Of a DNA stretch of 58,549 nucleotides, positions 1 through 58,549 are shown in pieces. Below the pieces are notes generated by a model that saw nothing but the letters and a program-made list of their open reading frames with translations, was not told the origin of the DNA and did not search any database. The translations under genes and the position numbers were made by a program. This DNA comes from Chloroflexota bacterium (GTDB lineage: Bacteria > Chloroflexota > Dormibacteria > CF-121): the NCBI GenBank assembly GCA_005880395.1, contig VBHQ01000161.1, positions 1-58,549 of the forward strand, in the 5' to 3' direction. Each line of letters opens with the position of its first letter. Positions within the stretch are counted from its first letter, which is position 1.

Positions 1-2
1 GC

Positions 3-200
3 CGCGGCGCGCGTAAAGTCGTGCTCGCCGCACCGGTGGCGCCTCGAGACACGGCCGAGTGGCTGGCCTCCCAGGTTGACGAGCTGATCTGCACGGAGAC
101 GCCCGAGCCGTTCTACGCGGTTGGCAACTTCTTCGAGGAATGGCCACAGGTCACCGACGACGAGGTTCGATCCCTGCTCCTGGCCGGTAACACGTTGTAG
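3..200 (+). CDS. C-terminal fragment of a phosphoribosyltransferase-family protein (5' end outside window)
   Basis: Frame 3 is open from the window edge to TAG 198-200. The translation ...VVLAAPVAPRDTAEWLASQVDELICTETPEPFYAVGNFFEEWPQVTDDEVRSLL resembles the conserved C-terminal end (F-x-AVG ... Q-x-x-D-x-EV) of putative phosphoribosyltransferase proteins. It is absent from the ORF track because it has no start codon. Confidence 0.45.
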   Translation, partial: RGARKVVLAAPVAPRDTAEWLASQVDELICTETPEPFYAVGNFFEEWPQVTDDEVRSLLLAGNTL

Positions 201-250
201 CGGCCTGCTTCAGACGGCAAGGTCGGCCTGCCCGCCCCGGTTACAGCGGT

Positions 251-1756
251 GTGAAGCTTTTCGCCAAAGGCAAAGCTGATGCCGCGCCCAAGGCGCCCGC
301 CTTCAACCCGATCGATCGCGCCAACTTGCTCGGCCTCCTGGACCAGGTTGTCAACACCGGCCAATCCGGCGTTCTCGAGCTTCATGAGCCGCGCGGCAAC
401 TGGATCTACGCCTTCCAGGCCGGCGCGCTCACCCATGCAAGCGGCGGTCGAGTTCGCGGCGCCCGGCAGGCCTTCGACCTCCTCTGGGAGTTCCAAGCCG
501 GGGAGTTCACGTTCACTCCCGGCGTGAATCCGAGCCTCGCCGGCAACCTCTACATCGACAAGAACCGGCTGCTTGATCTGCTGCGGCGCAGCCAGGCCGT
601 TCTCCAGGGCCCGTCCGCGCCATATATCCCGCCGGACCAACAGCGGCCAATTGCCCCGGTGCAGCGGCCATATACGCCGCCCTCGCCGAGCCAGTTGCCC
701 CCGGCCTGGCAACCGGGGATGCAGCAACAGCAGCCGCAAGCGTGGCCTCCGGCGGGCCAGCCAGGCATGCCCCAGGGGCAGCCTGGGATGCCCCCGCCAC
801 AGGGATGGCCGAATGGGTATCCCCAGCAGATGGGCCCCCCGCAGCAGCCCTATCCAGGCGCTCCCGGCCAGCAGCCGTATCCGGGCGCTCCCGGCCAGCA
901 GCCCTATCCGGGCCAGTTCCCGCCTGCTGGGCAACCGCAGCCGCCGCAGGGATACCCACCTGTCCGGGGCAATGTTCGCCCCCAGGGGATGCCGCAGACG
1001 CCGGTCTATCCCAACTACCCGGCGCAGGCTCCCACGCAGCCGCCGGCGATGCACCAACAGAGCATGCCGCAGCAGCCCATGGCGCCCCAGGCGATGCCTT
1101 ACCCGGCGCCAGCCCAGCCGATGCAGCCGCAGCCAATGTCTCCTCAGGCAGCCCCGTTTGCCGCGCAACGGCCGGCTGCCCCGGCCCGTCCGCCGACGCC
1201 GCCGACCTTCAACGTGCCCCCGATGGCCATTCCAAGGAAGACGCAACCGGCTCCGATGTATCAGCCGCCTGCCACGGCTCCGGTCCCAGCGCCGGAGCCG
1301 GCCAAACCTGCTCAAGACGACCTCGCTGCGCTACGGGCGAGTCTGGTGGCCCAGGCACCCGCTGCCAAGGCCGTCCCGTCACCGGGCTGGGCGGTTCGCA
1401 CCGCGGACGGCAGCATCGCCCCGCCGGCTACCGCCGATCCGAAGGGCAAGGGCAAGCCAAAGGGCAAGGACAAGGCCAAGGCCAAGGAGAAAGGCAAGAG
1501 CAAGGGCGACTCCAAGCTGATGACGTCGATCAAGGTCCAGCTGATCAAGTTCCTGCTCTGGGCGTGCGAGCGTCGCTATTCCCCAGACGACCACTGGACG
1601 CTGAAAGACGCCTTCGAGGTCTCCACAATGGAACTGCGCGAACAGTTCTTCGGCGCCTTCTCACAGACGTTCGCCGCGACCAAGAAGAAGCAGCAGGACG
1701 ACGACGAGGACGACATGGCCGCCGGTCGCATGCGGGGCCGCGGCCGCCGGCACTAG
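251..1756 (+). CDS. DUF4388 (PATAN-like) N-terminal domain protein with a long P/Q-rich low-complexity region, a Lys-rich tract and a small ordered C-terminal region
   Basis: 501-aa ORF starting at GTG. The N-terminus ANLLGLLDQVVNTGQSGVLELHEPRGNWIYAFQAGALTHASG...AFDLLWEFQAGEFTFTPG matches the DUF4388 pattern from memory. Residues ~130-340 are almost entirely P/Q/G/M/A. A KGKGKPKGKDKAKAKEKGKSKGD tract follows. The other long ORFs over this interval on both strands read as Arg/Pro/Ala-rich frames typical of high-GC noise. Confidence 0.8.
   Translation: MKLFAKGKADAAPKAPAFNPIDRANLLGLLDQVVNTGQSGVLELHEPRGNWIYAFQAGALTHASGGRVRGARQAFDLLWEFQAGEFTFTPGVNPSLAGNLYIDKNRLLDLLRRSQAVLQGPSAPYIPPDQQRPIAPVQRPYTPPSPSQLPPAWQPGMQQQQPQAWPPAGQPGMPQGQPGMPPPQGWPNGYPQQMGPPQQPYPGAPGQQPYPGAPGQQPYPGQFPPAGQPQPPQGYPPVRGNVRPQGMPQTPVYPNYPAQAPTQPPAMHQQSMPQQPMAPQAMPYPAPAQPMQPQPMSPQAAPFAAQRPAAPARPPTPPTFNVPPMAIPRKTQPAPMYQPPATAPVPAPEPAKPAQDDLAALRASLVAQAPAAKAVPSPGWAVRTADGSIAPPATADPKGKGKPKGKDKAKAKEKGKSKGDSKLMTSIKVQLIKFLLWACERRYSPDDHWTLKDAFEVSTMELREQFFGAFSQTFAATKKKQQDDDEDDMAAGRMRGRGRRH
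842..913 (+). repeat. 27-nt in-frame tandem repeat (about 2.7 copies) encoding QQPYPGAPG
   Basis: cagcagccctatccaggcgctcccggc (842-868) is followed by cagcagccgtatccgggcgctcccggc (869-895) and a partial third copy (896-913). The copies differ at two third-codon positions. Confidence 0.9.
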
Positions 1757-1758
1757 AC

Positions 1759-1796
1759 GGGAGGGCCCCCACCCGGACCCTCCCCCAGATGGGGAG
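1759..1796 (+). terminator. Pair of mutually exclusive GC-rich hairpins just after the stop codon (possible terminator or REP-like element)
   Basis: GGGAGGG (1759-1765) can pair with CCCTCCC (1778-1784). Alternatively CTCCCC (1780-1785) can pair with GGGGAG (1791-1796). There is no U-tract, so intrinsic termination is uncertain. Confidence 0.35.
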
Positions 1797-1825
1797 GAGA
1801 GACCACGGGCTGGGTAGACTTTCGG

Positions 1826-6096
<4,271 letters not shown>

Positions 6097-6130
6097 CTCC
6101 CATCCGGATCTGCGGGACCGTGAGGAAAGC

Positions 6131-6173
6131 GGGTAGTTCCCCTCCCCCTCTGGGGTAGGGTCAGGGTGGGGGA
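6131..6173 (+). repeat. C-tract / G-tract intergenic element with a canonical G-quadruplex motif
   Basis: GGGTAGTTCCCCTCC (6131-6145) repeats GGGTAGCTCCCATCC (6091-6105) with two mismatches. CCCCTCCCCC (6139-6148) is followed by GGGGTAGGGTCAGGGTGGGGG (6152-6172), which is four G3+ runs with 1-3 nt loops. The C-tract can also pair imperfectly with the last G-runs. Confidence 0.6.
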
Positions 6174-6262
6174 TAACGCCGAGTAACGGGTATCACAAGC
6201 TGTAACGGATTGGCGACAGCGACTTAACTTTTCTTTCCCGTCGGGCGACGCATATTGCGCGC

Positions 6263-9200
6263 ATGGCCCTTCCGCCGCGCGCGCTGCTGGTAGCGCTGAC
6301 CGGGGGCGCCTTGACCGTGATCGCGGTGCTGGGTGGCATCTTGCCCCGATCGACCGTGCCGCTGGCCTGGTATGTCCCGGCGATCGACAGCGTGATCGCC
6401 GCGACGCTGCTCTTCGTCCTGGTCCTCGCCGCCTCCGACGTAGTCGTGCGCCGCCATGCGCGGCTCTTGCCGGTCGCGGTCAGCAGCTTGGCGCTTGCCC
6501 TGGTCTGGCTGGCTCACGGCCTGACCTTTCCCGGCGTCTTGCCCATCAGTCTGGCGCTCACGATAACCCTGGGTGGCACCTCCCTGGCCATCGTGGCGGT
6601 CGCCGTGGTAGCGCCGGTCCTTCCGGCGATGACCGAAGCGGGCCGTTTCACCCTGCTGAATACCTCCGTGCAGGTGATGCCACTGCTGGTCGTCGGAATC
6701 GCCGCCGCGATTTATCGCCGAGGACGGAACCCCGACCGTCGGGTGGAGACCGCCGTCATCACCGGGCTGGTGCTCGTCACGATCGAGGCGATGACGTTCA
6801 TGTTCATGCGCCGCGAGTATGACGGCTACTGGTACCTGGGCCACGGGTTGCTGGTGCTTCCCTACGCGGCGCTCTTCGTCGGGGCGCTCCGACTGCTCAT
6901 CGCCGCGCGGCGCGAGGCGGAGGTGCAGCTCCGGATCGTGCAGACGCTGCGAGAGTCACAGGGCCGGCTGCAGGTCATCATCGATACCTCGCCGAGCGCC
7001 GTGATCACCGCCGACGAGCAGGGGATCATCACCGGCTGGAATCGCAAGGCCGAAATCATGTTCGGCTGGTCCCATGATGAGGCGGTCGGTCGCACGCTGA
7101 GCGGGACCATCATTCCGCCTCGATATCGTGATTCACATCAACGAAGCCTGGCGCGCTTCAACGAAACGGGCCAGGGGCGGATCATTGGTCGTACGGTCGA
7201 GCTCGCTGCGCTCCACCGCGACGGACGCGAATTTCCTGCCGAGCTGTCGGTTTCAGCCACGTCGCGAAGCGGCCCTCACGTTTCGTTCGTGGCTTTCATC
7301 AGCGATATCAGTCAGCGACGGATGGCCGAGCGGATCAGGACGGTGCAGTTCGCCGTAACCCGGCCGCTTGCAACGGCCGCCAGCTGGCAGGAGGCGGCGC
7401 CCCAGGTGCTGCAAGGGATCTGTGAAACGCTCGGCTGGGTGGCCGCCGAGTGCTGGGCCGTCGACGCGGCTGACCGAACGCTGCAATGGCAGTTCGGTTG
7501 GTATCGCCCGACCAAGGAGCTGAGCGTGTTCGACGCTGCCAGCCGCGAACAAACCTTTGCGCGAGGCGTCGGGTTGCTCGGACGGGTGTGGGCAACCGGT
7601 AAGCCGGCGACGATGCAGGAAACGGCCGACGAGAAGTCGCCGCGGGCGGCGATTGCCGCGAGGGCCGGCCTCCATGGTCAATTTGCGTTTCCCGTGACCA
7701 ATGGCCAGAAAGTGACCGGCGTGATCGCCCTGCTCAATCAGCACCGCCAGTCGCTCGACCGCGCGACCCTGCGGGTGATGGCCGATATCGGCAGCCAGAT
7801 CGGTCATTTCATCGAGCGCCGCCGTGCCGAGGATGAGCTGCGCCGCAGTGGCGAGCGTATCCGTGCGATTCTGGACAACGTCGCCGATGGCATCATCACC
7901 GTCGACGAGCGCCTCGTGGTCCGCTCCTATAACCCGGCGGCAGAGCGACTGTTCGGGTATGGACCGGACGAGGTGATCGGCAAGGACTTCGTGCGTCTGA
8001 TCGCCGAACCCTACCGCGGCGAGATGAAGCCCCAGCTACGAAGCTACCTGCATTCGACGCAACCGGACGTTGTGGTAGGCAGACACGAAGGCTTTGGGCG
8101 GCACAAGGACGGGAGCGAGTTCCCGCTCGAGTTCAACGTCAGCCGGCTCGGCCCCCAGCGCCTGGTCATCGGCAGTCTGCGCGATGTATCGGAGCGAAGG
8201 GCCGAAACCGAGGCGCTTCAATACCAGGCGCTCCATGACCCGCTGACCGGCCTGCCGAACCGGACCCTTCTCGGGGAACGCCTCCAGGAGACGCTGCGAG
8301 CGGGCGAGCGCGAGATCAAGCCGTCCGCGTTGCTCCTGCTCGACCTCGATGGCTTCAAGAGCGTCAACGACTCGCTGGGTCATGAAGCTGGGGATCGGTT
8401 GCTGCAGCAGGTGAGCCAGCGCTTGCGTGGCGTCTTGCGGAAGGCAGACACGGTCGGTCGATACGGGGGAGATGAGTTTGCGGTCGTCCCCTGGGGCGCC
8501 ACCGACGTCACGCGAGCCGTGTTGATCGCGGAAAAGATTCTGCAGGTGATGAACAAGCCGTTCACCATCGATGACCAGCCCGTCGACGTCAGTCTGAGTA
8601 TCGGCATCGCCGTGTTCCCGCAGCACGCCGAAGACGCCGATGCCTTGATGCGGCGGGCCGACGTCGCGATGTATGCGGCCAAGCGAGCGCAGAGCGGGTT
8701 CAGTGTGTACTCAGCGGATCAGGATGGCGGCGAGCAGGGGGACAAGATCCCCTTGATCGGCAAACTGCGCTATGCGATCGACCAGTTTGAGCTGCTGCTC
8801 CACTATCAGCCGATCGTGTCGGCGAGCGACGGGCGGCCGGCGAAGGTCGAGGCGCTCGTCCGCTGGGGACATCCGAGCCACGGGCTGCTGCCCCCGAATG
8901 ACTTCATTCCCTCGGCCGAGCAGACGAACCTGATCAAGCCGCTGACCGCCTGGGTACTGAACGAGGCGATCGGCCAGGCGCACGCCTGGGCCAAGGCCGG
9001 CATCGACATCGGGATCTCGGTCAACCTGTCGGCCCGCAACCTGCTCGATGACGAGCTTCCGGATGCTGTCGCGCAGCTCTTGCGGACGTGGCAGGTGCTC
9101 CCCGAGAAGCTCAGCCTTGAAATCACCGAGAGCATCCTGATTGCAACGGAGGCCGAGGCGACGCTGCAGCGCCTGCGCGAGATCGGCGTCCAGATTTCGG

Positions 9201-9538
9201 TCGACGACTTCGGCACCGGGTATTCGTCGCTGGCGTATTTGAAACGGCTTCCGGTGCACGAGATCAAGATCGACCGGACTTTCGTCCAGGACATGGCCAC
9301 GAACTGGGACGGCGCCGCGATCGTCCGTTCAACGATCGATCTCGGTCACAGTCTCGGTCTGAAGGTGGTCGCTGAAGGCGTCGAGGATGAGCGCACCGCC
9401 GAGTTGTTGCGCGAATACGGGTGCGACTACATCCAGGGGTTTCACATCAGCCGTCCGGCATCCGCGGGTCCCCTGGGACCCTGGCTGCGAACGCGATTCG
9501 GGCTCAACGGCGTCGTCCAGGGATCGTTGACCGCCTGA
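6263..9538 (+). CDS. Membrane-anchored PAS-GAF-PAS-GGDEF-EAL signalling protein (c-di-GMP cyclase/phosphodiesterase)
   Basis: 1091 aa. The hydrophobic N-terminal ~200 aa contain several predicted TM helices. PAS-like segments (IIDTSPSAVITADEQGIITGWN; ILDNVADGIITVDE) flank a GAF-like segment. GGDEF motif RYGGDEFAVV, and EAL motifs EALVRW, EITES and DDFGTGYSSLAYL, are all intact. Confidence 0.9.
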   Translation: MALPPRALLVALTGGALTVIAVLGGILPRSTVPLAWYVPAIDSVIAATLLFVLVLAASDVVVRRHARLLPVAVSSLALALVWLAHGLTFPGVLPISLALTITLGGTSLAIVAVAVVAPVLPAMTEAGRFTLLNTSVQVMPLLVVGIAAAIYRRGRNPDRRVETAVITGLVLVTIEAMTFMFMRREYDGYWYLGHGLLVLPYAALFVGALRLLIAARREAEVQLRIVQTLRESQGRLQVIIDTSPSAVITADEQGIITGWNRKAEIMFGWSHDEAVGRTLSGTIIPPRYRDSHQRSLARFNETGQGRIIGRTVELAALHRDGREFPAELSVSATSRSGPHVSFVAFISDISQRRMAERIRTVQFAVTRPLATAASWQEAAPQVLQGICETLGWVAAECWAVDAADRTLQWQFGWYRPTKELSVFDAASREQTFARGVGLLGRVWATGKPATMQETADEKSPRAAIAARAGLHGQFAFPVTNGQKVTGVIALLNQHRQSLDRATLRVMADIGSQIGHFIERRRAEDELRRSGERIRAILDNVADGIITVDERLVVRSYNPAAERLFGYGPDEVIGKDFVRLIAEPYRGEMKPQLRSYLHSTQPDVVVGRHEGFGRHKDGSEFPLEFNVSRLGPQRLVIGSLRDVSERRAETEALQYQALHDPLTGLPNRTLLGERLQETLRAGEREIKPSALLLLDLDGFKSVNDSLGHEAGDRLLQQVSQRLRGVLRKADTVGRYGGDEFAVVPWGATDVTRAVLIAEKILQVMNKPFTIDDQPVDVSLSIGIAVFPQHAEDADALMRRADVAMYAAKRAQSGFSVYSADQDGGEQGDKIPLIGKLRYAIDQFELLLHYQPIVSASDGRPAKVEALVRWGHPSHGLLPPNDFIPSAEQTNLIKPLTAWVLNEAIGQAHAWAKAGIDIGISVNLSARNLLDDELPDAVAQLLRTWQVLPEKLSLEITESILIATEAEATLQRLREIGVQISVDDFGTGYSSLAYLKRLPVHEIKIDRTFVQDMATNWDGAAIVRSTIDLGHSLGLKVVAEGVEDERTAELLREYGCDYIQGFHISRPASAGPLGPWLRTRFGLNGVVQGSLTA

Positions 9539-9560
9539 TTGCTTCGATAAGCTATAGGCC

Positions 9561-9863
9561 TTGCCCGAGCCAAACGCTGAGCTTTCGTCTCGCCAGGTCG
9601 AACATGTCGCGCGACTCGCGCGGTTGGGGATTACGCCGGATGAGGTCGATCGCTACCGGGATCAGCTGCGCAAGATCCTCCACCACATCGAGGCGCTGAA
9701 CCGCGCCGATACGACGACCGTCCCGGCGACGGCACACCCGCTCGAAGAGCGAAACGTGATGCGCGACGATGTCCGCGAGGCCTGCCTGCCGGTGGAAGCG
9801 GCGCTGGAGAACGCGCCCAGCCGGGAGGACTCGTACTTCAAGGTCAAAGCGATCCAGGAATGA
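9561..9863 (+). CDS. gatC: Asp/Glu-tRNA amidotransferase subunit C
   Basis: 100 aa with a TTG start. The sequence LSSRQVEHVARLARLGITPDEVDRYRDQLRKILHHIEAL...FKV is GatC-like. Its stop overlaps the gatA start (ATGA). Confidence 0.85.
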   Translation: MPEPNAELSSRQVEHVARLARLGITPDEVDRYRDQLRKILHHIEALNRADTTTVPATAHPLEERNVMRDDVREACLPVEAALENAPSREDSYFKVKAIQE

Positions 9864-11332
9864 GGCTCTTCCAGCGCACGATTCACGATCTGCATCAAAT
9901 GCTGGTCGATCGAGAGATCTCGTCCGCTGAGCTCACCGAGTCGGTCCTGGCCCAGATCGAGGCCGTGGGCGAAAAGACCAGGGCCTACCTGCTGGTCACC
10001 CGCGACCTGGCGCTGCGCCAGGCGAAGGCAGCCGATGAGCGATTGAAGCGCAAGCGGGACGTCGCGCCGTTGACCGGCATCCCGATTGCGCTGAAGGACG
10101 TGCTCTGTGTCAAAGACGTCACCTCGACCGCCGGCTCGAAAATCCTGAAGGGATTTCTCCCGCCGTACAGTGCGACCGTCGTCGAGCGCCTGGAGGCGGA
10201 TGGCGCCGTGTTCCTCGGCAAAACCAACTGCGACGAGTTCGCGATGGGCTCGTCCAACGAGAACTCCGGCTACTGGCCGGTTCACAATCCCTGGGCGCTC
10301 GATCGGGTACCCGGCGGCTCGAGCGGCGGCTCCGCGGCCGCCGTCGCATCCGGCGAAGCGATCGCTGCCCTGGGAAGTGACACGGGTGGCTCGATCCGGC
10401 AGCCGGCGGCGCTGACCGGAATCGTCGGCATGAAACCGACCTACGGCCGCGTCAGCCGCTATGGCCTGATCGCCTTCGCGTCATCGCTGGACCAGATCGG
10501 CCCGATGACCCGCGACGTCGTCGATTGCGCGGTGCTGTTGCAGGCCGTCGCCGGCCACGACCGGCGTGACTCCACCAGTTCGCAGCGGCCGGTGCCCGAT
10601 TATCTGGCCACGCTGCGAAACGGCGTGAAAGGCATGAAGCTTGGCGTCCCGAAGGAGTACTTCGTCGCCGGCATGGAACCGGCGGTCGAGCAATCGATCC
10701 GCGACGCGATTGGCCTGTTCGAGCAGCAAGGCGCATCGATCGAGGAAGTCAGCCTGCCGCACAGCGATGTCGCGCTGCCCGCGTACTACATCATCGCGCC
10801 GGCAGAGGCCAGCTCGAACCTGGCGCGCTATGACGGCACGCGCTACGGCTTCCAGGCCGGCAGCGGGCGGAACTTGATCGACGAATACATGCAGACCCGC
10901 GAGGAGGGTTTTGGCGCCGAGGTGAAGCGTCGCATCATGCTCGGCACGTACGCGCTGAGCGCCGGCTACTACGACGCCTATTACCTGCAGGCTCAGAAAG
11001 TTCGCACCCTGATCATCGAGGATTTCAAGCGGGCGTTCACCAGGGTCGACGCGCTGCTGGGCGCCACCTCGCCGACGGTCGCCTTTCCGCTCGGCGCCAA
11101 AACCCAGGATCCGGTCGCCATGTACCTCAACGACATCATCACGATTCCCGCCAACCTGGGGAATGTCTGCGGCGTCTCGGTTCCCTGCGGGTTAGTGGAC
11201 GGTTTGCCCATCGGCCTGCAAATCATCGCGCCCGGCTTTCGCGAGGAGGTCGCGCTTCGCGTCGCGTACGCGTTCGAGGCGGCAACGGAGTTCCACAAGG
11301 CGCAATCCCCCCTGTTGGGCGCCGCGGCATGA
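9860..11332 (+). CDS. gatA: Asp/Glu-tRNA amidotransferase subunit A (amidase signature enzyme)
   Basis: 490 aa with the amidase signature [16 protein letters not shown]...[13 protein letters not shown] and the typical N-terminus with [10 protein letters not shown]. Confidence 0.95.
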
Positions 11333-12792
11333 GCGCAATTGCGACGCGGTATGAAGTCGTCGTGGGGCTCGAGGTCCATGCGCAGATCCTGACCGAGAGC
11401 AAGATGTTCTGTGGCTGCTCGACGGACTACCTCATCGCGCCGCCGAATGCGAACACCTGCCCGGTCTGCCTGGGGCTTCCCGGATCGCTGCCGGTGATCA
11501 ATCGCAAAGCCGTCGAGGCGACCATTCGCACCGCGCTCGCGCTCAACTGCGAGATCCCCGAATTTTCGAAATTCGACCGCAAGAATTATTTCTATCCCGA
11601 CCTGCCCAAGGGCTACCAGATCTCGCAATACGATCTGCCGTTTAGCCGCCGCGGATATCTCGAGTTCGACATCAAGGGCGAGACCCGACGTTGCGGCATC
11701 ACGCGCGTCCACCTCGAGGAAGACACCGGCAAGCTGCTGCACGCCGGAACGATCGACGAGGCGCAGTCCTCACTTGTCAATTTCAATCGCGCCGGCGTCC
11801 CGTTGATGGAGATCGTCTCGGAGCCAGACATGCGCAGTGCGGACGAGGCGCGTGAATACGTCATGCGGCTACGGGCGATCCTGCAGTACATCGGCGTCAA
11901 CAATGGCGACATGGAATCCGGTCAATTGCGCTGTGATGCGAACGTCTCGCTGCGGCCAGAAGGCGCAACCGAGTACGGGACGAAGGTCGAGGTCAAGAAC
12001 ATGAACTCCTTCCGGGGAATTCATCGGGCCATCCAGTACGAGATCGAGCGCCAGAGCCAGGTGCTGGATACGGGCGGGAAGCTGGTGCAGGAAACACGCG
12101 GCTGGAACGACGCCCGCGGGCTGACCGTGTCCCAGCGCACGAAGGAGTTCGCCGAGGACTATCGCTACTTCCCGGAGCCGGATCTGCCACCGCTTGACGT
12201 GAGCCGGGAGTGGGTCGACGAAATTCGTGCCACGCTGCCCGAACTGCCGGCCGCGCGGCGCGATCGCTTCATCCACGCCTACGGGTTGAGTCCCTATGAC
12301 GCCTCGCTGCTGACCTCGGCCCGACCGATGGCGGAGTACCTCGAGGACAGCGTGCGCCGCGGCGCACCGGCCAAAACCGCCGCGAACTGGATCCTGGGCG
12401 ATTTCAGCCGGTTGCTCAACGCCGACCACAAGGAGATCCAGGATTCCGCGATCGAACCGGAGCACCTGGCCCAACTTATCCAGCTCGTCGACTCGGGTGC
12501 GATCAGCGGGAAGATGGCGAAGCAGATCTTCGAAGAGATGTATCGGGCCGCTGATCCTGGGCCTGCGCTCGAGCAGGCCAAAGGCTCGTCGCAGATCAGT
12601 GGCGACGCGGAGCTCGAGCGGATCGCTAATCAAGTCATCGCCGAGAACGAGAAATCGGTCATGGACTTCAAAGCCGGGAAAGAACAAGCCCTCAGATTCT
12701 TGATCGGCCAGGGGATGAAAATCTCCAAGGGCCGGGCGAATCCAGGTCGGCTGCAAGAGGTGCTTGCATCGAAACTCGTAAATCCCAGGTGA
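11329..12792 (+). CDS. gatB: Asp/Glu-tRNA amidotransferase subunit B
   Basis: 487 aa. [38 protein letters not shown] and [10 protein letters not shown] are GatB motifs. The C-terminal YqeY-like tail is present. Confidence 0.95.
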
Positions 12793-14114
12793 CCGCATCT
12801 ATTAGTCTTCCACGCACCTTCGGCGTAGAACCACATCCACGCGCGCTGATCATGGGTTTCGACGAGGCTATTACCGGAAGGCTTCAGCGCCTATTCCCGA
12901 CATCTCGGGTTATAGACAACGTTCACGAAGTTCAGCCGCTCGAGTGGGATCTTCTTGTGACGCACAAGGACCCAGTTAATATTCCCGATCACTTATTCGT
13001 CGTGGCCGTGGCTGAGGACGCTACTCCGCGCTTTGGCTTTGCCGAAAAGAAGTTGCGGACAGGGTTGACCGTCAGCGTCGACTATGACGGCGTCTCGCGT
13101 GCCTCGGAGTTCACTATTCCCGGTGGTCTAACCCACCGCATTGATCAATTGGTTGAGCAACAGCTGCTGCCGGTTGCACGGATGTTGCAATGGAACCTGA
13201 CGCTGCGCCCGACGTTTGTCCTGCGCCCGTTCCTCGTAACCAGCGACGGAGGCGTCCTCGCCGGATCCTTTGTTCGGCTGGGCGGAAAAGCTGAGTGCTG
13301 GTGCCTACCAAGCTATGTGGACGGGCCGGAAGACTGGGTTGCTGCTGCCTTGGACGTCTGGCATGAGCAAGACGCGGTCCGGTTTCCGAAGCGAGATTGG
13401 CTGCGAGCTAATGAATGGATGACGTCCACCGAGAGGCTTCTGGGTGAGCGACTCGAAGCTCTGGAAAGCGAGCGGGGTGACCTCCTGGCTGCCTTAGCCA
13501 AGGAGGAACAACAAATTATTGTTGCCCTACAAGCCGCGCGGCAAGAGGCTGACGCCACTCATCGGACGCTGTTAACAGGACAGGGCAACGAATTGGTCAA
13601 GGCAGTATCCTCAGCGCTTTCAGCTTGTGGATTTCAAATAGTAGATATGGACCAAATCTGGCCTCAGAACAACCGCCGCGAAGACTTGCGAGCGACGGTC
13701 AAGGGCGACAGGGGCTGGACTGCCATAATCGAGGTCCGCGGCTACGAAAAAGGCGCGGCTCTGAACGACCTTGTTCGGCTGCATGGCCGATTTCGGACGA
13801 TGTTTCTGCAGGAGACTGGTCGGCTTCCGATTCGCTCGTGGTATGTCGTAAATCAATTCATCCGACAGCCACCCCGGGAGCGTCCGGCGGCACTTGCATC
13901 TCAAGCGCGAGAGCTTGACGCATACGCGGAAGACGGTGTCCTTGTCATTGACACAGTGGAGCTCTTAAAGCTGCGAGGCGCCGTGGAAACGGGCATTATC
14001 ACGGCCGAAGCTGCGCGAGATCTATTAAAGGAGCAGACGGGCCGACTCGAACTTCAGCGTGAAACGGCGCGGCACGCAAGCGGCGTGGGATCACGAGAGA
14101 AGACATCGTCGTGA
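12789..14114 (+). CDS. Hypothetical protein of foreign composition: unknown N-domain, coiled coil, nuclease-like C-terminal module
   Basis: 441-aa ORF. Its GTG overlaps the gatB stop (GTGA) and its stop overlaps the next gene's GTG (GTGA). G+C is lower than the flanks: hand counts give 30/60, 31/60 and 29/60 for lines 12901, 13561 and 13621, against 44/60 for lines 12301 and 14161. Many codons end in A or T. Residues ~213-258 are heptad-like ([41 protein letters not shown]). Residues ~262-395 read [28 protein letters not shown]...[26 protein letters not shown]...VVNQF, which resembles a restriction-endonuclease-like core. Confidence 0.8.
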
Positions 14115-15343
14115 GGCTGACGGTTGGCGAGCTTGCCCATGGCGGGGCGGCGGTCGCGCGCGTCGACGGCCGCGTCGTGTTCGTTGAGGGCGCGATCCCG
14201 GGCGAGACCGTGGAGGCCGAAGTCACCCATCGCCGCAAGGACTTCTGGCGCGCGCAGGCAATATCCGTCGTCGAGCCGGCGCAGGCGCGCGTGGAGCCAC
14301 CCTGCCCGTTCTTCAAGCTCGGCTGCGGCGGATGCCAGCTCCAACACGTCGGCTACGAGGAGCAGCTGGCGCAGAAGCGGGGCGTGCTGCACCACCAGCT
14401 CGAGCAAGCGAAGCTCGACTTTCCGTTCGATCGCATCGATGCCCTTGGCATGGATGATCCATGGCGGTACCGACTCCGCGGCGAATTTCATGTCCTGCAT
14501 CGAGATGGCACGGTCGCGTTGGGGTTCTATCGAAAGCACACCTACCGGACGCTGCCGATCGATGCCTGCCTGATTCACGCCGAGGCGATCGAGCACGCGC
14601 TCCCGGCCTTCGCGCACGCCGCCCAGGATCCGGCCGCCGAGAACGTCACCGCGCTGCAGTTCACCTGGGCGCCGGGGACCAATGACCTTCTATGGGCGCC
14701 GTATCCGCCGGGTACCGCCGATCCCGGCTTCGGCGCGCGGGCCGCCGGCTGGATCCCCGAGCTCAACCTCAACGATGACTCCATCGGCATCGACGATGCC
14801 GGGCGGCATTTCCGGGTCCGTCCCGAGGTCTTCGTCCAGGTGAATGCTCGCCAGCGCAACGTGCTTTACGAGCGCGCCGTCGCCTATTCGGCCTTGCAGC
14901 CGACCGATCAGGTGGTCGATGCCTACGCGGGAATTGGGATGCTGACCGCTCGGCTCGGCGAGCGCTCGCACCTGGTCACCGCCATCGAGGAGAGTCCCTA
15001 TGCCGTGCGGCTAGGCGAACTGAGCATGCAGCTGAACGGGGTCGACAACGTGCGCTACCGGCGTGGCAAGGTCGAGGACATCGTCCCCAGCTTGGACGAG
15101 CGGGTCGACGTCCTCGTGCTCGATCCGCCGCGGGCCGGCTGTGCCGAGGCGGCGGTGGAAGCGATGGCGAATCTGCGGCCCGAGCGCATCATCTATATCT
15201 CCTGCGAGCCCTCGACGCTGGCCCGCGACGTGAGTCGTTTTTCCGCAGGTGGACGGTATACCCTTGCGGAGGTGGCTTTCGTCGACATGTTCCCCCAGAC
15301 GTACCACATCGAAGCTGTCGCCAAACTGCAGCGGACCGCGTGA
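14111..15343 (+). CDS. TRAM-domain, Fe-S cluster 23S rRNA (uracil-5)-methyltransferase (RumA/RlmD family)
   Basis: 410 aa. The N-terminal TRAM-like segment is VGELAHGGAAVARVDGRVVFVEGAIPGETVEAEV. The Cys cluster is CPFFKLGCGGCQLQH. The SAM-binding motif is VVDAYAGIGMLT, followed by DPPRAG and a C-terminal YISCEP. Confidence 0.88.
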   Translation: MRLTVGELAHGGAAVARVDGRVVFVEGAIPGETVEAEVTHRRKDFWRAQAISVVEPAQARVEPPCPFFKLGCGGCQLQHVGYEEQLAQKRGVLHHQLEQAKLDFPFDRIDALGMDDPWRYRLRGEFHVLHRDGTVALGFYRKHTYRTLPIDACLIHAEAIEHALPAFAHAAQDPAAENVTALQFTWAPGTNDLLWAPYPPGTADPGFGARAAGWIPELNLNDDSIGIDDAGRHFRVRPEVFVQVNARQRNVLYERAVAYSALQPTDQVVDAYAGIGMLTARLGERSHLVTAIEESPYAVRLGELSMQLNGVDNVRYRRGKVEDIVPSLDERVDVLVLDPPRAGCAEAAVEAMANLRPERIIYISCEPSTLARDVSRFSAGGRYTLAEVAFVDMFPQTYHIEAVAKLQRTA

Positions 15344-18300
15344 GTTTCGTCCACCTCCACACGCATTCCGAATTCAGCCTGCTCGACGGCGCGAGCCGGA
15401 TCTCGGAGATGGTCCGCCACGCCGCCGAAACCGGGATGCCGGCGATCGCCCTCACCGATCACGGGGTGCTCTACGGCGCGATCGATCTTTACCTGCAGGC
15501 AAAAGCTGCCGGGATCAACCCGATCATCGGTCAGGAAGCCTACGTGGCGACCCGTTCGCGCCATCAGAAGGAAGGCCGCGCCGACCGGGAGCCCCATCAC
15601 CTCATCCTGCTGGTCAAGGACCTGACCGGGTATCGCAACCTGATCCAGCTCGCGAGCCTGGCGCATCTCGAGGGCTATTACTACAAACCACGGATCGATA
15701 AGGCACTCTTAGCCGAGCATGCGCAAGGCCTGATCGCGCTCTCGAGCTGCCTTGGTGGGGAGGTGGCCAGCCGGCTGCTCGAGGGTGACGAGGCCGGCGC
15801 CGAGCACGCGGCGCTCGAGTACCAGCGGATCTTCGGGGAGGACTTTTTCCTCGAGATCCAGGACCATGGGATGGAGGAGCAGGCCCGGGTGACCGAGGGC
15901 CTCGCCCGATTGTCGCAGCGTACGGGGATTCCGCTGGTCGCCACCAACGATACGCACTACACCCGCAAGGACGACGCCGAAGCGCATGACATCCTCCTCT
16001 GCCTGCAGACGGGTACGGTCGTCTCCGACACCAACCGCATGCGCTTTCACAACGACGAGTTCTATTTGAAGACGCCGGCCGAGATGGAAGAGCGCTTTCG
16101 GGACTTTCCGGAAGCCGTCGCCAACACGGTGCGGATCGCCGAGCGCTGTCACCTCGAGCTGGAGACCAAGCCGCTGCTGCCACGCTTCGAAGTTCCCGGT
16201 GGCGAAAGCGCCGAGTCGTATCTCCGGCGACTGGCCGAAGAAGGCCTCAAAGCCCGTTATCCGGAGATGAACCAGGTGATTCGCGACCGCTTTGAGATGG
16301 AGTTCGCCGTCATCAAGGACATGGGCTACGCCCCGTATTTCCTGATCGTGAGTGACTTCACCGACTTCGCGCGCAAGAACGGCGTCGCGGTCGGCCCCGG
16401 TCGCGGCTCGGCCGCGGGCAGCATCGTGTCATACGCGCTGGGCATTACCGAGCTCGACCCGCTTCACCACGGGCTGCTCTTCGAGCGGTTCCTCAATCGC
16501 GAGCGCATCTCGATGCCGGATATCGACATCGACTTCGACGATCGCAATCGCGACCGGGTCATCGACTACGTCGGCCGCCGATACGGCCAGGATCACGTCG
16601 CCCAGATCATCACCTTCGGCACGATGAAGGCGCGCGCAGTCATCCGCGATGTGGGCCGTGCGCTCGATGTTCCGCTACGCGAGGTCGATCGGCTGGCGAA
16701 GCTCGTGCCGCCGCAGCTGAACATGACGCTCGACAAGGCGATGCAGATGGTTCCCGAGCTGGCGGCGGCGGCGACCGATCCGGACTTCGCGCGGCTGCTG
16801 AAGAACGCGCGCAAGCTCGAAGGCCTCACCCGCCATGCGTCGACCCATGCGGCGGGCATCGTCATCACACCGGAACCGCTGCAGCGTTATGTCCCGTTGC
16901 AGAACGCCATCACCCGCGGAGAGCGCAACGGCCAGGAAAAGCGGGCAGTGATGACCCAGTACGAGATGAACGCGGTCCAGAAGATCGGCCTGCTCAAGAT
17001 GGACTTCCTGGGCCTGCGCAATCTTTCGATCATCGTAGACGCGCTGAAGAATCTGGAGCAGACCCGCGGGCTCAAACTGGATCTCACGCAGATCCCGTGG
17101 GACGACCCGGCGACCTTCAGGCTCTTGCAGGCGGGCGATACCAACGGCGTCTTCCAGCTCGAGTCGGCCGGGCTGCGACGGCTGCTCCAGGACATGCGGC
17201 CGACCGCCTTCGAGGACATCATCGCGGCGAACGGGCTATTCCGTCCGGGACCGCTTGAGGGCGGCCTGGTCGACCAGTACGTGAAGTGCAAGAACGGCGA
17301 GCAGGAGATCGTCTATCCGCTACCCGAGCTGGAGCCCATCCTCAAAGAGACCTACGGGGTCATCGTGTACCAGGAGCAGGTGATGCAGATCGCCTCCAGG
17401 CTCGCCGGCTTCAGCCTCGGCGAAGCCGACATCCTGCGCGCCGCTATGGGCAAGAAGAAGAAAGACGAGATGGCGCGGATGCGAACCAAGTTCATCACCG
17501 GCGCGGTGCAGCGCGGCGTCACCGAGCCGAAGGCGACCGAGATCTTCGACCTGATGGCGTTCTTCGCCGGCTACGGCTTCAACAAGTCGCACAGCGCCGC
17601 CTACGCCGTCGTCTCCTACCAGACCGCCTACCTGAAAGCCAACTACCCGCTCGAATACCTGGCCGCGCTGCTCAACAACGAGGGCGGCAACTATGACCGC
17701 GTCGCGGCCGCCGTGCTCGATTGCCATGCCCGCGAGATCGAGGTGCTCCCGCCGGACGTTAACGGCTCGGAGGCAGGCTTCTCGGTGCAGGACGGCAAGA
17801 TTCGCTACGGACTGGCCGTGATCAAGAACGTCGGGACCCATGCCATCGAGTTACTGCTCAAGGAGCGCCGCGCGAAGGGCCCATTCAAGTCGCTACTCGA
17901 CATGACCGTGCGCGTCGACCCGCGGGAGCTGAACAAGCGCGTCCTGGAAAGTTTGATCAGGTCCGGCGCGACCGACTGTCTCGGCGAGCGCGGGCAGCTG
18001 CTGGCAAGCATCGATCGCATCAGCGATCGCGCCGCGCAGATCATTGACGAGCGCGAAAGCGGGCAGACCTCGCTGTTCGGGCTGCTGCCGGAATCGGACG
18101 AGCTCGATGATGCGAACGCGGGCTTGATCGCTGGGGTCCCGCCGATGCCGGATGAGGAGCGGCTCAAGGGCGAGAAAGAGCTGCTCGGCCTGTATCTGTC
18201 GGATCATCCGCTCAAGCGGATCGAGCAGGAACTCCACGCCAAAGTCGACACCTACGTCAACCAGGTCACCGCCGACATGGAGGACTTCGAAGTTCGCATC

Positions 18301-18906
18301 GGCGGCGTGATCAAAGGCGTCCGGCCGGTCGTCACCAAGACGGGCAAGGCGATGGCCTTCGTTCAGCTCGAGGATCTGACGTCGACGATCGAAGTCATCG
18401 TCTTTCCGAAGGTGTTCGACGAGCGCCGGCATCTGCTCCTGTCAGACACGGTGGTGATCGTGCGCGGCAAGGTCGATGCGCGAGCCGGGTCGGGCGACGA
18501 CGACGATCGCGCCGATGTCCCCAAAGTCATCGCCGACGAGATCATGGCATTCGACGATGCCGGCCACGAGAGCTGGGTCCGAAATCAGGTCGTGCATCTC
18601 GATGTCCCGGCGGAGGCGACGCCGGAGCAGATGGCGGCGCTCCAGGACATCCTCGCTCGCTGCCCGGGACCGGACCGCGTCGTGATGCACCTGCATCGCG
18701 CCGACCAGGTCGTCGACATGGACCTTGGCGACAAATTCCGGGTGCAGGGCGGTGGCCTGGCGGGCGATCGGGCCCAGCGCGAGATCGACGGCCTGTTCCT
18801 CAGGCCGGTGTGGCGGATCGAGGTCATCCGGCGCCGCGCGCCCGAGCGTCAGGCTAACGGCAGCCGCCAGCCTCGAACGCTGGTCGGTTCCTCAGCCGGC
18901 GGCTAG
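15340..18906 (+). CDS. dnaE: DNA polymerase III alpha subunit
   Basis: 1188 aa. PHP domain FVHLHTHSEFSLLDG. Palm and fingers motifs GPGRGSAAGS, PDIDIDF and KMDFLGL. OB-fold C-terminal region. Confidence 0.97.
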   Translation: MSFVHLHTHSEFSLLDGASRISEMVRHAAETGMPAIALTDHGVLYGAIDLYLQAKAAGINPIIGQEAYVATRSRHQKEGRADREPHHLILLVKDLTGYRNLIQLASLAHLEGYYYKPRIDKALLAEHAQGLIALSSCLGGEVASRLLEGDEAGAEHAALEYQRIFGEDFFLEIQDHGMEEQARVTEGLARLSQRTGIPLVATNDTHYTRKDDAEAHDILLCLQTGTVVSDTNRMRFHNDEFYLKTPAEMEERFRDFPEAVANTVRIAERCHLELETKPLLPRFEVPGGESAESYLRRLAEEGLKARYPEMNQVIRDRFEMEFAVIKDMGYAPYFLIVSDFTDFARKNGVAVGPGRGSAAGSIVSYALGITELDPLHHGLLFERFLNRERISMPDIDIDFDDRNRDRVIDYVGRRYGQDHVAQIITFGTMKARAVIRDVGRALDVPLREVDRLAKLVPPQLNMTLDKAMQMVPELAAAATDPDFARLLKNARKLEGLTRHASTHAAGIVITPEPLQRYVPLQNAITRGERNGQEKRAVMTQYEMNAVQKIGLLKMDFLGLRNLSIIVDALKNLEQTRGLKLDLTQIPWDDPATFRLLQAGDTNGVFQLESAGLRRLLQDMRPTAFEDIIAANGLFRPGPLEGGLVDQYVKCKNGEQEIVYPLPELEPILKETYGVIVYQEQVMQIASRLAGFSLGEADILRAAMGKKKKDEMARMRTKFITGAVQRGVTEPKATEIFDLMAFFAGYGFNKSHSAAYAVVSYQTAYLKANYPLEYLAALLNNEGGNYDRVAAAVLDCHAREIEVLPPDVNGSEAGFSVQDGKIRYGLAVIKNVGTHAIELLLKERRAKGPFKSLLDMTVRVDPRELNKRVLESLIRSGATDCLGERGQLLASIDRISDRAAQIIDERESGQTSLFGLLPESDELDDANAGLIAGVPPMPDEERLKGEKELLGLYLSDHPLKRIEQELHAKVDTYVNQVTADMEDFEVRIGGVIKGVRPVVTKTGKAMAFVQLEDLTSTIEVIVFPKVFDERRHLLLSDTVVIVRGKVDARAGSGDDDDRADVPKVIADEIMAFDDAGHESWVRNQVVHLDVPAEATPEQMAALQDILARCPGPDRVVMHLHRADQVVDMDLGDKFRVQGGGLAGDRAQREIDGLFLRPVWRIEVIRRRAPERQANGSRQPRTLVGSSAGG

Positions 18907-19430
18907 CCCAGGCCGAGGCGGTAGACGTTCGTGACGAGCACGTAGACGACGAGCACGACGACGAAGGCCGCCACCGGCGCCCAGTCGAACCCGCCGTGGC
19001 GGGGACGGGGAAAGAAACCCCGGAAGGGGCGCGCGAAGATTTCGGTGCTCTGCATCACCATCTGCGTGATCGGGTGCCAGGGATCCATCTTGAAGAAGCC
19101 GAAGAAGATTCGAACCAGCAGCAGGATGATGATGAAGACGAGCGCGTAGCCGATCACCGTGACCAGGGCGCTGATGATGCTGCCCGAGCCGAGAAAAACG
19201 GACAAGGCATAGAGGATCACGATCCCGACCAGGAAGGAGATATCGAGGCCGCCGGCCGGTGGGATCACCCGGCGAATCGGCGCCAGGTACCACTCGGTCG
19301 CCACCAGCACGATGCGACCGGCTTCGGTGTACATCGCGCCCGGAAACCAGGAGAGGATCGCGCGCACGATCAGCACAAAGATGAAGATGTTGATCAGCAG
19401 GAGCAGGATTCCGGTTATCGGGCCAAGCAT
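18903..19430 (-). CDS. YggT-family integral membrane protein
   Basis: 175 aa with four hydrophobic helices and the YggT-like segment IFVLIVRAILSWFP...LAPIRRVIPPAGGLDISFLV. Confidence 0.8.
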   Translation of the reverse strand: MLGPITGILLLLINIFIFVLIVRAILSWFPGAMYTEAGRIVLVATEWYLAPIRRVIPPAGGLDISFLVGIVILYALSVFLGSGSIISALVTVIGYALVFIIILLLVRIFFGFFKMDPWHPITQMVMQSTEIFARPFRGFFPRPRHGGFDWAPVAAFVVVLVVYVLVTNVYRLGLG

Positions 19431-19473
19431 CGGACGCTAGTTTAAGGCGTTCCTCATAAGCGTTCGGTAAGCC

Positions 19474-19486
19474 GTGGGGTCCCCAC
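19474..19486 (-). terminator. Perfect 6-bp GC hairpin just downstream of the Bat-like operon
   Basis: GTGGGG-T-CCCCAC palindrome lying 6-18 nt beyond the stop codon at 19492-19494. No U-tract follows. Confidence 0.3.
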
Positions 19487-19491
19487 CCAAA

Positions 19492-22082
19492 CTAGCGGCG
19501 CCGGCGACGTGCCAGCAATTCCCCGGTGGGATCTTCAGGCTTCTTCTTCGGCGCCCGAGGCTCGGCCGCTCGAGCTGCCCGGATCCCCTCGACCCGCTCG
19601 CGCAAGCGCGTCACCGTCGCCTCCGCCGGAACCGGCTTCGCGCGCGCTGCTCGCTGTGGCCGGATCGCCGCCTGCCAGGCGGGGACATCTTCCAGCCGGA
19701 AGACGAGGCGGCGGAGCGCGACGTCGATCGGGAAGAGCACGATGGCCAGGATCAGGAGCAACTCGCTGATCGGTTGGGCGGCTTTGACTGGCGGCACCGG
19801 CAGCTGGAACGCCCTGGACAGGTCGGTCAGCACCACCCCACCACCCGCCTGGGCGATGGCGCGCAGGCTGGCGGTATCCGTCCCGAGGTCGCGATACTCG
19901 GGCGAATAGGGCACGACCAGCCCGGCGGTCGTCGTATGTCGAACCACGCCGCCTGCGGACTGGCTGACGTGGAGCAGGTAGCTGCCGACCTGGTCGGTGG
20001 GGAGGTCACCCTCGAAGCGGCCGGGGCCGGTGGGGGAGAGCGTGAGGCTGGCCCCGGCGAGGTCGGGGGTCAGCGCATTCACGGCGACGCTTCCGCCAGC
20101 GGTTGCGGGCGCCGTCACCAGCAGGTGCGTGTGGTCGCCCTGCACGCGGGTTTCGACCGAGAGCGCCGGATCGCCGGGTTGGGGCAGGCTGGCGTGGACG
20201 ATGTCGCCGAAGAACGTGTTGGCCTGCGCCCACTGCAGCAAACCGGCGGTCCAGCGTCCCTGGGCGTCGCTGGTCCAGGCCATGACCCGTCCGCTGGGAT
20301 CACATCGGCCAGCGAGCTGAGCTGTGGCGCGATCTTGCCCTCCACGACCCAGGGCTTGAGCGCCTCGCGGGTCTCTTTCAGGAAGATCTGCGGCACGTCT
20401 GACAGGCTGTTGCTCTGATAGAAGCGCCCGTGGCCCCAGCCGGCCATCTCCTGCATGACCGCCGCATCGGAGAACGCCGACGCGATCGCGACCGTCGACA
20501 CGGTGATCCCATGCGCATGGATGGCGGTGATCACCGGCTGGTAGTTGTCCGGCGCATCGCCGTCGCCCAGCAAGATGATGTGCTTGATGGCGGCGGTTGC
20601 GCCTTTCAGCGCCTGGTCGGCGGTGTTGAGGTCGGGCGTATAGCTGGGCGGATCGCCAAGCGACATGCCGTCGATCGCACGCTTGACGGCCGTCTTGTCT
20701 TTCAGCGGCGCGAGCGGCACGACGAACGCTGCGCCGGTGCCATTGGTCACGCCGACCAGGTCCCGCGGCGTCAGCTGATCGACGACCGCATCGGCGGCGC
20801 CGCGCAGCACCTGATCGCCGTTGCCGCTCTCCGTCGATTCGAGGACGAGCACGACCGCGACCGGTGGCTTCTGCATGTCCTGCGGGATCTGGATCTGGAC
20901 CGGCAGGGCGGTCTCGATCGGCGTGCCGGCGTATCCGCCCGGGCCATAGCTGTCCGAACCGCCGATCACCACCAGGCCGGTGCCGAGGTCCCGCACGGAT
21001 GCCTGCAGCACCGACATCGCCTGAGTGCCGAGGCTGGCAGCCGGGATGTTGACTAGTACGACCGCTTGATACGCCGCCAGGTCCGCCGCCGCGTGGGGCA
21101 GTTGATCGGGGGTGATCGCCGCGGTGCCGATGCCGGTCGAGCGGAGCGCCGCCTCGAGGCTCTGCGCCTCGCCGACGGTGTTCTCCACGAGAAGGACGCG
21201 GGGCGGGCCGACCACCTGGATCAGCGCCTCGCCCAGGTTGTTCTCCGCGTAGGTATCCCGGACGGGATCGATCACGATGCGGACTGCGTGGAAGCCAGGA
21301 TCCGTTGGTTTTACGCTTTGCTGCACCGTCGTCTCGCCGACCGGCAAGTCCATCGTGCTGGTGTCGAGCAGGGTGCGATCCAGATACCAGCGGATGGTCA
21401 CGTGGGTCGCGCTGTTGGTGACGATCAACGCCTGGGCGTTGGCCTGCTGGCCCTGCGTGAGCGAGCGTGGCGCATCAAGCCGATCGACGTAGGCCTCGGG
21501 ACCGATCGTCACCGGGAGGGCGACCGTATCGACTCGGACGCCCTCGGCGCGCAGCAGCCGCGCCTCGGCCACCGCGTCGCCAAGGTTTTGACGCCCGTCG
21601 CTGATCACGATCAGGTGCTTGCGGCTGTCATCCGGCAGGATCGACCCGCCCAGCTGCAGCGCCGATGCGAGGTCGGTGTAGTTGGCGTTGGGCTGGCTCT
21701 GGAATTCGCCGAACTGTGGAGTCTGGCTGATGTTGACCTCGACCTGGGGATCCCGGCCGAAGCTGAGCACGCCGGCCCGGTCCTGGCCCTTGCGCTGGTT
21801 AAGAATTCGGCGTACGGCGGTGGCCTCGCTGTCGAGCGAGCTCTGCACGCTGGCTGACAGATCGGCCGCGACCAGCAACGCCTGGTTCGGTGGCCGGGTG
21901 TCGACCTGGAGGCCGGCGAGCGAGAGGGTGAGCAAGACGACAATCAGCACCCGAAGCGCCAGTGATACACGCGAGCGTCCCGGTGACAGCGGCGGAGGAA
22001 ACACGCGCCAGATGAGGACGATCAGCGCCACGGCGATGACGCCGGCCCCGACCAGCAGGGGCCGGGTTAGTTCAAAGCCCAC
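19492..22082 (-). pseudogene. Large VWA-domain membrane protein (BatB-like, with an amidotransferase-like middle region); frame broken near 20290-20305
   Basis: The 655-aa ORF (20115-22082) reads sensibly up to ...KIAPQLSSLADVIP: TM helices, MIDAS DLSAS, and VVLVNIPA...LVVIGGSDSYGPGGY. It then turns into Arg/Pro-rich nonsense. A different frame (ORF 19492-20283) continues sensibly from ..SGRVMAWTSDAQGRWTAGLLQW to a C-terminal TM helix. The block that normally links these two segments is missing. Confidence 0.75.
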
Positions 22083-23895
22083 GGTGAAAGGCCAGCCATT
22101 CGGCCGCGATGATGCCCAGGGCGGCCAGCGCGATCCAGGGCCAGATCTCCAGCTGGCCCGGATGCGTCGCCTGCACGGCAGTCGGCCGGGTGGGCGGAAG
22201 GGTCAAACGGTCCGGAGGCTTGAGCTGCGAGATCGAGTCGGTGAATAGATTGACCGTGAACCAGGACGGCTGGACTTTGCCGCCGATCGTTTGCTCGACG
22301 GTGTAGAGGCCGGCTGGATCGGTGTCCGCGAACGTGCTGATCGAGCCCGCGGTGAGCGCGCGCCGGCTGCCGTCCGGACGGATGACGCTCACGGCGGTCG
22401 CGCCGGCATCCGGAACGACGGTCACCGGCTCATCCGGATGAAAGCTGCGGCTGGGCACGCTGGGCGGCAGCATCCACTCGCTGAGGTTCTCGACCAGGAT
22501 GGGAAAGGCGATCCGCAGCGGGAGATCCGACTCGTGAATGTCGAAGCCGAAGAGTGCCTGGCGGACGGGTTCATCGCGCACCATCACCAGTGGGGTTTGC
22601 AGGCTCGTGATCAACGGCCGGCCGAAGGCCGACGTGCGCAGGTCCTGGCTGCGGGCGATATGGACATCTTGCAGATCGACGTTCGCCAGCAGCGGATCGG
22701 CCGCATCGGCGGCGCGGACGCGGCCGATGCCGATCGCGGCCCCACCGGCTACGGATGAGCCCGCTGGCGGATCGACGATCAAGGTTGGCCCATCGGGCAT
22801 GGCCGCCGGTGTAAAGCGGTCGAAGATCGTCATCGCGTAGGCGGCGCTGGCCCGATAGGCGGCCGGCGCCACGACATCGACCTGCAGGTCGCTGCGCAGG
22901 CGGAGGGCCTGCTCCAGGAAGACGTTGCCGGGCGTGACCAGCAGCACGCGAAAGGCGCGCGGCGTCCTGGCCACGGCGGTGGCGACGTCGTCGAGCGCAA
23001 ACAGGTCACTCCCGGCGAGCCGGGCCGTCACCGCGGTGGCGTCGCCCGGGATCGGGAGGACGAGGTCCTGACCCTGACCGGCGGCGAGTGTCAGCGGTCG
23101 CAGGTCCAGCAGTCGCCCGTCGGCGCGCCACTCGAGGCTGACCGGGTGGGATTGCTGGCCGAAGTTTTGGAGATGCAGGTAGGCGGCGCGGCTCTGGGCG
23201 CTGGTCCGCACCGTCAAGGAGGTCAGCCCGACGTTCTCGCCCGAGATGCCGACCCGGTGATACTCGAGCGCAAACGGAAGCCCGGTCGAGAGCGACGCCC
23301 GCAACGGCTCGATGATCCCGTCGCTGAACAAATACGCCTTGGCGTCATCGCCAGGCCGCACCAGCCCGGCCGCGAGCGCCAGCGCCGAGGACAGGTCGGC
23401 GGCGCCGTTGCTCACTGCCAGGGCATCGAGGGCGTGATGCAGGGTGTCATGGTCACCGGTGACCGACGCGAGGACGCGCGCTGACGGGCCCACGCCGATC
23501 AGCGTCATCCGGTCCTGCGGGCCAAGCTGGTCGATGAGCGCAGCTGCCTGGCGTTTTGCCTCGGCGAGCCGCGACGGCTTGACGTCGGTCGCCTGCATCG
23601 AGGCCGAGCTGTCCACCAGGATCAGGGTGTGTCGGGCGAGCGCGGCGCCGGCTGGTAAGGCCGGTTGAAGGGCGGCCGCCACCAGGAACGCGGCGGCCAG
23701 GAGCTGCAGGAGCAGCAGCCAGCTCGGCCGCAAGCGCTGCCATGGAACGTTCGCCTGCCGATCCCGGATCTGGTTGGGCCACAGGTGCAGCGCCGGAACG
23801 ATGCGTGTCGGCCGCCGGATCTTGAGGAAATAGAGGGCGACGATCACCGGCAGCGTCACGCCGAGCACGGCCGCCGCCGGCGCCAGCAGGCTCAT
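22072..23895 (-). CDS. BatA-like protein: aerotolerance-regulator N-terminal TM domain plus VWA domain
   Basis: 607 aa. The N-terminus LLAPAAAVLGVTLPVIVALYFLKIRR is BatA_N-like. The VWA MIDAS motif is LILVDSSASM. Confidence 0.85.
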   Translation of the reverse strand: MSLLAPAAAVLGVTLPVIVALYFLKIRRPTRIVPALHLWPNQIRDRQANVPWQRLRPSWLLLLQLLAAAFLVAAALQPALPAGAALARHTLILVDSSASMQATDVKPSRLAEAKRQAAALIDQLGPQDRMTLIGVGPSARVLASVTGDHDTLHHALDALAVSNGAADLSSALALAAGLVRPGDDAKAYLFSDGIIEPLRASLSTGLPFALEYHRVGISGENVGLTSLTVRTSAQSRAAYLHLQNFGQQSHPVSLEWRADGRLLDLRPLTLAAGQGQDLVLPIPGDATAVTARLAGSDLFALDDVATAVARTPRAFRVLLVTPGNVFLEQALRLRSDLQVDVVAPAAYRASAAYAMTIFDRFTPAAMPDGPTLIVDPPAGSSVAGGAAIGIGRVRAADAADPLLANVDLQDVHIARSQDLRTSAFGRPLITSLQTPLVMVRDEPVRQALFGFDIHESDLPLRIAFPILVENLSEWMLPPSVPSRSFHPDEPVTVVPDAGATAVSVIRPDGSRRALTAGSISTFADTDPAGLYTVEQTIGGKVQPSWFTVNLFTDSISQLKPPDRLTLPPTRPTAVQATHPGQLEIWPWIALAALGIIAAEWLAFHRGL

Positions 23896-24767
23896 CCCAG
23901 CAACCCAATCTGGCGAAGCGTGAGCTGCACCATCTGGTCGATTGGCTGCGCGGTCGAAAGGCGGGCGTACCGCAAGCCGCGCCGATGGGCCAGCCGTTCG
24001 ACGTCCTCCGATCGCTGCGTCAGCGCCCGAACGTAGGCTGCCTGGGTCAGTGGCGTCGCCGTGAACTCACGCTCCGCACCGCTCTCCGCGTCCTTGAGCC
24101 GGGCATCGCCGGCCCAGTCGGGCGTCATCTCCTGTGGCGCCAGCAACTGCAGCACGGCGCCTTCCTGATGAGCTCGCTGAACGGCGCTCAGTGCCTCGTC
24201 GATTCCGGGCTCGCCCAGAGCATCGCTGATGATCACGGTCATCCCGGGGCGCTGGCGGCCGATCGGCCAGACCAGCCTGGCGTAATTGGTCGGCCCGCCA
24301 ACCGGAAAAGATTGGAGGCGGGCGAACAGCTCCCCGGCAGCGCGACGCCCGCGATATGGCGCGCCACCGGAGGTCGGCCCTTCGGCGAACACGGTGAGGC
24401 GGACGCGGTCGAGCGCGCTGAGGGCGACGTAGGCGATCGCCCCGGCCAGGCGCCGGGCGGTTTCGGCCTTGTTGGGCGTGCCCCAATCCATCGATCCGCT
24501 GAGGTCGACGAAGATGCTGAGCGGCAACTCCTCCTCGGCGACGAAGAGGCGCAGCATGAAGCGATCGAGCCTGGCATAGGCATTCCAGTCGATCAGGCGG
24601 TAGTCGTCGCCCGGGGTGTAGCTGCGGAAGTCCGCGAACTCGACCGACTGGCCGCGACGGCGAGAGCGGCGTTCGCCGCCCATCTGGCCGCTGACCGCGC
24701 GCCGAACCTGCAGCGCCAGTGCCTCGAGGCGGCGGAGCAGTGCGGGCTCCAGCAGCGGGACCGCCAT
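23892..24767 (-). CDS. DUF58 domain protein
   Basis: 291 aa. GERRSRRRGQSVEFADFRSYTPGDDYRLIDWNAYARLDR is the DUF58 signature, followed by a VWA-like segment IFVDLSGSM. Confidence 0.9.
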   Translation of the reverse strand: MAVPLLEPALLRRLEALALQVRRAVSGQMGGERRSRRRGQSVEFADFRSYTPGDDYRLIDWNAYARLDRFMLRLFVAEEELPLSIFVDLSGSMDWGTPNKAETARRLAGAIAYVALSALDRVRLTVFAEGPTSGGAPYRGRRAAGELFARLQSFPVGGPTNYARLVWPIGRQRPGMTVIISDALGEPGIDEALSAVQRAHQEGAVLQLLAPQEMTPDWAGDARLKDAESGAEREFTATPLTQAAYVRALTQRSEDVERLAHRRGLRYARLSTAQPIDQMVQLTLRQIGLLG

Positions 24768-24772
24768 CTCAC

Positions 24773-25688
24773 CTAGTCCCGAGCAGGTTCCTTGACGGTC
24801 TGCTCCAGGATGTCGCTGATCACGCGGTCGGTCGTGATACCGTCGGCTTCGGCTTCGAACTGCAGAAAGACGCGATGACGCAGCGCGGCGGGGGCGACGG
24901 CGTTGACATCGTCGAAGGCGACATTGAAGCGGCCCTCCAGGAGGGCCCGGACTTTGCCGGCGAGCACCAGGGTCTGCATGCCACGCGGGCTCGCGCCCCA
25001 GCGGACGTACCGCTTGACGCTCTCGACCGCAGTCCGATCAGGATGGGAGGCGCTGATCACGCGCGCCGCGTAGCGGAGAACGTGCTCGGCGATCGGCACT
25101 TCGCGGACGACGCGTTGCGCGGCGAGCATCTCGGCGGCGTCGGCCACCGGCTTCAAGCGCGGCGCCGACTCACCCGTCGTGCGCCGGGCGATCTCGAGCA
25201 GGTCCGGCTCACTGGGAAACGGCACGAGGACCTTGAAGAAGAAGCGATCCAGCTGGGCCTCGGGTAGGGGATAGGTCCCTTCGAGCTCGATCGGGTTCTG
25301 GGTCGCCATGACGAAGAATGGCGACGGAAGCGGCCGTGTCTGGGTGCCGACCGTCACCGTGCGCTCCTGCATCGCCTCGAGGAGCGCGCTCTGGGTCTTT
25401 GGCGTCGCGCGGTTGATCTCATCGGCGAGCACCAGGTTGGCAAAGATGGGGCCGGCCTGATAGCGGAATTCACGGCGTCCCTCGTCCTCGACGATGACGT
25501 TCGTTCCCACGATGTCGGCCGGCATCAGGTCAGGGGTGAACTGAATGCGCGCAAAACTCATCGAGAGCGTCTGGCCAAGCGAGCGGACGGTTTTTCTGGC
25601 CGACGATCAGCCGGGCGAGCTCGGTCTCCAGGCTTTGGGCCAGGTCGGTGACCCGGGCGGCGTCCACGCGCGGTTCTTCGGCGATCAT
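24773..25688 (-). pseudogene. MoxR-family AAA+ ATPase; frame broken near 25590-25600 and most of the Walker A block missing
   Basis: The ATG at 25688-25686 has a GGAGGA upstream and overlaps the upstream stop as ATGA. It gives MIAEEPRVDAARVTDLAQSLETELARLIVGQ and then runs out of frame. Another frame resumes with ..RKTVRSLGQTLSMSFARIQFTPDLMPADIVG and continues through Walker B (LVLADEINRATPKTQSALLEAMQE) to the stop. About 25 residues that normally read ...LLEG-x-PG-x-x (just before KT) are absent. Confidence 0.8.
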
Positions 25689-27289
25689 GATCCTCCCTGA
25701 TTTGGCTCGCCAAGCTGCGAGAAGTACTGATGGATGAGGTCCCGTTCACTGCCTGGAATCAGGCTCTGGTCGGTCGCGTCCTGGGCGGCCTGTTGATAGC
25801 CCTGGATGACCTGGTTATAGGGAGTCAGCGGAACGTCCTGGCCGGGGCCAAGCGGCGTCGGGTCGTTCTGTGTCTGACCGGGCACCGGCTGCCCGGGCAC
25901 GTAGACGCGCTCGGTACTGCTGGTCCCCGAGCCGCTGCCGCTCCCCGACCCCTGCGAACCGGTCCCGCCGGTGCCGCCGCTTCCGCTGCCATTCCCTGAG
26001 CCATTGCCGGACCCATTCCCATTCCCGTTGCCGTTCCCGCTGCCGTTCCCGCTGCCGCTGCCGTTGCCAGTGCCGTTGCCAGTGCCATTGCCGCTGCCAC
26101 TGGCATTGGCGCCGGCGCTCCCGCCGGCCGAGGCGCCCGGGATCGCGTTCGGCTGCCCGCCCTGGCCGCTCGCATCGCGGTCGGCCTGCGAGGCCAGCTC
26201 CTGGCGGGCGGCCTCCAGCCCGTTGATGGCGGAGGCGACGGCCTGGTCCGTGTTCTCCTGCTGCTGCAACGAGTCGAGCTGACTCGCGGCGTCATTCAGC
26301 GCCTGCTGCGCGGTGGCGGTGTCGCCGCTCTGCAGGGCCGATGAGGCCTGGCTCAGCGAATCACGCATCTGGCTGTTCTGCGCCTGTTGCGACGCCTTGC
26401 CGAGCGCCTGCGCGAGCTGCTGCCGGTCCTGCGGCGACAGGTTCTGCAGTTGCGATCCCAGGTTGCGAACCGCCTGCGCGCCCTGTGCCGGGCTCGAGCT
26501 GATCGCTTGCGCCGCGTTCCGGCCGGCGGCCGTTCCGCTGAGCGCATTTGCCAGGTTCTGCGCGCTGCTGCTCAGGGCGGGCGTCCCCGGATCGCTCAAC
26601 CGCTGCAGCTGCTGTTGCGCCGGCGTGATCGACTCGAGGGCCTGGCGCGGGCCAGTCGCCTCGCGGATTTTGGTCTGGGTGTCCTGGAGGATCTTCTGCA
26701 CCTGGGCGTCCTTCGGCGAAGGACTGCTGGTGGTCGCAACCTTCTTTTGTGCGGTGCTCAGCGCCTTCGCGGCGCGCGCCTGGCTTGCCTGGTCGGCCCG
26801 CCGCTGGGCCAGCACCTGGTCCATCGGGTTCGGCAGGACGGAAAGGCCGAGCGCAAAAATCGCGAGGATCGCTATCAGCGAGGCCTCGCCCCGGTTGACC
26901 CGGATCGGGAAGGCACTCGCCAGCTTCGCGCTTTCGGCGCGGCGCAGCGCGTCTTGCCTGAGCGCTGGATCGAGCGGGCCGCTTTCATGGCGACGCTCCC
27001 ACGCGGTCGATAGCCGCTCTTTGAGCCCCAGTCGAAGATCCGCGATCGCCATCAGGACGCCGGCGGTGGGCCGGCGGACGAGCCAGGCGAGACCGGCAAG
27101 GAGCGCCGCGGCCGCGATCCCGATCAGCGCCAGGAAGGCCCGTCGGTCGAATGGGATCACTCGGGCGACGAGCAGGACGCCGGCCACCCAGACGAGCGCT
27201 CCGGCCAGGGCATGGACGCCGTAGCGCGCGGCCCGCGTCCGGGACGCCGCGCGGCGGAGCTCCCGAACGACCTGGTCCAGCGAGCTCAT
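25685..27289 (-). CDS. Membrane protein with a long Q/A/S-rich helical region and a Gly/Asn/Ser/Thr repeat tract
   Basis: 534 aa. TM helices lie near residues 30-75 and 140-160. Long ...AQQ...LQ... helical segments follow, then a ~70-aa GSGNGT-type tract and a conserved-looking tail VYVPGQP...LIHQYFSQLGE. It is joined to both neighbours by 4-nt overlaps. Confidence 0.75.
   Translation of the reverse strand: MSSLDQVVRELRRAASRTRAARYGVHALAGALVWVAGVLLVARVIPFDRRAFLALIGIAAAALLAGLAWLVRRPTAGVLMAIADLRLGLKERLSTAWERRHESGPLDPALRQDALRRAESAKLASAFPIRVNRGEASLIAILAIFALGLSVLPNPMDQVLAQRRADQASQARAAKALSTAQKKVATTSSPSPKDAQVQKILQDTQTKIREATGPRQALESITPAQQQLQRLSDPGTPALSSSAQNLANALSGTAAGRNAAQAISSSPAQGAQAVRNLGSQLQNLSPQDRQQLAQALGKASQQAQNSQMRDSLSQASSALQSGDTATAQQALNDAASQLDSLQQQENTDQAVASAINGLEAARQELASQADRDASGQGGQPNAIPGASAGGSAGANASGSGNGTGNGTGNGSGSGNGSGNGNGNGNGSGNGSGNGSGSGGTGGTGSQGSGSGSGSGTSSTERVYVPGQPVPGQTQNDPTPLGPGQDVPLTPYNQVIQGYQQAAQDATDQSLIPGSERDLIHQYFSQLGEPNQGGS
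25924..26126 (-). repeat. Coding microsatellite-like tract (GGN/AAY/AGY hexamer iterations) encoding (G-N/S/T)n
   Basis: On the plus strand there are runs of gccgtt/gccatt/gccgct/gccagt units, for example ccattcccattcccgttgccgttcccgctgccgttcccgctgccgctgccgttgccagtgccgttgccagtgccattgccgctgcc. The translation is ..SGSGNGTGNGTGNGSGSGNGSGNGNGNGNGSGNGSGNGSGSGG.. Confidence 0.9.
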
Positions 27290-28233
27290 GCGTTAGGCCC
27301 CGACCCAGTCTCCCCCAGAAGGGAAGGAGATGGATGGCGGCGGCCCCAGGGCAGCCGCCGGACCGGCGGTAAGAGCAGGGCGCTGATCACCAGGGCAATC
27401 GCGGAAACTACCAGCCATTCGACGATGCTGGCCTGCCAGTATTGCCAGCCGGCGAAGAGGCCGCTGGGGATCGACGTGCCACTCTGCTGGAAGGGGGGAT
27501 AACTCGGCGGCTGCCCGACGAACGCCTTTCCGATTGGCGCCCCGTTCGCGGCCGTCGCATAACACACCTGCGGCCCGCCGTTGTTGCTGGAGCAGCTGTA
27601 GCCGCCGGAACCGACGAACGGGCCGTTGCGGACGCCATACCCACTGATCGACTGGTTCATGCCGATGGTGATCAGCGGGATCAGCGGGCTCAAGTAGGTG
27701 ATCGCGGGCGGTGCCACCGGCTTGCTCCCGATGATGCCGAGTGTCAGCGCGGCGACCGCCGTGACGAGGAACGCGCTCGCCAGCTGATCGAGCTCGATGC
27801 CGCCAAAGAGGAAGACCAGGCTGAAGATCGGGACTGAGAGCAGCAGGAGCAGGAGCGCGAAGGACATCGAGGCCAGCAGCTTGCCCCAGAGGATCGAGAA
27901 CGGAGGGAGGCGGGTGACGAAGAGCAGGTCCATCGTCTGGCGCTCGCGCTCGCTGCTGATCGCCCCGGCGGTGAGGGCGGGCGTGATGAAGGCGAGCAGC
28001 ACCATCTGGAAGATGATCAACCACAAAAAGAGGCTCTGGCCGAAGCCTGCCGCCTGTCCCGGGTTCAATGAATTCTGAGCCGACGATGCCTCGGAGCTGA
28101 AGATCGCCCAGCCGAGCCCACCGAGCAGCAAGATATAGACGGTCATTGCCGCCGGCGAGCGCCAGGTCCGCATGCGCGAGCGGTATTCCTTCTCAACGAT
28201 CGGGTTCCAGAGCGCGACCGCAATCCGGTTCAT
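27286..28233 (-). CDS. ABC-2 type transporter permease
   Basis: 315 aa. The N-terminus NPIVEKEYRSRMRTWRS is typical of ABC-2 permeases in Bat/gliding-type clusters. Multiple TM helices. Coupled to the ATPase gene by a 4-nt overlap. Confidence 0.75.
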   Translation of the reverse strand: MNRIAVALWNPIVEKEYRSRMRTWRSPAAMTVYILLLGGLGWAIFSSEASSAQNSLNPGQAAGFGQSLFLWLIIFQMVLLAFITPALTAGAISSERERQTMDLLFVTRLPPFSILWGKLLASMSFALLLLLLSVPIFSLVFLFGGIELDQLASAFLVTAVAALTLGIIGSKPVAPPAITYLSPLIPLITIGMNQSISGYGVRNGPFVGSGGYSCSSNNGGPQVCYATAANGAPIGKAFVGQPPSYPPFQQSGTSIPSGLFAGWQYWQASIVEWLVVSAIALVISALLLPPVRRLPWGRRHPSPSLLGETGSGPNA

Positions 28234-29156
28234 CCGATGCCCTCGGTGGTCACCTTCAGGAACGCGGCTTCCAGGCCTCCTTCGAGCTGGGTGAACCCGG
28301 ACACCTTGATACCGCCCGCGATCAGGGCCTGCAGAATGCCGGCGGCGGTCGCCTCATCGCCCTCGAAGGCGGCTTCCAGGGAGCCGTTGCTGACGTCGAC
28401 CTCGCGCACCGACGCCAAGCCCTTGAGCAGGGCGATCGCTTCCTCGCGCTGTCCGAGCACCGTGATGCGCAGCCGGCGGCCGGCGGTCAGCTGCCGAATG
28501 ACGTCCTGAACCCGGCCGGTTGCCCGGAGCTGCCCGTGGTCGATGATGCCGATCATGGTGCAGAGCTCGGTGAGCTCCGGCAGGATATGGCTCGAGATGA
28601 CGATCGTCTTGCCCATCTGCTGCAGCTCTTTGAGGATCTCGCGCATTTCGACCCGCGCCCTCGGGTCCAGCCCCGAAGCGGGCTCATCAAGCAGCAGGAC
28701 GGCCGGATCATGAACCAGCGAGCGGGCCAGGCAGAGGCGCTGCTTCATGCCACGGGACAGCGTGTCCACCGACTGGTCACGCCGGTCCGCCAGTCCCACC
28801 AGCTCCAGCAGATCGTCGGCAATCTTCCGGCGCCGCAGCTTCGGCTGCCGGTAGCAGGCGGCGTAGAAATCCAGATACTCGCCGGCCGTGAGCTGGTCGT
28901 AGACGCCGAAGAAGTCCGGCATGTAGCCCAAGCGGTCGTGAACGCGGTCGGGATGCTGGACGACGTCTGCGCCATCGATGAAGGCGCGACCGGCCGTCGG
29001 GTCGAGGAGGGCCGCCAGAATGCGAAGCGTCGTCGTTTTTCCCGCCCCGTTCGGACCGACGAAGCCGAAGATCTCGCCCTTCGGCACCTCGAATGACACC
29101 GCGTCAAGCGCCCGGCGGTGCCCGTAGATCTTGGTCAGCCCTTCGACGGCGATCAT
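28230..29156 (-). CDS. ABC transporter ATP-binding protein
   Basis: The start is taken at the internal ATG (MIAVEGLTKIYGHRRALDAV...), which overlaps the upstream stop as ATGA. Walker A GPNGAGKTT, signature LSRGMKQRL and Walker B LLLDEPASGLD are present. The 56 codons upstream in the ORF track read as noise. Confidence 0.92.
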   Translation of the reverse strand: MIAVEGLTKIYGHRRALDAVSFEVPKGEIFGFVGPNGAGKTTTLRILAALLDPTAGRAFIDGADVVQHPDRVHDRLGYMPDFFGVYDQLTAGEYLDFYAACYRQPKLRRRKIADDLLELVGLADRRDQSVDTLSRGMKQRLCLARSLVHDPAVLLLDEPASGLDPRARVEMREILKELQQMGKTIVISSHILPELTELCTMIGIIDHGQLRATGRVQDVIRQLTAGRRLRITVLGQREEAIALLKGLASVREVDVSNGSLEAAFEGDEATAAGILQALIAGGIKVSGFTQLEGGLEAAFLKVTTEGIG

Positions 29157-31570
29157 TTGACCGTCCCCGAAACCGTCAACGAACCGGCCAGGAAGCCGCC
29201 GTTGGTGGTATTGATACGCAGCCGGATGAGTCCGGTGCTGGGGTTGACCGCAGCGTCCGGCAGCGTCGTGATGCCGTTGTCCTGGTAGTTGATGTTCGTC
29301 CAGGTCGAGGCGGTCCAGTCCCAAGCCTGTCCCTGGATGCCCGGGCTCGTCGAGGCGGAGCCGCTCGGTCCGACGAACTTGGCACTGTAAGGGTTCTGTG
29401 AGGTGACCGACACCCCGCTCAGCTGCGCCCCTGGTGCCAGCGGCGCAGCGAACTCAAAGGTGACGCTGCCGTTTTGCAGCACGAGCATGCCGGGAGGTCC
29501 ATTTCCCTGGCTGTCACCCACGACATCAACGATGCGCGAGTTGACCACACCGGCCGGCAACGAGCCGGTTCCAATCTGGTCGACCGGAAGCGACAGCACC
29601 ACGGCGGAAAGTGCCGTCGATCGCGGTTGGCTGCCATCGATGGTCACCGGCTGGAAGGTTTGGTGGGTCCAGGCGACCAGCGTCGGATTGACGTAGTTGG
29701 CCGAGCCTTTGAAGCTCTGCCCGGTCGGCAGCAGTGAGAGCACCTGTGACTTGGTGGTCGATTCACGGTCCGCGGTCGATCCGTTTGAGGGGCCGCCGTA
29801 CTGACTGTTGGCATAGATGCGGGTGAAGAGCGGCTGGCCGAAGGGATTGGCCGGCTTCGGCGCCAGGCTGACACTGGTCGTTCCGCCCGGCTTCAGTGCG
29901 CGGAAGATCTCAAAATTGTCGCCGGCGATCAGGACCGCATCGCTGAAGGTCAGGTTCGAATGGTTTTCGATCGTGCCGATGAGCGTGCCGTTGACCAGCC
30001 GGAGCTGCGCGGTCAGCTGCGGCGCGCTGGTCATGCCCTCGGTGGCAAAGCCCCCGAGCGAAAAGGCCGTCATTCCGCTGAGCGTCACCGCGTTGCTGGC
30101 GAGGTCCACCTGCATGCCGGTGTTGCCACTGCTCGGGCCGTAGCTGTTCACGATCGGGCTGATCAGGAGCCGCTCTCCGCCGACCGTCGCGACATAGTCG
30201 CCGCGGCCAGGGGGAATCACGCCCGTATAGATCTCCTGGTAGGCGCGGTCCCATCCGGGCTGCGCGTGCACGATTGCGACCTGGTTGATCTGCACCGACC
30301 GGCCCTTGGTGATGAGGCCGGTGCCATAGGCACCTCCGGCGGCCAGCAGGGCGATCAGTGGAATCGTGACCCAGGCGAGCGCCCGCCGGTGGATCGCGCC
30401 GAGAACGAAGTAGTTCACCGGGCCGACGAGCACCACGTAGAGGATCACAAGCGCCGCGGTCAGTTGCAGCGACGGCAGGTTCAGGCCGGGAAGGTTGCCA
30501 AGCACCGGCGTCAGGGATCCGCTCTTGGTGGCGACCGACGATTGACTGCCGGCCGGGAAGGGACCCCCCGGCCCGCCGCCCAGATACGTCACATTCTGGC
30601 CGCCGCCTCCCGCGTCGAAGACCGAGCGGGCCATCACTTGCCGTAAGACCGTATGGGTATTGCTGCCCACGGCAACGGGCTGCTGATTCCAGTCGAACGT
30701 GGCCAGCGTGACCGTGCCCTGGCCCACGGAGCGATCGATCAACAGGGGCCGCGCGTCCGGGCCGAGCCAGACGTGGCCGCCGGTGAGCTGGCCGGACGCG
30801 ATCTCGACCGCGGACGCGCCGAGCGCCGTCGTGTCGATCACGTTGGTGCCCGTGACGGCCATCGGCAGGATGGACGGTGGCAGCCCGGCGAGCGTCTTGT
30901 GCCATGCGGCGCCCGTTCCGATCAGGAGATTCCCGCCGGCATTGACGAAATCCGTGATTGCCGCTCGCTGTGCCGCCGTGAGACTGTCCGTGGCGAAATC
31001 GTCGATCGCCAGGATGTCGAACGCGCGCAGTGGTACGGCGGCGTCGGGTAGGTCCTCGCCTCGCAGATGCACCACCCGCGCCGCGACGCTGCCGGGATGG
31101 ATCGCGGCAAAATCATCGAGCGTCGTCGACTGGTCGGAGAGGACGCCGATCAGATAGCCGGTGCTGCCCCCCGAAACGGAGTCCCGGGAGGCGATGACGT
31201 GGCCGTTCTGGACGATGCGGGCATTGACCGTCGCCGCCGTATTGTCGATCTCGACGAAGATGCGCACGCGCTTGCTCGCCCCACTGGCAAGGCTGATTGG
31301 CTGCCGATAAAGCGTTAGTCCGGTGACGCCCGGCTGGGCGTTGAGTGACTCCTGGACTTGCAGGACTCCATCGATGGAGACGCCGCTGTTCCGGGCATCG
31401 ATGGTGACCGGCATCCACTGGCCCGCTTTGATCACGTCCTCGTAGCCCGCGTGCACTGTCAGGGCGACCCCGCCGGCCGCGTCAGCGGTAACAGCCAGCA
31501 GGGGCAAGGCCAGCGCGGCGACGATCCCGGCCAGGAAACAGCGAGCGGGCAGGCGGAAGGAGGGCCGCAT
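29153..31570 (-). CDS. Large exported / membrane-spanning protein of unknown function, first gene of the Bat-like cluster
   Basis: 805 aa. Signal-peptide-like N-terminus (FLAGIVAALALPLLAVTADA). Amidotransferase-like stretch (LAIDDFATDSL...FVNAGGNLLIGTG). Central TM helices (LTAALVILYVVLVGPVNYFVLG, WVTIPLIALLAAGGAYG). Beta-rich C-terminal half. Confidence 0.75.
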   Translation of the reverse strand: MRPSFRLPARCFLAGIVAALALPLLAVTADAAGGVALTVHAGYEDVIKAGQWMPVTIDARNSGVSIDGVLQVQESLNAQPGVTGLTLYRQPISLASGASKRVRIFVEIDNTAATVNARIVQNGHVIASRDSVSGGSTGYLIGVLSDQSTTLDDFAAIHPGSVAARVVHLRGEDLPDAAVPLRAFDILAIDDFATDSLTAAQRAAITDFVNAGGNLLIGTGAAWHKTLAGLPPSILPMAVTGTNVIDTTALGASAVEIASGQLTGGHVWLGPDARPLLIDRSVGQGTVTLATFDWNQQPVAVGSNTHTVLRQVMARSVFDAGGGGQNVTYLGGGPGGPFPAGSQSSVATKSGSLTPVLGNLPGLNLPSLQLTAALVILYVVLVGPVNYFVLGAIHRRALAWVTIPLIALLAAGGAYGTGLITKGRSVQINQVAIVHAQPGWDRAYQEIYTGVIPPGRGDYVATVGGERLLISPIVNSYGPSSGNTGMQVDLASNAVTLSGMTAFSLGGFATEGMTSAPQLTAQLRLVNGTLIGTIENHSNLTFSDAVLIAGDNFEIFRALKPGGTTSVSLAPKPANPFGQPLFTRIYANSQYGGPSNGSTADRESTTKSQVLSLLPTGQSFKGSANYVNPTLVAWTHQTFQPVTIDGSQPRSTALSAVVLSLPVDQIGTGSLPAGVVNSRIVDVVGDSQGNGPPGMLVLQNGSVTFEFAAPLAPGAQLSGVSVTSQNPYSAKFVGPSGSASTSPGIQGQAWDWTASTWTNINYQDNGITTLPDAAVNPSTGLIRLRINTTNGGFLAGSLTVSGTVK

Positions 31571-31641
31571 CTACCTCTCTAAGACGCCTGGCGCGATGAA
31601 AAGTTCCGTTCTTGCCTCTGAATGGACGGAGAGTGGCAAAT

Positions 31642-31724
31642 TGCCGGAGGAGGGACTCGAACCCACACGGACTTACGCCCAGGCGCTTTTGAGGCGCCCT
31701 CGTCTACCATTCCGACACTCCGGC
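31642..31724 (-). tRNA. tRNA-Leu (anticodon CAA), class II with long variable arm
   Basis: The reverse complement is GCCGGAGTGTCGGAATGGTAGACGAGGGCGCCTCAAAAGCGCCTGGGCGTAAGTCCGTGTGGGTTCGAGTCCCTCCTCCGGCA. The 7-bp acceptor stem pairs. The anticodon stem is GGCGC/GCGCC with loop CTCAAAA. T-loop TTCGAGT, with one U-U mismatch in the T-stem. CCA is not encoded. Confidence 0.88.
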
Positions 31725-31756
31725 GTGCCGGGCGAGTATATCCAAGGCAGGGCGTT

Positions 31757-31783
31757 GGGAACTTATGAGAAATGGTTGCGTCT
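31757..31783 (+). promoter_or_regulatory. ECF-type promoter (GGAAC-N16-CGTCT) upstream of the sigma/anti-sigma pair
   Basis: GGGAAC at 31757-31762, a 16-nt spacer, then CGTCT at 31779-31783. This lies 19 nt upstream of the ATG, with AGGAAG as a possible RBS. It matches the general ECF autoregulatory promoter pattern. Confidence 0.5.
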
Positions 31784-31801
31784 AAAGGCAGGAAGCGCTG
31801 A

Positions 31802-32389
31802 ATGAGCGATCGCGACCTGGTGGCGCGAGCCCGCCAGGGCGATTCGGAGGCGTTTACCCAATTGATCATGCAGTATCAAGTGCCGCTCTTCAACATGGCG
31901 CTCCGGATGGTCGGCGAGCGGGAGGACGCCGCCGACATCGTCCAGGAGGCGTTCGTTCGCGCCTGGGAGAAGATCCGGACATTACGCGACGCGCCGTTCA
32001 AGTCCTGGCTTTTCCAGATCGCCGCCAACCTTTGTTACGACCACTTTCGTCGTGGTCGGCGGCTGGGCGTGATGCCCGAGGAAGATCGGGGCGGCAACGC
32101 CGTGGCGCTCGGCATCGCCACCCCTGATCCGCAAGATCGCGCCGAGGCGAACGAGCGTCATTCGATCATTCGGGCCGCGATCGCGGCGCTCGAGCATGAC
32201 TTACGAATGGCGATCATTCTTCGAGACGTGAACGGGATGGCGTACGAGGAGATCGCAGCCGTGTTGCGTCTGCCGCTCGGCACCGTCAAATCACGGATCG
32301 CGCGGGCCCGCGCCGCCATGCAGGAGAAGCTCGGCCGTCATCCCGATCTGTTTCCAGCGGCTCGCCGGGAGGATGCCCATGCCGAGTGA
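31802..32389 (+). CDS. ECF (sigma-70 family group 4) RNA polymerase sigma factor
   Basis: 195 aa. Region 2 is FTQLIMQYQVPLFNMALRMVGEREDAADIVQEAFVRAW. Region 4 is MAYEEIAAVLRLPLGTVKSRIARAR. Confidence 0.92.
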   Translation: MSDRDLVARARQGDSEAFTQLIMQYQVPLFNMALRMVGEREDAADIVQEAFVRAWEKIRTLRDAPFKSWLFQIAANLCYDHFRRGRRLGVMPEEDRGGNAVALGIATPDPQDRAEANERHSIIRAAIAALEHDLRMAIILRDVNGMAYEEIAAVLRLPLGTVKSRIARARAAMQEKLGRHPDLFPAARREDAHAE

Positions 32390-33194
32390 GCCGAGGACCG
32401 AGCCGACGCTCGAGGAACTGTCCGCCTACGTCGACAATGAGCTCGACGCCACCACCCAGGGACGCCTCGCCCAGCACGTCGCGGGCTGCCAGGCGTGCCG
32501 GCAGCAGCTCGAGGGCCTCCGCCAGGCGGCCTCGGCCATCCGGGAGCTCCCAATGGAGACGCCGCCACGGCGCTTTACCATCCCCGAGCGCCGCCGCCAG
32601 GCATGGCGCTGGGCGCCGATCGGTTGGGTCGCGAGCGCCGCCGTGGCCGTGCTGGTTGTGGGCGTCGGCGTGTCGCATCTGTTTGGCGGCGGCGGCGCAA
32701 GCATGACGGCGGGCACCGCCAGCCTGAGCCGAACCAGCAACGCCTACGCGCCGCAGGCGGGCTCCGGCGCGGATGCGGCCGGGAAGCTTTACGCACAAAA
32801 GGCGGCCGCGCCGTTTTCCCACGGTGCCGCGGTTAGCGATCCACACAACAGCGCCCGCACGCTGGTGCTCGGTTCCGACTCGTCGGTGTACGCATCGACG
32901 GGAACAATCCGGGTGCGAATCATCCTGCAGGGCTCTCCCGCTTCGGTGACGAGCGCCAGTGGCCAGGGCCTGTCAGTCGTGCTGGTGCGAAGCGGTTCCG
33001 GGGTCGCGCTCGGCAGCCTGACCGGGGTCAGTAGCTCGGATGGAACACCGGTTTTTGGCGGCACCTACGCGATTGCGGCCTTGCCGCTGAGCGATCCGCG
33101 TCCCGGCGATTACACGCTCGTGGCGAGCTGGGCGATTCCGGATGGCTCGGGACGGGTGCTGCAGGCGAGCATCCCGATCAAGATCACCGGCTGA
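32373..33194 (+). CDS. Anti-sigma factor (zf-HC2 type) with one TM helix and an extracytoplasmic domain
   Basis: 273 aa. LSAYVDNELD...HVAGCQACRQQLE is the zf-HC2 motif. TM helix WAPIGWVASAAVAVLVVGVGV. The gene overlaps the end of the sigma gene by 17 nt. Confidence 0.85.
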   Translation: MPMPSEPRTEPTLEELSAYVDNELDATTQGRLAQHVAGCQACRQQLEGLRQAASAIRELPMETPPRRFTIPERRRQAWRWAPIGWVASAAVAVLVVGVGVSHLFGGGGASMTAGTASLSRTSNAYAPQAGSGADAAGKLYAQKAAAPFSHGAAVSDPHNSARTLVLGSDSSVYASTGTIRVRIILQGSPASVTSASGQGLSVVLVRSGSGVALGSLTGVSSSDGTPVFGGTYAIAALPLSDPRPGDYTLVASWAIPDGSGRVLQASIPIKITG

Positions 33195-33203
33195 CCGGTC
33201 GGG

Positions 33204-33710
33204 TCAGCTTTTTTCCGGCGGCGGTCCTTCGAGGTCGGGGAGGTCCATGCTGTTGATCAACTCTTTGAAGATCGACAGTTTCTCGTCTTCCTCCTCTTCT
33301 TTTTCGGGAAACACGCCCGCCTTGTCCAGGACGTCCTGGGAAACCATGATCGGACAGGTCATGCGCACGGCGAGCGCGATCGCGTCGCTGGGCCGGGAGT
33401 CGATCTCGACGTCCTTGCCGTTGACGCCCAGGAACAACCGCGCGAAGAACACCTCGTTGGTCAGTGAGGTCACCTGGATTTTCTTCAAGCGCATGTCGGC
33501 GCTCTGCAGGATGTTGGCCACCAGGTCATGCGTGATCGGGCGCTCCGGCGTGATGCCGGTGATCTTCAAGGCGATTGCGTTGGCTTCGTAGATGCCGATC
33601 CAGATGGGCAGGTAACGATCGGTCTCTTTCTCTTTGAGGATCACGACGTGCTGGCCGCTGGGCATGTGCACGCGGATGGAATCGACCTGCATCTCCACGA
33701 ATTTAGCCAT
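33204..33710 (-). CDS. Bifunctional nuclease family protein (DUF151)
   Basis: 168 aa. HVVILKEKETDRYLPIWIGIYEANAIAL...RPITHDL...FFARL...IDSRPSDAIALAVR is the DUF151 pattern. Acidic C-terminal tail. Confidence 0.88.
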   Translation of the reverse strand: MAKFVEMQVDSIRVHMPSGQHVVILKEKETDRYLPIWIGIYEANAIALKITGITPERPITHDLVANILQSADMRLKKIQVTSLTNEVFFARLFLGVNGKDVEIDSRPSDAIALAVRMTCPIMVSQDVLDKAGVFPEKEEEEDEKLSIFKELINSMDLPDLEGPPPEKS

Positions 33711-33796
33711 GCCGAATTCCTGCCCATCTTACCATCGGATTCTCGACGGACGGCCCAGTTTTCTGCGCGTTCTGCTGCCTGCTGCATCGATACACT

Positions 33797-36607
33797 TTGA
33801 TGGTGAGCGCGCCCGAAAAGAAGGAGCGGCTCGTCCTCATCGACGGCCACTCCCTCGTCTACCGGGCCTTCTTCGCGCTGCCCTCGCTGACGGATCGGGA
33901 AGGTCGTGTCGTGAACGCCGCCTACGGCTTCACCTCGATGTTGCTGCTCGCCCTGCAGGAGCATCCGGATTACGTGCTGGCTTCGTTCGATCTCGGCGGC
34001 CGGACATTCCGCCATGAAGAGCTGGAGCAGTACAAGGCGACGAGGCGGCCGACGCCGCCCGAGCTGTCACCCCAGTTTCCACTGACCAGAGAGATCGTGC
34101 GCGCCTTCGGCATCCCGATCTACGAGGTCCAGGGCGTCGAGGCCGACGACGTCATCGGCACGCTCGCAACCCAGGCGCGGGCTCGCGGCTTGCACAGCAC
34201 CATCGTCACGGGTGACCTGGACGCGCTGCAACTGGTCAACGAGGACGTGTTCGTCCTGACGAGTAAGCGCGGGGTTTCGGAAACCGTGCTCTATACGCCG
34301 GAGCGTGTGCGTGAGCGCTACGGGCTGGAGCCGGTGCAGACGGTCGACCTCAAGGGCTTGATCGGCGATGTTTCCGACAACATCCCCGGCATTCGCGGCA
34401 TCGGCGAGAAGACCGCCATCAAGCTCATCCAGGAGTTCGGGTCCGTTGAGAATCTCGTCGACAATCCATCGAAGGTGGCGCCGCCAAAGGTCAAGAAGCT
34501 CGTCGAGGAGTTCGGCGAGCAGGCGTTGCTCAGCAAAAGGATGGCAACGATCGTGCGCGACGTCGACATCACGCTGGATTTGAGCCACGGCTCGGCGAAG
34601 GACTACAGGCCGGATGCCGCCCGAACGATGCTGGCCGACCTCGGCTTCCGCAGTCTGGCGGCTCGGGTCCCGACCACCTGGCGCGATGCCAGCGCCATGT
34701 CGGCGCCGCCGATCTTCGCCCCGCTCGGCAACGGCTCGACTCGAGAGCCGACCCAATCGACGCTCCCCCTCGAATCAGCCTCCTCCGACGCCGTGACCAT
34801 CGTTCGAACCGAGGCGGATCTCGAGCGCGCCATCACGGCGATCGCCGGCGCGGCGGTCGCCGGCCTGCAGATTGTCACCGTCGACGAGGTGCCGCGGCAC
34901 GGACGGATCGCCGCCCTCGTTGTCGGGCTTGATCAGCGCCAGGTCTGGTACGTGCCGGTCGTGCACGAGCAAGAGGCGTGTCTCCAGCTCAAGGACGTCC
35001 TGAACCGCTTCAAGGGATTCTTTGAGGCCGCGCGCCCGTCGAAGATCGGGTTCAACCAGAAGGCGGACTACCTGGCGCTGGCGGCCCACGGCATCCAGCT
35101 GCAGGGGATCGACTGGGATCTGCTGGTGGCCGCCTACCTGCTCAATTCCGGCGTGCGCTCGCCGAGCCTCGAGGCGCTCGCCTCCGATGTCATGCATCGG
35201 ACCATCGAAGGGAGGGAGGCGCTCTTTGGCACCGGGAAGACGGCGATGACCTGCGACCAGGTCGAGATCGCCAGGGCGGCCGCCTTCTTCGGCGAACGGA
35301 TGCGCGTCACCCTGGAGCTGCAGCCGCTGCTCCAGGCCCAGCTGGTGCGTCTCGGCAATGCCGAGCTCTTCCGGGACCTCGAGATGCCGCTCGTGCCGGT
35401 GCTCGCCGAAATCGAAATGGCCGGCGTCGCCGTCGACCTGCCCTACCTGCAGCAGGTCTCGCGCGAGCTGTACGACCAGCTCAGGCGGCTCGACCAGGAG
35501 ATCGAAGACGTCGCCCACGGGCCGATCAATGTGAATTCCCCGCAGCAACTGGCGCGATTCCTGTTCGAGGATCTGAACCTGCCGGGCGGCCGCAAGACGA
35601 AAAGCGGCTACTCGACCGACGCGACCGTGCTCGAGGGACTGCGCGAACAGCATCCGGTGGTCGGCAAGATCCTCGAATACCGGCAGCTCAGCAAGTTGAA
35701 GGGCACGTATGTCGATGCGCTGCCGCTGCTCGTGGATTCCAGGACGCACCGGGTCCACACGTCGTTCAACCAGACGGTGGCGGCGACCGGCCGCCTCTCG
35801 TCGTCGGACCCGAACCTGCAGAACATCCCGATCCGGACGGAGGTTGGGCAGAAGGTCCGGCGCGCCTTCATTCCCGGCCGGACCGGTGACCTCCTGCTTT
35901 CCGCCGACTACTCCCAGATCGAGCTGCGGGTCCTGGCGCACATGACGGATGATCCGGTGCTGGTCGACGCCTTCGCGCGAGGCGAGGACATCCACGCGCG
36001 GACCGCCGCCGAAGTCTTCGGCATTCCCCAGCCCGAGGTCACCGCGAACCAGCGGCGGCTGGCCAAGGTCGTCAACTTCGGGCTCTTCTACGGGCTGAGC
36101 GACTTCGGGCTGGCGCGCGATACCGGGATGTCGACCGAGGAGGCCCGGGTCTTCATCGACGCCTACTTCCGCGCCTATAGCCGGGTCCGCGAGTTCCTGG
36201 AGGGCATCAAGATCCAGGCGCGCGAGCAAGGCTACGTCGAGACGGTGCTCCACCGCCGCCGCTACATCCAGGACATCCGCTCGCCCAACCGGATGCTGCG
36301 CCAGGCCGCCGAGCGGATCGCGATCAACATGCCGGTGCAGGGGTCGGCCGCCGACATCATGAAGCTGGCGATGATCCGACTGCAGCGCTACCTCCAGGAG
36401 CAGCACCTGGAGAGCCGCATGATCCTCACGGTGCACGACGAGCTGGTCTTCGAGGTGCCGCCTGCCGAGCGCGACCACTTAATAGAGGTTGTTCCTGACC
36501 AGATGGCGACCGCCTACCCGCTGACCGTGCCCGTCCAGGTCGACCTGAAGCTGGGTCCGAACTGGCAGGACATGGAGCGCGTTCGGCTGGTGGCGGCGAA
36601 GGCCTAG
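33797..36607 (+). CDS. polA: DNA polymerase I
   Basis: 936 aa. 5'-nuclease domain LIDGHSLVYRAFFAL and GDVSDNIPGIRGIGEKTA. Polymerase motifs LLSADYSQIELRVLAH, RRLAKVVNFGLFYG and VHDELVFE. The start may be TTG 33797 or ATG 33800. Confidence 0.96.
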   Translation: MMVSAPEKKERLVLIDGHSLVYRAFFALPSLTDREGRVVNAAYGFTSMLLLALQEHPDYVLASFDLGGRTFRHEELEQYKATRRPTPPELSPQFPLTREIVRAFGIPIYEVQGVEADDVIGTLATQARARGLHSTIVTGDLDALQLVNEDVFVLTSKRGVSETVLYTPERVRERYGLEPVQTVDLKGLIGDVSDNIPGIRGIGEKTAIKLIQEFGSVENLVDNPSKVAPPKVKKLVEEFGEQALLSKRMATIVRDVDITLDLSHGSAKDYRPDAARTMLADLGFRSLAARVPTTWRDASAMSAPPIFAPLGNGSTREPTQSTLPLESASSDAVTIVRTEADLERAITAIAGAAVAGLQIVTVDEVPRHGRIAALVVGLDQRQVWYVPVVHEQEACLQLKDVLNRFKGFFEAARPSKIGFNQKADYLALAAHGIQLQGIDWDLLVAAYLLNSGVRSPSLEALASDVMHRTIEGREALFGTGKTAMTCDQVEIARAAAFFGERMRVTLELQPLLQAQLVRLGNAELFRDLEMPLVPVLAEIEMAGVAVDLPYLQQVSRELYDQLRRLDQEIEDVAHGPINVNSPQQLARFLFEDLNLPGGRKTKSGYSTDATVLEGLREQHPVVGKILEYRQLSKLKGTYVDALPLLVDSRTHRVHTSFNQTVAATGRLSSSDPNLQNIPIRTEVGQKVRRAFIPGRTGDLLLSADYSQIELRVLAHMTDDPVLVDAFARGEDIHARTAAEVFGIPQPEVTANQRRLAKVVNFGLFYGLSDFGLARDTGMSTEEARVFIDAYFRAYSRVREFLEGIKIQAREQGYVETVLHRRRYIQDIRSPNRMLRQAAERIAINMPVQGSAADIMKLAMIRLQRYLQEQHLESRMILTVHDELVFEVPPAERDHLIEVVPDQMATAYPLTVPVQVDLKLGPNWQDMERVRLVAAKA

Positions 36608-36616
36608 CGGCGCCCG

Positions 36617-37462
36617 ATGCCGGAACTTCCGGAAGTTGAGACCGTCGTTCGTGATCTCCGCCCACAGCTCAGCGGTCGCCGGATCGTGGCCGTCGAGCTC
36701 GGGCGTGATCCGGCGGCGCTGGCCAGGGTGATCCGCTATCCCGCGCCGCGGGCCTTCGGCCGGCGACTGCGCGGGCAGACGATCGCCGCCGTCGAGCGGC
36801 GCGGCAAGTACATCGTGATGCCGCTCGGACAGAACGGCCGGCGCTTCATCGTCCACCTCGGTATGACCGGGCATCTTCGCGCCTGGGAGCCGGAGGAAGC
36901 CCCGGTCAAGCACACGCATTTCCGGGCTCGGCTCGACAGCGGGCTCGAGCTTCGCTACGACGATTCGCGGCAGTTTGGGCGCCTGTTGCTCGGAACCCAT
37001 GAGGAATTGGTGGCCGCCCGGGCGTTTCCCGCGCGGCTGGGACCCGAGCCGATCCACGGCGATCTCACCGAAGCCGAGTTCGAACGGCTGGTCAGGGCGC
37101 GGCGCCGCCCCGTCAAATCGGCGCTATTGGATCAATCGTTTCTCGCCGGCGTCGGCAACATCTACGCCGACGAGGCATGTTTTCGGGCGGGAATCCGTCC
37201 TAGCCGGTGGACGCACCGCCTCACCGTCCGTGAACGGCGGGCGCTCTACGCCTCGATCCAGGAGGTGCTGGAAAACAGCATTGCGGCGCGCGGCTCGTCG
37301 ATCATCAATTACGTCGACGCCTTCGGGTTGCGCGGCGGCAACCAGGAGAAGCTGCTCGTCTACGGCCGCGGTGGGGAGCCCTGTCTGAGATGCGGGACGC
37401 CCTTGCAAGCCACCCGTCTGGCCGGCCGCGGCACGGTGTACTGCCGCAAATGCCAGCGCTAG
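36617..37462 (+). CDS. mutM: Formamidopyrimidine-DNA glycosylase
   Basis: 281 aa. N-terminus MPELPEVETV. H2TH region. C-terminal zinc finger CLRCGTPL...GRGTVYCRKCQ. Confidence 0.94.
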   Translation: MPELPEVETVVRDLRPQLSGRRIVAVELGRDPAALARVIRYPAPRAFGRRLRGQTIAAVERRGKYIVMPLGQNGRRFIVHLGMTGHLRAWEPEEAPVKHTHFRARLDSGLELRYDDSRQFGRLLLGTHEELVAARAFPARLGPEPIHGDLTEAEFERLVRARRRPVKSALLDQSFLAGVGNIYADEACFRAGIRPSRWTHRLTVRERRALYASIQEVLENSIAARGSSIINYVDAFGLRGGNQEKLLVYGRGGEPCLRCGTPLQATRLAGRGTVYCRKCQR

Positions 37463-38151
37463 CCCGACCACGCTGGCCGCGCCTGAGCCGGCGGCTGATG
37501 ATCACCGCGGGCATCTTCCTGGCGGCGTTTATCCTCCTGACGATCCTGGTGCTTGCCGGCGCCTTTACCACGCTCGATCTGCGGCTGACGGACTACCTCC
37601 AGCATCGCGGGAGTTATGGTCAGGACCTCGGCCTCGGCCTGTTTGCGTACCTGGGCAGCATCGAAGTCACGCTGCTGGTCGCCGTCATGCTTGGGTTCGC
37701 CCTTTTTCGAGGGCTGCGCCTGCTCGCCGTCCTCCCGGTCGCCTTCATCCTGGTGGCATCAGGCCTCGAGGCGCTCGGCAAGCAGCTGCTGCCGATCCCA
37801 GCACCGCCCCACGCACTGAACCGGTTTCCCGAGATCCTTCCAGCGTTGACGCACAATGTGGGCTTCTATTCCTACCCGAGCGGGCACGTGCTGCGCGCGA
37901 CGGTGGCCTACGGCCTGGTGCTCTACCTGGCCGAGCGGTGGGACCTCTTCGGCGAAAACAGCTCACGGCTGAGTCCGGTGCTGGTTGTGGCCACCTTCTT
38001 GATCGGCTATGGCGTCGTCTACCTCGGTTGGCACTGGTTTTCCGACGCCGTCGGCGGCCTTCTCCTCGGCCTGACCCTGCTCTTCGGCTTGATCGCCTAT
38101 CTCGAACGCAAACGGACCGTCAATCCCGGTCACACCCAAGCCTTGGACTGA
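37450..38151 (+). CDS. PAP2-family membrane phosphatase (start uncertain: ATG 37450 or ATG 37498)
   Basis: Multiple TM helices. PAP2 motifs ...YPSGHVLRA... and ...WHWFSDAVGG.... The track start at 37390 would overlap mutM by 73 nt, so an internal ATG is more likely. Confidence 0.75.
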   Translation: MPALARPRWPRLSRRLMITAGIFLAAFILLTILVLAGAFTTLDLRLTDYLQHRGSYGQDLGLGLFAYLGSIEVTLLVAVMLGFALFRGLRLLAVLPVAFILVASGLEALGKQLLPIPAPPHALNRFPEILPALTHNVGFYSYPSGHVLRATVAYGLVLYLAERWDLFGENSSRLSPVLVVATFLIGYGVVYLGWHWFSDAVGGLLLGLTLLFGLIAYLERKRTVNPGHTQALD

Positions 38152-38187
38152 GGACTGGCGCTGAGCGCAAGCGGTCAGCCATCGTCG

Positions 38188-38748
38188 GTGGTCAGCTGGC
38201 AACCGAGCCGGCGGTTTGTCGTGGTGATCTCCATACTGGCTGTGCTTCTCTTTTTCGTCGGATTGTTTCTCTACGGGCTGGCGGCCGCCCTGACACACGG
38301 CTCCGCTCCTAGGATGACCGTCGGCCTGTTCGATCTGGCGGTGACCCTCGGGCTGCTCGCGGCCCTGATGGTGGGCCACGAGGGAATCCACGCGCTGGCG
38401 ATGGGCGCGCTTGGCGCGAAACCACGGTTTGGCGCAGCAGTCGCGGGCCGATCCCTCCCGGTTCTGTACGTCGCGGCGCCAGGACACCGCTTCACCAGAG
38501 CGCAGTCCTCAGTGCTTGTCGCTGCACCCGGGATCCTGATTTCACTGCTGGGCCTCGCCGGTGTCAGCGCCCAATGGGGAACAATCCTCGTGGTCCCGCT
38601 CGCGGCACATCTCGCCGGCTGCTGTGGGGACGCCGGACTTATCTGGCGCGTCGCCCGACAGCCACGCGGAACGATGGTTGAACATCGCGGGGAATGGCTG
38701 GTTTTCCATCCGACTTCCGCGACTCAAGGACCGCCGCTCAGCCCGTAG
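38188..38748 (+). CDS. DUF3267-like membrane protein (putative zincin-type, HExxH)
   Basis: 186 aa with 4-5 TM helices and a GHEGIHALAM (HExxH) motif following a TM helix, as in the DUF3267 family. Confidence 0.65.
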   Translation: MVSWQPSRRFVVVISILAVLLFFVGLFLYGLAAALTHGSAPRMTVGLFDLAVTLGLLAALMVGHEGIHALAMGALGAKPRFGAAVAGRSLPVLYVAAPGHRFTRAQSSVLVAAPGILISLLGLAGVSAQWGTILVVPLAAHLAGCCGDAGLIWRVARQPRGTMVEHRGEWLVFHPTSATQGPPLSP

Positions 38749-39119
38749 GCGACGTAGTCGTCGGCTCCCACCTTGAGATAGACGCCCATGTCGCAGGGTA
38801 GTGGAGCGCCGGAATACCTGTGCCGAACACTGTCCGGAAGTGGCCTGGCGAAGATGGGCTTGCCGTCCGCGGTGTTGCCAACCTGCCGGAACGCGAAGAC
38901 GCCAAAGGCATTGCCGATGGCCTCGATCTGGGCTCGGTTCACGTGGGGACCCGGCAAGTACGTCCGATCGCAGTAGGGGATCCGCGTTGGCAGCGCCCTG
39001 GGATCCCAGGTCCCAAAGGCGGCCCGGCTGTAGACCGAGCGGCCGAAGAGCAGGGCGACAGCGACGAAGAGGGTCGCGGTCACGACCGCCGTTAGTCCGG
39101 GCCACAACCAGCGCCGCAT
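38724..39119 (-). CDS. Small membrane-anchored hypothetical protein
   Basis: 131 aa. N-terminal anchor [24 protein letters not shown] followed by non-repetitive sequence of ordinary composition. It converges on the DUF3267 gene and overlaps it by 25 nt. Confidence 0.55.
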
Positions 39120-39211
39120 ACCCGTACAACGGCGCCCGCCCGCAACCCGTTCCGCTCGCCAGCCGGCCTGGACCCTGTAAATTTCCGGCTTTCCAAACCT
39201 ACAATTGGGGC

Positions 39212-41272
39212 ATGCCCAGGTTCGCGTTCACGGCTGGTTTCTCGCCCGCGGGAGGCCAGCCGGAGGCCATCAAAAAGCTGGCCCAGGGAGCCCAGAATGG
39301 CCTGAAACATCAGGTCCTGCTTGGCGTGACCGGCTCGGGCAAGACGATGGTCGTCGCCCAGATGATCCAGGAGATCCAGCGTCCGACCCTGGTCATGTCG
39401 CCGAACAAGACGCTCGCGGCCCAGCTCTGCAGCGAGTTCCGCTCGTTCTTCCCCAACAACGCGGTCGAGTACTTCGTCAGCTACTACGACTACTACCAGC
39501 CCGAGGCCTACATTCCCCGAACCGATACCTACATCGAGAAAGACTCCTCGCGCAACGACGAGATCGATCGCTTGCGGCAGTCGGCGACCCGGGCGCTGCT
39601 GACCCGGCGGGACGTCATCGTGGTCGCGAGCGTCTCCTGCATTTACGGCGTCGGCTCGCCCGAGGACTACCTCGGCGAGTCCGTCGAAATCCACACCGGT
39701 GAAGGCTTCCGGCGCGACATCTTTCTGCGCAAGCTGACCAATCTCCAGTACCAGCGCAATGACGTCGACTTCGGCCGCTCCCGGTTCCGCGTCCGCGGCG
39801 ACACGGTCGACGTGCAGCCGTCCTACGATCAGATCGCGACCCGCGTCCAGTTCAACGGGGATGAGGTCGAGCGCATCGTCCAGCTCGATCCATTGACCGG
39901 CGAGATGATTGGCGACCTCGAGATCTTCCAGGTCTTCCCCGCGACGCACTACGTCACCCCGCGCCAGAAGCTGCTGCGCGCGCTCGACGCGATCAGCGAT
40001 GAGCTAGAAGAACGGGTGGCCTGGTTCGAGTCGCAGGGCAAGCTGCTCGAGGCCCAGCGGTTGCGCCAACGAACGATGTTCGACATGGGGATGATGCGCG
40101 AGACCGGCAGCTGCGCCGGGATCGAGAACTACTCGCGCCACTTGACCGGCCGCCGGCCCGGCCAGGAGCCATACACCCTGATGGACTTCCTACCTGAAGA
40201 CACGCTGGTGGTCGTCGATGAGTCGCACGTCGGTGTCCCGCAGGTCGGGGGCATGTACGGGGGCGACCGGTCACGGAAGATCCCCCTGGTCGACTACGGC
40301 TTCCGCCTGCCCTCGGCGCTCGACAACCGCCCGCTGACGTTTGCCGAGTGGGAACGCAAGGTAAAACAAGTGGTCTACGTCTCGGCGACGCCCGGCCCCT
40401 ATGAGGAGCAGCGCTCGCAGCAGACGATCGAGGTCATCATCCGGCCGACCGGGCTGGTCGATCCAACTGTGGAAGTCCGGCCGACCAAAGGGCAGATCGA
40501 CGACCTGCTGGGCGAGATTCGCAAGCGCGTTGACAAGAAGCAGCGGACGCTGATCACGGTGTTGACCAAGAAGATGGCGGAAGACCTCACCGACTACCTG
40601 CGCGAGATGGGCATCAAAGTCAACTACCTGCACTCCGACGTCGACACCCTCGAACGGGTCGAGATTCTTCGCGACCTCCGGCTCGGGGTGTTCGACGTGC
40701 TCGTTGGCATCAACCTGCTGCGCGAGGGGCTGGATCTTCCTGAGGTCGCCTTTATTGCCATCCTGGATGCCGACAAGGAGAGTTATTTGCGCGACGCGCG
40801 CTCGCTGATCCAGACGATTGGCCGGACGGCGCGCAACGTCGAAGGGCACGTCATCCTCTACGGCGACAACATGACCGGGTCGATGCGACGGGCGATGGAC
40901 GAGACCGACCGGCGCCGGACGATCCAGATCGCCTACAACGAGGAGCATGGCATCACGCCCGCCACCATTGTCAAAGCCGTCTATAACCTGGAGCGTCAGC
41001 AGGAGAAGGCGGTCGAGGAGACCATCGCGACGCTCGCCTCCGGTCTGCCGCCGGATGAGATCGAGCGGCTGATCAAGGACCTCGAGCGGCAGATGAAGAA
41101 GGCGGCGCGCGACCTGCAATTCGAGCGAGCGGCGGGGCTGCGCGATCGGCTGGTCGCCCTGCGTCGCGACGCGCTCGAATACCGGCATGCGCTGACCCCG
41201 GCGGCCGCTGCCGAGTCCGGCCAGTGGCGCAAGCCGAAGACGAGCCGCATGAGGGCAAAAGTGCATGGCTAA
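39212..41272 (+). CDS. uvrB: Excinuclease ABC subunit B
   Basis: The start is taken at ATG 39212 ([23 protein letters not shown]...). Motifs [29 protein letters not shown] and the C-terminal UVR motif [13 protein letters not shown] are present. The Arg-rich 137-aa upstream extension in the ORF track is not credible. Confidence 0.95.
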
Positions 41273-44022
41273 AGGCAAGGGCAGCGACAAGGCTTCGATC
41301 CAGCACACCGAGATCGTCATCCGGGGGGCTCGGGAGCACAACCTCAAGGACATCGACCTGACGTTTCCGCGCGACAAGCTGGTGGTCTTTACCGGATTGT
41401 CGGGCTCGGGCAAGTCGTCGCTCGCCTTCGACACCATCTATGCCGAGGGGCAGCGGCGCTATGTCGAGTCACTGTCCTCCTACGCCAGGCAGTTCCTCGG
41501 GCAGATGGACAAGCCCGATGTCGACCAGATCGACGGCCTATCGCCGGCGATCTCGATCGATCAGAAGGGCGCCAGCCACAATCCGCGGTCGACGGTCGGC
41601 ACCGTCACCGAGATCTACGACTACATGCGCTTGATGTGGGCCCGGATCGGCCATCCGCACTGCCCGATCAGCGGTCACGAGATCACCCGGCAGACGACCG
41701 AGCAGATCGCCGACCGGATTCTCGAGATGCCCAAGGGCACGCGAATTCGGATCATGGCTCCCGTTGTGCGCGGGCGCAAAGGCGAGTATCAGGACATCTT
41801 CACGGAAGCCAGGAAGGCCGGCTTCAGTCGTGTCCGGGTGGATGGTCAATTTTATGAGCTCAACGAAAAGATCCCACTGGAAAAGAACAAGAAGCACGAC
41901 ATTGAAATCGATGTCGACCGGTTACCGGTTGATCCGGCGTCCGTAAGCCGGCTTCGCGAGTCCGTCGAGACGGCGGCAAAGCTCGCCAATGGGCTGGTGC
42001 TGGTCACGCCCTATGAGGGGAAGGGTGCAGAAGAGTTGTTCAGCCAGAATTTCGCTTGCCCTTACGACGGCTTCTCGATGGAGGACCTCGCGCCGCGGAA
42101 CTTTTCCTTCAACAATCCACATGGCGCGTGTCCGGCCTGTACCGGACTGGGCAGCAAGCTCGAGGTCGATCCCGACCTGGTCATTCCCGACAAAGACCGT
42201 GCGCTGGGCGATGGCGCGATCCGGACCTGGGGTCGGTCATCCTACTTCTACAACGACCTGGTCGAAGCGGTGGCCGGTCGCTACAAGATTCCGATGAACA
42301 AGCCGTTCGGTCGGCTGTCCGTCAAAGATCGGCAGATCATCCTGTATGGCAATAACGGCGATCCTCTGCGTGTGAAGTACTACAACAGCGAAGGCCAGCG
42401 CCGCTGGTACGAGACCTCCTATGAAGGGATCGTGCCGAATCTCGAGCGGCGGCATCGGGAGACCGAGTCCGAGTTCATCCGCGCCGAGATCGAGCGGCTG
42501 ATGAGCACGAAGCCTTGCCCGGTCTGCAAGGGCAAGCGACTGAAGCCGGAGTACCTGGCGGTCACCGTCCAGGACAAATCGATCATGGATGTCTGCGAGC
42601 TGTCGATCTCGGCGGCCCAGCAATGGTTCGCCACCCTCAAGCTGTCGGAGCGCGAGCTCCTGATCGCGCGCGGCATCCTGAAGGAGATCCGCGAGCGCCT
42701 TCAGTTCCTGGTCGACGTGGGTCTCGACTACCTGAACCTGGCCCGGTCGGCGGAGTCGCTCTCCGGCGGCGAGGCGCAGCGGATCCGGCTCGCGACGCAG
42801 ATCGGCTCCAAGCTGATGGGCGTTCTCTACATCCTCGACGAGCCTTCGATCGGCCTGCATCAGCGCGACAACCGGAAGCTGATCAACACGCTGCTGTCGC
42901 TGCGCGACATCGGTAACACGGTGGTCGTCATCGAACATGATGAAGAGACGAGCCTTCCTGCGTGGGGAGCGAGCGATCCCCTTGCCGGCGCATCGCCGCA
43001 AAGGCAGCGGACAGATGCTGGTGGTGCGGGGGGCGGCCGAGAACAACTTGAAGACGATCGACGTCTACTTCCCGCTGGGCAAGTTGATCTGCGTCGCCGG
43101 TGTCAGCGGCTCCGGCAAGAGCACGCTGGTCAGCGACATCCTCTATCGAAGGCTCGCCCAGCATTTCTATCGCGCCAAAGACCGGCCGGGTCGCCACCGC
43201 GAAGTTTCCGGCCTCAACTTCATCGACAAGGTGATCAACGTCGACCAGTCGCCGATCGGCCGGACCCCACGCTCGAATCCCGCAACCTACACCGGCGTCT
43301 TCACCTACATCCGCGAGCTGTTCTCTGAGATGCCCGAGGCCCGGGTCCGCGGCTACAAGCCGGGCCGTTTCAGCTTCAACGTCAAGGGCGGCCGCTGCGA
43401 GAACTGCGAGGGCGACGGCATCATCAAGATCGAGATGCACTTCCTGCCCGACGTCTACGTGCCCTGCGAGGTCTGCAAGGGCAAGCGCTACAACAAGGAG
43501 GCGCTCGAAGTGACCTATCGCGGCAAGACGATTGCCGACGTGCTGGACATGAGCGTCGAGGAGGCGACCGAGTTTTTCGACCGGATTCCGCGGATCAAGC
43601 GCAAGCTGCAGACGCTTTGCGAGGTTGGCCTCGGGTATATCCGCCTCGGGCAGCCGGCAACGCAACTGTCCGGGGGCGAGGCTCAGCGGGTGAAGCTCAC
43701 CGAGGAGCTCAGCCGCCGCGACACCGGGAAGACCTTTTACATCCTTGATGAGCCGACAACCGGATTGCACTTCGCCGACATCGAGCGCCTGCTCAACGTC
43801 CTCCATCGCCTCGTCGACGCCGGCAACACGGTCGTCGTCATCGAACACAACCTGGACGTACTGAAAACCGCGGACTACATCATCGACCTGGGCCCGGAGG
43901 GCGGCGACAAGGGCGGCGAGGTGGTGGCTTGTGGAACGCCCGAGGAGATCGTGCGCAATCGCCGCTCCTACACCGGCCAGTACCTGCGGCGCGTCCTCGA
44001 CCCGGAGCTGGCGATAGCCTGA
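41265..44022 (+). pseudogene. uvrA: Excinuclease ABC subunit A; frame broken near 42948-42953 with an internal block missing
   Basis: The first frame is UvrA-like from MAKGKG...[28 protein letters not shown] through ...[12 protein letters not shown]...YILDEPSIGLHQRD...[13 protein letters not shown], then turns to nonsense. A second frame continues [34 protein letters not shown]...[10 protein letters not shown]...[10 protein letters not shown]...YTGQYL to the stop. About 35-40 residues expected between HDEE and the TGxxL segment (the ...AAD-x-(I/V)-(I/V)D-(I/L)GPGAG... block) are absent. Confidence 0.85.
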
Positions 44023-44026
44023 GGTC

Positions 44027-45898
44027 GTGGCGACCACAACGCAAAGGGCGGCTCCGATCACGGAGCGGCCCGACTATCTCAAAGAGCGACTGAAGGCGCT
44101 GCCCGAGACGCCCGGCGTCTACCTGATGCGCGATGCGCAGGGCCGGGTGATCTACGCCGGCAAGGCGCTCAGCCTTCGCAACCGGGTTCCGAATTACTTC
44201 CAGGCCTCGAGCGTGCTGCCCGAGCACATTGCGGCCATGGTCGCCCGGGTCTACGAGTTCGAGGTGATCACCACGGCGACGGAAAAAGAGGCGCTGGTCC
44301 TCGAGCAGACGATGATCAAGCGTCACCGGCCGCGCTTCAACATCCGGTTGCGGGACGACAAGAACTACCTCTATATCAAGCTGCCGCTCAACGAGGACTT
44401 CCCGCGGATCACGCTGGTCCGGCGTCCCGGCACCGACGGCGCTCGCTACTGGGGGCCGTACACCCACGCGATCGCGTTGCGGACGACGCTCAAGACGGTG
44501 CGGCGGGTGATTCCCTACCGCAGCTGCAAGGACTCGGAGTTCGCGCTCGGCCGGCCGTGCTTTTATTACCACCTCAATCTGTGTCCTGCACCCTGTGCCG
44601 GATTCATCAACCGCGAGGCGTATCACGAGCAACTGGAACAGGTGGCGAGCTTTCTCGACGGGCGGTCCGACCAGGTGGCTCGCCGGCTGAAGCAGCAGAT
44701 GCAGACGGCGGCGGACAAGCTCGAATACGAGGCGGCGGCGCGCTATCGCGACCGGCTGGACGCGATGGAGCGAATGGCGGAGCGCCAGAAAGTCCTGGCG
44801 ATGAGCCGCTACGACCAGGATCTCTTCGGGCTGGCCCGCGCCAACGCCCAGGGATCGGTCCGCGTGTTCAGTGTGCGGGAGGGGCGGCTCTCCGGATCGG
44901 AGAACTTTGACCTCGTCGGCCTCGGTAAGGAGCAATCGAGCGGCGACATCCTCAATGCCTTCGTGAGCCAGTACTACGCGAACGCCACCCATATCCCAAA
45001 GGACGTGTTCGTCCCGGAGGTGCTGCCCGATCGTGAGCTGATCGAGCAATGGTTGAGCGAACGTCGCGGTAGTCAGGTCACCGTGCGCGTCCCGCAGCGG
45101 GGCAAGCAGCGAGAACTGCTGCAGCAGGCGGCGGCCAACGCGCAAGAGACGATGCGCCAGATGCGCATCACGCTCGATTACGACGCCGCCCGGACCAGCT
45201 CGCTGCTCAACGACCTGCAGGCGAAGCTGGAACTGCCCCAGCTGCCGGTTCGAATCGAGTGCTACGACATCTCGAATATCCAGGGGCAGTCGCCGGTCGG
45301 TTCGATGGTGGTCTTTGAAGACGGTCGCCCAAAGCCGGCTCACTACCGGCACTTCCGGATCAAGACGGTCCAGGGCGCCAATGACTTCGCCATGCTGCAG
45401 GAAGTTCTTCGCCGGCGCTTCGGCCGGCTGGCTCGCTCCGAAGAGGGCATCCCGGAGGAGCCGAGTTTCAGTCACGTCCCGGACTTGCTCCTCGTCGACG
45501 GCGGCAAGGGGCAGCTGTCGGCGGCGCGTGAGGTCATGGAGGGGATGGGGGTGGCCGATGTGCCAACCTTTGGGCTCGCGAAGGAGCAGGAGGAGCTGTT
45601 CGGCCCGGGACAGAGCGAGCCGATCCGGCTGCCGCTCGACTCCGAGGCCATGTTCCTGGTGCAGCGGATCCGCGACGAGGCGCACCGTTTTGCGATCACG
45701 TTTCACCGGGTGGTGCGCAAGAAGCATGCCTTCGAATCGGTGCTCGACGGGATCAGTGGCCTTGGGCCGGTCCGGCGCCGGGCGCTGCTTCGCCAGTTCG
45801 GGAGCGTGGAGAGCATCCGGAGCGCAAGCGTCGAGGAGTTGATGGCGGTCAAGGGCATCACCCGCCCGGTCGCGGTCGCCATCAAGGAAATCCTCTGA
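44027..45898 (+). CDS. uvrC: Excinuclease ABC subunit C
   Basis: 623 aa. GIY-YIG domain PGVYLMRDAQGRVIYAGKA...RN. UVR motif LEYEAAARYRDRL. RNase H-like endonuclease domain. C-terminal (HhH)2 segment GLGPVRRRALLRQFGS. Confidence 0.95.
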   Translation: MATTTQRAAPITERPDYLKERLKALPETPGVYLMRDAQGRVIYAGKALSLRNRVPNYFQASSVLPEHIAAMVARVYEFEVITTATEKEALVLEQTMIKRHRPRFNIRLRDDKNYLYIKLPLNEDFPRITLVRRPGTDGARYWGPYTHAIALRTTLKTVRRVIPYRSCKDSEFALGRPCFYYHLNLCPAPCAGFINREAYHEQLEQVASFLDGRSDQVARRLKQQMQTAADKLEYEAAARYRDRLDAMERMAERQKVLAMSRYDQDLFGLARANAQGSVRVFSVREGRLSGSENFDLVGLGKEQSSGDILNAFVSQYYANATHIPKDVFVPEVLPDRELIEQWLSERRGSQVTVRVPQRGKQRELLQQAAANAQETMRQMRITLDYDAARTSSLLNDLQAKLELPQLPVRIECYDISNIQGQSPVGSMVVFEDGRPKPAHYRHFRIKTVQGANDFAMLQEVLRRRFGRLARSEEGIPEEPSFSHVPDLLLVDGGKGQLSAAREVMEGMGVADVPTFGLAKEQEELFGPGQSEPIRLPLDSEAMFLVQRIRDEAHRFAITFHRVVRKKHAFESVLDGISGLGPVRRRALLRQFGSVESIRSASVEELMAVKGITRPVAVAIKEIL

Positions 45899-45910
45899 GA
45901 TAATCGTCCC

Positions 45911-46114
45911 GTGGAGCACCCGGTCAACCGCTGCTCGTTTTGCAACCGGAAGCAAAGCGAAGTCCGCCGGCTGATCGCCGGCCCCGGCGTCTACATCTGC
46001 AACCAGTGCGTCGCCCTCTGCAACGAGGTGCTGGCTCAGGAGTTGCCCCCCGACCAGCCAGGGGCCCCCAAGCCTGGGGGTGGCTGGATCGGCAAGGTCT
46101 TCAGCCACCGCTAG
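45911..46114 (+). CDS. Stand-alone ClpX-type C4 zinc-finger protein
   Basis: 67 aa with a GTG start 13 nt after the uvrC stop. [34 protein letters not shown] closely parallels the ClpX N-terminal zinc-binding domain (CSFCGK...KLIAGP.VYICDECV.LC). No AAA+ module follows. Confidence 0.8.
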
Positions 46115-46159
46115 CCCGCAAAGAGCGCCAGCCTAGCCACGAACCGGCGTTATAGGGGC

Positions 46160-47863
46160 GTGCCGGACTCGGCCGAACTGTCCAGCGCCCTCGGCCAGGC
46201 CCTCGAGCAGGGGCGCCAATTCGTGGCGCGCCTCGAAGCGGTGAGCGGAACGGTCGCGGCGGAACTGGCGCGCCATGAGCAGTCCGGCCAGGCATGGGGC
46301 GCCGAGCGTCACGCCCTTCAGGAGGAAACGGCCAAACTCCACCAGCAGCTGGACGGCGTCAATAGCGCCCTGGCCGGTATTCGGGACACCGTCCGCCGCC
46401 TGGAACAGGAACGGGACCAGGTTTCAGCCGACCGAGACCAGCAGCGTCACGCCCGCGAGGCGGCGGAGCAGGAAGTCGCGACCAGCGCCGCGGACCTGGC
46501 CAAGCTGCGCGAGCAGCTGGGGCTGGTGACTCGGGACCGGGACGCGTTACAAGCCGACCAGATTCAATGGGGCGTGGATCGCGAACAGCTGCTGGCGGAG
46601 CAGCAAAAGCTGAAGGAGCGGGCCTCCGCCCTGGAGGCGGATCTTGCCAGCGAGCGCACGGAGTACGAGGCCCTGCAGACCCAGCATGCGGAGATGACGG
46701 AGCAGTCGAACAAGCTGGCAGCCGATTGGGCCGTCCGTCGACAGGCGCTTGCGACCGAGATCGCCGCACAGAACGAGGAGATGGAGCAGGTGCGCAAGGC
46801 CCTGCAGGGGGCTGAGGAGCGCAGCCGGCGCCCGGCGCCCGCACCCGTCGCCCTCAGCCATGCGGTTTCCGGGCTTTCCGCGGAGACCAGCCACATCATC
46901 AATTCCCGCCTGAACGCCCTGATCGGGTTCTCGAGCGTCCTGCTCGACGAACGTGCCAATCCGCTTAGTGTCGAAGAGCGGCGAGAGTACATCAAGTACC
47001 TGCACGACAGCGCGGTCAAGCTTGGCCAAACGGTGCATGCCCTGACCGGAAGCCGCCCGGCGCCGGCCGAAGCAACGAGCACCGTCGTCGACACCGATCG
47101 GCGGCCGCCGGACATCCTGGTTGCCGACAACGACCAGGCGTCCCGTCAGCGCATCGAGCCGTTCCTCAAGCGAGCGGGCTACGAGGTCGTCTACGTCGAG
47201 AGCGGGCCGCGCGCCCTCGAGAAGGCGGGGCACCTGCAGCCGCTGGCGATCCTCATCGATGGCCAGATCCCGCCGAGCGGAGCCCAGGCGCTCGTCCGCG
47301 AGCTGCGCAAAGACCCGCGGACGAGGGAGATCCCCATGGTGCTCCTCTCATCGCCGAACAGCCCGCCGCTGGCCATCGCCGAGTGCGAGGTCCTCCTCAA
47401 GCCGATCGACCGCCAACAGCTGGTGCAGCTGATGGTGCGCTTCGATCTGATGGCCGACACGAAGCGGGCGCGCAAGATGCCCGCGAACGTGCTCGTCGTC
47501 GACGACGATCCTCAGGCGCTCACCCTGGTCAAGGCGATCTTGAAGCCATTCAACGTCCGCGTGGCAGCCGTCGATGGGGGGAAGGCCGGGATCGAGCAGG
47601 CGCTGCGCAACAAGCCGGATCTCCTGATCGTCGACTTGCTGATGCCCGACGTGGACGGCTTCGAGGTGGTGACGGCGCTGCGCCGCGATCGCGAGATGAG
47701 CCGGATGCCGATCCTGGTGCACACCGCGAAAACCCTGACGGCTGAAGATCGCCAGCGCCTCGAGGGCAAGGTCGAGTCGATCGTCGAGAAGGCGGAGTTT
47801 CAGCCCGAGCGCTTTCTCGAACTCCTCCTCAAACGGGGGGAGCGTCGGAAGAGAGCGGCTTAG
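46160..47863 (+). CDS. Coiled-coil protein with a DHp/HisKA-like segment and two receiver domains, no HATPase domain
   Basis: 567 aa. Residues ~1-215 are heptad-rich (E/Q/L/A/R). SAETSHIINSRLNALIGFSSVLLDE...REYIKYLHDSAVKLGQTV looks like a HisKA H-box. REC1 is ILVADNDQASR...LAILIDGQIPP...LLKP. REC2 is VLVVDDDPQAL...DLLIVDLLMPDVDGFEVV...PILVHTAK. No N/G1/G2 ATP-binding boxes are seen. Confidence 0.8.
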   Translation: MPDSAELSSALGQALEQGRQFVARLEAVSGTVAAELARHEQSGQAWGAERHALQEETAKLHQQLDGVNSALAGIRDTVRRLEQERDQVSADRDQQRHAREAAEQEVATSAADLAKLREQLGLVTRDRDALQADQIQWGVDREQLLAEQQKLKERASALEADLASERTEYEALQTQHAEMTEQSNKLAADWAVRRQALATEIAAQNEEMEQVRKALQGAEERSRRPAPAPVALSHAVSGLSAETSHIINSRLNALIGFSSVLLDERANPLSVEERREYIKYLHDSAVKLGQTVHALTGSRPAPAEATSTVVDTDRRPPDILVADNDQASRQRIEPFLKRAGYEVVYVESGPRALEKAGHLQPLAILIDGQIPPSGAQALVRELRKDPRTREIPMVLLSSPNSPPLAIAECEVLLKPIDRQQLVQLMVRFDLMADTKRARKMPANVLVVDDDPQALTLVKAILKPFNVRVAAVDGGKAGIEQALRNKPDLLIVDLLMPDVDGFEVVTALRRDREMSRMPILVHTAKTLTAEDRQRLEGKVESIVEKAEFQPERFLELLLKRGERRKRAA

Positions 47864-47899
47864 CGGCGCGCCGGACGGCTGCGCGTCGGCGCGCGCCGG
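47864..47899. terminator. GC-rich hairpin between convergent genes (bidirectional terminator candidate)
   Basis: CGGCGCGCCGGACG (47864-47877) pairs with CGTCGGCGCGCGCCGG (47884-47899), with one or two bulges. It fills the whole 36-nt gap between the two stop codons. Confidence 0.5.
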
Positions 47900-48739
47900 C
47901 TACGCTTCGCTAACGACTTCGCCGGCGGGCATGTTTGCTTCAGAAGGCCGCGGCTCCGCCTTTCGCGCCCGTTGCTCTTGTCGTAGTAGATAGGCGATGA
48001 TCGGGAGCGTCAGGACGATCACGACGATCGCGGTCACCTGCGCCTGCTTCAGCCCGCCGAGGATCACGATGTTCTCGCGCAGGAAGAAGATGAAGAACTG
48101 GCTGACCGAGTAGAGCAGGATGTAGAGCATCGCGAGCATGCCTTCCGGATGGATTCGCTTGCGGAGGCTCCACAAGATCAGGAAGAGGGCCAGGCTGATC
48201 AGCAGCTCATAGAGACTGGCCGGCTGCACCGGCGTGTTGAGCGGACCGAACGTCTGTTGGTTGGTGTATTCGAAGCCCCAGCCGTTCGTCTTGTAGCCGA
48301 CGATGTCGCCGTTGATGATGTTGCCAACCCGACCGATCGTCTGTCCGATCGTCATGCCCAGCGCCCCGACATCGAGCAGGCTCCACACCGGGATCCGCCA
48401 GCGCCAGGCCGAGATGATCAGGGCGAGCGCGCCGCCGAACATGGCGCCGAAGAAGGCCATACCGCCCTGCCAGACGGCGATGATCTCCACCGGATGATGC
48501 AGATAAAAGGAGGGGTTGTTCTGCACGACGTAATACAGCCGGCCGCCGAGGATGCCGAGGACGGCGGCCAGCAACGCCACGTTCATCAGCTGGTCGCGGC
48601 TGATGCCCCGGCGCGGTGCGTCCGCCAGCGCGACCTGGATCCCGGCATAGAGCCCGAGGGCGATCATGATCCCGTACCAGTGGATCTTCAGACCCCCGAT
48701 CGTGACCAGGACAGGATCGATGCCGATCTTGATCAGCAC
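47900..48739 (-). CDS. lgt: Prolipoprotein diacylglyceryl transferase
   Basis: 279 aa. The N-terminus LKIHWYGIMIALG plus GGRLYYV, GRVGN.INGD and multiple TM helices are typical of Lgt. Confidence 0.92.
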   Translation of the reverse strand: MLIKIGIDPVLVTIGGLKIHWYGIMIALGLYAGIQVALADAPRRGISRDQLMNVALLAAVLGILGGRLYYVVQNNPSFYLHHPVEIIAVWQGGMAFFGAMFGGALALIISAWRWRIPVWSLLDVGALGMTIGQTIGRVGNIINGDIVGYKTNGWGFEYTNQQTFGPLNTPVQPASLYELLISLALFLILWSLRKRIHPEGMLAMLYILLYSVSQFFIFFLRENIVILGGLKQAQVTAIVVIVLTLPIIAYLLRQEQRARKAEPRPSEANMPAGEVVSEA

Positions 48740-48761
48740 CGGCCCAGTTTAATGTCTACGC

Positions 48762-49598
48762 GTGCGAGATAAGCCCTCGTTTACCGACGAAGTCAAGGCG
48801 GAGCTGGCCAACGTCCAGCCCGCCCGGCCCTGCTGCCAGGAAGCGGAATTGGCGGCTCTCGCCACGGCGTTTGCCGGGGTTGCCGATGGGGCCGCGCTGC
48901 GCCTTCGGATCCCGCGCAACGCGGTCGCCCGCAAGATCGTCCATCTGGCCAGGACCGCGGGCGGCCGGGTCGACACGCTCCAAAAGGGCTCGACGGAGAA
49001 ACGACCGAGCTATCAGCTCCGGCTCACCTTGCCGCAGGGGCGGGGCTCGGCCGACGCCTGTTGCGCTCGGGCGATTCTTCGGGGCGCCTTTCTCGCGCGC
49101 GGCGTCATCGGTAACCCGGCGGACGCCTATCACCTCGAGATGGCGCTACCCTCCGGCAGCGTGCTCCTCGAGGCAGCGGCGACGCGCGCCGAAGTCGGCT
49201 TTCGCCGCGTGAGCCGCCGGGGTCGCTGCGTCTATTACCTCAAGGGAGCCGATTCGATCTCTCGCCTGCTTCGCCTGATGGGCGCCAACCGTGCCGTGAT
49301 GCGCTTCGAGCACGACCGTATCCTCCGGGACATGCGCGGGCAGGCCAACCGCCGCGCCAACAGTGAAACCGCCAACGTGGACAAGCAAATGCGGGCCGCC
49401 CTCCAGCAGTCGGCGGCGATCCGGCGATTGAAGGCCCGCGACCGGCGTCTTCTGACCCTACCGGCCGCTCTGCGCGAGGTTGCCGAGCTGCGCTCGACGC
49501 ATCCCCGTGCCAGCCTCCGGGAGCTGGCCGACCTCTCGCAGCTGAGCCGGGCCGCCGTCGCCAACCGGTTGCGCCGGCTGCTTGCCGTGCCGATTTGA
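48762..49598 (+). CDS. whiA: DNA-binding protein WhiA
   Basis: 278 aa. SFTDEVKAELANVQPARPCCQEAELAAL is the WhiA N-terminus. A degenerate LAGLIDADG-like region (RGAFLARGVI) is followed by a C-terminal HTH (SLRELADL..LSRAAVANRLRRL). Confidence 0.9.
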   Translation: MRDKPSFTDEVKAELANVQPARPCCQEAELAALATAFAGVADGAALRLRIPRNAVARKIVHLARTAGGRVDTLQKGSTEKRPSYQLRLTLPQGRGSADACCARAILRGAFLARGVIGNPADAYHLEMALPSGSVLLEAAATRAEVGFRRVSRRGRCVYYLKGADSISRLLRLMGANRAVMRFEHDRILRDMRGQANRRANSETANVDKQMRAALQQSAAIRRLKARDRRLLTLPAALREVAELRSTHPRASLRELADLSQLSRAAVANRLRRLLAVPI

Positions 49599-49608
49599 AA
49601 TGGTCTAA

Positions 49609-50530
<922 letters not shown>

Positions 50531-50556
50531 GCGCCCACGCCACGACGAGCGGCGGG

Positions 50557-51747
50557 CTGCAGAAGGCCACCATCCGCGACGTCGACGTGGCGGGACGGCG
50601 GGTCCTGGTTCGAGTCGACTTCAACGTCCCGCTCGAGGACGGTCGCATCCTCGACGACACCCGCATCCGCGAGGCGGTGCCCACCATCAAGGACCTGGTC
50701 GAGCGCAATGCGCGGGTCATCCTCATGACCCACCTCGGGCGGCCCGACGGTGAGGTCGATGAGAAGGCGCGAACCACTCCGCTGGCCGAGCGCCTCAGCG
50801 AGCTGATCGGCAGGCCGGTCGAGCACCTCGATGATTGCATTGGCGCGCAGGTGGAGCAGGCCGTAGGGGCGATGCATGACGGCGACATCATCATGCTCGA
50901 GAACGTCCGTTTTCATTCCGGCGAGACGAAGAATGACCCCGAGTTCGCCAGGCAGCTGGCCTCGCTCGGCGACCTGTACGTCAACGACGCGTTTGGCACG
51001 GCCCACCGCGCACACGCCTCGACTGCCGGCATCGCGCATTACCTGCCGGCGGTGGCCGGGCTCCTGATGGAGCGCGAGATCCGTACCCTGGGCAAGGTCA
51101 TGTCCGACCCGCCGCATCCACTGGTCGCGATCATCGGGGGCTCGAAGATTTCGACAAAAATCGGCGTGCTGCGGAGCCTGCTGGAGCGGGTCGATCGGCT
51201 CTGTGTCGGCGGCGCGATGGCCTGCACCTTCTTGAAGGCCAAAGGGCTCTCGATGGGGCGCTCGCTCGTCGAAGAAGACCAGCTCGAGGTGGCGCGCTCG
51301 CTCCTCTCGGGCGGCTCCGGGCGCGCCGGTGGCCTGGTGTTGCCGCTCGACGCCGTGGTTGCCGAGGACGCGCGGGCCGGGGTCAAGACCGAGACCGTCG
51401 CCATCGATTCGGTGCCGGCGGACATGAAGGTGCTCGACGTTGGTCCAATGACCGTCGAGCGCTTCTTGCAGACGTGTGACGGCGCGGCGGCGGTGGTGTG
51501 GAATGGCCCGCTGGGCGTCTATGAGGTGCCGCCGTTCGACCATGGAACCGATGCGCTGGCGCACGGCCTGGCTGGGAGCGACGCCGAGACGATCATCGGT
51601 GGCGGCGACCTGGTGGCGGCGCTCGAAAAGCAGCATCTGGCGGAAAGGATGTCGTTCGTCTCGACCGGCGGCGGCGCGACGCTCGAGTTCCTGGAAGGGA
51701 AGACGCTCCCTGGGATCGCCGCACTACAGGACAGGCGGCCCGGATGA
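50557..51747 (+). CDS. pgk: Phosphoglycerate kinase (start unresolved; CTG 50557 or GTG 50587)
   Basis: [11 protein letters not shown], the hinge and the C-terminal GGGD...[15 protein letters not shown] motifs are present. The conserved N-terminal [11 protein letters not shown] lies upstream of the first canonical start (GTG 50587). The only in-frame candidate there is CTG 50557. Confidence 0.9.
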
Positions 51748-51768
51748 TCGGGGTTGCGGGATTGCCGC

Positions 51769-52548
51769 ATGATGCGTAGGCCGCTGATCTCGGGCAACTG
51801 GAAGATGCACTTCACCGTGCCGGAGGGGCTCGAGTATGCGCTTCATCTGCGACAGGACCTCAGCCCCTACGCCGCACTCGTCGACGTGCTGATTCTTCCC
51901 CCTTCGGTAATGCTCTGGGAAATCGCCAACGCGCTGCGCGGATCACCGATCAAAGTCGGCGCGCAAAACGCTGGATGGGAGGACCAGGGCGCGTTTACCG
52001 GCGAGATTTCGCCCAAGATGCTCGCCGGCTGGTGCGAGTACCTGTTGATCGGGCACTCCGAACGGCGTCAGGTCTTCCGCGAGACCGACGAGGAGCTGAA
52101 CCGCAAAGTTCGAGCCGCCTTCCGGCATCGTCTGAAGGTGATCCTGGCCGTCGGGGAGACGCTCGAGGAATACGACGCCGGTCGCACAGCCGACGTGATC
52201 ACCCTGCAAATGACGGCTGGTCTTTATCAGGTCGAGCTGCAACATCCAGTCGACCTTTCGATCGCCTACGAACCGGTGTGGGCGATCGGCACCGGACGGG
52301 CGGCCACGCCCGAATATGCCAATGAAACGATGGCGCTCATCCGCCGCCTTCTGGTTCGCAATTTCGGCGAGGCCGCCTCGGCGATGCGCGTCATTTACGG
52401 CGGGAGCGTGACGCCGGCTAACGCACGGAGCTTGATGGCACAGCAAGAGATCGATGGCGCGCTGGTGGGGGGCGCCAGTCTCAAGGCCGGCGATTTCACC
52501 CAGATCGTCAAGGCAGCCGCCGAGGTGACCGAGTCGCAGCGGGTGTAG
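51769..52548 (+). CDS. tpiA: Triosephosphate isomerase
   Basis: [14 protein letters not shown]..., [18 protein letters not shown] and YGGSV motifs are present. The start is taken at ATG 51769; ATG 51772 is an alternative. Confidence 0.94.
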
Positions 52549-52550
52549 CC

Positions 52551-54080
52551 AGGGCGGCGCTCGTTCTGGTCATCATCGACGGTTGGGGTTACCGCAGGGA
52601 AACGGCCGGGAATGCGATCGCCGCCGCGAACACGCCGAATTGGGATACGCTCTGGAAGCGCTGGCCGCACACCGTCCTTGCGGCGGCCGGGGAACCGGTC
52701 GGCCTTCCCGCCGGCCAGCAGGGAAACTCGGAGGTCGGCCACCTGAATATCGGAGCCGGCCGCATCGTGTATCAGGACCTGACCCGCATCAACCGCGCCA
52801 TCGACGACGGAAGCTTTGAAAAAAACCCGACGCTGATCGCTGCGATGCAGTCGGCGGCGAGCGGCCACGCGCTGCACCTGATGGGCCTGGTGTCGCCCGG
52901 CGGGGTCCATAGCCTCGACCAGCATCTCTATGCCCTCTTGCGAATGGCGCGCCGATTCGGCCTCCGCGACGTGTACGTTCATGCCTTCACCGATGGGCGG
53001 GATGAACCGCCGACCAGCGCGGCCGGTTACGTGCAGGCGCTGCTCCAGCAGTTGCAACAGATTGGGACCGGCCGGATCGCGTCGATCAGCGGGCGGTATT
53101 ACGCGATGGATCGGGATAAACGTTGGGACCGCACCGAGCGCGCCTACCGGACGGTGGTCGAGGCAACGGGCCCAACGGTCACCGACCCGGTCGCCTTCAT
53201 CAAGCAAAGCTATCAAGCCGGCAAGACCGACGAATTCCTGATCCCGACGCGCATCGAACCTCCCGGCGGTCACCCCGTGCCGCCGATCGCCGACGGGGAC
53301 AGCGTGATCTTCTTCAACTTCCGGCCCGACCGGGCACGGCAGTTGAGCCACGCCATCGCCGATGACGAGTGGCAGGCATTCGAGCGCAAGCGGCGACCGC
53401 GCCTGGCGCACTTTGTCACCTTCACCGAGTACGAGAAGGGTCTTCCGGCCGAAGTCGCGTTCGCCGACGAGCCGCTCGAGGGCGTGGTAGCCCAGGTCGT
53501 TTCGGATGCCGGTTGGCACCAGTTCCACACCGCCGAGACCGAGAAGTATGCGCATGTCACCTATTTCCTCAACGGCGGGCGGGAGGCTCCGTTCCCGGGT
53601 GAAGACCGCCTCCTGGTTCCGTCGCCTAAGGTCGCGACCTATGACCTGAAGCCGGAGATGAGCGCCCGGCCCGTCACCGACGAGCTGCTCGACCGCTGGC
53701 GGCAGGGAAGCTACCGATTTGTGGTCGTCAACTTTGCCAACCCGGACATGGTTGGCCATACGGGGCTGTTTCCGGCAACGGTGAAAGCGGTCGAGGTCGT
53801 CGACGCGATGTTGGGCCGCATCGCTCCGGCGGTCCTCGAGGGCGGCGGCATTCTTGCCGTCACCGCCGACCACGGCAACGCCGAGCTCAAGATCGACGCC
53901 GAAACTGGGAAGCCGCTGACGGCGCACACGACCAGCCCGGTGCCGCTGATCGTCGCCGGAGCCGAATCGCTGAACGCGCTGCGCGATGGCGGAAAGCTTG
54001 GCGACGTCGCGCCGACGTTGCTGCCGCTGGTCGGATTGCAGCCGGCTCGCGAGATGGACGGCGACGACCTAGGGCGTTGA
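52551..54080 (+). CDS. gpmI: 2,3-bisphosphoglycerate-independent phosphoglycerate mutase (no canonical start codon found)
   Basis: The frame is open and family-like from ..ALVLVIIDGWGYR..NAIAAANTPNWDTLW..PHT.L.A.G..VGLP.GQQGNSEVGHLNIGAGRIVYQDL onward. The first ATG/GTG/TTG in frame is only at 52767, after these conserved N-terminal motifs. In-frame alternatives are CTG 52566 and ATC 52572/52575. Length from 52551 is 509 codons, which is normal for the family. Confidence 0.85.
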   Translation, partial: RAALVLVIIDGWGYRRETAGNAIAAANTPNWDTLWKRWPHTVLAAAGEPVGLPAGQQGNSEVGHLNIGAGRIVYQDLTRINRAIDDGSFEKNPTLIAAMQSAASGHALHLMGLVSPGGVHSLDQHLYALLRMARRFGLRDVYVHAFTDGRDEPPTSAAGYVQALLQQLQQIGTGRIASISGRYYAMDRDKRWDRTERAYRTVVEATGPTVTDPVAFIKQSYQAGKTDEFLIPTRIEPPGGHPVPPIADGDSVIFFNFRPDRARQLSHAIADDEWQAFERKRRPRLAHFVTFTEYEKGLPAEVAFADEPLEGVVAQVVSDAGWHQFHTAETEKYAHVTYFLNGGREAPFPGEDRLLVPSPKVATYDLKPEMSARPVTDELLDRWRQGSYRFVVVNFANPDMVGHTGLFPATVKAVEVVDAMLGRIAPAVLEGGGILAVTADHGNAELKIDAETGKPLTAHTTSPVPLIVAGAESLNALRDGGKLGDVAPTLLPLVGLQPAREMDGDDLGR

Positions 54081-55139
54081 CTCGCTCCAGTCGTGCGCCA
54101 TTCGGCTAAGGAAGACCCGGGCCAGGGTTGTGTCCTGGATCAAGAGATCGAGCTCGTGATTGCGCGTGAAGCCGGAGCGGGACCAGTTGCAACTACCAAA
54201 CAGGACGGTGGACCCATCGATGATGCCCGCCTTGGCGTGCAGGAGTTCATCCCCGGCCTGCAGGTAAAAGCGCACCGTCGCACCCGCCGGCTTGAGGACC
54301 GCCATGGTGTCCGCGTTCTGCGGCTGGGTGGGATCGAGCAGGACCCGCAGCTGGACCCCGCGCTGGGCGGCGGCCACGAGCGCATCGATCACCAGCCGAT
54401 CGCTGAGAACGTACATCTCGATGTCGATGGAGTGGCGGGCGGCGGCGATGGCGGCGAGGGCAGCCGCCCGAATGCCGTCGCCCGGACGCGTGACGAGCAC
54501 CTGGACCGACCGGTCAGCGGTGGTCGGCGGAATCAAGGCCGCAATGCCGGCGAGGGCCAGGTCCTGGCGAAAAACGCGCTCGAGATTTCTCACGACTGGA
54601 CCGGTCGCCAGCACGTCGAAGTCCTGGTTCTGAATCGAATGCGTGCCCCAGTTGATGCCTCCAACGATGGCCCGCGTGCCGTCGACGATCAGGAGCTTGA
54701 CGTGATCGATCGTCAGCCGCTCGATCGGGAAAGCCACGACCTGGACGCCGCCCTGCTCGAGCTGCGCCCAGATCGTGCGGCTGCTCCGCTCGGAGGGATC
54801 TTCGATGGCGGTCACGTCGACACCCCGGTCATGGGCATTGAGGAGGAGAGACGCGAGATCGATTCGTTGAAATTCGTAGAGCTCGACGTCGATCGAGCGA
54901 CGCGCCTGGCTGAGGGTGTCGATGATCGCCGAGAAGGCCGCCGGGCCCGAGGTCAGGGGAAGGAGCTGATCGGCACCGGTCATGATCGGCGCCGGGACGA
55001 GCGACGGCTGGCCAACGGCGGGCAGGGTGGGAGAGGGAGTACGGCCCGGTCCACAGGAGGCAGCAGCCAGCAGCGCCAGGAGGAGGAGGGGCAGCCGGAG
55101 GCGTTGGGCCGGGCCATACACGCCAGCATGGTAATACAA
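54069..55139 (-). CDS. Phospholipase D / cardiolipin-synthase-like protein with two HKD motifs, probable lipoprotein
   Basis: 356 aa. The N-terminus LLLLALLAAASC is lipobox-like. HKD motifs are IDHVKLLIVDGTRAIVGGINW and LLHAKAGIIDGSTVLFGSCNW. The 3' end overlaps the gpmI 3' end by 12 nt. Confidence 0.85.
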   Translation of the reverse strand: MYYHAGVYGPAQRLRLPLLLLALLAAASCGPGRTPSPTLPAVGQPSLVPAPIMTGADQLLPLTSGPAAFSAIIDTLSQARRSIDVELYEFQRIDLASLLLNAHDRGVDVTAIEDPSERSSRTIWAQLEQGGVQVVAFPIERLTIDHVKLLIVDGTRAIVGGINWGTHSIQNQDFDVLATGPVVRNLERVFRQDLALAGIAALIPPTTADRSVQVLVTRPGDGIRAAALAAIAAARHSIDIEMYVLSDRLVIDALVAAAQRGVQLRVLLDPTQPQNADTMAVLKPAGATVRFYLQAGDELLHAKAGIIDGSTVLFGSCNWSRSGFTRNHELDLLIQDTTLARVFLSRMAHDWSESTP

Positions 55140-55181
55140 GTTTGTGTATATGTCAAGGCTCAGATCAAATGCGCGAGCGGA

Positions 55182-55210
55182 TCAGAATCCGACGGAATCG
55201 GGGTTATAAT
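55182..55210 (+). promoter_or_regulatory. Possible sigma-70 promoter for secG (weak -35, consensus -10)
   Basis: TATAAT at 55205-55210 sits in the AT-richer 87-nt gap between divergent genes. TCAGAA lies 17 nt upstream as a poor -35. Confidence 0.3.
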
Positions 55211-55226
55211 TCAGCGGCTTCAGACC

Positions 55227-55454
55227 ATGCGAACCTTCCTCGGCGTCGTTGAACTCGTGCTGGCGCTCCTCGTGATGCTCGGCATCCTCCTGCAGACGCC
55301 CAAGGCCAGCGGGCTCGGCGGGACGATCGGAGGCGGCGGCGATTCGGGTGGTGGATACCGCACCAAACGAGGGCTCGAAAAGAACCTCTTTTATGCCACG
55401 ATCGGGCTGGTCGTGATCTTCGTGGCGGTCTCGGTCGTGTACATCCGGGTTTGA
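55227..55454 (+). CDS. secG: Preprotein translocase subunit SecG
   Basis: 75 aa: MRTFLGVVELVLALLVMLGILLQTPKASGLGGTIGGGG...LEKNLFYATIGLVVIFVAVSV. Two TM helices flank a Gly-rich loop, as in SecG. It lies inside a spurious 453-aa track ORF. Confidence 0.85.
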   Translation: MRTFLGVVELVLALLVMLGILLQTPKASGLGGTIGGGGDSGGGYRTKRGLEKNLFYATIGLVVIFVAVSVVYIRV

Positions 55455-57079
55455 TCCGCCGCGGGCTGCTCGCCAGCGGGGCGGGCGTGCTCCTGCTGGT
55501 CCTCCTGACCGTGCTCGTCCTGGTCTTTCGCGGCGCCATCCTCGCCCCCGAGGCGCCCCGTCCTGGAGGCGCATACACCGAGGGCGTGGTCGGCCAGCTT
55601 GGGTCCCTGAATCCGCTCTACGGTGAGGCGACGGCCGGCGGCAACGACATCGACGCCCTGCTCTTCGAACCGCTCGTGCGGGTGCTTCCCACCGGGACGG
55701 TCGAGGGGCGCCTGGCCTCGCATTGGGATGTCAGTCCCGATGGGCGGACCTACGCCTTCACGCTTCGCCCGAACGCCCGCTGGTCGGACGGCGCCCCGGT
55801 CAGCGCCGATGACGTCGTGTTCACCGTGCGCACGGTGCAAGATCCGCAATTTCCTGGTGCCCTGCTGAATCAGAGCTGGAAGGACATCGTGGCGACCGCG
55901 GTTGATAGCCAGCACGTCCGGTTCGCCTTGCCGGGCCACAATGCCGGGTTTCTCGCCAACCTCGAGCTGCTCGACATCATGCCGGCCCATCTGCTTGCGG
56001 GCAAGTCGATGGGCGAGCTCGCCTCCGCGTCGCCGAACCTCAACCCGGTCGGCACCGGGCCCTACCGGCTCGTCGCCCAGACCAGCGATGGCATCCAGCT
56101 CGAGCGCAATCCCTATGCCTGGCGTCGCCCCTGGATCGATACGATTGCGATCCGCAGCTTCGCCACGCAGGCGGCCGCGCTCGGCGCGCTCGACCGCAGC
56201 GAGATCGACGGGCTCGCCAACCTGACGCCGTCGGCAGCGGACCACGAAGCCGGCAACAAGGCGGTCAGCACGATCAGCGCCTCAACCTATCAATATGCCG
56301 AGCTGGTGCTGAATCTGAAGCCGGATGAGCCCTACTTCCAGGACATCAAGGTGCGCCAGGCGATCGCCAAGGCGATCGATCGGGCGGCCATCATCCGCGA
56401 TGTCCTCGGGGGCCAAGCGGTTCCCGACGACGGCCCGATTCCACGCTCCATCGTGTGGGCCTACGATCCCGTCGCCCAGCAGCCGGCCCATGACGCGGCG
56501 GGCGCGGCGAAGCTTCTCGACGACGCCGGGTGGGCGCTGGTCAACGGCACCCGCACCAAGGGCGGAACCGCGCTCAGCTTTGGCCTCGACGTGTCCAGTG
56601 ACGTGCCGCCCTACGAGCGTGTCGCCGAGGCGGTGTCCGAGGAGCTGGCGCAGGTTGGCATCCAGGCTGAGGTTCGCCCGGTCAGCACCGCATCACTCAT
56701 TCATGACTACCTCAATCCCCGGACCTTTGACATGACGTTGACGGCGTTTGACAACGGCCCGGACCCCGACGTGTACACCTTCTGGCATTCCTCGCAAAAC
56801 CATGTTGGGGGCTTCAACTTTTCCGGCATGAAGAAAAATGTCTTCATCGACGGCGACCTGGAAGACGGTCGGAACTCCCTGGCGTTGAACGCGCGGGCGA
56901 AGGCCTACGCGACGTTTCAGGAGGACTTCGCCAAGGAGCTGCCGGCGGTCTTTCTCTACACGCCGCGCTACGTGGTGGCGATCAGCCGGCGCATCCATGG
57001 CGTGCACCTCGACGCGGCGGTCGAGCCGACGGAACGCTTTGCCTACGTCAACGACTGGTACATCGAGGTCGGTCGATGA
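55451..57079 (+). CDS. ABC transporter substrate-binding protein, family 5 (peptide/nickel type)
   Basis: 542 aa. N-terminal anchor helix. LFEPLVR, WSDG.P.SADDVVFT and PYRL... are family-5 SBP patterns. The TTG start overlaps the secG stop. Confidence 0.85.
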   Translation: MIRRGLLASGAGVLLLVLLTVLVLVFRGAILAPEAPRPGGAYTEGVVGQLGSLNPLYGEATAGGNDIDALLFEPLVRVLPTGTVEGRLASHWDVSPDGRTYAFTLRPNARWSDGAPVSADDVVFTVRTVQDPQFPGALLNQSWKDIVATAVDSQHVRFALPGHNAGFLANLELLDIMPAHLLAGKSMGELASASPNLNPVGTGPYRLVAQTSDGIQLERNPYAWRRPWIDTIAIRSFATQAAALGALDRSEIDGLANLTPSAADHEAGNKAVSTISASTYQYAELVLNLKPDEPYFQDIKVRQAIAKAIDRAAIIRDVLGGQAVPDDGPIPRSIVWAYDPVAQQPAHDAAGAAKLLDDAGWALVNGTRTKGGTALSFGLDVSSDVPPYERVAEAVSEELAQVGIQAEVRPVSTASLIHDYLNPRTFDMTLTAFDNGPDPDVYTFWHSSQNHVGGFNFSGMKKNVFIDGDLEDGRNSLALNARAKAYATFQEDFAKELPAVFLYTPRYVVAISRRIHGVHLDAAVEPTERFAYVNDWYIEVGR

Positions 57080-57123
57080 CGCTGCCCCGCGGCCGGGGAT
57101 TGGGAGCGCGCAAAGCCGGGATA

Positions 57124-57207
57124 TGCGGCTGAAAGGACTTGAACCTTCAAGGGCTTGCGCCCACTAGGCCCTGAACCTAGCGTGTTTACCAATTTCACCA
57201 CAGCCGC
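57124..57207 (-). tRNA. tRNA-Leu (anticodon CAG), class II with long variable arm
   Basis: The reverse complement is GCGGCTGTGGTGAAATTGGTAAACACGCTAGGTTCAGGGCCTAGTGGGCGCAAGCCCTTGAAGGTTCAAGTCCTTTCAGCCGCA. Acceptor stem GCGGCTG/CAGCCGC. Anticodon stem CTAGG/CCTAG with loop TTCAGGG. T-loop TTCAAGT. Confidence 0.92.
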
Positions 57208-57237
57208 AGGAAGCTCTCGCGGAGTTACGCACAGTAT

Positions 57238-57885
57238 ATGGCCGGCGGGCTGAATGACTTGAGCTCGGCGGAGCTTGCGATCTACCGCCGCCGGCTCGAT
57301 ACCCCGGTCAAAATCCAGGCGTTTCTGGACGCCATTCCCTACAACACGGAGGGCGACGGCGAGACCTTCCGGTCGCCCCGGCGAGTCCTGGGTGATCGAA
57401 CCGCCAACTGCATCGAGGGCGCCGTGCTGGCCGCCGCGGCGCTGCGGGTGCAGGGTCAGCCACCGCTGGTCATGGATTTGACGGCGGTCCGCGATGAGGA
57501 TCACGTGATCGCCGTCTTTCGCCGCCAGGGCCTGTGGGGCGCAATCGCGACCAGCAAATTCACCGGCCTCCGATACCGCGAGCCGGTCTACCGGACGCTC
57601 CGGGAGCTGGCGATGTCGTACTTCGAGCACTATTTCAATCTTGCCGGCGAACGAACGCTGCGAGGCCATGGCCGTCCGGTCAACTTGAGTCGGTTTGACC
57701 CGCTTCACTGGATGACGTCGGACCATGACCTCTGGCCGATCGCCGAGCACCTGGAGCGGATTCCCCACATCGTCCTGCTGCCTGGCTCGGCCGCCCGCCG
57801 GCTGAGCCCGCTGGACGCGAGGCTCAGGCACGCCGGCACGCTCAACCATCCCGGGCTGCGGAAGGACCAGAAGCTGCAGCATTGA
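57238..57885 (+). CDS. Transglutaminase-like (papain-fold) hypothetical protein
   Basis: 215 aa. ...[18 protein letters not shown]...DEDHVIAVF...WGAI supplies Cys and His in the spacing seen in transglutaminase-like cysteine-peptidase folds. This assignment is by pattern only. Confidence 0.6.
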   Translation: MAGGLNDLSSAELAIYRRRLDTPVKIQAFLDAIPYNTEGDGETFRSPRRVLGDRTANCIEGAVLAAAALRVQGQPPLVMDLTAVRDEDHVIAVFRRQGLWGAIATSKFTGLRYREPVYRTLRELAMSYFEHYFNLAGERTLRGHGRPVNLSRFDPLHWMTSDHDLWPIAEHLERIPHIVLLPGSAARRLSPLDARLRHAGTLNHPGLRKDQKLQH

Positions 57886-57910
57886 CAATGTCGGTAACAC
57901 TTGTTACAGT
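57882..57910 (+). promoter_or_regulatory. Near-consensus sigma-70 promoter (TTGACA-N17-TACAGT) containing a 6+6 inverted repeat
   Basis: TTGACA at 57882-57887 overlaps the upstream stop codon. The spacer is 17 nt and TACAGT lies at 57905-57910. The palindrome GTAACA-ct-TGTTAC (57894-57907) sits across the spacer and the -10. The region is visibly AT-richer than its surroundings. Confidence 0.5.
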
Positions 57911-57974
57911 AGCCAAACTATCATTGAATTAGCACGGCCGAAGGGTCGTGCCGAGTCGTCGTTCGGAGGAAGGG

Positions 57975-58283
57975 ATGAAAAAAGGAGCAGAGCCGGATAT
58001 TCCGCTCGAGGCGGTGCAGTCGCTGTTGACGCGCGTGATCTGGCAGGCGGTGGCCGATCTTGGCGTGGACGCCTATAAGTCCGACGCGGAGCACTTCTTT
58101 GACGGCGAGACGTTCGTCGAATACTGCGACATCCTGGGGTGGAATGTCCGGCGAGCACGCACCAGCCTTGGGAAGTTCGTCGAGAGCGGGAATCGCATCT
58201 CGGGCAACCACCTGCTGACCGCGGCCGAGCTGGCTGCCCAGCAGATGCGCGCCGCCCAGGCCCAGACCGCGATCGCCAGCTAA
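57975..58283 (+). CDS. Small hypothetical protein (102 aa)
   Basis: ATG 57975 is preceded by GGAGGA at 57965-57970. The sequence MKKGAEPDIPLEAVQSLLTRVIWQAVADLGVDAYKSDAEHFFDGETFVEYCDILGWN... is non-repetitive and looks helical. The track start at GTG 57948 falls inside a hairpin (57932-57951) and is less likely. Confidence 0.6.
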   Translation: MKKGAEPDIPLEAVQSLLTRVIWQAVADLGVDAYKSDAEHFFDGETFVEYCDILGWNVRRARTSLGKFVESGNRISGNHLLTAAELAAQQMRAAQAQTAIAS

Positions 58284-58357
58284 CCGCCGAGTTCGGAGCC
58301 GAATACACGCTAATCGGTTTTTAATCCGCGCGTGCTATAGCATTTAGGCATCCGCAA

Positions 58358-58549
58358 ATGAATCTGCTGCTTGTCGAGGACGAGCGGAAGCTGTCGACCC
58401 TGCTGAAGCAGCTCCTTGAAGACGAGCGCTATGCCGTCGACATTGCCGCCGACGGCGAGCGAGCCCAGGCGCTGGCCGAAACCGCGCGCTACGACGCCAT
58501 CATTCTCGATCTCATGATCCCCAAGCGGGATGGGATGGAGGTCTGCCGC
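58358..58549 (+). CDS. OmpR/PhoB-type response regulator, N-terminal receiver domain (3' end outside window)
   Basis: MNLLLVEDERKLSTLLKQLLEDERYAVDIAADGERAQALAETARYDAIILDLMIPKRDGMEVC is a canonical receiver-domain start. The ORF runs off the window end. Confidence 0.88.
   Translation, partial: MNLLLVEDERKLSTLLKQLLEDERYAVDIAADGERAQALAETARYDAIILDLMIPKRDGMEVCR

Follow-up and report, generated by a model that had tools for sequence, protein, structure and literature searches.

A putative sensor–nuclease gene riding on an essential operon of soil Chloroflexota

FokI, a type IIS restriction enzyme whose cleavage domain also occurs in the Nt.BspD6I/R.BspD6I small subunit, must dimerise to cut. Archaeal Hjc, a ~125-aa single-domain housekeeping dimer, has a minimal PD-(D/E)xK core. 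Homing endonucleases of the PD-(D/E)xK type are known (I-Ssp6803I), as are free-standing homing genes placed between conserved genes (T4 seg/mob). An active PD-(D/E)xK enzyme with arginine rather than lysine as its third catalytic residue is unusual. Solitary modular restriction enzymes that combine a sensor with a nuclease and lack a methyltransferase form an established class, in which new sensor domains are expected (PMC12191111).

The window analysed here is a stretch of 58,549 nt in which the gene order is gatC, gatA, gatB, a 441-aa ORF, a gene for a TRAM + U5-methyltransferase (RlmD-like) and dnaE. Among solved structures, the C-domain of the ORF protein comes nearest to the FokI cleavage domain. 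Both proteins have the same D...(D/E)xK layout and a separate nuclease module attached to an N-terminal module of another kind; the ORF protein differs in its low identity (13%), in having neither a Pfam FokI match nor a FokI-type DNA-recognition domain, in the lack of an adjacent methyltransferase in any locus pattern of its family and in the third catalytic residue, which is R in most members. Hjc has the strand order and catalytic positions of the C-domain (probability 0.94–0.98, TM 0.42–0.49 normalised to Hjc), whereas the ORF protein is longer by ~255 residues at the N-terminus, has additional C-terminal helices and is encoded by an accessory gene. The ORF is, like the free-standing homing genes, a single nuclease gene between conserved and intact neighbours, with presence/absence polymorphism among relatives and a discordant history; unlike T4 seg/mob it lies on a cellular chromosome and not on a phage, and its family has no single target site.

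The solitary modular restriction and defence nucleases (type IV/modification-dependent enzymes, END nucleases, Shedu SduA and Shield ShdA with its RmuC domain) are likewise partnerless single polypeptides (PMC12191111). They and the ORF family have in common a variable, in our case putative, sensing module joined to a conserved nuclease, a location in variable regions, for some members of the ORF family near defence genes, and a patchy spread, but the ORF protein has no sequence relationship to them (0 PADLOC matches). The END nucleases, a separate family built of PLD + inactive EndoIII (PMC12191111), were rejected as its identity. The fold predicted for the N-terminal ~200 aa is that of the class-I glutamine amidotransferase-like domains (PabA, GMP synthase GATase, the GH42 trimerisation domain and lin1909), from which this domain differs in lacking a conserved nucleophile Cys and a Pfam GATase match. 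In the literature, no description was found of such a fold as the sensor of a solitary sensor–nuclease enzyme, of the architecture of the ORF protein or of chromosomal free-standing homing genes.

Position, junctions and composition of the inserted ORF

The ORF had been described in the initial annotation as bounded by 4-nt overlaps on both sides, and both were located in the sequence, as follows.

11329–12792, + strand: gatB, host gene on the left flank (family match, junction comparison)
12789–12792, + strand: left junction GTGA, ORF start over the gatB stop (sequence, relatives' junctions)
12789–14114, + strand: inserted ORF, 441 aa, unnamed solitary-nuclease family (ORF listing, sequence)
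14111–14114, + strand: right junction GTGA, ORF stop over the GTG start of the methyltransferase gene (sequence)
14111–15343, + strand: TRAM + U5 RNA methyltransferase (RlmD-like), host gene on the right flank (family match)

The start codon of the ORF is GTG. An alternative public gene call (P0001) starts at Met22 and gives 420 aa; the 441-aa GTG start is supported because a conserved N-terminal stretch is coded 5' of Met22 in the window ORF and in both orthologues. The orthologue starts also overlap the gatB stop, with GTGA in L001 and ATGA in L006.

The tail of the window gatB is altered and is three codons longer than in relatives with an empty site. The tail of the ORF (aa 421–441) ends in REKTSS before the stop codon, similar to the gatB end of empty sites (REKIS before the stop), and the GAGAA(G/A)A motif that precedes the methyltransferase start is retained in it. 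Both this tail and the extended tail of gatB are similar to the ancestral REKIS end; for the left copy the likeness is seen at the protein level only, and no significant direct repeat was found. The tails are consistent with a target-site duplication.

Beside the ORF, no tRNA, integrase or flanking repeat was detected above chance, and no promoter-like or terminator-like sites above chance were found either. From these missing sites and the two 4-nt overlaps, it may reasonably be supposed that the ORF depends on the expression signals of the operon. The window as a whole is rich in repair and replication genes (uvrD/pcrA, ligA, dnaE, polA and uvrB/A/C).

The GC content of the ORF is 0.575 and its GC3 is 0.597, compared with a GC3 of 0.80–0.85 in gatA, gatB, the methyltransferase gene and dnaE. 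Relative to 26 further window genes (GC3 0.83 ± 0.03) the ORF has z = -8.0, and z = -7.7 for a CAI-like index; GC3 changes abruptly at both of its ends. The hand G+C counts behind the earlier proposal of foreign composition were reproduced exactly (35, 30, 31 and 29 of 60 versus 44 and 44 of 60), and codon usage bears the proposal out. The last ~300 nt of the window gatB have a slightly lower GC3 (0.74–0.76). A recombination tract from a lower-GC donor may perhaps reach into this segment, but the gatB end is more variable in all comparisons.

Domain architecture

An AlphaFold (AF2) model of the 441-aa protein was obtained with a pLDDT of 94.5. Together with the family alignment it gives the following parts.

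12789–13424, + strand: N-terminal domain, aa 1–212, alpha/beta, class-I glutamine-amidotransferase-like fold (AF2 model, Foldseek, conservation)
13425–13556, + strand: single 44-residue helix, aa 213–256, with conserved 3-4 hydrophobic spacing (AF2 model, family alignment)
13557–14048, + strand: predicted PD-(D/E)xK nuclease domain, aa 257–420, nearest to the FokI cleavage domain (domain model, Foldseek)
13650–13652, + strand: codon of D288, just past beta1, invariant in 137/137 sequences (alignment, AF2 model)
13680–13685, + strand: codons of E298-D299 where beta2 begins, providing the 'D' of PD-(D/E)xK, 99% and 100% conserved (alignment, models)
13731–13739, + strand: codons of E315-V316-R317 in beta3, the '(D/E)xK' motif (alignment, models)
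13851–13853, + strand: codon of N355 at the end of beta4, 97% conserved (alignment, AF2 model)
14049–14114, + strand: C-terminal tail, aa 421–441, lineage-specific and of low confidence (68% family gaps, pLDDT 63–80, junction comparison)

The core of the C-domain is alpha-beta-beta-beta-alpha-beta (H266–279, E283–286, E300–304, E307–318, H325–343 and E349–355) with a pLDDT of ~97; a separate model of the nuclease domain reached pLDDT 94.9 and pTM 0.89. In the nuclease core, 24/100 positions are at least 90% conserved. Across the 137 sequences E315 is conserved in 99% and V316 in 96%, while position 317 holds R in 67% of them and K in 29% (96% combined); the replacement of K by R, already noticed in the window protein, is thus the majority state of the family.

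The best Foldseek match of the C-domain was 1fok_A (E 1.2e-4, prob 1.00, TM 0.50, 174/185 columns including the trailing helices). Further fold matches were Hjc, AF1548, BspD6I, EcoO109I, DdmD, Can2, Upx and Cap4 nuclease domains. All matches with a Foldseek probability of ~0.9 or more are PD-(D/E)xK folds, and viral Mrr and PD-(D/E)xK models match too. The modelled core fold, the conserved acidic residue and motif and the likeness to solved members support the assignment of the C-domain as a PD-(D/E)xK nuclease domain of predicted activity, in agreement with the nuclease-like module proposed from the order of sequence elements.

The Foldseek matches of the N-domain were 8hx9 (E 3.2e-4), 5xb7, 3fij, 6qur and 7mo6, and the glutamine-amidotransferase-like fold that they suggest adds to the initial annotation, in which this region was unassigned. 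The domain is acidic (pI 5.5). Its Trp-rich hinge (aa 151–212) is conserved (A158, R163, P174, W183, W191, F199, P200, W204 and W210); the domain is otherwise variable, with one conserved position in aa 1–150 (1/150) and insertion-prone loops. The Cys-His-Glu triad of class-I glutamine amidotransferases was not found, and no Cys of the N-domain reaches 50% conservation in the family alignment (C170 45%, C172 21%). The domain is almost certainly non-catalytic because it has neither a conserved nucleophile Cys nor a Pfam GATase match. The ~45-aa heptad coiled coil of the earlier description corresponds to the single helix 213–256, and the W210–R259 spacing is identical in 135/137 family members.

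Family, neighbourhoods and history of the site

By exhaustive sequence search the ORF belongs to a large unnamed family, an addition to the earlier account. The family comprises 942 clusters at 50% identity, is always ~430 aa long and occurs mainly in Actinomycetota and Chloroflexota, with members for instance in Nocardioides sp. C4-1, Arthrobacter and Chloroflexota BP_619. Word-indexed homologue searches, with a single sequence or a 10-sequence profile, returned the same 10 proteins; the family becomes visible by exhaustive search. The source names of its members are all 'hypothetical protein'. No curated family match was obtained in Pfam, NCBIfam, PADLOC or PHROGs, and these searches and that of PDB sequences gave no confident match to a housekeeping family, an outcome that would have spoken against the initial annotation. 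At E <= 1 Pfam gave a chance DUF3933 match only and the FokI family was not matched; the PDB sequence profile search at E <= 10 returned only coiled-coil noise. PADLOC-DB v2 gave 0 matches at E <= 10, which counts against a role in defence.

The gene is solitary, with no conserved neighbour in 77 family loci. The best common neighbour cluster was present in 7/77 loci at no fixed position, and no family of small flanking ORFs was found, nor any conserved toxin–antitoxin or multi-gene partner. All ORFs within ±6 kb and small flanking ORFs (E 1e-3) were compared for a hidden partner gene and gave only out-of-frame shadows in closely related loci. These results, with the missing integrase, tRNA and repeats, agree with the earlier view of a single-gene module that is no classical island. 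Elsewhere, in 77 genome loci and four metagenome loci, all family members inspected are in unrelated, variable contexts.

GC3 of the family lies, on average, 0.107 below that of the local flanks. Its members are usually of foreign composition and patchy in distribution, in variable, mobile-element-rich or apparently defence-rich neighbourhoods. Among 149 neighbours, the raw counts of defence type were SIR2 ×3, DUF4145 ×3, IetA, PDC-S15/S36, ThsA, capP, nSTAND and MTase_II, and those of mobile type were five resolvases, TrwC and TraG. Many of the 149 are ordinary metabolic genes, which also counts against a role in defence.

The gatB–rlmD junction was compared among relatives. The gene is present in three lineages (the window, L001/L002 and L006/L007) and cleanly absent from ten contigs of relatives, where the gap between gatB and the methyltransferase gene is 3–10 nt. 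L001, L006 and L091–L100 come from soil metagenomes. Eight of the empty sites were inspected at base level; the two genes there either overlap in TAGTG or follow one another as TAA + 1 nt. In L095 the empty junction lies around 3960–4040. Identities were taken where a contig spans the full-length gene, several contigs carrying only short gatB ends; the empty-site contigs have identities of 81–89% (gatA), 82–85% (gatB) and 83–87% (dnaE), with L097 more distant (dnaE 77%). Empty and occupied relatives are otherwise equally close. Junction architecture is alike in all three occupied alleles.

In trees of dnaE, the methyltransferase gene and gatAB, L001 is nearer to the empty L091/L092 (83–88% nt) than to the window (76–81%), with a bootstrap of 1.0. 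Carriers are non-monophyletic in the flank trees, and at least two gains or losses of the insert must therefore have occurred at this site, which adds to the initial annotation. Between the window and L001 ORFs, nt identity is only 63.5% and pS is saturated (0.74), whereas between L001 and L006 the dS of the ORF (0.34) is lower than that of the methyltransferase gene (0.64). ORF divergence is discordant with flank divergence; therefore, the ORF and its flanks do not have one common history. The ORF is under purifying selection (dN/dS 0.24 and 0.09). Horizontal acquisition, as proposed earlier, is backed by the codon-usage deviation, the presence/absence polymorphism and the non-monophyly of carriers. 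The idea of the junction as an insertion hotspot was rejected because the 1.2–2.4 kb gap of distant relatives holds a conserved PHP-family gene of host composition.

Proposed function, alternatives and significance

We favour, at somewhat better than an even chance, an accessory, horizontally mobile, stand-alone three-part nuclease gene, probably defensive, that rides on an essential operon of soil Chloroflexota. It would be a new sensor–nuclease fusion inserted in the last gatB codons. The variable non-catalytic N-domain would serve as sensor or regulator, and the rigid fixed-length helix would couple the two domains and/or mediate dimerisation. The nuclease domain, of FokI type, would cleave DNA, with D299, E315 and K/R317 (together with E298 and D288) binding Mg2+. 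By analogy with FokI and the solitary sensor–nuclease defence proteins, the N-domain may detect an invader-associated cue, after which two nuclease domains would be brought together and DNA cut; the gene would then be a single-gene anti-phage or anti-plasmid system without a methyltransferase partner. Insertion would have supplied a new gatB tail, three codons longer, with the ORF reading into the old gatB end. Because both stop/start overlaps persist, the ORF would be transcribed with gatCAB–rlmD–dnaE and translated by coupling. The gain or loss of the occupied allele, at least two events in related lineages, would most simply have come about via homologous recombination in the conserved flanks.

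The contrast between aa 1–150 and the nuclease core, with one conserved position in 150 as against 24 in 100, is a sensor/effector pattern and counts for this reading. Counted against it are the remoteness of the FokI fold match (13% identity, TM 0.50), the R at position 317 in 67% of members and the N-domain, which is acidic and has the fold of no known nucleic-acid or modification reader. Constitutive co-expression of a nuclease with an essential operon would also be odd for a potentially toxic effector.

The ORF could instead be a selfish gene of the homing-endonuclease type, which we consider unlikely: its product would cut the gatB/methyltransferase junction where this is empty in related genomes, and repair of the cut would copy the gene in. 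Such a gene would explain recurrent occupation of the exact site and a harmless, coupling-preserving insertion. The identical site in three non-monophyletic lineages implies at least two events, the history of the ORF is discordant with its flanks, insertion spares both neighbours and their translational coupling, and there are the precedents of PD-(D/E)xK and free-standing homing genes. However, the 77 genome and four metagenome loci elsewhere in the family are at no recurrent cognate target, only three closely related alleles lie at gatB/rlmD and their common junction architecture fits one insertion followed by allele exchange. The nearest fold, the FokI cleavage domain, is moreover sequence-nonspecific and the N-domain is acidic. 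In an extended form, equally improbable in our estimate, a self-propagating chromosomal free-standing PD-(D/E)xK homing element would invade the junction and rebuild both stop/start overlaps at no cost to the host, with the ~940-cluster family as a reservoir of such junction invaders. In a parallel reading the family would be a new immune receptor made of one protein, with the glutamine-amidotransferase-like domain sensing a ligand from phage.

An accessory nuclease of DNA repair or recombination (an end-processing enzyme or a structure-specific resolvase like Hjc), recruited to a replication- and repair-rich region and co-regulated with dnaE, would suit the Hjc resolvases among the fold matches, the repair genes of the window (uvrD/pcrA, ligA, dnaE, polA and uvrB/A/C) and the purifying selection. 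It is likewise unlikely, as relatives that are equally close and share the operon lack the ORF, the family is foreign in composition, patchy and mobile-element-associated, and its other loci have no link to repair genes. Quite unlikely, finally, is a catalytically inactive or non-nuclease derivative (e.g. DNA-binding or scaffolding) or a toxin-like addiction gene kept as its loss disturbs the operon. The canonical K is replaced by R in two thirds of the family, and imprecise deletion of the ORF would be costly because gatB itself, or translation of the methyltransferase, would be damaged. Nevertheless, acidic metal ligands conserved at 99–100% and K/R at 96% combined are what selection on an active site would produce, a conserved antitoxin-like partner is absent from the 77 loci and clean empty sites are common.

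The accessory sensor–nuclease that we favour represents a sizeable, wholly unannotated family with a confident structure and a clear catalytic motif. Its combination of a GATase-like fold, a fixed-length helix and a FokI-like nuclease is one for which we found no description. If defensive, the protein would bring a new sensor type to single-protein sensor–nuclease systems, and its compact FokI-like cleavage module could interest engineering. The locus also gives a clean natural case in which an essential operon with translational coupling has taken up a foreign gene and stayed intact, and the matching empty alleles make the mechanism of gain and loss, recombination or homing, directly testable.

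The insert and its composition

The features of the window used in the analysis are as follows; the genes of the gatCAB–rlmD–dnaE operon were assigned with Pfam.

9561-9863, gatC
9860-11332, gatA
11329-12792, gatB
12789-14114, plus strand, ORF of 441 aa with a GTG start
14111-15343, TRAM + U5 RNA methyltransferase (RlmD-like) gene
15340-18906, dnaE
31642-31724 and 57123-57208, minus strand, tRNA-Leu genes (CAA and CAG), both far from the ORF
38801-41272, uvrB, flanking the split uvrA
41265-43328, uvrA ORF 1, 687 aa, with UvrA_inter, UvrA_DNA-bind and the start of ABC_tran
42937-44022, plus strand, uvrA ORF 2, 361 aa in the other frame, with the end of ABC_tran
44027-45898, uvrC, flanking the split uvrA

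The initial annotation had described an ORF of foreign composition bounded by GTGA overlaps, and this description was borne out. The GTG start of the ORF is shared with the gatB stop and its TGA with the GTG start of the methyltransferase gene. The G+C counts made by hand were reproduced exactly (35, 30, 31 and 29 of 60 against 44 and 44). The GC3 of the ORF is 0.597, compared with 0.80-0.85 in the adjoining genes, giving z = -8.0 relative to the 26 other window genes (mean 0.830, sd 0.029); a CAI-like index gave z = -7.7 relative to the same genes. In 50-codon windows GC3 steps from 0.74-0.76 to 0.52 at the left end and from 0.56 to 0.86 at the right end. The flanks were searched for tRNA, repeat, promoter-like and terminator-like sites and none was found above chance.

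The public gene call P0001 (420 aa) begins at Met22 of the ORF. The 441-aa start was retained because the family-conserved N-terminus (G..PHPR.L..GF) is encoded upstream of Met22, as it also is in both orthologues, from starts overlapping the gatB stop.

The last ~300 nt of the window gatB (12454-12792) have a GC3 of 0.74-0.76, against 0.78-0.90 in the rest of the gene and 0.84-0.96 in the corresponding part of gatB in the related contig L091. A short tract may have come in with the insert by recombination, or the gatB 3' end may simply be more variable. Elsewhere in the window, uvrA (41265-44022) is apparently split by a frameshift into two overlapping ORFs, either through an assembly error or as a pseudogene. 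A minus-strand ORF at 43880-46108 was rejected as a shadow of uvrC, though it is the longer of the two. Five long ORFs of host-like composition (251-1756, 25685-27289, 29153-31570, 50203-51636 and 52395-53927) gave no Pfam match at E <= 1e-5 (or 1e-3). Of the two tRNA-Leu genes, only that at 57123-57208 passes the Rfam gathering threshold.

Occupied and empty junctions

The window derives from a Chloroflexota MAG from soil, its GatA being TMD39159.1 / TME45834.1. A metagenome scan with the downstream methyltransferase yielded ten contigs of roughly equal relatedness to the window. The ORF is missing from all ten, the gap between gatB and the methyltransferase gene being 3-10 nt in 10/10. Empty-site contigs with full-length genes are 81-89% (gatA), 82-85% (gatB) and 83-87% (dnaE) identical to the window; L097 is more distant (dnaE 77%), and in L097, L099 and L100 gatB is represented by no more than a short end, with 53-70% identity. 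Eight of the ten were read at base level: gatB ends in ...LLREKI(S/L), and its stop is either a TAG overlapping GTG as TAGTG or a TAA plus one base.

Carriers at this junction fall into only three lineages: the window, L001/L002 (protein P0003) and L006/L007 (protein P0002). In all three, gatB retains its tail as a diverged copy and is itself three codons longer (...KLVNPR in the window, ...RLSQNG in L001), and the ORF start overlaps the new gatB stop. The ORFs end in ...REKTSS, ...SEKS or ...SERN and so preserve two features of the ancestral gatB end, the GAGAA(G/A)A motif and the stop/start overlap. Because this architecture is common to all three carriers, the sequences point to a single founding insertion within the final codons of gatB, perhaps accompanied by duplication of a short target, although a repeat search gave no demonstrable duplication.

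Codon 2 of the methyltransferase gene is Arg (AGG or CGC) in all three occupied alleles (window 14111-14119; L001 11257-11265; L006 1542-1550) and Gln or Glu in the empty-site relatives, including L091 and L092, which otherwise lie nearest to L001 and L006. The pattern is a hint that the insert brought a few right-flank bases with it; the Arg codon of the window is partly dictated by the GTGA overlap. In more distant relatives (L104-L127; methyltransferase 43-46% identical) the interval holds a conserved ~260-aa PHP-family-like gene of host-like GC3 (for example L114 3189-3980 and L106 3201-3980; MxLPPDLHVHTEWSYD...AFTDHADF) and sometimes a second gene; the gene content of the junction therefore varies between clades for ordinary reasons.

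In trees of dnaE, the methyltransferase gene and gatA + gatB, the window stood apart from L001 and L006, which clustered with L091 and L092, both of them empty-site contigs. The nucleotide identity of L001 to L091/L092 exceeds that to the window in dnaE (87.8% against 81.4%), the methyltransferase gene (82.8-84.3% against 76.2%) and gatA + gatB (85.2-85.7% against 79.7%), with a bootstrap of 1.0 in all three flank regions for L001 being nearer to L091 than to the window. The carriers are thus not monophyletic, and at least two gain or loss events must have occurred at the same site. The history of the ORF likewise disagrees with that of its flanks. The window and L001 ORFs share 63.5% nucleotide identity with a saturated pS of 0.74, against 0.52-0.59 in the flanks; between L001 and L006 the dS of the ORF (0.34) is lower than that of the methyltransferase gene (0.64). 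The ORF is under purifying selection, with dN/dS of 0.24 (L001-L006) and about 0.09 (window-L001) and a dN 2-4 times as high as in the flanks. Most simply, the gene was inserted once, and homologous recombination within the conserved flanking sequence then spread the occupied allele and removed it again; homing would be the more exotic alternative.

The protein family and its structure

The ORF protein had no match in Pfam, NCBIfam, PADLOC or PHROGs, and a PDB sequence search gave no related sequence; it lies outside every curated sequence family and known defence system tested. Searched exhaustively with phmmer, 1.84 billion cluster representatives gave 942 matches at E <= 1e-3 (377 at E <= 1e-30), nearly all 410-480 aa long and aligning end to end. 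Every named member is a 'hypothetical protein'.

An AlphaFold2 model built on a 137-sequence alignment (mean pLDDT 94.5) shows three parts. The N-terminal domain (~18-194) is alpha/beta, and the structures nearest to it have class-I glutamine-amidotransferase-like folds: ADC synthase 8hx9 (E 3.2e-4), the GH42 trimerisation domain 5xb7, lin1909 3fij, PabA 6qur and GMP synthase 7mo6. No Cys is conserved in this domain over the 137 members (C170 45%, C172 21%); the domain is therefore no catalytic amidotransferase. Variation within the family is greatest over residues 1-150, where >=90% conservation is reached at 1/150 positions and the loops at 63-86 and 134-144 are prone to insertion. A conserved Trp-rich hinge occupies residues 151-212 (A158, R163, P174, W183, W191, F199, P200, W204, W210). 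Residues 213-256 are a single helix whose 3-4 hydrophobic spacing (218, 222, 225, 232/233, 236, 243, 247) is kept across the family, and the W210-R259 distance is invariant in 135/137 sequences. Residues 421-441 are lineage-specific (68% gaps, reduced pLDDT).

The proposed nuclease-like C-terminal module was recovered as an alpha-beta-beta-beta-alpha-beta core followed by helices (257-420); modelled alone, the domain gave pLDDT 94.9 and pTM 0.89. Among solved structures it matches the FokI cleavage domain best (1fok_A; E 1.2e-4, probability 1.00, TM 0.50; 174/185 columns, 13% identity), followed by AF1548, Hjc, EcoO109I and Nt.BspD6I / R.BspD6I. Further matches are to nuclease domains from DdmD, Can2, Upx and Cap4 and to viral Mrr and PD-(D/E)xK models. 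Every higher-probability match is a PD-(D/E)xK fold; a few low-probability ones include the YqgP N-terminal domain and viral polymerase entries. Over the 137 members D288, D299, P362 and R365 are conserved at 100%, E298 and E315 at 99%, N355 at 97% and V316 at 96%. The motif had been read correctly from the sequence, including R in place of K: position 317 is R in 67% and K in 29%, and since K stands there in about a third of the family, a positive charge is needed. By fold, motif and structural matches the protein is a member of the PD-(D/E)xK superfamily, with a variable N-domain joined to a conserved effector domain.

Genomic distribution and possible function

Across 185,579 species genomes, a pattern-based scan gave 91 loci, none at the gatB junction. 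Most belong to Actinomycetota (Nocardioides, Streptomyces, Mycobacterium, Arthrobacter, Microbacteriaceae) and Chloroflexota/Dehalococcoidia, and a few to other phyla. The suggestion of a single-gene module agrees with the 77 loci with a member, where no neighbour family occurs in more than 7 and none at a fixed position; no small flanking partner gene was found. GC3 is below that of the flanks in almost every locus (mean difference -0.107; below -0.10 in 32/77, above +0.05 in 2/77). The 149 neighbouring proteins include five serine resolvases, TrwC and TraG, as well as three SIR2, three DUF4145, IetA, PDC-S15/S36, ThsA, capP, nSTAND, a type II methyltransferase and ordinary metabolic genes. 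SIR2-like neighbours occur in three scanned loci. The closest relative outside the junction clade (44-46% identity), in L011 (8416-11296; Chloroflexota MAG BP_619), lies 212 nt downstream of a co-directional SIR2_2 / Aga_SIR2-like gene. Metagenomic relatives adjoin an HTH_17 protein, a ParB_N protein or a PhdYeFM antitoxin. The family behaves as a solitary, mobile accessory gene of variable regions.

In metagenomic locus L003 (7831-14332), member P0006 has a 578-aa ParB_N-domain protein upstream, a PhdYeFM antitoxin nearby and a 973-aa protein without a Pfam match downstream. It may represent a variant with several genes, or the neighbour may simply belong to the island; the other loci do not show this arrangement.

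The ORF is very probably a mobile accessory nuclease-fold gene. Its C-terminal domain resembles the FokI-type cleavage module in fold and would resemble it in working; the front end of the protein differs from that of FokI. D299, E315 and K/R317 would cleave DNA in a Mg2+-dependent manner, and the N-domain would control the nuclease by sensing a cue; since this domain is acidic (pI 5.5) and is no known reader of DNA, the cue could be a protein or small molecule just as well as DNA. FokI cleavage requires two cleavage domains, and by analogy the fixed-length helix may couple the domains or dimerise. Expression would depend on read-through transcription and translational coupling within gatCAB-rlmD-dnaE.

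The chances that the product is a defence effector are about even. In that role it would counter phages or plasmids much as do modular restriction nucleases that lack a methyltransferase, which provide the framework for this reading (PMC12191111). Homing, in which the nuclease would serve the spread of its own gene, is unlikely, and an accessory role in repair is equally so. An inactive or addiction-type gene is slightly more doubtful again.

No description of a GATase-like domain combined with a fixed-length helix and a FokI-like nuclease was found in the literature. The protein would be a new version of the solitary sensor-nuclease fusion, a general category that is already known; neither that category nor horizontal acquisition as such will surprise a specialist. 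The family and its architecture are new and testable, and a second point of interest is the insertion itself, which is clean and polymorphic and lies in an operon that is essential and translationally coupled.
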